From the sequence record DRR378314_2167: a stretch of 42,347 bases of DNA; one strand, written 5' to 3'. Of the stretch, positions 1-42,347 are shown piece after piece. Position 1 is the first letter of the stretch; each line of letters begins with the position of its first letter. The notes below the pieces were generated by a model. That model was not told the origin of the DNA, did not search any database, and saw only the letters and a program-made list of their open reading frames with translations. Both the position numbers and the translations under genes were made by a program.

Positions 1-1
1 C

Positions 2-94
2 ACCAAGGCACGCTATCAGCGTCAGCTGGCTACCGCTATCAAGCGTGCCCGCTACCTGGCACTGCTGCCGTATTCGGACAGCCACGATAACTAA
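2..94 (+). CDS. rpsR: 30S ribosomal protein S18, 3' end (partial)
   Basis: Frame 2 reads [30 protein letters not shown], the S18 C-terminus; lies upstream of rplI. Confidence 0.97.
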
Positions 95-121
95 GTAACA
101 GAATTAACAGGACCCGGGACC

Positions 122-988
122 ATGCGTGCACTGGCACAGTTTGTAATGCGCGGTCCTTTGCAGGCAGGTGGGGTGGCGGCAGTTGCGACTGCGATACCTC
201 TGTTGTTCTGGATAGGTGCAGCGGTTATTGGCCTGGTCATTCTCAGGCTGGGCATTAGCCAAGGGCTGAATATAGGCCTCTGGGCATTGCTTCCGGCACT
301 CGGCTGGAGCTGGTTCGGGCAAGACCCGACGGCGCTGGTTGCGTTGCTTCAGGTAATGCTGATGGCATCCATCCTCAGAACAACCCTGTCCTGGGAGAAA
401 GCGCTGCTTGCGGGCAGTTTCCTGGGGATTGTGACAGGCTTGATGCTTCCCCTGATCTACCCGGATCTATTGAACGATCTGGTGCAGGCCGGGGTAAGAT
501 TTTACGAAGAGTACAACGCCGAAGTGGCCAGAAGTCTTGGCGGCGAACTGGAAACAGTCATTCGGCAAACCATGAATGCAAGCATGGCTGGTACGTACCT
601 GGTTATCGGGGTGTGCATGACCATGCTGGCGAGATCCTGGCAGGCCGGGCTGTACAATCCCGGCGGATTCCGGACCGAGTTTCACTCGCTCCGGCTATCA
701 CCGGCAATCGCGGTTATCTGTGTGATTACCATGGTGGTGGGGCCCGTCCTCGGGCTGAATTCCATGTTGCTGGGTTGGGCTGGAGGTTTGCCATTGTTTG
801 TGGCGGGTCTGGCCCTGGTTCATGGCGTTGTGGGTCGTAAGAATCTGAGCGGTCAGTGGCTGGTGTTGTTCTACCTGGCGCTGGTACTGCTTGGTCCAAG
901 CCTGATGATTCTGTTGGTAGTTCTGGCTTTTGTGGATAGCTGGCTGGATATCCGGAGGCGAATGAAGTCCTCTGGCCCGGCTGAATAA
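122..988 (+). CDS. DUF2232/YybS-like multi-pass membrane protein
   Basis: 288 aa, highly hydrophobic; occupies the rpsR-rplI slot typical of Pseudomonas/Marinobacter. Confidence 0.8.
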
Positions 989-1008
989 AGCACGAAGAGG
1001 TTAACGAG

Positions 1009-1455
1009 ATGGAAGTTATTCTGCTCGAAAAAGTAGCAAACCTTGGTTCACTGGGTGACAAGGTCAAGGTAAAGGCCGGTTATGGCCGTAATTTTCTGCT
1101 GCCTTATGGCAAGGCCGTTGCGGCAACCGCCGACAACCTGAAAGCCTTTGAAGAGCGCCGTGCGGAACTGGAGAAAGCAGCAGCTGAGAAGCTGGCTGCG
1201 GCCCAGGCCCGTGCCGAGGCTCTGGAAGGTGCTTCTGTCACCATCACTTCCAAGGCTGGTGAAGAAGGCAAGCTGTTCGGCTCCATCGGTGTGCGTGACA
1301 TCGCAGATGCGATTACCGCTGCCGGTACCGATGTTGAGAAAAGTGAAGTTCGTCTGCCCGAAGGCCCGCTCCGCGTGGTTGGCGAGTACGAGATCGAGCT
1401 TCAGCTGCACTCCGACGTAACCGTTCACATTAACCTGGCTGTTGTGGCCGAGTAA
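1009..1455 (+). CDS. rplI: 50S ribosomal protein L9
   Basis: [32 protein letters not shown] and GKLFGSIG motifs; GAGG RBS. Confidence 0.98.
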
Positions 1456-1502
1456 ATTGACGGTTTAGTCTGAACACCGGGTTACTCCCCGGTGGCAGTC
1501 AT

Positions 1503-1547
1503 ACAGGCCCGGAATCCATTCAAGTGGTTTCCGGGCCTGTTGCTTTG
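1503..1547 (+). terminator. Probable intrinsic terminator of the ribosomal protein operon
   Basis: Long stem acaggcccggaa...ttccgggcctgt followed by T-rich tgcttt. Confidence 0.6.
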
Positions 1548-1639
1548 TGGTGTATGATTTGTGTTTTCCGTAGCTCTCCCATCGCATCGACAATCCTCGT
1601 AAACTGTCACGGATGTGATGCCCAGACGAAGACGTATCC

Positions 1640-3037
1640 ATGGCCAACCCGAATTTCAAACCGGTAAACAGCGACCCTGAGACCAGCCGAATCAAGGTTC
1701 CACCTCATTCCGTGGAGGCGGAGCAAGCGGTGCTCGGTGGCCTGATGCTGGACAACCGCCGATTTGATGAGATCTCGGAAATCATTTCCGCAGGCGATTT
1801 TTATCGTCAGGATCACCGGCTCATTTTTGGTGCCGCAGAGCGCCTTGCCGGAGAGAGCGAACCGCTGGACGTTGTCACGCTGACCGAATTCCTGGAGCGT
1901 GCCGGCGATATTGAGGACGCCGGTGGGCTGTCCTATCTGGCGGAGTTGGCCGAGAAAACCCCTGGTGCCGCCAATATCCGTGCCTATGCCGAGATTGTGC
2001 GGGAGCGGTCGATCCTGCGGCAACTGGTGCAGGTGTCCGGTCAGATATCCGATTCCGCGTTTAACCCCCAGGGGCGCAACAGCAACGAGATCCTGGACGA
2101 AGCCGAGCGTAACGTCTTCCAGATCGCCGAATCGCGCGTCAAGGAAGGCTCAGGCCCACAGGCCATCAACCCGATACTTACCAAGGCGCTCAGCCGTATT
2201 GAGGAGCTGTTTGAGTCTGGTGAGACCACAACAGGCCTGACGACGGGCTTCAAGGACCTGGACGAGTGGACATCGGGCATGCAGCCTTCGGATCTGTTGA
2301 TCGTGGCGGGGCGACCGTCCATGGGTAAGACCACCTTTGCCATGAATATCGTCGAGAACGCCTTGATCAGTACCGGCGCGCCGATTCTGGTGTTCAGTAT
2401 GGAAATGCCGGCGGATGCGCTGGTCATGCGTATGCTGTCTTCTCTTGGGCGTATTGATCAGAGCCGGATTCGTAGCGGCAAGCTGGAAGAAGACGATTGG
2501 CCCCGGCTGACATCCGCGGTAAGCCTGCTCAAAGACAAGCCGCTCTATATCGACGATACACCGGGCCTGAGCCCGACGGAAATGCGCTCCCGAGCCCGCC
2601 GTATTGCCCGGGAAAACGACGGAAAGCTTGGCCTGATCATGGTGGATTACCTCCAGTTGATGAGGGTGCCCGGTAACACTGAGGGTCGGACCGCTGAGAT
2701 TTCCGAGATCTCCCGCTCCCTGAAAGGGATTGCCAAGGAGCTCAGCTGCCCGGTAGTGGCGCTCTCCCAGCTGAACCGGAGTCTGGAGCAGCGCCCCAAC
2801 AAGCGCCCGGTGAACTCGGACTTGCGGGAGTCCGGCGCCATCGAGCAGGACGCAGACGTGATCATGTTTGTGTATCGGGACGAGGTCTACAACGAGGATA
2901 CCTCCGACAAGGGCATTGCCGAGATCATCATCGGCAAACAACGTAACGGTCCGATTGGTACCGTGCGTCTGGCTTTCATTGGCAAGTACACCAAGTTCGA
3001 GGATCTGGCCCACGGCGATTACGGCGGGGATTATTGA
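1640..3037 (+). CDS. dnaB: Replicative DNA helicase
   Basis: PPHSVEAEQAVLGGLM, Walker A GRPSMGKT, VDYLQLM, DLRESGAIEQDAD; no intein. Confidence 0.98.
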   Translation: MANPNFKPVNSDPETSRIKVPPHSVEAEQAVLGGLMLDNRRFDEISEIISAGDFYRQDHRLIFGAAERLAGESEPLDVVTLTEFLERAGDIEDAGGLSYLAELAEKTPGAANIRAYAEIVRERSILRQLVQVSGQISDSAFNPQGRNSNEILDEAERNVFQIAESRVKEGSGPQAINPILTKALSRIEELFESGETTTGLTTGFKDLDEWTSGMQPSDLLIVAGRPSMGKTTFAMNIVENALISTGAPILVFSMEMPADALVMRMLSSLGRIDQSRIRSGKLEEDDWPRLTSAVSLLKDKPLYIDDTPGLSPTEMRSRARRIARENDGKLGLIMVDYLQLMRVPGNTEGRTAEISEISRSLKGIAKELSCPVVALSQLNRSLEQRPNKRPVNSDLRESGAIEQDADVIMFVYRDEVYNEDTSDKGIAEIIIGKQRNGPIGTVRLAFIGKYTKFEDLAHGDYGGDY

Positions 3038-4137
3038 TGCCACGGAACACCGTTGCCCGTATTGATACCAGTGCGCTCCGCCATAATTATCGTCTCGCCT
3101 GCAGGTTGGCTCGCCCGGCCCGCGTAATGGCCGTTATCAAGGCCGATGGCTACGGTCATGGAATTCGTGAAGTAGCGCGCGCGCTGGCGAACGACGCACC
3201 CAAGTTTGCCGTTGCCTGCCTGGAAGAAGCGTTGGCGATCCGAGAGGCCGGTGTGACGCATCCTGTAGTGTTGCTGCAGGGGGTGCACAGCGCCGATGAC
3301 GTGGCTGTCTGTGTCCGCGAGGGATTTGAACTGGTGGTTCACAGTGACTACCAACTGGACTGGTTGGAGCAGGCGCCGGAAACGCCACAGATCTGGCTGA
3401 AAGTGAATACCGGCATGAACCGGCTTGGCTTTGCACCGACCACGCTGGGAGATGTTATGGCCCGCGTGGTAGCCAATGGGGCGGTTGATAAGGTCATCGG
3501 TTTCGTCACGCACTTTGCCTGCGCGGACGATGTTTCCAGTGACTTCACGGACCAGCAGACCCGGGTATTCACAGAAGCGGTGGTGGACTGGCCCGCGCTC
3601 GAGAAAAGCGCCGCCAATTCCGCGGCCCATTTTTTTCCCGGTCAGCCGTCGTTTGACTGGAGCCGCCCTGGAATCATGCTCTATGGCGCCTCTCCGACTC
3701 TGGGCAAAATAGGACCGGAGTTGGGTCTGGAAGCGGTGATGACGCTGGAAGCCCCACTCACAGCAGTACGGACCCTGAAACCTGGCGAATCCGTGGGCTA
3801 CGGTTGCTCCTGGACGGCGTCGCAGGAAACCCGGATGGGCATTGTTGCGATAGGCTACGGCGACGGCTATCCGCGGCACGCAGGCACGGATACACCAGCC
3901 TGGGTGGCTGGCAATCGCATACGCCTGATTGGCAGGGTATCCATGGATATGCTGGCGGTGGACCTGACTAACGCCCCGGACGCACACCCTGGTGACTCAG
4001 TGGAGCTGTGGGGCCGGCATGTAAGCGTGGACGAGGTGGCGCAACACGCCGGCACCATAGGCTACGAACTGCTAACGGGTATTACAGCCCGGGTGCCCAG
4101 GCTGTACGAGAGTTCGGATAGCTCCGCTGCGGGGTAG
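3037..4137 (+). CDS. alr: Alanine racemase
   Basis: PLP lysine motif AVIKADGYGHG, IGYGDGYPR, GRVSMD; ATG overlaps the dnaB stop (TGATG). Confidence 0.96.
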   Translation: MPRNTVARIDTSALRHNYRLACRLARPARVMAVIKADGYGHGIREVARALANDAPKFAVACLEEALAIREAGVTHPVVLLQGVHSADDVAVCVREGFELVVHSDYQLDWLEQAPETPQIWLKVNTGMNRLGFAPTTLGDVMARVVANGAVDKVIGFVTHFACADDVSSDFTDQQTRVFTEAVVDWPALEKSAANSAAHFFPGQPSFDWSRPGIMLYGASPTLGKIGPELGLEAVMTLEAPLTAVRTLKPGESVGYGCSWTASQETRMGIVAIGYGDGYPRHAGTDTPAWVAGNRIRLIGRVSMDMLAVDLTNAPDAHPGDSVELWGRHVSVDEVAQHAGTIGYELLTGITARVPRLYESSDSSAAG

Positions 4138-4141
4138 GTGA

Positions 4142-4501
4142 TCAGGAGGCGGGTTCAGGCTCGTGAATGATTTCCTCGATGAAATCGAGAATGGCTGCCA
4201 GGCTTCGGTCATCCAGTTTCTTCAGTACCTTGTGCACCACCATTTTGCTGCCCTTGAGCATGCTGCTGATGCCCATTCTGGCCATGCCCATCAGCATGCT
4301 GCTGGCGTTCAGGCGGCGTAGGGGTTCCAGGAAAAAGAAATCCAGGCCGTTGTCGGTCATCTCGACAATCAGTTCGAACAGTTTTTCGATGGCTTCCTTG
4401 TCCGCCTTTCCCCGCTCCCGGAGCTCATTGACGGTGTACAGAGCGCGGGTGCGGAGCTCATCCGGGATGGGGGCAACGATATGGCTTTGTTGTTTCAGCA
4501 T
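4142..4501 (-). CDS. Hypothetical helical protein (119 aa)
   Basis: Fills the gap after alr; AGGA RBS; protein-like composition; no recognised motif. Confidence 0.75.
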   Translation of the reverse strand: MLKQQSHIVAPIPDELRTRALYTVNELRERGKADKEAIEKLFELIVEMTDNGLDFFFLEPLRRLNASSMLMGMARMGISSMLKGSKMVVHKVLKKLDDRSLAAILDFIEEIIHEPEPAS

Positions 4502-4750
4502 GTGGGATCCTGTTGTTGTATGCTCGTCAGGTCTGCTCAGTTCTCCGACACGTATTCTAGGGTGTGTACCCTGCGTGCCATTGGCTTGAACGGTATCGGA
4601 TGCCCGTCATATCAGTGATATCCCGTGTACGCGTTCCAACAGGCCGCACGAACGATTACAGTGTGGTGACGACATACATCAGCATACAGACTTAACGGCA
4701 ACGGTCGTGTTACCCGTTGCGAAGCTTGAAACCGGAGGCGATGAGCGCTC

Positions 4751-5629
4751 GTGCACGTTCTTGTTGTTCATGATTATGGCCCATTGGGGCGGGTATTGCT
4801 GGAGCGCCTGAGGAATACATCGCTCCATGTCAGCCCGTTGCTGATCAGCGAGCTTGAAACAGCGGACTTTTCGGCGCTGGAGGGCTGGATTCCCCACGAT
4901 ACCGACCTGATCGTGAACGCGTTGTGGCTGGTTGACCCTGAGAGCGCGGAGAAGAACCCGGAGTATGCCCACAAAGCGGCGTTTTCGTTGCCCGTAGCGC
5001 TGGCGGAGCACGCCTGTGAGCGCAACATTGCGTTGCTGCAGCTGTCGTCTTCCTACGTGTTCGACGGTCGGAAACAGAGTGCCTACATTGCTTCCAATCC
5101 CGGTCAGCCCTGTAACGAGCTGGGTAACTGGCAATGGGAATGCGAACAGGCATTGAGAACGTTGTTGCCGCGGCACATTATTCTGAGGACGGGCTGGAGC
5201 CTGGGGCGTTTCATCCGCAAGGTGCAGACCGTTGCCGCAGGGTCCGACACCATCAAGTTGCCCGGCAAGTGCCGTGGCCAGCCCGTGACCGTCAGTGACC
5301 TTGCCCGGGTGATTACCGCGATTGTCCAGCAGATAGACTGTGGCGCAGAGGTGTGGGGCACCTATCAGTACGCCGGCTCGGAAGATATCTCACTCTACGA
5401 GTTAGGGCTCGCCATCACGGGATTGAGCGGTATTCCCGATGGTATCCGGGTGGTGGATGAAACGCCCGCCTGGGCAACCTTTGAACCTGCGAATGCCACC
5501 ATGATCTGCACCAAGATCCGCAACACCTTTGGCGTCAAGCAGCTTCCCTGGCGTTCGGGGCTTGCTGAGGAACTGGAGCTGCTATCTATGAACGGCGGCA
5601 AGGAGCTGACGGACGAACCGACGAGTTGA
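4751..5629 (+). CDS. RmlD-like sugar-nucleotide-binding SDR with degenerate catalytic motifs
   Basis: LSSSYVFDG (cf. STDYVFDG), IILRTGW, GQPVTVSDLA, WGTYQY; GTG start. Confidence 0.8.
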   Translation: MHVLVVHDYGPLGRVLLERLRNTSLHVSPLLISELETADFSALEGWIPHDTDLIVNALWLVDPESAEKNPEYAHKAAFSLPVALAEHACERNIALLQLSSSYVFDGRKQSAYIASNPGQPCNELGNWQWECEQALRTLLPRHIILRTGWSLGRFIRKVQTVAAGSDTIKLPGKCRGQPVTVSDLARVITAIVQQIDCGAEVWGTYQYAGSEDISLYELGLAITGLSGIPDGIRVVDETPAWATFEPANATMICTKIRNTFGVKQLPWRSGLAEELELLSMNGGKELTDEPTS

Positions 5630-5650
5630 TCGCCGGCTCGCTTGGGTTTT

Positions 5651-6397
5651 CTAGGCGTTCTGGCGGGCGACTTCCCGGGTAACGGTCTGCAGTGCTTCCA
5701 CGTTGAGCAGTTCCACTTCACGGCCTTTCGCGCTGATGATGCCCTGACTCTGGAAACGCGTGAACACCCGGCTGACCGTTTCCACGGCCAGGCCTAGGAA
5801 GTTGGCGATGTCGTTCCGGGCCATTGGCAGGCTGAATTTGGTGCCGGACATACGGCGGCGCTGGAAGCGGCTCGACAGAGACAGCAAGAGCGCGGCAATC
5901 CGCTCTTCAGCTGTATTCTTGCTGAGCAACATGGCCAGTTGATGGCTGCCCCGGATTTCCTGACTCATCAGATGATACATATGGTGCTGAAGGTCTGGCA
6001 TCTTGCCGGTGAGTTCTTCCAGCCGGTCGACCGGGAACTCACAGACGCTGGTTCGCTCCAGAGCCTTTGCCGTGCAGGCGTACTGCTCGCTACCGATACT
6101 GTCCAGGCCCACCAGCTCGCCGGGCATAAAGAATCCAGTCACCTGCTCCTCGCCGCTTTCGCTGACGATGGATGTCTTGATCGCGCCACTTTTAACCGCG
6201 AAGCAGGACCTTAGCGGGGTGCTCTGATCAAAAATATGCTCGCCGCGATTGTAGATACGCCCCTGCTGGACGATGTCCTCAATGCGGTCCAGCTCGTTTT
6301 CTTCCACGGCCAGCGGCAGGCAGAGGTTGCTGAGGCTGCATTGATGGCAGGACGCCTTGAGCGGAGAGACTTGGTAAAGTCGAATAGGTTGGGGCAT
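5651..6397 (-). CDS. fnr: FNR/ANR O2-sensing transcriptional regulator
   Basis: N-terminal CHQCSLSNLC [4Fe-4S] ligands plus central Cys (SVCEF); HTH GLAVETVSR. Confidence 0.93.
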   Translation of the reverse strand: MPQPIRLYQVSPLKASCHQCSLSNLCLPLAVEENELDRIEDIVQQGRIYNRGEHIFDQSTPLRSCFAVKSGAIKTSIVSESGEEQVTGFFMPGELVGLDSIGSEQYACTAKALERTSVCEFPVDRLEELTGKMPDLQHHMYHLMSQEIRGSHQLAMLLSKNTAEERIAALLLSLSSRFQRRRMSGTKFSLPMARNDIANFLGLAVETVSRVFTRFQSQGIISAKGREVELLNVEALQTVTREVARQNA

Positions 6398-6417
6398 TAC
6401 AGACGAGCCACCTGTTA

Positions 6418-6431
6418 TTGATTCATGTCAA
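6418..6431. promoter_or_regulatory. FNR box upstream of fnr
   Basis: TTGAT-TCAT-GTCAA, one mismatch to TTGAT-N4-ATCAA, 21-34 nt upstream of the start codon. Confidence 0.65.
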
Positions 6432-6539
6432 AGACGTACTGTAATACGGACACGGTGCTTTGCCAATAACGATGGCAACGCTAAAAGGTACGCATATACC
6501 CGGCCATCGGCCCCGAGTCGAGGCCATGGCGAGCATGAT

Positions 6540-7748
6540 TCAGACCTTACCAAACACCAGCGACGCGTTGGTACCGCCGAATCCAAAGCTATTGGACATC
6601 ACTGTACTGAGTGTTGCTGATTTGGAGTCAGGGCCCACCACCGGCATGCCGGAAATCGTTTCATCCAGGTTTGTGAGGTTTTTGGTACCTGCAATAAAGC
6701 CATTCTGCAGCATAATCAGTGAATAGATGGCCTCATGGACACCGGAGGCCCCCAGCGAGTGCCCGGATAGCGACTTGGTGGATGAGATCTCCGGTATTCG
6801 GTCACCGAACACGTTCCGGACTGCCTTCATTTCCGCCACATCGCCGACGGGTGTACTGGTGCCGTGTGCGTTGATGTAATCCACCGGCGCCTTGACCGTG
6901 GCCAGGGCCTGCTGCATGCAGCGCATGGCTCCTTCGCCAGCCGGAGCGACCATGTCATGCCCGTCGGAGGTGGCGCCATAACCGGTCAGTTCTGCAATGA
7001 TCGGCGCGCCGCGCCTGAGAGCGTGCTCCAGCTCTTCCATGACCACCATGCCGCCACCGCCTGCGATAACGAATCCATCACGGCCGGCATCGAAGGGCCT
7101 GGAGGCGGTTTCCGGTGCATCGTTGTATTTCGTGGAGAGCGCGCCCATGGCGTCGAACAGCATGGTCAGGCTCCAGTCCTCTTCTTCGCCACCGCCGGCA
7201 AACACGATGTCCTGCTTGCCGGACTGAATCTGCTCCGCGGCGTGGCCAATACAGTGCGCACTGGTGGCGCAGGCGGACGACATGGAGTAGTTCACACCGC
7301 GAATTTTGAAAGCGGTGGCCAGGCAGGCCGACACGGTGCTGGTCATGATCCGAGGCACCATGTAGGGCCCGATGCGTTTGACGCCTTTCTCGCGCATGAT
7401 ATCCACGGCTTCCACCTGGCTGGCGCTGGATGCACCCCCAGAGCCGGCAATCAAGCCGGTACGGTCATTGGATATCAGCTCCTCCGTCAACTTTGAGGAT
7501 GCAATGGCCTGCTCCATGGCGAGATAACTGTACATGGCCGACTGGCCCATGAAGCGTCGGGTTTTACGGTCGATGACGGACGTGTCCACATCCACGGAAC
7601 CCGCCACATGGCTACGGAAGCCCATGTCACGATAGGTTTCATTGAATCGGATGCCGGAATTGCCGGCCTTGAGGCTCTCCAGCACCGCATCCGTGGAGTT
7701 GCCGAGGCAGGAAACAATGCCCATTCCGGTAACCACAACACGTCTCAT
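6540..7748 (-). CDS. fabB: Beta-ketoacyl-ACP synthase I
   Basis: Likely start [10 protein letters not shown] at 7748 (AAGGAG RBS); [37 protein letters not shown]. Confidence 0.95.
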
Positions 7749-7966
7749 ACGTTTCTCCTTGGCAGGGCCTGCACCGGGAACCGGGCCGATCCCTTCTATC
7801 TCTGACTGTAACCACCAGTCTAGGCGCTTTGGTGCCGGAGCGATATTTGACCTTGGTAAGGTGTCGGCCAGCGCGAGGCGATCGGGTGTAGCCGTTACGT
7901 ACAAGGCGGCGACCATGGACGCTGGTAGGATGACATTTATCAACAATAATCAAAGGGAAATGCACC

Positions 7967-8482
7967 GTGCGTTCACTGTCTCAGTTTCTTCATGACTACG
8001 GCGACAGCCACCAGAATACCATCAACCAGTGGGTCCATATTGTCTGCGTTCCGGCAATCCTGATCTCAACGCTGGGATTGTTCTGGCTGATACCCGTGGG
8101 GAATTGGCTTGGTCTTACCGGCTCTGTGGCCTATTGGGTCAACGGTGCCACGATTCTCGCCGGGTTGTCGGGTATCGTCTATCTGCGACTGTCGTTTTGG
8201 GTGTTTGCCTTGATGGCGGGCTGGTTTGTGCTTTCCTTGTGGGCCATACAGAGCGTACTGTCCAGTGGACTGTCCCTGTTCTGGACCAGTCTTGTGGTCT
8301 GGGTCCTCGCCTGGGCGGTCCAGGTGGTTGGCCATAAGATTGAAGGTAAGAAACCCTCGTTCGTGGAAGATCTTGTGTTTCTGCTGATCGGGCCAATCTT
8401 CGTGAGCATCGAATTCGCAGCGAAGCTGGGAATACCGGTTCCTCACGCCAACAAGGGCGGGCATCAGCCGCAGAGTCACTGA
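7967..8482 (+). CDS. DUF962/Mpo1-like membrane protein
   Basis: YGDSHQN..N.WVHIVCVP and Q.VGHKIEGKKPSF..DL.FLLIGP motifs. Confidence 0.88.
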   Translation: MRSLSQFLHDYGDSHQNTINQWVHIVCVPAILISTLGLFWLIPVGNWLGLTGSVAYWVNGATILAGLSGIVYLRLSFWVFALMAGWFVLSLWAIQSVLSSGLSLFWTSLVVWVLAWAVQVVGHKIEGKKPSFVEDLVFLLIGPIFVSIEFAAKLGIPVPHANKGGHQPQSH

Positions 8483-8500
8483 AAGAAGGCTGCTTGAGGT

Positions 8501-9322
8501 ATGCTTGCAGGGAAACGCGGAATTGAGTGTAACGCCATGCAGGCACCTCCCCTCAGGACGGCAACCAACAATCAGGGCCACAAGGGCACCTTGTTCCTGT
8601 GGCAGGATCACTGGCAGGCTCTTGGGCGATTGATGCCCAACCGCTCCCACCGCCATATTAGCGCCTCTGTGCTGGTGGGGCTCGACAGGCCCTTTCGACT
8701 GGCCGTGGACGGCGAATGGCGGGAAACCCGCGCAGCCCTGGTTGCCCCGGATGTTTCCCAGGCGCTGGAGCCTGGGGACGCCAGGATCTGGAGCATCCAG
8801 CTCGACCCGGACAGCGTTTACTGGCGGTCCCTGAAACGCAGAGCGGCGGGTATGGCCTCCACGGACCTGCTGTTGTCCGGCGCTGAACTGCCGGATCCCG
8901 AAGAAAACACCTGCGAGGCCATGGCTGGCGCGCTGGCAGCGGTGATCGCCCAGAGTGGACACGCACCCATTGCACTGGACGACCGTATAGCGGCGGTTTG
9001 CGAGACCCTGCGGGCAGAGTTGCCGGAACGCCTGGATCTGAGCCTTCTGGCTCAAAGCGTTGGGCTATCGTCTTCGCGGCTGACCCACCTGTTTCGTCAG
9101 GAAACGGGCGTGTCGCTGCGCCGTTTTCTACTGCACCTGAAGATCAACCGGGCATTGGCGTATTGGGAGCCGGGTAAATCGGTTTCCCGGTTGGCGGCTG
9201 AGGCCGGATTCTACGACCAGCCTCACCTGGTCCGCACGGCGCGTGACATGTTCGATGCCTTGCCGTCAGCCTATGTGACGGCAGGGTGGTTCAAAGTGTG
9301 CCGTTGCGGCCTTGATCATTAA
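8501..9322 (+). CDS. AraC-family transcriptional regulator (start may be 8537)
   Basis: C-terminal LAQSVGLSSSRLTHLF...AGFYDQPHL double HTH; N-terminal cupin-like HRH. Confidence 0.9.
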   Translation: MLAGKRGIECNAMQAPPLRTATNNQGHKGTLFLWQDHWQALGRLMPNRSHRHISASVLVGLDRPFRLAVDGEWRETRAALVAPDVSQALEPGDARIWSIQLDPDSVYWRSLKRRAAGMASTDLLLSGAELPDPEENTCEAMAGALAAVIAQSGHAPIALDDRIAAVCETLRAELPERLDLSLLAQSVGLSSSRLTHLFRQETGVSLRRFLLHLKINRALAYWEPGKSVSRLAAEAGFYDQPHLVRTARDMFDALPSAYVTAGWFKVCRCGLDH

Positions 9323-10206
9323 GCCTTGTCTGCTTTCTCGCGTTGACGTTCAGCTTCTTCCCGGGCTTCGTGCTCCACCATGGCGGGCGTCTCCAATGAA
9401 ATCCGCCCGAGCTTCCCGGAGCGGAATTCGTTGAGCAGTATTTCCGACACTTTGTGCAAGTCCGGAACGCCGCCTCGCCCCAGGAACCGCCGTTTTTCCG
9501 CGATGCCGTCCATCAGGGCCAGCCCGTCCCGCGGCCGTTCCTCGAAACCGTAGCGTGCCATTGCCAGTTCGGGATACGCTTCCAGCAGGTAATCCGCTTC
9601 GAATAAGGCCACGTCTTCGAATTCAATCACCGCACTGCGAATGGCGCCGCTAATCGCCAGCCGATAACCACAGGCCTCCGGCGACAGCTTGGGCCAGAGA
9701 AACCCTGGCGTATCATAGAGCAGCACGTTATCGGGCAGCTTGATCGCTTGCTGTGCACGCGTCACTGCGGGTTCATTCCCGGTTTTGGCGGCCGGCCGGC
9801 CCGCCATGGTGTTGATCAGCGTGGACTTGCCCACGTTAGGGATACCCAGGATCATCACCCGAAGCGCCCGCTTCTGACGATCATGATCGGGCGTCATTTC
9901 ACCGGCCAGCCGCAGGATATCGAGCGCTTCCGCGCGCTGGTTGTGAGTCATGGTAATGGCTCGAACGCCACGTTCCTTTTCGAACCAGCTGAGCCATTGT
10001 TCGGTAATGGCCGGGTCAGCCAGGTCTCTTTTGTTGAGCACCTTGATGACGGGGGTATCACCGCGCAGGGCAGGGACAAGCGGGTTTTCGCTGCTGAACG
10101 GCAGGCGCGCATCCACGACCTCGATAATGAGATCCATCTGCGGCATTACCTTCTTGATTTCCTTGCGGGCCTTGTGCATATGCCCTGGAAACCAGTTAAT
10201 GGCCAT
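9319..10206 (-). CDS. ylqF: Ribosome biogenesis GTPase YlqF/RbgA
   Basis: INWFPGHM, EVVDARLP, NKRD, GIPNVGKS, DTPG (circularly permuted GTPase). Confidence 0.95.
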   Translation of the reverse strand: MAINWFPGHMHKARKEIKKVMPQMDLIIEVVDARLPFSSENPLVPALRGDTPVIKVLNKRDLADPAITEQWLSWFEKERGVRAITMTHNQRAEALDILRLAGEMTPDHDRQKRALRVMILGIPNVGKSTLINTMAGRPAAKTGNEPAVTRAQQAIKLPDNVLLYDTPGFLWPKLSPEACGYRLAISGAIRSAVIEFEDVALFEADYLLEAYPELAMARYGFEERPRDGLALMDGIAEKRRFLGRGGVPDLHKVSEILLNEFRSGKLGRISLETPAMVEHEAREEAERQREKADKA

Positions 10207-10426
10207 GGTTGATACTCCTGAAATGGCTGAACGGCGCCATTATGGACGGGAATGACTAAATTTTCACATTTCTCTGAACCCGCCCATGGCGGGAGCTGAG
10301 GCTGGCGACGTTGTGAAGTATGTACAAAAAGAAGGGGGTTCGGGATGAAATGCCCGGTTGTTTTGTTTTAGGGTGTAGGGCTCGAAAACCCAAAGCGACT
10401 TAAATAATCGATTAGTGGAGATTTCT

Positions 10427-10867
10427 ATGAAGCTCGTGAAACTGTTCGGAATTGCCCTGATTGCTATCGGGCTGTCTTCTCCGGCGATGGCACAGCAATC
10501 CGGAGGGCAACCGGACCAGGTTGATCAGCTGGCAAAAATGGTTGGCCTGAGCGAGGACCAGCAAACCGAAATTCGTGGCATCATCGAAGAGATGCAGGCT
10601 GAGATTCAGGAGCTTCAGGGCGAAGCCCAGCAACTGCAGCAGAAGATTCAGGCTCAGATCAAGCCGGATTACGATGAAGATGCGATTCGTGACAACGCCG
10701 AGAAGCTGGGTGATGTGACTGGCGAGATGACGGCCATGTCCACGCTGATGCAGGCGAAGGTTGATGCGGTGTTCACCCAGGAGCAGCGCGATGAGTTGAA
10801 CAAGCGCATGCAGCAAATGCAGCAGCAGATGCAACAGCAGCGTCAGATGCAGCAAGGTATGCAGTGA
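10427..10867 (+). CDS. Spy/CpxP-family periplasmic chaperone
   Basis: Signal peptide ending AMA; LSEDQQ and FTQEQR (LTxxQ-like) motifs; GGAG RBS before ATG 10427. Confidence 0.8.
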   Translation: MKLVKLFGIALIAIGLSSPAMAQQSGGQPDQVDQLAKMVGLSEDQQTEIRGIIEEMQAEIQELQGEAQQLQQKIQAQIKPDYDEDAIRDNAEKLGDVTGEMTAMSTLMQAKVDAVFTQEQRDELNKRMQQMQQQMQQQRQMQQGMQ

Positions 10868-10900
10868 TGATCAGCTCTGCGGGTTAACACCCGTAGCCTG

Positions 10901-10941
10901 AAAAAAAAACCGCCCCGGCGCTCGGCCTGGGCGGTTTTTTT
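10901..10941. terminator. Bidirectional intrinsic terminator
   Basis: A-tract, ccgccc...gggcgg stem, T-tract, between convergent genes. Confidence 0.85.
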
Positions 10942-10962
10942 GTGTCTGTAGCCTGCGGGTGT

Positions 10963-13449
10963 TTATCTCTGAGCGCCAAAAGGCTTGGTCAGCACAATAA
11001 GCCGAGGCAACAACGTAAGCGCCCCCACCAAAGCCATAAACATGGCAAAGCCGGTAAACAGCCCGAAGTAGATGGTCGGGATGAAGTTCGACAGCACCAG
11101 GATCGAAAAGCCGGTAATAATCGTCAGCGAGGTAAAGAACATCGCCTGCCCGATGCTGCGGTGGCAGCGGTGCATGGTGGCGAGGTAGTCGCCGTCTTTC
11201 TCGAATTCCGTCTTGAAACGGTGGATGTAGTGAATGGTATCGTCTACCGCAATGCCCACTGTGATCGCCGCCACCGTAATTGTCATCATATCCAGCGGGA
11301 TCCCCAGCCAGCCCATCAGGCCCAGTACCGAGCCCGCCGCGATCAGGTTCGGTGCCATGCCGATCAGCGCCAGTTTTATCGACCGGAACAGGATCAGGAA
11401 CATCGCCATAATGGCCAGGAACACCACACCGATGGTCTTGATCTGAGAGTCGAACAGGCTCTGCAACATGTTGTTGTACATCACCGTCATGCCCGTGAGC
11501 TTCACCTGATCGTCTTCAAAGCCCATAGTTTCCGTCAGGTGAGTGCGAATGCGATCCAGCAGTTCCTGACGGCGCAGGTCCGGGGAGGTTTCCAGGATGC
11601 GGATGCTGAAGCGGGCCTGGTCGTGCTCCTCGCTGATGTAGGGCGTCAGCAGGATATCCTTCAGGTCATCCGGCACCGCCGAGGGCACGAACGCGAGTTC
11701 CAGAGCATTCAGGGGTTCGCCACCGTTAACCTGGGCGAGGATGTCCAGCGTCGTGTCGATGGACATGACCTTCCCGGTCTCGGGCAGGCTGTCCAGGTAG
11801 TCGTGGACCTTACCCAGGCGGTCCATCTTCTGATAGGTGAACCACGTGTCGCGATATTCCTCCGCACCATCGCAATCCTCCACAAACGGGTCGCAGTCGC
11901 TGGCAAAGGGGTCGCTTCCGGACTCGCTTTCGGGGGGCTTCGCGTCCGTGATCACCACATCCAGCGGCGTAGTGCCGCCCAGGCGATCGTCAATGGTAAT
12001 CATGCCCTGGTGGATTTCAGTGCTGGACTTGAAGTAGTCGATGAAGCTGTTCTCCACCGTCAGGCGATTCAGGCCGATGACGCAGAGCACCGCGATGATG
12101 GTCGAGCCCACCAGAACGGTTTTTCCATAATGCTCGGTGAATCGTGCAAACCCATCCGTAAAGGGAACCCGGTTTGAACGAACCCGGTCATCCAGCGGCG
12201 GTGGCAGCAGCGCCAGCAGGGCAGGGAAGATGAGAAACGTGATGAGGAACGCCACGGTCAGGCCGATGGTCATCATCCATCCGAAGTCGATCACCGGGCG
12301 TATGCCGCTGAAGGTCAGCGAGCCGAAAGCAACGATGGTGGTGATGGCCATGTAGAAACAGGGTTTGATCATGGCCAGCAGGGTGCGCCGCAGGGTGTCC
12401 CGAGGTTCGGCGTCGGGATCGTCGTGCTGGAATTCCCGATAGCGGACGATCAGGTGGATGGTCAGTGACAGGGTCATGATCAACAATAACGACACAAAGT
12501 TGGATGAGATCACCGTAACCGGCCATTGCGCCCAGCTCAGGTAGCCGATCATCAACCAGACGGTAAAGCTGCAGCAAAGCAGTGGCACCAGCACCCAGCG
12601 CCATTGGCGGAAGATGATCGCCAGGGTGAGTAGCAGGAATATCAGCACGCCAACACCGAAGGTGGACAGGTCGTTCTGGATGAAGCGGATCATGTCCGCG
12701 ACGATCATGGGCACGCCGCCCAGGTAGATCTCGGCGCGGTCACGATAGCTGTCGAGGATGGTTCTTACCCGTTTGATGGTTCGATCCCGTTCCTCGCCCT
12801 GGGCCTCAGTGAATTCGATGAATGCCTGGCTGACGGTATCCAGTCGTTGCCGTTCTTCTGCCGAGGCATCGCCGCTGTCCACTTTGTCACGCAGCGCGTT
12901 GCGCTCCCGGAGCAGCTCGAAATAGCGTTCAGGAGTCGGCAGGTTCACCTGTATTGCGGTTGTGCGCGCGTCTTCGCTGATCAGCAGGTTGGGGTAAAGC
13001 GGGTTGTTGAGTAGCGCCTTCCTGGCGGTGTCCGGAGCAACGTCATCCTCATCAATGGTCTTGATCTCGGAGTCGACGGTATCCAGGGTCAGGTCCGGGC
13101 TATGGAGCAGTGGCACGTTGAGAATACTGTTGGTGGAGCTGACGTTGTCAAGGGCTGCCAGCTCATCCCGTAATGACGCCAGCAATGACAGGCCCTCGTC
13201 GCTGAACAACGCCTGATCCGGTGTAAAGGTGACCACGAGAAAATCGTCGGAAGTGGTGAAGCGGCGGTTCACTTCCCGGTATTGCTCCAGGGAGCGATCA
13301 TCTTCAAGAACCAGGGACTCGGCAGAGGCGTCCAGGCGGAACTGGTCCAGCTTCAGGCTGGCAATCACCAGCAGGGCGCCAAACAGCAGGAGTACCAGGG
13401 CAGGATGGGGAAAAATCAGCCGGTCATAGAACGATCGAAGCCAGGACAT
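10963..13449 (-). CDS. MMPL/RND-family transporter
   Basis: Two TM repeats, each with a large periplasmic loop; GIAVDDTIH; start 13449 or 13458. Confidence 0.88.
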   Translation of the reverse strand: MSWLRSFYDRLIFPHPALVLLLFGALLVIASLKLDQFRLDASAESLVLEDDRSLEQYREVNRRFTTSDDFLVVTFTPDQALFSDEGLSLLASLRDELAALDNVSSTNSILNVPLLHSPDLTLDTVDSEIKTIDEDDVAPDTARKALLNNPLYPNLLISEDARTTAIQVNLPTPERYFELLRERNALRDKVDSGDASAEERQRLDTVSQAFIEFTEAQGEERDRTIKRVRTILDSYRDRAEIYLGGVPMIVADMIRFIQNDLSTFGVGVLIFLLLTLAIIFRQWRWVLVPLLCCSFTVWLMIGYLSWAQWPVTVISSNFVSLLLIMTLSLTIHLIVRYREFQHDDPDAEPRDTLRRTLLAMIKPCFYMAITTIVAFGSLTFSGIRPVIDFGWMMTIGLTVAFLITFLIFPALLALLPPPLDDRVRSNRVPFTDGFARFTEHYGKTVLVGSTIIAVLCVIGLNRLTVENSFIDYFKSSTEIHQGMITIDDRLGGTTPLDVVITDAKPPESESGSDPFASDCDPFVEDCDGAEEYRDTWFTYQKMDRLGKVHDYLDSLPETGKVMSIDTTLDILAQVNGGEPLNALELAFVPSAVPDDLKDILLTPYISEEHDQARFSIRILETSPDLRRQELLDRIRTHLTETMGFEDDQVKLTGMTVMYNNMLQSLFDSQIKTIGVVFLAIMAMFLILFRSIKLALIGMAPNLIAAGSVLGLMGWLGIPLDMMTITVAAITVGIAVDDTIHYIHRFKTEFEKDGDYLATMHRCHRSIGQAMFFTSLTIITGFSILVLSNFIPTIYFGLFTGFAMFMALVGALTLLPRLIVLTKPFGAQR

Positions 13450-13501
13450 CGTGAGCATTACCCTACACAGTGAAAACGAGTGCAGAGTGTGCCACAAACT
13501 G

Positions 13502-14722
13502 TCAGTCGACGGTGACCCTGTTTGAGGCCTGTTCCAGGGAATCGATCAGTCGCTTCAGGCGCTGGCTCATATCTGCGCTTTCAGTAAGCTGGATCACCAT
13601 GCTCTGGGTGGTTTCGCGGATACTCTGCACGTTGGCCAGGACGTCGTCGGTGGAACCGGTCTGTTCTGCGGAAACATTCGCTATTTCCTGATTGGTTTCA
13701 TCGATGCGACCGACCACCGAGTTGATGGCGTCCAGGGATTTGCGAGCCTCTTCCGATTCGTCCACACACTGGGTGGCGTCACTTGAGCTGGTGTTCATCT
13801 GGTTGACGGCACCGTTCATGGAGGTCAGGAGTCGGTCAATCGTGCCTTGTATCTGGTCGGTGGAGTCCTGAACACGTTGCGCCAGGTTTCGCACTTCGTC
13901 CGCAACCACGGCAAATCCGCGCCCCTGCTCGCCAGCACGCGCGGCCTCAATGGCGGCGTTCAGCGCCAGCAGATTGGTTTGCTCGGCAATACCCTTGATC
14001 TCGGCGACGGCGTGGCTGATCTCGTGGCTGTTTTCTGCCAGAGCCTGAACGCTATTGGCGGATGTCTGAATGGCGGTGGATAACCGGCGAATGGAGTCTG
14101 CGCTGCGGGCAACCCGCTCGCTGCCGTCGATGGCCGTATTTCTGGCCTCATGGGACAGGGTTTTGGCAATGCCGGCCTGCTCGGCAATGCCGCTAAAGCT
14201 CTGCAACATGGTCTCCACGACTTCGGCACTGCGATCGGCGCCCGATTGCTGGCGGCTGAGGTCATCCCTGCGGGCTTCGGCGGCGGCTGTCAGCTCATGC
14301 ACTTCGCGGTGCAGGTGGTCGATGGCTTCTTTCATGCTTTTGACCACCCCCATGGTGCGGTCCTGCATGGCGTTGAAGGCCTGGCCCATCTCGCCGATTT
14401 CATCGGTTGAGTCCACATGGGCTCGTTCGCTGAGGTTGCCGGACGCCTGCACGGATACCATGGTGTTTTTCAGCCGGTCCACGTGGCGTTCGATGAAGGA
14501 AATCAGCAGTTGTGAACCGGCCATTTCCAGAACCATCAACGCGGCTACAACCAGTGCAAAGCCAGCAGCTGTCTCGCTGAACACCACTGAAAATGTCTGC
14601 TCTGTCAGGCCTGCGATGGTGTGCATGGCATAGAGCACCAGCAGGCAAAGCACGGAAAACACGACAATGTTGAGCAGCCAGAACTTGTATTTAAGCCGGG
14701 CATTTCGGAGCAGTTGGAGCAT
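13502..14722 (-). CDS. Methyl-accepting chemotaxis protein
   Basis: Two TMs, HAMP (DEIGEM), [34 protein letters not shown]. Confidence 0.95.
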
Positions 14723-14730
14723 GGCGGATC

Positions 14731-15777
14731 TCAGTCAACAGCTTTGACAGGTATTTGCTGCGCATTGGAGGAGGCAGGCACTTCGGGCACAGCAAGGCCA
14801 AGATTGTTCTTTTCAAAGACGCGATCGGCACGATAGCTGGAGCGCACCATGGGGCCCGATGGCACCTCCATGAAGCCTTTTTCCAGGCCGATCTCACGAT
14901 AGCGATTAAAGTCGTCCGGGGTTACGTACTTTTCCACCGGCAGGTGATTCTGGGTCGGGCGCAGATACTGGCCCAGGGTCAGGATGTCGACGCCAATGGC
15001 CCGCAAATCGTCCATGGTCTCAAGGATTTCTTCCTCGGTCTCACCCAGTCCCAGCATCAGGCTGGTTTTGGTCAGCACGTCCGGGCGGTATTGTTTGGCG
15101 TGGGCCAACACGCTGAGGGTTTTTTCGTAGCCAGCGCGAGGGTCCCGCACGCGGGTCGTCAGGCGTTTTACGGTTTCCACGTTCTGGGCGAATACGTCCA
15201 GGCCTGAATCCACGACCTTCTCGACATGGTCCATCACGGCGTCAAAGTCCGGTGTCAGTGCTTCCACCGCGACATGGGGTGTTCTCTGCTTGATGGCGGA
15301 AACGCAGGCTGCGTAGTGGGCGGCCCCGCCGTCGTCGAGATCGTCCCGGTCAACCGAGGTAAGTACGATGTAGCGCAGGCCCATCAGTTCCACGGATTTT
15401 GCGGTGTTCTCGGGCTCCTCGTGATCCAGCCAGCCCTTGGGGTTGCCGGTGTCCACCGCACAGAAGCGACAGGCGCGGGTGCAGACGGAGCCCATCACCA
15501 TAATCGTGGCGGTGCCGTTGGCCCAGCACTCACCGATGTTGGGGCAGTGGGATTCCTGGCACACCGTACTCAGGCGGTGTTCGCTGACATTCTTGCGTAC
15601 CGCTTCATAGCGCTCGCCACCGGGCATGCGAGCTCGCAGCCAGGAGGGTTTGCGCTGGGTCTTGGTGTCGATGATGCCCGAGCCTGAGCGTTTGATGCCG
15701 TCCTTGATGGCTGAGAATCCATGCTCATTGCGGAACTTGGAACCACTGGTGACGCGGGTTTTGGCACTGTCGCTCAT
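14731..15777 (-). CDS. lipA: Lipoyl synthase
   Basis: [12 protein letters not shown] (CX4CX5C), radical [16 protein letters not shown]; likely start MSDSAK at 15777. Confidence 0.96.
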
Positions 15778-15928
15778 TACTGAAGGGCTCTCTTCTCGGC
15801 GGCTGATGTAGGGCTTGGCTATAGCTTGCCTGACCTTAAAGGTTAATCCGCAGCGGCGGCGGATACAAGGCGGGTACGGATAATCACGGGGGTTCCGGGC
15901 ACGACTTTCGTCGTACCCGGTGACCGCC

Positions 15929-17206
15929 TCAGGCCGTCGCTTTTTCCAGCGCCTGGCTGATATCGGCAATGATGTCGTCCACGTGTTCGATGCCGATGGA
16001 TAAACGCACCAGGTCCTCGCTGACACCCGCACTTTTCAGTTCTTCCGGGTTGAGCTGGCGGTGCGTGGTTGTCGCCGGATGGCAGGCAAGGGATTTGGCA
16101 TCGCCGATGTTCACCAGGCGGTAGATCAACTGGAGGGCATCGATAAACTTCGCGCCGTTCTCGAGGCCGCCGGTGATGCCGAAACTGAGAATGCCGGAAG
16201 CGCGGCCACCACAGATCTTGTCACAAGTGGCTTTGTAAGGGCTGTCCGCGAGGGTGGCGTAGTTGACCCACTCTACGGACGGGTGGTTCTGCAGGTAATT
16301 GGCTACCTTCTCCGCGTTCTCGCAGTGGCGCTCCATGCGTAGGCCAAGGGTCTCAAGGCCCTGCATGATCAGAAAGGCATTGAACGGCGCCAGGGCGGCG
16401 CCGGTGTTGCGCAACGGCACCACTCGGCAGCGCCCGATAAAGGCTGCCGCGCCCAGTGCTTCGGTATAGACCACGCCGTGGTAGGACGGGTCCGGCTCGT
16501 TGAGCATCGGGAACTTCGCCTTGTTGGCGGCCCAGTCGAACTTCCCGGAGTCCACCACCACGCCGGCCACCGTGGTGCCGTGGCCACCGATGTATTTGGT
16601 CAGAGAATGAACCACGATATCGGCGCCATGCTCAAAGGGTCGGCAGAGGAAGGGCGTGGCCACCGTGTTGTCCACAATCAGCGGGATGCCGTGTTCGTGG
16701 GCAATCTCCGCCCAGCGCTGGATATCCACCACGTTGCCGGCGGGGTTGCCAATGGACTCGCAGAACAGGGCGCGGGTGTCGTCGTCAATGGCCTTCTCCA
16801 CCGCGTCAAAATCATCGTGTCGTACCATGCGGCAGTCGATGCCCTGGTTCGGCAGGGAATGGGCGAACAGGTTATAGGTGCCGCCATAGAGTTGGCTGGT
16901 GCTGACGATGTTGTTGCCCACTTTGCAGATGGTCTGCAGGGAGTAAAGGATAGCGGCCATGCCGGAGGCTACCGCAAGGGCGCCCACACCGCCTTCAAGT
17001 TGTGCCATGCGTTCCTCCAGCACGGCGTTGGTCGGGTTCATGATCCGGGTGTAGATGTTGCCCTGTACCTTCAGGTCAAACAGGTCGGCACCGTGTTGGG
17101 TGTCGTCAAAAGTGTAAGACGTGGTCTGATAGATGGGCGTGGTGGCGGCATTGGTGGTCGGGTCGCCGTTGAAGCCCGCGTGGAGGGCGAGGGTTTCCGG
17201 TTTCAT
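15929..17206 (-). CDS. metY: O-acetylhomoserine aminocarboxypropyltransferase
   Basis: [20 protein letters not shown] motif [27 protein letters not shown] before 17206. Confidence 0.9.
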
Positions 17207-17296
17207 GTTGAGCTCCCTTTTATCAAGCGTTTTTATTGAGACTGAGCGTTCTGGTCGAGTATGCCACAGGCCTCTGAATGTGAGCATTGTTTCATG

Positions 17297-17310
17297 TTGA
17301 CCCCTATCAA
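17297..17310. promoter_or_regulatory. FNR box in the divergent metY/oppA region
   Basis: TTGAC-CCCT-ATCAA. Confidence 0.55.
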
Positions 17311-17349
17311 CTTGTGACATCTTTGTTTCCGCGCTAGGTTCGATCAGAT

Positions 17350-19098
17350 ATGACTGTCAACAACCTGCAAACGATAACAAGTACAGCACGCCGGTCGGAG
17401 AGGCACAGGGGGCGTTGGCTGTTTCGTACACTTCTGGCCTGCCTGGCCCCGTTAATGTTCATTGCCTGTAGCGACAGCGATGACAATCACGCCGAAGGTG
17501 TTGACCGGGCGCCGGAAGCCGCACATGTTGATGCGCCTGAAAGCCGCCTGAAGGAACACCCGACGACGGGTGAAAAGCTGGCCCGAAGACAGGTGCTTGT
17601 GCGAGGCAACGCGAGCGAACCGGCATCGCTGGACCCTCAGCTGGTTCAGGACAGTGTGGGAGGGGCCATTGTGGTTGACCTGTTCGAAGGGTTGACCCGC
17701 TCTGGTCCCAGAGGCGATACCGAACCGGCGATGGCGACATCGTGGACCTCGTCGGACCACAACCTGACCTGGACATTTCAACTCCGGGAAGATGGCCGCT
17801 GGAGCGATGGCACCCCAGTGACTGCTCAGGACTTCGTGTATGGGTGGCGCCGGGCCGTAGACCCTGAGGTTGGCTCCAGTTATGCGTACTACATCGAGTC
17901 CGCCGGGGTGGCCAACGCCGGTGAAATCATCGCCGGGGAGAAGGCGCCGGACACATTGGGCGTGCGCGCCATTGACGACTTCACCTTTGAAGTCACCCTG
18001 GACGAGCCGATCACCTACCTGCCGGACATGACCGTTCACTACACCATGTTTCCCGCGCCCCGCCAGGCCATCAAGGCCCATGGAGAGGACTGGACCAGGC
18101 CGGGCAAGATGGTCTCCAACGGTGCTTACACGCTGCAGGCCTGGCATCTCGGCGAAAAACTGGTGGCGGCTCGCAACCCCCATTACTGGGGGGATGACCA
18201 AACCATCATCGACCGGGTGGTTTACCTGCCCATTGAGTCCTCGTCTGCCGAGCTTCAGCGCTACGCCAGTGGCGAGTTGCACATGACGTCCACGGTGCCG
18301 GTGTCCCAGATGGCACGACTGAAAAAGGAGCGGCCCAAAGAACTGGTGATGGTGCCCAGCATGGCCACCTACATGTACGCCTTCAACGTGGACAGGCCGC
18401 CATTCGATGACGTAAGGGTGCGCCGGGCGCTGACCTACGCCATCGACCGCAATATCATCGTCAGCTACATCACCCGGGGCAACCAGATGCCGGCGTTCAC
18501 GCTGACGCCCCCCTATGTCAGCGGTTTCGATTTCCGGCAGCCGGAATACGCGACCTGGTCCCAGACCCGCCGCGACGAGGAGGCGCGCAACGCCCTTGAA
18601 GAAGCCGGCTACAATGACGACAACCCGCTGGAATTCGAACTGCTCTACAACACCGACGAAAGCCATAAGGCGCTGGCCATCGTGGTCAGCCAGATGTGGA
18701 AGGAGAAGCTGGGTGCAAAGGTCACCATCAGCAATCTGGAGTGGAAAACGTTTCTCTCCGAGAAGCAGGCCGGCAACTATGGCATCGCCCGGTTTGGCTG
18801 GAAAGGGGACTACAACGAAGCCTCGACCTTCCTGACCCTGCTCACCAGCGACAGCGGCAATAACGATGGCGGCTGGAGCAACAAGGAATACGATCAGTTG
18901 CTGCTGGATGCCCGCTCCAGTGACGACCCCAACCCCTATTACGTCAGGGCAGAGGAGATCCTCTGGCAGGAATTTCCGGTGGTGCCGGTCTATTTCAACA
19001 CCACGGTGGCACTGGTGAGCCCGTCCCTGAGGGGCTATCCGGAAAAGAACCCCCGTAACATTGTTTACAGCAAGGATATGTACATCACTGCGGACTGA
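17350..19098 (+). CDS. oppA: Oligopeptide ABC transporter substrate-binding protein (lipoprotein-type signal)
   Basis: EPASLDP, DLFEGL, WSDGTPVTAQDF, PFDDVRVRRAL; lipobox FIAC; start uncertain. Confidence 0.9.
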   Translation: MTVNNLQTITSTARRSERHRGRWLFRTLLACLAPLMFIACSDSDDNHAEGVDRAPEAAHVDAPESRLKEHPTTGEKLARRQVLVRGNASEPASLDPQLVQDSVGGAIVVDLFEGLTRSGPRGDTEPAMATSWTSSDHNLTWTFQLREDGRWSDGTPVTAQDFVYGWRRAVDPEVGSSYAYYIESAGVANAGEIIAGEKAPDTLGVRAIDDFTFEVTLDEPITYLPDMTVHYTMFPAPRQAIKAHGEDWTRPGKMVSNGAYTLQAWHLGEKLVAARNPHYWGDDQTIIDRVVYLPIESSSAELQRYASGELHMTSTVPVSQMARLKKERPKELVMVPSMATYMYAFNVDRPPFDDVRVRRALTYAIDRNIIVSYITRGNQMPAFTLTPPYVSGFDFRQPEYATWSQTRRDEEARNALEEAGYNDDNPLEFELLYNTDESHKALAIVVSQMWKEKLGAKVTISNLEWKTFLSEKQAGNYGIARFGWKGDYNEASTFLTLLTSDSGNNDGGWSNKEYDQLLLDARSSDDPNPYYVRAEEILWQEFPVVPVYFNTTVALVSPSLRGYPEKNPRNIVYSKDMYITAD

Positions 19099-19106
19099 GG
19101 GAAGCC

Positions 19107-20027
19107 ATGTTCAGTTTCATCATCCGGCGTTTGCTAGTGGCCGTGCCCACCATGCTGGCGTTGATCACCGTCTCGTTCGTGCTGATGCACGCAGCGCCGG
19201 GTGGCCCGTTCACCAACGAGCGCAATGTGCCGGAAGCGGTGATGGAGAACATCGAGGCCAAGTACAACCTGGACAAACCCCTGTGGCAGCAGTACCTCAT
19301 CTACGTGGGTAATGTCGCCCAGGGGGATCTTGGGCCCTCGTTCCGCTACAAGGATTTCACGGTTAACGAGCTGATCGAATCCAGCTTCCCCCGATCAGCC
19401 TACATCGGCGCCTGGTCCTTCCTGTTCGTCGTGGTGTTCGGGGTCGCGCTGGGTGTGATTGCCGCCCTGAAACAGAACCGTTGGCCGGACTACACGGTGA
19501 TGACCGCCGCCATGACCGGTGTGGTGTTCCCGAATTTTGTGATGGCACCGCTGCTGGTGCTGTTGTTTGCCGTCACCCTTCGCTGGCTCCCCGCCGGCGG
19601 CTGGGAAGGCGGGCAGGTGGAATACATCGTGCTGCCCATCATCGCCATGGCGACGTCCTACATTGCCCAGGTGGCGCGGATTACCCGCAGCAGCATGATC
19701 GAGACGATGCGCAGCCCGTTCATACGTACCGCCCGAGCCAAAGGCATTCCCCGCCACAAGATCGTATTGCGCCATGCCCTCAAGCCCGCGCTGATTCCGG
19801 TGGTGTCCTATCTGGGGCCCGCCTTCGTGGGCATCATCACCGGCTCGGTGATTATTGACCAGGTGTTCTCCACCGGCGGCATTGGCCAGCACTTTGTGAA
19901 CGGCGCCATCAACCGGGATTACTCGCTGATTCTTGGGGTCACCATCCTTGTGGGTGGGCTGACCATTCTCTTCAACGCTGTGGTGGATATTCTCTACACC
20001 TGGCTGGATCCCAGGGTGCGTTACTGA
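19107..20027 (+). CDS. oppB: Oligopeptide ABC permease
   Basis: APGGPF, GDLGPSF, EAA-loop RTARAKG, LDPRVRY. Confidence 0.92.
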   Translation: MFSFIIRRLLVAVPTMLALITVSFVLMHAAPGGPFTNERNVPEAVMENIEAKYNLDKPLWQQYLIYVGNVAQGDLGPSFRYKDFTVNELIESSFPRSAYIGAWSFLFVVVFGVALGVIAALKQNRWPDYTVMTAAMTGVVFPNFVMAPLLVLLFAVTLRWLPAGGWEGGQVEYIVLPIIAMATSYIAQVARITRSSMIETMRSPFIRTARAKGIPRHKIVLRHALKPALIPVVSYLGPAFVGIITGSVIIDQVFSTGGIGQHFVNGAINRDYSLILGVTILVGGLTILFNAVVDILYTWLDPRVRY

Positions 20028-20959
20028 TGTTTTTCTCCGACAAACACACCGGCATGGGCGAACTGGCGGACACTCTCGCGGAAGACGCCTACACCGAAGG
20101 CCGCAGCCTGTGGCGTGACGCCCGCCGGCGCTTCATGAGCCACCGGGCAGCGGTGGCAAGCCTGGTGGTGCTGGTCCTGTTGCTGTTGTTCGCGGCTTTC
20201 GGCCAGTACCTGTCGCCGTGGGACAACGAATCCATCGATTGGGCCAGTTTGCCGAACCTCGATGAAGACGGCGTGCCAAGCCTGGCCAGCCAGCACTACT
20301 TTGGCCTCGATCCCATCGGCCGGGACCTCTACCAGCGCACCGTGCAAGGCAGCCGGATTTCCCTCATGGTGGGTGTCCTTGGCGCGCTGACGGCGGTGGT
20401 TATCGGCACGCTTTATGGTGCGATCTCCGGTTACGTGGGCGGACGTACCGATGCCATCATGATGCGGACCCTCGAAGTGCTCAGCGCCTTTCCCTTCATG
20501 TTCCTGGTGATCGTGCTGATGGCCGTGTTCGGGCGCAACGTGCTGCTCATCTTCGTGGCTATCGGAGCGGTGAGTTGGCTGAATATGGCCCGTATCGTGC
20601 GGGGTCAGACCCTGAGCCTGAAACGCAAAGAGTACATTGAGGCCGCCATGTCGGTGGGGGTGCACCCCTTCCTGATCGTGCTTCGCCATATCGTGCCCAA
20701 CGTGCTGGGCGTGGTGATTGTCTACGCCACCTTGCTGGTGCCGGAGATGATCCTGTTCGAATCCTTTATCTCCTTCCTGGGGCTGGGGGTGTCGGAACCC
20801 TACACCTCCTGGGGTGCGCTGATTTCCGAAGGCGCGGATGCCATGTGGACCGCGCCATGGACCCTGATTTTTCCCATGCTGATGCTGGTGCTCACCCTGT
20901 TCTGTTTCAATTTTCTCGGCGACGGGCTGCGGGATGCCCTCGACCCCAAAGACCGCTGA
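20027..20959 (+). CDS. oppC: Oligopeptide ABC permease
   Basis: HYFGLDPIGRDL, EYIEAA, GDGLRDALDPK. Confidence 0.92.
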   Translation: MFFSDKHTGMGELADTLAEDAYTEGRSLWRDARRRFMSHRAAVASLVVLVLLLLFAAFGQYLSPWDNESIDWASLPNLDEDGVPSLASQHYFGLDPIGRDLYQRTVQGSRISLMVGVLGALTAVVIGTLYGAISGYVGGRTDAIMMRTLEVLSAFPFMFLVIVLMAVFGRNVLLIFVAIGAVSWLNMARIVRGQTLSLKRKEYIEAAMSVGVHPFLIVLRHIVPNVLGVVIVYATLLVPEMILFESFISFLGLGVSEPYTSWGALISEGADAMWTAPWTLIFPMLMLVLTLFCFNFLGDGLRDALDPKDR

Positions 20960-20978
20960 GCCGGCAGGAACCCGACCT

Positions 20979-21947
20979 ATGGCAATGCTGGAAGTCAACA
21001 ACCTGAAAGTGGCGTTCGATACGCCCGATGGCGAACTGCAGGCGGTGCGGGGGCTCAGTTACCAACTGGACGCTGGGCAGACCCTGGGCATTGTGGGGGA
21101 GTCCGGCGCTGGCAAGAGCCAGGGCGTGTTTGCCCTCATGGGCCTGCTCCCGGACAACGCGCGGGTCAGTGGCGAGGTGTTGTTCGAAGGGGAGCCACTG
21201 CTCAACCTGCCGGAAAAACGCATGAACCAGATTCGCGCGGCTCGCATTGGCATGATCTTCCAGGACCCGATGACGTCCCTGAATCCGTTCATGAAAGTCA
21301 GCGACCAGCTCATCGAAGTGCTGGTGCAGCATAAGGGCATGAGCCGCAAACAGGCCCTGCAGGAATCCCTGCAGATGCTGGATGGGGTCCGCATTCCCGA
21401 GGCCCGCAACCGCATACACCGCTATCCTCACGAATTCTCTGGCGGTATGCGCCAGCGGGTGATGATCGCCATGTCACTGCTGTGCCGGCCGCGCCTGCTG
21501 ATTGCCGACGAACCCACCACCGCCCTGGACGTCACGGTACAGGCCCAGGTAATGGGGCTGCTGAGAGACCTTCAGCAAGAGTTCAACACCGCCATCATCC
21601 TGATTACCCACGATTTGGGCGTCGTCGCGGGAAGCTGCGACCAGACCCTGGTGATGTACGGCGGCCAGATGATGGAATTTGCCGCTACCCGGGACCTGTT
21701 CCGCGATCCCACCCATCCCTACACCAAAGGGTTGATGGGGGCGATTCCCCGTATCGACGAGCAAATGGAGGAGCTGGTTACGATTCCCGGCAACCCACCC
21801 AACCTGATGAACCTGCCCCCGGGTTGCCCGTTCTGCGACCGTTGCCCTGTGGCCGAGCCGCGCTGCTACCACGAACTCGACCCGCCGGAGCTGTTTGAGC
21901 CGGGCCGCATCCGTGTTTGCAACCTGCCAAGGGAGGCCATTCGATGA
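20979..21947 (+). CDS. oppD: Oligopeptide ABC ATPase
   Basis: [26 protein letters not shown]-terminal Cys cluster. Confidence 0.92.
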
Positions 21948-22948
21948 GCGATCAGCGGCCTTTGCTGGTGGTGGAAAACCTGCAGGTCACCTTCGACATC
22001 ATGCCCCGCAACGCCTGGCCCTGGACCCGGCCGCAGCCACTGAGGGCGGTGCACAACGTCAGCTTCACCCTCAACGAGGGCGAAACCCTCGGCATCGTGG
22101 GGGAGTCCGGCTGCGGCAAGTCCACCCTGGCTCGGGCCATCATGGGGATGGTGCCCAGCCAGGCGGGAAAGGTCGTGTGGCTGGGCGAAGACCTGCGAGG
22201 CCTAAACCTGAAACAACTGCGCAAACGCCGCCAGCGCCTGCAGATGGTGTTCCAGGACCCGCTTGCCTCCCTGTCGCCCCGCATGACCGTCGGCGACATC
22301 ATCGCCGAACCCCTGCGTACCCATTACCCGGATATCAAGGGCGATGAACTGCGCGAGAAAGTGGACGCCATCATGGACCGCGTCGGCCTGCACCCGCACC
22401 AGAAAAACCGCTACCCCCACGAATTCTCCGGTGGCCAGTGCCAGCGGGTGGGCATCGCCCGGGCGTTGATCCTGGAACCGAAGCTGATCATCTGCGACGA
22501 GCCCGTGTCCGCCCTGGATGTGTCGGTGCAGGCCCAGGTGATCAACCTGCTCAAAAGCCTGCAGTGGGACATGGGGCTGTCACTGATCTTCATCGCCCAC
22601 GACCTGAGCGTGGTCAAGCACATCAGTGACCGGGTGATGGTGCTGTACCTCGGCAATGTCGCCGAAAACGCCACCCGCGCCGAGCTATTCGCCAACCCCC
22701 AACACCCCTACACCCAGGCCCTGATGGCCGCCGTGCCCATTCCCGACCCGGAATGTGAACGGGCCAAACCTCCGGTGGAACTGGAAGGCGACCTGCCATC
22801 CCCCATGAATCCCCCGAGTGGCTGCGTGTTCCGCACACGATGCCCGCTGGCCACCGAATATTGTGGCAAGGAGATTCCAGTGCTGGAGGACAAGACCGGG
22901 GCAGGGCACTGGGTGGCCTGCCATTACGTGGAGCGACGGGAGAAATAA
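21944..22948 (+). CDS. oppF: Oligopeptide ABC ATPase
   Basis: GESGCGKS, SGGQCQR, DEPVSALDVS, PPSGCVFRTRC. Confidence 0.92.
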   Translation: MSDQRPLLVVENLQVTFDIMPRNAWPWTRPQPLRAVHNVSFTLNEGETLGIVGESGCGKSTLARAIMGMVPSQAGKVVWLGEDLRGLNLKQLRKRRQRLQMVFQDPLASLSPRMTVGDIIAEPLRTHYPDIKGDELREKVDAIMDRVGLHPHQKNRYPHEFSGGQCQRVGIARALILEPKLIICDEPVSALDVSVQAQVINLLKSLQWDMGLSLIFIAHDLSVVKHISDRVMVLYLGNVAENATRAELFANPQHPYTQALMAAVPIPDPECERAKPPVELEGDLPSPMNPPSGCVFRTRCPLATEYCGKEIPVLEDKTGAGHWVACHYVERREK

Positions 22949-22962
22949 TAATCCGGGGAAGA

Positions 22963-22989
22963 TGTCGAAATCCGATGTGCTGATCCGAC
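22963..22989 (+). promoter_or_regulatory. Candidate ECF42-type promoter
   Basis: TGTCGA-N17-CGAC upstream of the VOC gene. Confidence 0.4.
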
Positions 22990-23038
22990 CAGGGAGAGAC
23001 AGGTCATCAACCTGCTTCCACGTTCAATCATCCGGAGA

Positions 23039-23461
23039 ATGCGAACCATGACAGCACCAACGACACCCATGATCTTTGTGAACCTGCCTGTAACAGACCT
23101 CAAGGCCTCAATGGCCTTCTACGACGCACTGGGCTTCAGGAACAATCCCCAGTTTACCGACGACACCGCCGCCTGCATGGTCTGGAGCGAAGCCATCCAC
23201 GTTATGTTGCTCACCCACGACAAGTGGCGCACGTTCACGGATCGCCCCATCCCGCCGTCAACGTCCAGTGAGGTCATGCTGGCCATTTCCTGCAACAACC
23301 GTGAAGCCGTCGATGCGATGAACCAGGCAGCCGCTAACAACGGTGGCACCGCGGATATCAATCCCATTCAGGACCTGGGTTTCATGTACAACAGAAACCT
23401 GGCCGATCCTGACGGGCATGTTTGGGAAGCCATGTGGATGGATATGGCGGCGATTTCCTAG
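23039..23461 (+). CDS. VOC/glyoxalase-family protein (start may be 23048)
   Basis: MIFVNLPVTDL..S..FY.ALGF, DLGFMY, DPDGHVWE. Confidence 0.9.
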   Translation: MRTMTAPTTPMIFVNLPVTDLKASMAFYDALGFRNNPQFTDDTAACMVWSEAIHVMLLTHDKWRTFTDRPIPPSTSSEVMLAISCNNREAVDAMNQAAANNGGTADINPIQDLGFMYNRNLADPDGHVWEAMWMDMAAIS

Positions 23462-23513
23462 CAGGCTAGCGCCGGATACGGCGCATATTCTATGGTTCTG
23501 GCCCCCGAAAACG

Positions 23514-23545
23514 AAAAAAGCCCAACTCTGAGGAGTTGGGCTTTT
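23514..23545. terminator. Intrinsic terminator, probably the original tRNA-Met terminator (bidirectional)
   Basis: aaaagcccaactc-tgag-gagttgggctttt, directly 3' (minus strand) of the displaced tRNA half. Confidence 0.85.
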
Positions 23546-23553
23546 CTGAATGT

Positions 23554-23598
23554 TGGTAGCAAGGGGCGGAGTTGAACCGCCGACCCCGGCATTATGAG
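23554..23598 (-). repeat. att site: displaced 3' half of tRNA-Met
   Basis: Matches 27058-27102 at 44 of 45 positions, from the anticodon loop to CCA. Confidence 0.93.
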
Positions 23599-23744
23599 AC
23601 CTGTGTGAGGCGAACAATCGAAGGCACCGTAATCTTTAAAATTCAGTTGCTTAAGAGCTATCGAGGTGCGATGGCGTACGAAAAGTAAATTGGGATGGCC
23701 AAGGCGCATAAAGTTATTAACGGTGCGTCTGCACCATTACATTA

Positions 23745-23772
23745 TTGACATCTTGGATCCCTCTTCTAGTAT
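23745..23772 (+). promoter_or_regulatory. Sigma70 promoter of the retron operon
   Basis: TTGACA-N16-TAGTAT immediately before the structured leader. Confidence 0.6.
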
Positions 23773-23774
23773 TG

Positions 23775-24030
23775 TTGCGTAAGCTCGCGCGTTCCGCGTG
23801 AATGCTGCAGTTAGACGCAAAATTGCTAAAGCTATGCTTCATCTTGATGAAGCGCTTTGAGAAAAGCACTTCCGGCAGGGGACCCAGTCGCCCCTCCTGC
23901 TACGCAGTAGATGCCGGTGATTGCACATGGCCCGAAACGCAGAGGCTGGTTCTTTAGCAGGTCTAATGAATGCAACTCTGCGTTTTCTCTCCTTAGGTAT
24001 GGAGCGGCCTAGTGCAATATCAATACAAGG
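23775..24030 (+). ncRNA. Putative retron msr-msd ncRNA (boundaries approximate)
   Basis: Dense stem-loops directly upstream of the RT: 23785-23801, 23836-23853, 23854-23867, 23872-23917, long hairpin 23935-23985 inside an outer stem 23918-23932/24006-24022. Confidence 0.72.
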
Positions 24031-24037
24031 ATGTGCA

Positions 24038-25240
24038 GTGATTGACGCAAGGTTCCCCGATTACCCTGAGAAAACCTCTGAAGAGTCAATATCTTCTCTT
24101 CAGTCTCTTTCCGATGTGCTTACTATTCCTTTGGCCGACCTGGAATCTGCTCGTCAACTTTCTCCAGTTCAACGCTACCGATCAAAGGAAATTCCCAAAA
24201 GCGGTGGCTCAGCCAGGTTAGTCTACAATCCCTGCTATCTGATTAGGCTAATTCAATCCCGAATCAATACTCGCATATTTTTGAACCTTGTTCGTTGGCC
24301 AGGCTATCTTTTTGGATCTTTGAAAAATTCAAACATCGATGGCGAAGAGTTTGGTAGGGATTATATTGCTTGTGCGTCTAAACACTGTTTGGCAAAAAGC
24401 CTTTTGAAGATAGATATTTCAAACTTTTTCGATAACATCCATAGAGATCATGTTTATTCAGTGTTTAGAGATTTGCTCAAGATGACCGAGCCAGTATCAG
24501 AATATCTGACCGATATTTGTTGCTATAAAGATTTTCTCGTTCAGGGTGCATTAACATCTAGTTACTTGGCTACCTTGTGCTTTTGGAACTCTGAGGGAGA
24601 TGTCGTCAAAAGATTGTCAAGAAAGGGGTTAACTTATACCCGTTTAGTTGATGATATAACTGTATCCTCAAGAAAGCATGATTTTAATTTCGATTATGCT
24701 GAACATCATATAAAAATGATGCTTATTGATCTTGACTTACCTGTTAACGACAGCAAGACGATGATTCTTCGTGATGGTATTGAGCCACTGCATGTTCACG
24801 GCTTGAGAGTAAATTACTCCACTCCTCGCTTGCCATCGGACGAGGTTCGTAGGATTCGAGCAGCTGTTCATAATGTGATTAAAATGTCCAAGGTTAACAA
24901 CTATCGAACCTCACAATCTTATCGATTAATGCACGATAGGTGTATGGGTCGAGTAAATAAGCTTGCTCGTGTTGGTCATAATAAACATAAAAAATTCGTA
25001 AAGCAGTTAAAAGATGTTATTCCTCTCCCATCTAGAAGGGATGTGAATGAAGTAGAAAAGTCAATTACTACTCTCGAAGGTATAAGTGGCGATAAGCTTA
25101 ATAGCAAGAAGAACACTCGAAAATTTTATTTGGCAAAGTATAGAGTTTCTATTGTTCGAAGGGTTTATAAGAATGAAGCCTTAAGTTTCGAAGCTCGGCT
25201 TTCTAAATTGGTTCCATTTATTGGGAGTTTAAAGTATTGA
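24038..25240 (+). CDS. Retron reverse transcriptase, Ec48-like (type IV)
   Basis: IPK.GG..R, DISNFFDNI, VQGALTSS, YTRLVDDITVSS, region Y VHGLRV; the LVDD/VHG variants match my recollection of Ec48 RT; likely GTG start at 24038 after AAGGA (400 aa). Confidence 0.9.
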   Translation: MIDARFPDYPEKTSEESISSLQSLSDVLTIPLADLESARQLSPVQRYRSKEIPKSGGSARLVYNPCYLIRLIQSRINTRIFLNLVRWPGYLFGSLKNSNIDGEEFGRDYIACASKHCLAKSLLKIDISNFFDNIHRDHVYSVFRDLLKMTEPVSEYLTDICCYKDFLVQGALTSSYLATLCFWNSEGDVVKRLSRKGLTYTRLVDDITVSSRKHDFNFDYAEHHIKMMLIDLDLPVNDSKTMILRDGIEPLHVHGLRVNYSTPRLPSDEVRRIRAAVHNVIKMSKVNNYRTSQSYRLMHDRCMGRVNKLARVGHNKHKKFVKQLKDVIPLPSRRDVNEVEKSITTLEGISGDKLNSKKNTRKFYLAKYRVSIVRRVYKNEALSFEARLSKLVPFIGSLKY

Positions 25241-25926
25241 AGTTTTTTGTGTGGGTTATTGTTTTTATTTTTATTGCCACTTTATTGGCTGGTGCCGCAT
25301 CCTTTTTTTATACTATTTTTGGCCTGGATGATGGCTATGATGATTTTTGTATCGCTTCTTCATGTATAGTTTCCTTCGAGCGTTTATTCTCTGGAACTCT
25401 CAAAATATTTGAGTTCGGTGCTTCTCTTGCTTATATTTTTGTTTTTACTAGCGGTGTTTATATTGCGCTAAAAAGCTATAGGGTTAGCGTTAAATCATCT
25501 GCGTTATCAGGCCACATTGGCCATCTTGCAATGTTTAAGGAATATATGGAGGGAGAAATCGAAAAGCTCGGATTGTTGAAGATGGAGAGGGTTAATGTCT
25601 ATCACTGGTACAGCTTGGCATTTCCGAAATCTGCTGAAGGGGATATTAACGTTTCTGAAAAATACCGAGATACCGTTTCATCTATTGCCAAAGCTATAGC
25701 TGAAACCAATGATTCGATTTCCTCGCCGAAAGGTGGCTATGGCTACCGAAAGCATCAGGATAGAATGATAGAAGCTTTAGGTCGTTTGGGTATTCAGATT
25801 CCTTATCTTCCAAAGAATGAGTTTATTGAAGTAGAATCTCAAGTTTTTAAGCTTATTGATTCTTTCAATCATACTTTCACTGACATTAGCCTGTTTTTGC
25901 TTGAATGCCAGAGAGATTACGTTTGA
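25237..25926 (+). CDS. Retron Ec48-family two-TM effector membrane protein
   Basis: Two N-terminal TMs with a CxxxxC loop, HLAMFKEY, WYSLAFPKS; TTG start overlaps the RT stop (TTGA). Confidence 0.82.
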   Translation: MKFFVWVIVFIFIATLLAGAASFFYTIFGLDDGYDDFCIASSCIVSFERLFSGTLKIFEFGASLAYIFVFTSGVYIALKSYRVSVKSSALSGHIGHLAMFKEYMEGEIEKLGLLKMERVNVYHWYSLAFPKSAEGDINVSEKYRDTVSSIAKAIAETNDSISSPKGGYGYRKHQDRMIEALGRLGIQIPYLPKNEFIEVESQVFKLIDSFNHTFTDISLFLLECQRDYV

Positions 25927-25992
25927 TATTTTATTTGCCTTACTTTGGGCGTATCTAGGTATTTAGAATTCTGCAGTGTGATTCAAGAGTTT

Positions 25993-26211
25993 TTACATCC
26001 AAGGAATTCTTTGGTTTGGCCCATAAATTGAGTTGTCATCTATGTAGTACTGGGTATAACCTGCACCTCTTTCGTAAATTGCTCCATCGTCTAAGAAAAA
26101 GCCTGTGAATCCTTCCCCTCTTCCATAAATGTATCCATCATCAATCCAGTAACCGGTGTATCCATTTGGGCCATATATGTGGTTATCAGATATATAATGC
26201 CTAGTATACAT
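25993..26211 (-). CDS. Small four-repeat Tyr/Gly/Asp-rich protein (beta-flower-like?)
   Basis: GGGGAG RBS 8 nt before ATG; four 16-17-aa repeats [YWF][IL]xD[GN]xIYxxxxG[YF]T. Confidence 0.75.
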   Translation of the reverse strand: MYTRHYISDNHIYGPNGYTGYWIDDGYIYGRGEGFTGFFLDDGAIYERGAGYTQYYIDDNSIYGPNQRIPWM

Positions 26212-26285
26212 AGAGAAGTCTCCCCAATTGATTGTTGATCATTTGTGAAAGCCCCGTTACTGGATTACCTATGGGGTTCGTTTGG

Positions 26286-26460
26286 CCACTACATGATGAA
26301 CGGGGGAGACATCCTCACGCTTCAGCGCATCCTCGGACATGGGAACATCACCATGACCATGAAGTATGCGCACCTCTCGCCGGATCACTTGCAGTCCGCT
26401 GTGAGGTTATCACCTGTCTCATCTATGGTCAGTGAGGCATCTGAAAAGGCCTCCACGTGA
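26286..26460 (+). pseudogene. 3' remnant of a phage tyrosine integrase
   Basis: HYMMNGGDILTLQRILGH..ITMTMKYAHLSPDHL retains LGH and the catalytic Tyr; the upstream HxxR and Arg motifs are absent. Confidence 0.88.
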
Positions 26461-26479
26461 TTCGGTGCTGGGCGGAATA

Positions 26480-26926
26480 TCAGAGTGCTACTCTAGATAG
26501 AGGCATTGCGATTCCAAGGTAATCCGCAAGCCAGTAGAAAAAGAAGATAATTAACGCGACAGTGAACGTAGTGGTTGCTCGCCAGAAAAGGGCTCTTTTG
26601 GCTTGGTCGTTTTCTATCTTTTTTAGTTGTTCGTGCTCGTCCAGGTAAATTTTGTTCCTTGCTTCGTAAACAGACATCGCGCTCTTTAGCTCGTGATAAG
26701 TGCTGTTTGCGTTACTGTTGAGAACTCCGCTCCTGACTCTAGTTAGTAGCGAGTCTCTATCTCCCTCTGCCATTCGGTATTCTTGGTGCGCAGTGACAAC
26801 AATGTCTTTTATGAGCTTCTCAAAGTCTTCAGAAGTCACCTTTGGTGTCGGGGTGCCGCTCCGAAACTTCTTGTACTTTATGCTTTCGCAGATCTTGGTG
26901 AAAACCGTTTTACTATCTTCAGCCAT
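26480..26926 (-). CDS. Hypothetical protein, helical with a C-terminal TM (148 aa)
   Basis: GAGGTG RBS before ATG 26926; hydrophobic FTVALIIFFFYWLADYLGIAM. Confidence 0.7.
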   Translation of the reverse strand: MAEDSKTVFTKICESIKYKKFRSGTPTPKVTSEDFEKLIKDIVVTAHQEYRMAEGDRDSLLTRVRSGVLNSNANSTYHELKSAMSVYEARNKIYLDEHEQLKKIENDQAKRALFWRATTTFTVALIIFFFYWLADYLGIAMPLSRVAL

Positions 26927-27018
26927 CGATACACCTCGCAAGCTCGCTATTTCCTTGAGGGCATCATAGCGACTATGGATGGGCAGGGCCAGAATGGTCA
27001 AGCGGGGGACAAACCAAC

Positions 27019-27051
27019 AAAAAAGGGCTACAGCGTGAACTGTAACCCTTT
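27019..27051 (-). terminator. Island-supplied terminator for tRNA-Met
   Basis: Minus strand gggttacag-ttcacg-ctgtagccc followed by T6, just after CCA. Confidence 0.8.
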
Positions 27052-27057
27052 GAATTC

Positions 27058-27134
27058 TGGTAGCAAGGGGCGGAGTCGAACCGCCGACCCCGGCATTATG
27101 AGTGCCGTGCTCTAACCAACTGAGCTACCTTGCC
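27058..27134 (-). tRNA. tRNA-Met (CAT), elongator type
   Basis: 77-nt cloverleaf GGCAAGG...CTCATAA...TTCGACT...CCTTGCTACCA; lacks the initiator C1:A72 mismatch and GGG/CCC anticodon stem; Ile2 not fully excluded. Confidence 0.93.
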
Positions 27135-27161
27135 ATTACTTCACTGATGGAAGCGGCGCGT

Positions 27162-27190
27162 ATCTTATTGTCGGGGGTGTGGGCTGTCAA
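27162..27190 (-). promoter_or_regulatory. Sigma70 stable-RNA promoter of tRNA-Met
   Basis: TTGACA-N17-TAAGAT followed by GC-rich discriminator ACGCGCCGC. Confidence 0.85.
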
Positions 27191-27348
27191 GAGCCTGTCC
27201 AGTGCCGCGATTCCTTTTTTGCCTGTCTTTGGTGTTTCTCGCCTGAAAACACTCTTATAAACAATGGCCTAAACGAGTCATCTGTGAAGAGTGGGTTTTC
27301 GATTCTTTCCGTAATTGTTGCCAGTTGTTCATTTGCAGGCCTTGAATC

Positions 27349-27391
27349 GCAAATGTGAATAATGGTTAAATGCAAATGATTGTCATTTATC
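27349..27391. promoter_or_regulatory. Fur box array
   Basis: GCAAATGATTGTCATTTATC (27372-27391) plus a weaker upstream GCAAATGTGAATAAT. Confidence 0.8.
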
Positions 27392-27413
27392 AATTACCCA
27401 GGGACGGCTTGCC

Positions 27414-28007
27414 ATGAGTTCTTTCAGGCACGAATTAGATCAACAGGCTCGCAACCTGTCCAACCTAAGATCCGTAGACGTTACCGGAGTGTCGAATTGT
27501 GAGCGGCGCCTTGCTGCGGCCTACCAGCAGCATCGAAAGCCCCTGGTGGACACCGCTCAATGCCTGCTGGGTTGCAGGGCCCGGGCAGAGGATGTGGTTC
27601 AGGATGCGTTCCTGAAAGTCTGGGATCAGGGCTTTACCGATAACGTCAGGGATGAGGGGCGCTTCCTGCATCGGGTGGTGCGCAACCTTGCCATTGATCG
27701 TCTTCGCCGGCTGGCGCTGGAAAACCGCTTCGCGGCCACCGATGCCGATGTGGAGCAGGAGCCCGGGGTCCTCTCGGCTTCGCCAGAGCGCCAGTTGGCC
27801 GGCTCCCGGGCGCTGCACCATGCGCTGTCCTCACTCGCGGAGCTGCCCGGCCGGGTGCAGAAGGTATTGCTGCTTACCCGGCTGGAGGGCCGCACACAGC
27901 GGGAGGTGGCGCGTTCTCTCGGGGTGTCTCCCACGCTGATCAACTTCATGCTGAAAGACGCCCTGGCGCACTGCCGCGGCAGCCTGGACCAATCCTATCC
28001 TGTTTAA
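27414..28007 (+). CDS. Iron-starvation ECF sigma factor (PvdS/OrbS/FecI-like)
   Basis: AEDVVQDAFL, VRNLAIDRLRR, region 4 QREVARSLGVSPTLINFMLKDA; Fur box upstream. Confidence 0.85.
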   Translation: MSSFRHELDQQARNLSNLRSVDVTGVSNCERRLAAAYQQHRKPLVDTAQCLLGCRARAEDVVQDAFLKVWDQGFTDNVRDEGRFLHRVVRNLAIDRLRRLALENRFAATDADVEQEPGVLSASPERQLAGSRALHHALSSLAELPGRVQKVLLLTRLEGRTQREVARSLGVSPTLINFMLKDALAHCRGSLDQSYPV

Positions 28008-28047
28008 TCCGAGCCTTTATTAATTCGAGAATTGGGGACCGTTGTTC

Positions 28048-29733
28048 ATGAGACTGATCCGTCTGGTATTTAGCCACAACCCGGGTGCGCTGACCGTTGC
28101 TCTTCTGCTGAGCGTTGTGAGTGCCCTCCTGAGTGTCGGGGTGGTGGCGTTTATCAATGAGCGCCTGGTATCCGCAACAGAGGGTGGGGCAGGTCTGCTC
28201 TGGCAGTTTACCGGCCTGTTGGTTGTTCTGCTGGTCATCGCTTCCTACGCCCAGGTGTTGCTGACAGCGCTGGGCCACCGGTTCGTTTATGGGTTGCGGC
28301 GCTCGATGGTCAAGCGGGTTCTGGATACGGGGATTGAGCGCCTGGAGGACATCGGGGGCGCCAATATCCTGGCCAGCCTGTCCAGCGATATCCGCAATAT
28401 CACCCTGGCATTCGTCAACCTGCCGCAACTGGTTTACGGCCTGGGCCTGAGCGTGGCGGCGTTTGCGTACCTGGCGTACCTGTCGCTGCCGCTGTTTGCC
28501 ATGACGCTGCTGTGGATGGTGTTTACCGTTGGCGTGGGGTGGGTGCTGATCCGGGCCCTGAGCCATCACCTGCAGCAACTTCGGGAGTCCGAGGATCGCA
28601 TCTATCAGGACTATGAAGCGGCCATTGAAGGGCGCAAGGAGCTGGCCCTCAACCGAGACCGTGCGCGGCGCTATTACGACGACGAGTTTGACCGCAGCGC
28701 CGAGACCTACCGCAGCCACGTCACGCTGGCGGACCGCTACCACAGCATCGCCAGCAACTGGGCCAATATCATGGTGCTTGGCACCATTGGCCTGGTGTTT
28801 TATCTGGTCAATGGCCTGGGCTGGGCGGCGGCCTCCGTGGCGCCCACCTATGCCCTGACCATTCTTTTCATGCGCACCCCGCTGGTCTCTGCCGTCGCGG
28901 CATTGCCCGCCATGCTGTCGGCCCGGGTATCGCTCGACAAGCTCGACACCCTGGCGCTGGCGGAGCACCGGCCCGGATTCGAGGACGCGAGCCGTGACCC
29001 CACGGGCGAGTGGCAGGCATTGCAGTTGAGTGCGGTGCGGTATCGCTATCCGGTTCAGCACGGCGAGCCAGGGTTCGATGTGGGGCCGATCGACCTGACA
29101 ATCCGCCGTGGTGAGACCCTTTTCCTAGTGGGTGGTAATGGCAGTGGCAAGTCCACATTGGCCCGCCTGCTGTCTGGTCTCTACCTGCCCCACCAGGGCG
29201 AGATCCGAATCGATGGCGAGCCCTTGCAGCCTGAAGACTGGAGCAGCTATCGCCGCCTGTTTGGTTCCGTGTTCACCGACTTTTTCCTGTTTGACCAGCT
29301 CATTGCCGAGCAGGGCCAGAACGCCGACCCGGCGAACGTGAGTTACTGGCTGGAGCGCCTTCGCATGGCAGACAAGGCGAAGGTGGCCGACAGCCGCCTG
29401 CAGGATACCCGTCTGTCCCAGGGGCAGCGAAAGCGGTTGGCGCTGTTGCTGGCGCTGCTGGAGAAGCGGGACATACTGCTGCTGGATGAATGGGCGGCGG
29501 ACCAGGACCCGGTTTTCCGCCGGCTGTTCTACCGGGACTTGTTACCGCAATTGAAAGCGCAGGGCAAAACCATCTTCGCCATTACCCACGATGACCGTTA
29601 TTTCCACCACGCGGACCGCCTGTTGAAGATGGACAGTGGCCAGTTGGTCGAGTTGTCGGCGGAAGACCGCCAGGCGTCTCGTCATGACGCCCTTCAGATG
29701 ATCGGAGAGGGCGCTTTTTCCGATCAGGCCTAA
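28048..29733 (+). CDS. Cyclic peptide/siderophore export ABC transporter (PvdE/SyrD/YojI family)
   Basis: TMD plus NBD; GGNGSGKST, LSQGQRKRLAL, family motif DEWAADQDP. Confidence 0.92.
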   Translation: MRLIRLVFSHNPGALTVALLLSVVSALLSVGVVAFINERLVSATEGGAGLLWQFTGLLVVLLVIASYAQVLLTALGHRFVYGLRRSMVKRVLDTGIERLEDIGGANILASLSSDIRNITLAFVNLPQLVYGLGLSVAAFAYLAYLSLPLFAMTLLWMVFTVGVGWVLIRALSHHLQQLRESEDRIYQDYEAAIEGRKELALNRDRARRYYDDEFDRSAETYRSHVTLADRYHSIASNWANIMVLGTIGLVFYLVNGLGWAAASVAPTYALTILFMRTPLVSAVAALPAMLSARVSLDKLDTLALAEHRPGFEDASRDPTGEWQALQLSAVRYRYPVQHGEPGFDVGPIDLTIRRGETLFLVGGNGSGKSTLARLLSGLYLPHQGEIRIDGEPLQPEDWSSYRRLFGSVFTDFFLFDQLIAEQGQNADPANVSYWLERLRMADKAKVADSRLQDTRLSQGQRKRLALLLALLEKRDILLLDEWAADQDPVFRRLFYRDLLPQLKAQGKTIFAITHDDRYFHHADRLLKMDSGQLVELSAEDRQASRHDALQMIGEGAFSDQA

Positions 29734-29755
29734 ACATCGGGCAGTCTCGCTCGTC
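29731..29755 (+). promoter_or_regulatory. Candidate PvdS/OrbS-type ECF promoter
   Basis: TAAA-N17-CGTC. Confidence 0.55.
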
Positions 29756-29760
29756 TGTAT

Positions 29761-29779
29761 GTAAATGAGAATTATTTGC
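29761..29779. promoter_or_regulatory. Fur box
   Basis: GTAAATGAGAATTATTTGC upstream of the ornithine oxygenase. Confidence 0.7.
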
Positions 29780-29847
29780 TTTGTTCGCCGGGCGACGCCG
29801 GGCCTTCGTGCAATCTTTTCGCAATCCATTATTACGGGAGAACGGTG

Positions 29848-31161
29848 ATGAGCCACATACATGATTTTATTGGCGTCGGTTTTGGCCCGTCGAATCTGGC
29901 GTTGGCAATTGCAGCGCAGGAGTACGCTGAGAATGGAGGGGCGCCCGATGCCTGCTTCCTGGAGCGCAAGCCGGCATTCAACTGGCATGAGGGCATGTTG
30001 ATTGACGGCTCCACCATGCAGATTTCCTTTCTCAAGGATCTGGCCACCCTGCGCAATCCGCAAAGCCGCTTTACCTTCATCAACTATCTGAAGGAGCAGG
30101 GACGGCTGGAGGATTTCATCAATATCCAGACGTTCTTTCCCGCCCGGGAGGAATATAACGATTACCTGCAGTGGGCTGCCGGCCATTTTGATGACCAGGT
30201 GCATTACGGTCGCGAGGTTGAGGGCGTTGAACCATTCCTGAAAGACGGCCGGCTGATCGGGTTTGACGTGCTCTCCCGAACCGCCGAGGGCGAGCTTGAA
30301 AGCCGCAGGGCCCGTAACCTGGTGCTGGGCATGGGCGGTGCGCCGCAGGTGCCGGCGGCGTTTGAAGGGATAACCGACCCGCGCGTTGTGCACTCGTCGC
30401 AATACCGTGGCCGCATTGAAACGCTGCTCGCCGATAAGGGGAGCAAGGCGCGGGTTGCCGTGGTCGGAGGTGGCCAGAGTGCGGCGGAGATCTTCGAGGA
30501 TCTTACCCAGCGATTCCCCCAGGTGGACGCGTCGATGATCCTGCGCGGAACCGCCCTGAAGCCCTCGGACGACAGCCCGTTCGTCAACGAAATCTTCAAT
30601 CCGTCGTTTATCGACCAGATCTATCAGCAACCCGAGGCCCGCCGCCTGCAGTTGCTGGATGAGTTCCGCAACACCAACTACGCGGTGGTCGACCTGGAGT
30701 TGATCGAGCGCATTTTCCAGATGTTCTACCTCCAGAAACTGCGAGGCGAGGACCGGCACCAGATGCTGGCCCGTCGTGACATCAGCCGGGTAGAAGCCGG
30801 TGAGGGCGGTTTGCACCTGACCCTGCGGGACCTGGCCACCGACAGCCAGCAGGCGCTGGGCTTCGATGCCGTCATCCTGGCTACCGGTTACCGCCGTAAC
30901 CAGCACCACGAGCTGCTGGCGGGCCTGGGGGATCACCTTGAGAGCCTGACACCCGATCGCCACTACTGCCTCAACCTGCGTGACAGCGACGCGCGGATAT
31001 ACCTGCAGGGTTGCTGCGAGACCACGCACGGCCTGAGCGACACGCTGCTGTCGGTGCTCGCCGTTCGTTCACGAGAAGTGCTTGAGTCGATCCTGGAAGG
31101 TCGGGACAGCGGGCGTCCCGCCGTTGCGGATCGCAAAGCCCAGGCCACCTCAATGGTGTGA
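29848..31161 (+). CDS. pvdA: L-ornithine N5-monooxygenase (PvdA/SidA/IucD family)
   Basis: GVGFGPSNL, WHEGML, MQISFLKDL, GGGQSAAE, NTNYAVVD, LATGY, HGLSDTLLS; GGGAG RBS. Confidence 0.92.
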   Translation: MSHIHDFIGVGFGPSNLALAIAAQEYAENGGAPDACFLERKPAFNWHEGMLIDGSTMQISFLKDLATLRNPQSRFTFINYLKEQGRLEDFINIQTFFPAREEYNDYLQWAAGHFDDQVHYGREVEGVEPFLKDGRLIGFDVLSRTAEGELESRRARNLVLGMGGAPQVPAAFEGITDPRVVHSSQYRGRIETLLADKGSKARVAVVGGGQSAAEIFEDLTQRFPQVDASMILRGTALKPSDDSPFVNEIFNPSFIDQIYQQPEARRLQLLDEFRNTNYAVVDLELIERIFQMFYLQKLRGEDRHQMLARRDISRVEAGEGGLHLTLRDLATDSQQALGFDAVILATGYRRNQHHELLAGLGDHLESLTPDRHYCLNLRDSDARIYLQGCCETTHGLSDTLLSVLAVRSREVLESILEGRDSGRPAVADRKAQATSMV

Positions 31162-31232
31162 TGGCCCAGGGAAGAAAACCGCGGGGAGCAACGCCCCGCG
31201 GCGATGTGTTCTGAAATCATGCAGGTGCCAAG

Positions 31233-34200
31233 ATGAGCCTACACGCGGAACGGTTTCCGAATTTCGCCGATGTCCTTCGTTTTTACGCAGAGCAGCAACC
31301 CGAGTCCCTGGCCATCCGGCAGTTGGTCTCGGACGACGCGCCACCCCTGGTAACCAGTTACGGTGAACTCTACCAGCGCGCACAGGCGTTGGCGGGGTAT
31401 CTCCAGAACGAGCTGGGACTTGCACCGGGTGAACGCTGCATGCTGATGCTGCCCGGGGGCGCGGATTTTGCGGCGGCCTTCTTCGGTTGTTTCTACGCCG
31501 GGATTATCGCGATACCCGCCTACCCGCCGGAGCACGACCGCCAGGCCTATATTGATCGCCTCGGCGGAATTCTCCGGGATGGTAAGCCAATGGCCGTCCT
31601 TGCCCTGGAGCAGGACATCCGGCGTTACCAGTCGCGATTGGCGCCGCTGTTGCCCGAGGGTGGGCGTGTGGTGGCTGTGGATCGTATCGGGCTGCACTGG
31701 CAGGACGCGCTACAGGTGGTGCCACCCCAGAGCGAGGACCTGGCGTTTCTGCAGTACACCTCCGGCTCAACCTCCGCGCCCAAGGGGGTCATGGTCTCCC
31801 ATGCCAACCTGATGGCCAACGAGTACACCATGGCCGCAGCCTTCCAGGCGACAGAAAATGATGTGTGGATGACCTGGCTGCCGCTGTTTCATGACATGGG
31901 GTTGATGTCGGGGCTGCTGCTGCCAATCCTGCATGGCCACTGCGCCAACATGATGACACCGCAATTCTTCCTGGCCCGCCCGGCACGCTGGCTGGAGGCG
32001 ATGAGCGAATATCGGGTGACCTGCTCCGGTGGCCCGGATTTCGCCTACATGCTCTGTGCCTGGCGGGTGACCGATGAACAACTGGCAGGCCTGGACCTGT
32101 CCAGCTGGCGCCTGGCGTTCACCGGGTCGGAACCCATTCGTCCGGACACCCTGGAGCGCTTTGCCGACCGCATGGCGCCCTACGGTTTCCGTAGGGACAT
32201 TTTCGCACCCAGCTATGGTCTGGCCGAAGCCACCCTGTTTGTGACCTCCCACGGGTTCAACGGTGATTTCCAGACCCGAACCTTTGAGCCGGAACAGCTC
32301 TCCACCGCCGGCCTCAGCAGCGCCCATCAGCCCAGCAGACTGGTGGGTTGCGGCGGCAAATTTGGTGAGGACGACGTTCGCATCGTGGATCCCCAGACGT
32401 GGGAGCCCGTCGAGGACGGCCGCGTGGGCGAAATCTGGATTTCCGGCCCAAGCGTCGCCCAGGGCTATTGGGAAAAGCCCACGGCCACGGCGGAGACCTT
32501 TGTGCAGTGGCAGGACGGCCGTTGGCTGCGCAGTGGCGATCTCGGCATTGTCGAGGGCGGCCACCTTTATGTGGCCGGGCGCCAGAAGGATGTGATTATC
32601 GTCAATGGCCAGAACCTGTATCCCCAGGATATCGAGAGCACCCTGGAGCGGGAGATAGAACTCCTGATGCCCGGCCGGCTCGCCGCCTTTGCCACCACGG
32701 ACGCCCGGCAGGCGGAAGGTATAGGGCTGGCCCTGGAAGTGGGCCGGACTACCCGCAGAATGATCAAGCCGGCCATGATCTGCGCCACCATCGCGGAAAC
32801 CATGAGCGACACCCTAGGCATTGCGCCCCAGGTGATCTTGCTGCTGGAGCCCAAAACCCTGCCGCGCACCACCAGCGGCAAGCTGCAACGTGCGGCCTGT
32901 CGCGAGGGCTGGGAGCGCGGCGAGCTGTCCGTGTTTGCCGGCTGGCAGGACGGTCGCATGCTGGAGGAGGGCGCCTCGGCCCCGGCTGAAACATCGGCTG
33001 AAGTAGGGCTGACACTGCTCCCGGAAGTCGTGGCCGCCTGGCAGGCGGCGCTTGAGCGCGACGATCTGGACAGCAACGCCCACTTCTTCACCTGGGGCGG
33101 CGATTCGGTCGGCGCCATGCAGATGCTGTCCCGAGTGGAACGTGACCTTGGGTTGACCATTGAGCCGGCCATTCTGTTCGAGCATCCCCGCCTCGGCGAC
33201 TTTTCCCGCTGGGTGTCGAAGCAGCGTGCCAATGGCCAGGGAGTCGACCCAATCACACGTCTTCCGGACGACGCGGAACCCCTGCAATCCTTTGCCCAGC
33301 AGCGGCTCTGGTTCCTGGACCAACTGGAAGGCGGCTCCAGCGCCTATCACTTGTGCGGCGAATGGCAGTTCACGGGCAGCCTTGATGAAGACGCGCTCCA
33401 GCGCAGTTTGAATGCCCTGGCAGAGCGTCATGAAAGCCTGCGCACGGTGTTTGCCGAAACGGATGACAACCGTGGCCTGCAACGGATACAGCCGGCGGCA
33501 CCGGTGACCATCCATCGTCATGACCTTGGCGGCGAGGATTCTCCCGCAAGCGCGCTGGATAACCTCAGCCGAGCCCTGGTCAGCCAGCCCACGAATCTCG
33601 AGCAGGGTCCGTTATGGCAGGTGCACCGGATTGACCTTGGCGAAAGCAACCATCGCCTGTTGCTGGTGATTCATCACATTATCGCCGACGGCTGGTCAGC
33701 GCAGGTGCTGGTGAAAGAATTCGCTCAGCTCTACACCGCCTTTGCGCAAGGACAGGATCCGGCGCTACCGGAGCTGCCCATCCGCTATTCCGACTACGCC
33801 CAATGGCACCGGGAGACCATGGAGGCCGGTGAAGCCGAACGCCAGTTGAGCTGGTGGAAGCAGCAGTTGGGTGATGAGCAACCGGTGCTGGAGCTCCCTG
33901 CCGACCGGCCGCGCCCCGAGTCCCAGAGCCATCATGGTGCCAGGGTGGCCTTTGCCTTCCCGGAATCGGTCAGTGAGAAGCTTCGGCAGTTGGCCAGGGA
34001 TCAGGGCGTGACGCTCTTCATGGTCATGCTGGCGCTCTATAAAACCCAGCTGTATCGCTATTCCGGCCAGCGGGACCTACGGGTAGGGGTGCCTGTGTCC
34101 GGTCGGTCGCGGCCGGAAACCGAAGGTCTTGTCGGCCTGTTCGTCAACACCCTGGTGCTGCGCAGTCAGCCCGGAGCGACGCAGGGCTTCACTGATTTCC

Positions 34201-37200
34201 TGGCCTCGGTCCGTGATACCACCCTTGGGGCACAGGCCCATGCAGATCTGCCGTTTGAGCAATTGGTGGATGCACTGCAGCCGGAGCGTAACCTGCGCCA
34301 CAACCCCCTGTGCCAGGTGAAGTTCACCCAGCAGTTCCTGTTGCCCGAGAATGTCGGGCTGCCCGGGGCGACGCTCACCATGCGCCAGCGGGACGACGAC
34401 AGCGCGCATTTTGATCTGGGTTTTGATATCACCGATCAGCACCGGGGTATAGAGGGCGTACTTACCTACGCCTGCGACCTGTTCGACGAGCCGCGTATTC
34501 GTGGGCTTGCCGAGGAACTGGTCAACCTGGCCGAACAGGTCACCGCGAATCCCTCGCGGCCGCTGGGCGAGCTGGCGCTGTTGGCGACACCATCGGCGCT
34601 GGAGGGACCGAAAGCGGACTTCCCGGCACGGGATCTGATGTCGCTCTGGAATGGGCATATCCAGTCCAGCACCGGGCAACAGGCACTGCAGTACGAGGGC
34701 CAGGCGTTCGACTACGGCTGGCTGGAGGCCAAATCCAACCGGCTGGCGCATCACCTGCAAAGGCAGGGCGTGGCAGCGAATTCGCCGGTCGGGCTTTGCC
34801 TCGATCGCTCGCCGGAATTCGTGGTCGGCGTTCTGGCAGTGCTCAAGGCCGGCGGGGCCTTCGTGCCCCTGGACCCGAAATGGCCGGCTGATCGTCAGGC
34901 GTTTGTGCTGAAGGATTGCGGCGCCGGATGGTTGTTGGGTCATGAAACGTTGCCCGGCTTCGAAGGCGCCTTGATCGGCTTCTCCGCAGGGGCTGATTGG
35001 AAGAGCGAATCCGCCGAATCGCTGGACACCGTGATTGAGCCTGCGCAGGCCGCCTACCTGATCTACACCTCCGGCACCAGCGGCACCCCCAAAGGCGTGG
35101 TGGTCAGTCACGGCGCCATTGCGAACTATGTACAGGGTCTGTTGCAGACCATCGAACCCTCGGCGAAGGCCACCATGGCAATGGTTTCGACCGTTGCGGC
35201 GGACCTGGGCCATACCACGTTATTTGGCGCCCTGTGCAGTGGTCGTACGCTGCACCTGTTGAGTGCCGACCGGGTCATGGACGCGGACGCTTTCGCCAGC
35301 TACATGGCTGAGCATCAGGTCGACACCCTGAAGATCGTGCCCACCCACCTTTCCGGTGTGTTGCAGGCCGCCGACCCGGCCCGGGTATTGCCCCGTGAGG
35401 CCCTGATACTGGGCGGTGAAGCGCTGCCTGCGGCATTGCTGCGTCAGGTGCGCGAACTGAACCCCGGCTGCCGTGTGTTCAACCACTACGGGCCGTCCGA
35501 GTCCACCGTGGGTGTGCTGACGACGGAACCGGGCGATGAGCAGGATGCGATCGTGCCGTTGGGCACGCCGCTGCCGAACATTCGCGCGCAGGTGCTGAGC
35601 GACGAGCGTTTGCCTCTGCCCCAGGGAGCCATTGGCGAACTCTACCTTGGCGGTGCCGGCCTTGCGCGGGGATACCTTGGCCAGGCGGAGCAGACGGCCG
35701 CGGTCTTTGTGGAGGATCCCCGGTCTCCGGGCAAAAGGCTTTATGCCACGGGTGACCGGGCACAGTTATTGGCGGATGGACGCCTGACCTTCCACGGCCG
35801 CAACGACGACCAGGTGAAGGTCCGCGGCTACCGGGTCTCACTGGGTGAGATCGCACAGCGCACCCGTGCGTTCGACGGCGTCAGCGATGCCCATGTGCAG
35901 GTCGACGACAATGGCCAGATTGTGGCGTATCCGCTAGCGACTGAGCTGGATACGGACGCCCTGGGTGAAACATTGGCAAGACAGTTGCCGGACTACATGG
36001 TGCCGGCGCATATCCTGCCGCTGGCTGAATTTCCGCTGACCCCGAATGGCAAGCTCGACCGCAAGGCGTTACCGCAACCGGAGCGTAAGGGTGAGGATTT
36101 CGCGGCGCCGCTGGCGGGTGTGGAAACCATACTCGCGGAACTCTGGCAGTCGCTGCTGCACCTTGAAAAGGTCGGCCGCCACGACAACTTCTTCAGCCTG
36201 GGCGGCGATTCCATCATCAGCCTCCAGGTGATTGCCCGCGCCCGCAAGCAGGGCGTGAAGCTCACCCCCAAGCAGTTGTTCGAGAAGCAGACCATCGCTG
36301 AACTGGCCCAGGTGGCTGAGGTTCAGGAGGCCGCTGCCGAGCCGAAACCGGCAGCCAGGGAGGAAGTGCCCCAGGCCTTCCCGCTGACACCGATCCAGCA
36401 ACGCTTCTTCAATCAGCCCGTTGATGATCGCAATCAATGGAGCCAGGCGCTGCGCCTGCGTATCCGCTCACCGCTCAAGGCGGAGCCCCTGCGCAAGGCC
36501 CTGGCCGCCGTGGTCGATGCCCACCCCGCCTTGCGGTTGCGTTTCGATGCCGACCCGCGCACGCAGACTTACAGCCGCGAGGAAAAGGCCGATCTGCTCT
36601 GGACCCTGGAAACCGACGATGAACAGGCCCTGCTTTCGACCTTCAACGACGCGCAGCGCAGTCTCGACCTGTCGAACGGGCCGCTGCTGCGCGGTGTGTT
36701 GGTCTCGCGGCAAGACGGCCGGCAGGAGCTGCTGATCACCGCCCATCACCTGGCGGTGGACGGTGTCTCCTGGCGGGTGCTGCTGGAGGATCTGCAGCTT
36801 GCCTATGAGCAGGCCGCGGGCGGCAGGGCCATCGAGCTGGAAGGGGAGATCGACGGCTTGCATGACTGGGCGCGTTACCTGCATCGGGATCTTGCCAATG
36901 GCCGCCTGGACGGAGAACTCGCCTATTGGCAAGGGTTCTCCGCCGAGGAGGCGACCCTGCCTTGCGACAACCCAGATGGCACAGCCCGGGTTGCCGACGG
37001 CGATCACGTGCGAATGACGCTCGATGAAGCGCAGACCCAACGGCTGCTCAACAACGCGCCGACCGCCTTCCGCACCCGGATCAACGACCTGCTGCTGGCG
37101 GCATTGGCCCAGGCGCTGGGCCAATGGTCCGGCCGCAGCCGCCATGTGATCAACCTGGAAGGTCATGGCCGCAATGGCCCTGACGGGGCGCCGGACGTGA

Positions 37201-40200
37201 GCCGCACGGTGGGCTGGTTCACAACGCTGTATCCGGTGGCGCTGGAAGCCAGCGACGATGCGCTCGACACACTCAAACGCACGAAGGAAATGCTGCGTCA
37301 GGTGCGGGGCGACGGGTTGGGCTATGGTGTGCTTAAGGAGCTGCAGGGCGCGGAACTGCCGGAATTGACCGGCGCCGGCCTGACATTCAACTACCTCGGC
37401 CGTTTCGACGGCGACGCGAGCTCGCAATTTGCCCTTGAAGACAAGCCCGTCGGCGATACGCGCCACGGCTCCGGCCCCCTGGCGAACGCGCTGGTGGTGG
37501 ACGGCCAGATCCGCAATGGCCAGTTGCAGCTGGACTGGACCTACAGCCGTGCGAGGTTCGACAAGTCGCGGGTGACCCGTCTGATCGACCTGTACCGCGA
37601 AGCATTAGTGACGCTGATTGAAGCCTGTGAGGCGCGGACGGGCGGCCTGACACCGTCGGACGTGCCGCTGGCCGACATGGACCAGCCGCAACTGGATGCC
37701 CTGGAAAACCCTGCGAATATCGAGGATATCCTGCCCCTGGCGCCGATGCAGGAAGGCATCCTGCTGCACAGTCTGCTGGAGCGGGGCAGCGGCATCTACC
37801 TGATGCAGGACCAGTATGAGGTGCGTAGCGAGGTGGATTTCGAGGCCTTCAAGGCGGCCTGGCACGCGGTGGTCCAGCGCCATCCCATGCTCCGGACCGC
37901 CTTCCACGGCCTGGACGGTGGCACCCAGCACCAGATTGTCTATCGCGACGTACCGTCGCCGTCGCAGTTGATCGACCTGAGTCACCTCGACCGGGCCGAT
38001 GCCGAGGCGGAACTGGACGAACTATTGGCCGACGAACGCCGCCAAGGCTTCGATTTCACCAAACCTCCGCTGCTGCGTCTTCGCCTGGTGCGCTTCGGCC
38101 CGGGCGAGTACCGCATTGTGCAAAGCCACCACCACGCGTTGATCGACGCCTGGTGCCGCGGCCTGATGCTGGCGGAGTTCTTCGATCATTACCGCGCATT
38201 GGTGGAGGGTCGGCAGCCGGTGGTGACCCCGGCGCGCCCCTACCGTGACTTTATCGCCTGGCTGCAACGCCAGGATGCCGAACAGGCATTCCGTTTCTGG
38301 CGCAATAACCTGGGCGGCTTTACCGACGTCACGCCACTGCCGTACCAGCGAACGGCGTCAGGGCGCGCGTCCATCCGGGATGTGTCCCTTTCGCTCTCTG
38401 CCGGGGAGACGGCACAGCTGGCCGAACGGGCGCGCGGTGAGAAGCTGACGGTGAATACCTTCATGCAGGCCGCCTGGGCGCTGGTGCTGATGCGTCACGG
38501 TGGTCTGGACGAAGCCCTGTTCGGGGTGACCGTTGCCGGTCGCCCGGCGGAGCTGGATGGCATAGAGGAAACCCTTGGCCTGTTCATCAACACGCTGCCG
38601 CTGCGTATTGGTGCTGAAAGCGCGACCCAGACCGGGCTCGACTTCCTGCATTCATTGCAGTCCGCCAACGCCGCCATACGCCAGCACGAACACCTGTCCC
38701 TGGCGGAGGTGCAGAACCTGGCGGATACCCCGCGCGGCGACGCCCTGTTCGACAGCCTGTTTGTGTTCGAGAACGTGCCCATGGGGGCGGACGTGCAGCA
38801 GGCTGCCGAAGCCTACGGCATCACACCCCTGGCCAACCGCACCCACACCAACTACCCGCTGACCGTGGTCATCCTGCCGGGCGAGACCTACCAACTGCAG
38901 TTCAGCTACGACCAGCGGGTTTTCCGTGACCGGGATATGCAGGCGTTGCTGGACCAGTACCACCAGGTTCTGCGCCAGTTGATGCAGGCACCGGAGCAGC
39001 CGCTTGCCGCTATCCAGCTGGTTTCGGCCGGGGAACGGGGCGAACTGCTCGGGCTCGGCCAGGGCCAGGTGGAACCGGACTGGATGAGCCTGAGCTGGCT
39101 CGAACGGTTCGAGGCCTGGGCGCTGGCGGATCCCGGCCGGGAAGTGGCCCGCTGCCAGGGCGACGGCATGAGCTACGCCGAGCTTAACCAACGGGCCAAC
39201 CGCATCGGTCATGGCCTGATTGAGGCAGGCGTGAAGCCGGATCAGGTGGTGGCGCTGTACTCGCCCCGCAACCTGGACCTGCTGACCATGATCGTGGGCG
39301 CCTTCAAGGCCGGCGGCGCCTACCTGGCACTGGATGAGCGCCATCCGCCGGCCCGCAGTGGCCGCATGTTGCACAGCAGCCACGCGCCCGTGCTGGTCAC
39401 GCCGGAGGCCTGCCTGGAGCAGGTCGATGCCATTCTGGCGGACACCGAAGCGCGCCCACGGCTGATCACCCTGGAGTCCCTGTTGGCCACGGCTCGGGAT
39501 GGTAACCCGCGCCGCTATCCAGCGATGGATCAACTGGCCTACGTTATCTACACCTCCGGCTCCACCGGTGAGCCCAAGGGCGTGATGGTTAACCAGCGGG
39601 GCATGCTCAACAACCAGTTGTCCAAGGTGCCCTATCTGGAACTGGGTGAGGGCGATGTGATCGCCCAGACGGCGGCCACCGGCTTCGACATCTCCGTGTG
39701 GCAGTTTCTGACCGCGCCGCTGTTTGGCGGCCGCCTGGACATCATTCCCGATGAGATCACCCACGATCCCCAGCGGCTGCTCGAGGCCGTGGCCGACAGC
39801 GGCGTTACCGTGCTGGAAAGCGTGCCTGCGGTAATCGACGGCATTCTTGCGGTGCCGGAGCAGCGACTGGGATTGCGCTGGCTGCTGCCCACCGGCGAGG
39901 CCCTCGGCCGGGAACTGGCCCAGCGCTGGTTCGAGCGTTACCCGCGCATTCCACTGGTCAACGCCTATGGGCCGGCGGAGTGCGCCGACGACGTGGCGCT
40001 CCACACCCTGGCAGGCCTGGAGGATACCCGCGCCGGCATTCCCATCGGCAAACCCACCGACAACAACCGGCTTTACGTGCTCGACAGTCAGTTGGAGCTG
40101 GCACCGAGCGGCGTGGTTGGCGAGTTGTACGTGGGCGGCACCGGTGTCGGCCGTGGTTATGCCGGCCGTCCGGAGCTGACTGCGGAACGCTTCGTCCCGG

Positions 40201-40910
40201 ACCCCTTCGGCGAACCCGGCGACCGCCTGTACCGCACCGGTGACCTGGCGCGCTGGAACGATGACGGCGTGCTCGAGTACGCCGGCCGTGCCGACTTTCA
40301 GGTGAAGATCCGCGGCCAGCGCATCGAACCGGGCGAGATCGAATCCTGCCTGCTGGCCTGCAACGGCATTCGCCAGGCGGTGGTGGCGGCCCAGCAAACA
40401 CCCCACGGTGCCCAACTGGTGGCCTACCTGGTGCCTGACGATGGCCTCCACCTGGAAACCGAAAGCCTGCGGGACCGACTGTCCCACGAACTGCCGGCGG
40501 TGATGGTGCCCACCCATCTGGTGGTGCTTGACCGCCTGCCGCTGAACGCCAACGGCAAGCTGGACCGCAAGGCCCTGCCGCAGCCGGAGCTTGAGGTACG
40601 CCGCTACATCGCCCCGGACGGCGAACTGGAACAAACCCTGGCGCAACTCTGGAAAGACCTGCTGCAGGTCGAGCAGGTGGGTCGCCACGACCACTTCTTT
40701 GAGCTGGGCGGCCACTCCTTGCTGGCCACCCGCCTGCTGTCACGGATCCGCGAGCGCCTGGGCGTAAGCGTGCCGCTGGCTGAAGCCTTTGAAGCCACCA
40801 CGGTGGCGGCCATGGCGGCCGTGATCGAGCGACTGCAGGGCCAGACCCTGGACCAGGACCGCCTGGATAATCTTGATGCATTGATGAGTGAACTGGAGGA
40901 GATTGAATAA
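31233..40910 (+). CDS. Siderophore NRPS: FAAL-ACP-C-A(Asp)-PCP-E-C-A(Dab)-PCP
   Basis: FAAL ([23 protein letters not shown]), GGDS, HHIIADG, A1, GGDSI, E ([22 protein letters not shown]), [10 protein letters not shown]2, GGHSL. Confidence 0.95.
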
Positions 40911-42347
40911 TGCAGGACAATGCGATGGCCCTGTCACGCCGCTTCCTTGGGCTGAGCGCCGACAAGCGCCGGGTGTTCCTTCGCAGACTGCAGGAGCAGG
41001 GGCTGGACCTGTCGTCCCTGCCGATCCCTTCGGGCATGGCCGGCGAGGCCAGCCCTGCCTCGTTCGCACAGCAGCGGTTATGGTTTATCGACCAGTTGGA
41101 GCCGGGTAACACGGCTTATCACCTGCCCGGCGCCATTCGTCTCAACGGTCCGCTGGATATAGGGGCTGTGCAGACCGCCTTCGATACCCTGGCGCACCGC
41201 CATCACAGCCTGCGGACCACTTTCCGCGCCGACGAAAACGGTGAGCCGCTGCAGGTGGTGGGCCCGGTGGTACCGATCGATATCCCGCAACTGAGCGCCG
41301 ACAGCGAAGCGGCATTTCGCGCCCAGCTCATGGACATTGCGCAGCAACCCTTCGACTTGGCTGCTGGCCCGCTCTGGCGGGTGGCGTTGGTGCGGGTGGC
41401 GGAACACGACCATCGCCTGGTGCTGTGCCTGCATCACATCATTGCCGATGGCTGGTCGATCCAGGTGCTGCTGACCGAGTTTGCCCAATGCTATCGCGCC
41501 GCCCTGGCGGGCGAGGTGGCCGACCTGCCGTCGTTGCCCCTGCAATACGCGGACGTGGCCCTATGGCAACGCCGTGGCCTTGAGGCAGGCGCCGGAGAAG
41601 TGGACCTCGACTACTGGACGCGGCAGTTGGGCGATGAGCCGCCGGTGCTGGAATTGCCGACCGATCGGCCCCGGCCCGCGCAGCAGTCTTTCCGGGGCGG
41701 ACGTTATCACGTCACGTTCGACGACACCTTGGCCAACGCGCTGAACGCCCTGGCGCGATCCCACGGAACGACTTTCTTCACCGTCATGTTGGCGGCCTAC
41801 AAGGTGCTGCTGCAGCGGCTGAGCGGCCAGACTGATTTGAGTGTGGGCGTGCCCATTGCCGGGCGGGAACGGGCAGAGCTGGAAGGGCTGATCGGCTTTT
41901 TCGTGAATACCCAGGTGCTTCGCAGCGATGTGTTCGGCGGCGATGGATTCACAACGCTACTGTCCCGCGAGCACGAGGTCGCCCGGCGGGCCCAGGCGCA
42001 CCAGGCATTGCCATTCGAACACCTGGTGGACCAGCTGCAACCGGAGCGTAGCCTGAGCCACAATCCGTTGTTCCAGGTGCTCTATAACCACCAGCAGCGC
42101 GATGGCGAGTGCTTTGACCTGGCCCCTGGCCTGACCGCAGAACTGCTCGCACAGGACGCCGGCGCCGCCCAGTTTGACCTGGCGCTTCACACCTGGAGCT
42201 TCCCGGACGGTCGCGTGGGCGGTAACTGGAACTACGCGGCGGATCTGTTCGATGGGGAAACGGTGGAGCGGATACACCGTCGATTCGAATGCCTGCTCCG
42301 GCAGATTGTGGCAGACCCGCAGCAGTCGGTGGGCGACTATGACCTGC
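40910..42347 (+). CDS. Second NRPS, N-terminal part (docking helix plus C domain); truncated by window end
   Basis: ATG overlaps the previous [18 protein letters not shown]..., [18 protein letters not shown]; missing from the ORF track because there is no stop. Confidence 0.93.
   Translation, partial: MQDNAMALSRRFLGLSADKRRVFLRRLQEQGLDLSSLPIPSGMAGEASPASFAQQRLWFIDQLEPGNTAYHLPGAIRLNGPLDIGAVQTAFDTLAHRHHSLRTTFRADENGEPLQVVGPVVPIDIPQLSADSEAAFRAQLMDIAQQPFDLAAGPLWRVALVRVAEHDHRLVLCLHHIIADGWSIQVLLTEFAQCYRAALAGEVADLPSLPLQYADVALWQRRGLEAGAGEVDLDYWTRQLGDEPPVLELPTDRPRPAQQSFRGGRYHVTFDDTLANALNALARSHGTTFFTVMLAAYKVLLQRLSGQTDLSVGVPIAGRERAELEGLIGFFVNTQVLRSDVFGGDGFTTLLSREHEVARRAQAHQALPFEHLVDQLQPERSLSHNPLFQVLYNHQQRDGECFDLAPGLTAELLAQDAGAAQFDLALHTWSFPDGRVGGNWNYAADLFDGETVERIHRRFECLLRQIVADPQQSVGDYDL

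Follow-up and report, generated by a model that had tools for sequence, protein, structure and literature searches.

The window analyzed here is a stretch of 42,347 nucleotides from sequence record DRR378314_2167, and the cassette of interest occupies positions 23745–25926 on its plus strand. As read from the sequence, the cassette comprises a structured RNA together with a reverse transcriptase (RT) plus a two-helix membrane protein. The original prediction had described a promoter, a leader, an RT and a two-transmembrane (2TM) gene in a three-part layout, and each of these elements was recovered at the predicted position. The RT gene (24038–25240, plus strand), delimited using profiles, a homologue alignment and alignment with the Ec86 RT, encodes 400 amino acids from a GTG codon. 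Its open frame spans 23921–25240 and includes an alternative start (ATG 23999); the most likely start is GTG 24038. Homologues in the RT alignment begin at the position matching this GTG, and in two related loci (L001 and L004) the frame upstream of the RT start is closed by stops. Retron RTs are characterized by an NAXXH region and a VTG motif. Neither NAXXH nor VTG occurs literally in the window RT; its NAXXH region, VTG and catalytic xxDD motifs take the form of the family-specific variants DNIH, VHG and LVDD, with little or no variation at any of the three among 32 type IV RTs. The LVDD catalytic motif and the VHG of region Y had been singled out from the outset, and YTRLVDD and VHG proved to be invariant in the 32 aligned sequences. 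Alignment with the Ec86 RT sets LVDD against YADD (YTRYADD) and VHG against VTG, and shows the motif-A Asp to be retained. The window RT conforms at all 56 invariant columns of the 32-sequence alignment.

The PADLOC comparison proposed with the original prediction assigned the RT to RT_IV and the second protein to 2TM_IV. RT_IV was the best profile for the RT (E = 1.3e-168, 559 bits; residues 49–431 on profile positions 2–384 of 386), followed by RT_V (E = 4.4e-68, 228 bits) and RT_VI (182 bits). These profile scores place the RT in the type IV branch of retron clade 3. A search of the PDB by sequence with the RT returned nine matches at E ≤ 0.001, all of them retron or retron-family RTs (eight of the nine are so named), the best being the Ec86 RT at ~1e-16. 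It is very improbable that the gene belongs instead to a type V or VI retron or to an RT element outside the retrons, whether group II intron, DRT/UG or Abi. Such an assignment could appeal to Pfam, which detects generic RVT_1 only, to the NCBIfam retron RT models, which score under their cut-offs (St85, 115 versus 235 bits; Ec67, 90 versus 450 bits), and to the presence of LVDD in place of YADD. However, RT_IV leads all other PADLOC RT models by >330 bits, the group II intron, Drt2 and Drt3a models score no better than E = 1e-7 to 2e-5, the whole family shares LVDD and VHG without exception, and the partner is an Ec48-family 2TM protein and not a cold-shock, HTH or small protein. On the sequence evidence, the non-retron or type V/VI reading is not supported.

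The second gene (25237–25926, plus strand) encodes a 229-amino-acid Ec48-family 2TM effector from a TTG codon, a rare type of start, and was assigned from 2TM_IV, NF038235 and hydrophobicity. It matched 2TM_IV at E = 4.3e-72 over profile positions 7–234 of 235 and scored 221.9 bits (cut-off, 65) against the NCBIfam equivalog NF038235, "retron Ec48 family effector membrane protein". Hydrophobic stretches at residues 1–30 and 60–78, and a TTG start (25237) that overlaps the RT stop codon (TGA, 25238–25240) in the 4-nt sequence TTGA, are as expected for the predicted two-TM gene beginning within the end of the RT gene. All nine invariant columns of a 45-sequence effector alignment are respected. 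The AlphaFold2 model of the effector has a pLDDT of 92. Searched whole against the PDB with Foldseek, this model gave no match at E ≤ 0.001, and VIA-align returned only generic helical-hairpin matches (Z ≤ 7.7, residues 1–91).

A homologue search with the RT yielded 681 proteins at E ≤ 0.001, and 56 related loci were found among species representatives. The RT is directly followed by a 2TM gene in 51 of these 56; among the other five, three stop at a contig edge and two have distant RTs of 30–34% identity. The full-length family profile matches of both proteins, together with this gene order, bear out the Ec48-like (type IV) assignment made at first sight. The best explanation of positions 23745–25926 is, with high confidence, a complete copy of a type IV retron of the Retron-Eco6/Ec48 family. 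The cassette is an intact, real and ordinary example of a type of bacterial anti-phage system that is already known.

A promoter-like site, TTGACA-16-TAGTAT (23745–23772, plus strand), matches the consensus at 10 of 12 positions. The region contains 11 −35/−10-like sites compared with 7.5 ± 2.6 in shuffles, so the match is weak by itself; the position of the site upstream of the leader is kept in aligned related loci, where the TTG.. and TA.. boxes line up. Transcription would start near 23779, as judged from the −10 box, which also sets the 5′ end of the leader. A search of sequencing runs for the locus listed 12 entries, each with a share of at most 0.11 and no RNA run among them. The retron ncRNA (msr–msd leader; 23779–24037, plus strand) was delimited by folding, alignment and covariation at ~259 nt, matching the highly structured leader of ~260 nt that had been anticipated. 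Folding of 23760–24040 gave z = −3.15, and none of 200 shuffles folded as well. Mean column identity of the leader to its relatives is 80%, above the expectation from RT protein identities of 64–74%. Rfam, searched at E ≤ 1 over 23300–27400, returned no match to the leader, and a tRNA alone reached the gathering score.

All elements of the leader lie on the plus strand. Hairpin P1 (23786–23800; CGCGCG/CGCGUG) has an invariant loop-closing G-C pair and was 97% paired across loci, with 4 of its 6 pairs changing on both sides. The 5′ strand of a long a1-like helix, A+B, follows (23802–23830) and consists of A-outer (23802–23805), A-inner (23810–23816) and B (23823–23830). Adjacent hairpins P2 (23836–23853) and P3 (23854–23867), which together cover 23836–23867, are the presumed msr stem-loops (94% paired, with two-sided changes in 9 of the 10 pairs). 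They are succeeded by region M (23871–23917), a variable G-rich/C-rich branched segment with pairing read by eye only; it includes GUAG at 23907–23910, in which G23910 is invariant and A23909 nearly invariant in the leader alignment. The 5′ strands of helices C (23921–23932) and D (23936–23944) come next (23921–23944; all 21 pairs change on both sides), and then the a2-like 3′ strand of A+B (23953–23975), made up of B (23953–23960), A-inner (23961–23967) and A-outer (23972–23975). Covariation placed three elements in the final segment (23976–24024): the 3′ strand of D (23976–23984), hairpin P4 (23989–24004) and the 3′ strand of C (24006–24018; by eye to 24024), which ends 13 nt upstream of the RT start.

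Covariation was tested in 46 type IV loci with 51 proposed pairs, giving 2314 cells, and 500 shuffles. Standard pairs occupied 93.0% of the 2314 cells, compared with 72.0% in shuffles and 33–43% with slid partners; the helices had been chosen by a covariation scan of the same 46-locus alignment, so the slid-partner control flatters them. Changes on both sides were seen for 47 of the 51 pairs, including 10 of 10 scored pairs in helix A/B, and the covariation score of 0.676 (versus 0.266) was reached by none of the 500 shuffles. The three-part helix A+B is predicted in all 46 type IV leader sequences. Alignment-free duplex energies were −12 to −20 kcal/mol for cognate strands and −5 to −10 kcal/mol for non-cognate strands, and the window itself forms 44 of the 51 pairs. 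As judged from these comparisons, the leader is a conserved RNA, and a conserved structured ncRNA with apparent a1/a2-like inverted repeats thus accompanies the RT, as in type IV retrons. A different a1/a2 pairing, between 23770–23775 and 24025–24030 in the minimum free energy fold, was dropped because it runs into the −10 box and neither L001 nor L004 conserves it.

The presumed msd template covers roughly 23905–23952 and includes the 5′ strands of C and D. From the first G of GUAG to the base preceding the 3′ strand of B is 46 nt in the window, and the same distance separates them in L057, a type IV locus of E. coli. This spacing fits the reported length of Ec48 msDNA, given by Palka et al. 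as 48 nt, or three fewer by sequencing, and points to the template assignment. Permuted layouts in which the msd is region M, the loop of D or the 5′ hairpin P1 were considered and rejected; they would give too short a product or place the priming G in an unconserved stretch. In retrons generally, the a1/a2 stem is described as ending in a conserved unpaired guanosine on either strand, the priming G and the first template G (10.1101/2020.06.21.156273). In the 46 sequences, no conserved unpaired G adjoins the inner end of helix B, where the 5′ strand closes with a paired G (18 sequences), C (10), A (9) or U (9), so that the alignment fixes neither the priming G nor the template's exact limits. 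Nearly invariant guanosines lie 4–7 nt off the end of helix B (G23836, G23944 and G23945).

Covariation is seen in A+B and in C+D alike, although these helices cross and cannot be nested. C+D joins the presumed template to the stretch that immediately precedes the RT start, so that the template pairs with downstream sequence and not, as an msd hairpin usually does, with itself. The 3′ strand of A directly abuts the 3′ strand of D, and the linker from D to B is only 7–8 nt; from this geometry, D and the full A+B helix are probably mutually exclusive. On average, the nested fold with C and D is favored by 12 kcal/mol over that with A and B, and the RT-competent fold is thus not the predicted ground state. 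These features raise the possibility that, within the same type IV retron, the leader doubles as a switch controlling translation of the RT and the coupled effector, with the RNA being remodeled by msDNA synthesis or by msDNA acting in trans on new transcripts. The crossing helices, their apparent exclusion of one another, the greater stability of the C/D fold and the end of the C 3′ strand 13 nt short of the RT start are all consistent with such a role. A precedent exists in type VI retrons, from the same RT clade 3, where msDNA is reported to relieve the repression of effector translation from a large structured RNA (10.1101/2025.10.22.683967). Against it, no pairing that masks the RT ribosome-binding site was found, and the alignment past helix C is unconserved. 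C and D might also be plain architecture recognized by the RT, or a folding intermediate, and may already feature in the consensus that Mestre et al. 2020 give for type IV (Supplementary Figure S1). Furthermore, msDNA of the type IV Retron-Eco6 is described as constitutive, unlike that of type VI (10.1101/2025.10.22.683967; Palka et al.). A switch of this kind is a tentative proposal and the less likely reading.

Stated in full, and as a conjecture that we consider possible but doubtful, the type IV leader would not be a textbook msr–msd; reverse transcription of the template, or binding of msDNA, would flip the RNA between the A+B and C+D folds and so set the levels of RT and effector. If true, this flip would be a feedback related to the msDNA-controlled translation of type VI retrons. 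A literature search on pseudoknots in retron msr returned, among the titles and abstracts of the matches listed, none on natural type IV leaders. Crossing, covarying helices in 46 loci bear on priming, termination and perhaps self-regulation of type IV retrons, and on engineering of short msDNA.

The cassette lies inside a 3.5-kb low-GC islet that adjoins a tRNA-Met gene and is bounded by a 59-nt direct repeat. On the right edge, tRNA-Met (CAU; 27058–27134, minus strand; Rfam tRNA, 70 bits) and the right repeat copy (27051–27109) together span 27051–27134. The left copy (23547–23605, minus strand), at the left edge, consists of a decayed 3′ half of tRNA-Met plus 7 nt and is 90% identical to 27051–27109. 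Between the repeats GC falls to 0.35–0.51 from ~0.56–0.66, and the GC3 of the RT and effector genes is 0.34–0.35 compared with 0.62–0.83 in neighboring host genes. The host has a GC content of ~60–65% and pyoverdine-like NRPS genes nearby. Downstream of the effector, a C-terminal stub of a tyrosine recombinase, ~70 amino acids, was found at 26245–26460 (plus strand; PF00589, E = 1e-5, 25.8 bits, profile positions 138–170 of 172); this match is below the cut-off of 27.1, and NCBIfam models for Xer and integron integrases score far under theirs. Upstream of the stub no N-terminal part of a recombinase was found, and the frames there contain stops. The ORF list gives two further frames on the minus strand: a 72-amino-acid ORF of Y/G/D-rich repeats that is taken as islet cargo (25993–26211) and a 173-amino-acid ORF with a C-terminal hydrophobic helix (26480–27001). 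Neither matched a Pfam, PADLOC or NCBIfam family of note or has a counterpart in the 56 related loci, where the sole hit of the former is to L045, over 26 residues at E = 0.29.

A 2.6-kb piece of flank, compared with the genomes of L001, L002, L004, L007 and L031, is at most 73% identical over the top-scoring piece of ~340 bases, with higher values only in short pieces. A search for an empty site covered 151 genomes, of which 31 gave any match; these included glyoxalase homologues of 81–87% identity, but a tRNA was nearby in none of the eight loci examined, and no uninterrupted copy was found. The cassette probably arrived by horizontal transfer and now resides in a tRNA-Met islet with a decayed integrase, an example of a retron fixed on such an islet following integrase loss. 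This history also admits the reading that the type IV retron is a silent relic, not expressed or not protective in its present host. The reduction of the integrase to ~70 amino acids, a GC3 that implies codon usage poorly adapted to the host and the GTG and TTG starts would agree with this. Nevertheless, both ORFs cover their profiles at full length, all invariant residues are retained in RT and effector, 44 of 51 RNA pairs persist and a promoter-like site is present, so a relic is unlikely and an intact type IV retron is preferred. The term functional, as used in the original prediction, has intactness as its sole basis. The accompanying suggestion of a probably marine host remained unsupported; the nearest RT relatives are from Marinobacter, Marinobacterium and Microbulbifer.

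The cassette would work as follows if it behaves like other members of its family. A single promoter would yield the ~259-nt structured RNA, the 400-amino-acid RT and the translationally coupled effector. The RT would bind the leader and, by homology, prime from the 2′-OH of a guanosine beside the a1/a2-like helix A+B, copying ~46–48 nt of template (roughly 23905–23952) that RNase H would then remove. The predicted product is a short msDNA joined to msr RNA (P2, P3 and region M). The RT–msDNA particle would hold the membrane effector silent while monitoring a host function, which for Ec48 is RecBCD, and a phage inhibitor of the guarded function would free the effector, leading to membrane damage and aborted infection. 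Guarding of RecBCD by Ec48, action through a membrane effector and abortive infection are described by Millman et al. (10.1101/2020.06.21.156273), with lambda Gam and T7 gp5.9 as triggers (10.1101/2020.06.21.156273; 10.1101/2025.10.22.683967), and what had been assumed of Ec48 biology agrees with the accounts in both sources. Gam is reported to trigger both type IV and type V retrons (10.1101/2025.10.22.683967), and the Eco6 accessory protein expressed alone is reported not to be toxic (Palka et al.). Because identity to the E. coli type IV locus L057 reaches only 49.7% for the RT and 35.9% for the effector, the trigger may differ from the RecBCD inhibition that activates Ec48, and at 36–50% identity RecBCD guarding is not transferable with confidence. 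The locus adds little by itself, as type IV retrons are common and callable by standard defense-finder profiles. Its modest value is as an intact, divergent Ec48 relative outside enterobacteria and P2 prophages, suited to asking whether RecBCD guarding is type-wide.

Retron-Eco6 (Ec48) is the E. coli type IV retron treated by Millman et al. 2020 and Mestre et al. 2020, and reportedly by Mao and co-workers in 1997. The cassette shares with it the order of promoter, ncRNA, RT and overlapping 2TM effector, and the full-length matches to the family profiles. It differs in its setting, which is a tRNA-Met islet bearing a decayed integrase and not a P2-like prophage, in its host of ~60–65% GC with pyoverdine-like NRPS neighbors and in its GTG and TTG starts. 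L057, which is not equated here with the published Ec48 allele and which has a second RT and a phage portal gene beside it, shows the same leader helices and 46-nt spacing as the window, whereas the protein identities given above make the cassette the divergent homologue that had been proposed. Closer relatives are Marinobacter zhanjiangensis (L004), M. salexigens (L001) and a Marinobacterium MAG (L002), with RTs 74%, 68% and 64% identical; the best overall RT match is a metagenome protein at 78% identity. By tblastn their effectors are 60%, 57% and 46% identical, the last over residues 34–229 only. Their leaders are near-identical to that of the window between 23781 and the start of the RT, helix D showing compensatory changes, and their effectors likewise start in a 4-nt NTGA overlap. 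No tRNA lies within 2.5 kb of these three loci, so their insertion sites differ from that of the present cassette.

More distantly, type V (Retron-Sen1) and type VI (Retron-Vpa2) are the remaining members of RT clade 3 and account for the second and third RT profiles (228 and 182 bits). Their partners, a cold-shock-like protein in type V and a small protein plus an HTH protein in type VI, are unlike the 2TM protein of the window. As a point of similarity, msDNA in type VI is coupled to translation through a large structured RNA, but type VI is reported to make little msDNA until triggered (10.1101/2025.10.22.683967). The RT core of Retron-Eco1 (Ec86) aligns with the window RT over residues 46–300 (E ~1e-16) with the catalytic aspartates in register; Ec86 has YADD and VTG where the window RT has LVDD and VHG, and the window RT is ~100 residues longer at its C-terminus. 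The Ec86 effector is of another kind, NDT-like according to Palka et al. The Ec86 ncRNA has the textbook order of a1, G, msr, msd hairpin and a2, to which the window leader conforms only partly.

A sigma-70-like site (TTGACA-16-TAGTAT, 23745–23772, plus strand) precedes a non-coding leader that extends to 24037 and two open frames on the same strand. Taken alone, the promoter match is weak (11 such sites in the 4-kb region versus 7.5 ± 2.6 in shuffles); in related loci, however, −35-like and −10-like boxes keep the same spacing to the conserved RNA. The first frame (23921–25240) encodes the reverse transcriptase (RT), which most likely starts at GTG 24038 to give 400 aa, since the closest homologs begin there and the upstream frame is closed by stops in the Marinobacter salexigens and Marinobacter zhanjiangensis loci; ATG 23999 remains as the alternative start. 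The second (25237–25926) encodes a 229-aa two-TM (2TM) protein and begins at a TTG that overlaps the TGA ending the RT frame. The promoter, leader, RT, and overlapping two-TM gene of the original prediction, an intact Ec48-like retron, were all found in place. PADLOC, one of the checks proposed with that prediction, assigned the RT to RT_IV (E = 1.3e-168, 559 bits, profile positions 2–384 of 386; runners-up RT_V at 228 bits and RT_VI at 182 bits) and the second protein to 2TM_IV (4.3e-72, positions 7–234 of 235). Pfam returned only the generic RVT_1 for the RT (8.3e-20). Among NCBIfam models, the RT scored far under the cut-offs for retrons St85 and Ec67, and the models for group II introns, Drt2, and Drt3a reached only 1e-7 to 2e-5. 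Sequence comparison with solved structures gave nine matches at E ≤ 0.001, all retron or retron-family RTs (eight so named), and Ec86 was the best at about 1e-16. The Ec86 alignment placed YTRLVDDITVSS opposite YTRYADDLTLSA, VHGLRV opposite VTGLVI, and IDISNFFDNI opposite IDLEDFFPSL. The predicted LVDD and VHG motifs therefore occupy the YADD and VTG positions, and both are invariant across a 32-sequence alignment of the RT family.

The second protein also matched NCBIfam NF038235, the equivalog "retron Ec48 family effector membrane protein" (221.9 bits; cut-off 65). Its hydrophobic stretches cover residues 1–30 and 60–78. Residues C38, C43, F100, Y125, G135, Y143, H173, E200, and Y228 are invariant in a 45-sequence alignment, with the two cysteines located between the two helices. 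The AlphaFold2 model is all-helical and confident (pLDDT 92), and comparison with the PDB found no informative structural neighbor. No family was obtained among the Pfam profiles searched; the protein database gives PF28197 as the precomputed Pfam family of homologs P0121–P0128, and the version searched probably predates it. In a scan of related loci with one genome per species, a 2TM homolog directly followed the RT in 51 of 56 loci; three of the other five stop at a contig edge (L028, L031, and L053) and two contain Terriglobia RTs at 30–34% (L055 and L056). The effector start overlapped the RT end in 38 of these 51, a count biased toward overlap because each locus was assigned the start codon lying closest to the end of the RT, and the 4-nt NTGA overlap of the window recurs in the three closest loci. 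Collectively, the RT_IV, 2TM_IV, and NF038235 matches, the gene order, and leader helices common with an Escherichia coli type IV locus support the reading as an Ec48-like type IV retron. The locus belongs to a known type that standard defense-finder profiles would call; the leader architecture is the sole part that goes past routine annotation, and it bears on type IV as a whole more than on this particular locus.

The leader RNA is conserved and covaries. Between 23781 and the RT start, the window, the two Marinobacter loci, and a Marinobacterium locus are more alike at the DNA level than expected from their 64–74% RT identity, and compensatory changes were seen in one helix among these four. 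Helices were derived from 46 aligned leaders by scanning all column pairs for covariation, which identified (plus strand) P1 (23786–91 with 23795–800), A-outer (23802–05 with 23972–75), A-inner (23810–16 with 23961–67), P2 (23836–40 with 23849–53), P3 (23854–58 with 23863–67), C (23921–32 with 24006–18), D (23936–44 with 23976–84), and P4 (23989–92 with 24001–04). Helix B (23823–30 with 23953–60) is out of register in the alignment and was predicted in all 46 leaders when both strands were co-folded. Standard pairs filled 93.0% of 2314 alignment cells, compared with 72.0% in shuffles and 33–43% with slid partners, the latter control being flattering because the helices were chosen on the same alignment. 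Two-sided changes occurred in 47 of 51 pairs, and the covariation score (0.676 versus 0.266) was reached by none of 500 shuffles. The window leader itself makes 44 of the 51. A check that does not rely on the alignment paired every 5′ strand with all 3′ strands in turn: cognate energies were −12.0 to −19.6 kcal/mol versus −5.3 to −9.8 for non-cognate partners, and in 19 to 33 cases per helix the cognate strand ranked first among the 46. An Rfam search found no family for the leader. The internal loop of helix A is conserved in the window and the alignment, with (U/C)GCA(G/A) at 23806–23810 opposite UGAA(U/G) at 23967–23971 and C23808, A23809, and A23970 nearly invariant; this resembles a motif for protein or tertiary contacts more than a spacer.

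The elements run P1, A5′, B5′, P2, P3, M, C5′, D5′, B3′, A3′, D3′, P4, C3′, and ribosome-binding site, where M, a G/C-rich and variable region, contains a conserved GUAG (23907–10; G23910 invariant, A23909 nearly so). Together, A and B would form the natural a1/a2 stem, and P2, P3, and M would then be the msr. On this layout, the msd template would run from 23952, the base before B3′, back toward GUAG. The first G of GUAG to the base before B3′ spans 46 nt in both the window and the E. coli locus, a suggestive fit to the Ec48 msDNA, which was reported as 48 nt, with sequencing giving three fewer (Palka et al.). The leader differs from a textbook retron in two respects. No conserved unpaired G flanking the inner end of helix B was found in the 46 leaders; G23836, G23944, and G23945, all nearly invariant, are a few bases distant. 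The presumed template pairs downstream of a2, through C and D, rather than with itself. A+B crosses C+D. Because A3′ runs directly into D3′ and the linker from D5′ to B3′ is only 7–8 nt, full A+B and D were judged, on geometric reasoning rather than computation, unable to coexist. In nested folding of the 46 sequences, the C/D-type fold was more stable than the A/B-type by a mean of 12.1 kcal/mol (sd 6.1). Either the leader RNA is remodeled by the RT, or it switches between the two folds. A switch is worth testing given that type VI retrons, from the same RT clade 3, are reported to couple msDNA to effector translation through a large structured RNA (10.1101/2025.10.22.683967), although no conserved pairing was found that masks the RT ribosome-binding site.

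GC content is 0.35–0.40 over 24200–26200 and 0.45–0.51 up to 27400, compared with 0.56–0.67 in the flanks, and GC3 of the RT and effector genes is 0.34–0.35 versus 0.62–0.83 in their neighbors. A 59-nt direct repeat (23547–23605 and 27051–27109, 90% identical) delimits the low-GC stretch, and the right copy is the 3′ half of a tRNA-Met(CAU) gene (27058–27134). Of a tyrosine recombinase, only about 70 C-terminal residues were recognized (26245–26460; PF00589 at 1e-5, under its cut-off), and the sequence upstream holds no N-terminal part. The retron thus sits on an integrated islet whose integrase has been lost. The position expected for the integrase N-terminal part is filled by a 72-aa minus-strand frame (25993–26211) composed of roughly four repeats rich in Y, G, and D (similar to Y-I-x-D-x-x-I-Y-G-x-x-G-Y-T-G), which had no Pfam, PADLOC, or NCBIfam match and no counterpart in the 56 related loci. 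Adjoining the tRNA, a 173-aa minus-strand frame (26480–27001), with a C-terminal hydrophobic helix (about residues 137–168) and no family match of note, may encode another small membrane protein carried as islet cargo. An uninterrupted insertion site was not found among eight glyoxalase-homolog loci examined. A tRNA or tmRNA gene occurred within 2.5 kb of the retron in 4 of 29 related loci scanned (L003, L027, L046, and L039: tRNA-Leu, tRNA-Arg twice, and tmRNA), so several different tRNA-targeting islands carry type IV cassettes. Housekeeping genes flank the islet. An Opp-like ABC transporter gene lies on one side, together with one for a glyoxalase. On the other, a siderophore-type (pyoverdine-like) cluster directly adjoins the islet (27414–40910), comprising an ECF sigma factor, an ABC exporter with a C-terminal ATPase, and a 3225-aa NRPS of three modules (three condensation, three AMP-binding, and three PP-binding domains). 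The surroundings are not a defense island.

The most likely mechanism, judged from homology to Ec48, is that a short msDNA would be made by RT and leader together, and the RT-msDNA particle would hold the membrane effector in check as it guards a host function; a phage interfering with this function would set the effector free, and infection would be aborted. The Eco6 accessory protein was described as without toxicity on its own (Palka et al.), so a simple toxin–antitoxin picture may not hold for type IV. The retron of the E. coli locus (1–4108, NZ_CP159209) is flanked on one side by a phage portal gene and on the other by a second, divergently oriented "RNA-directed DNA polymerase" gene. Ec48 is reported to guard RecBCD and to be triggered by lambda Gam and T7 gp5.9 (Millman et al., 10.1101/2020.06.21.156273); Gam is reported to trigger type V as well (10.1101/2025.10.22.683967). 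The window RT and effector are 49.7% and 35.9% identical to those of the E. coli locus, and at this distance the chances that the trigger is the same as for Ec48 seem about evenly balanced.
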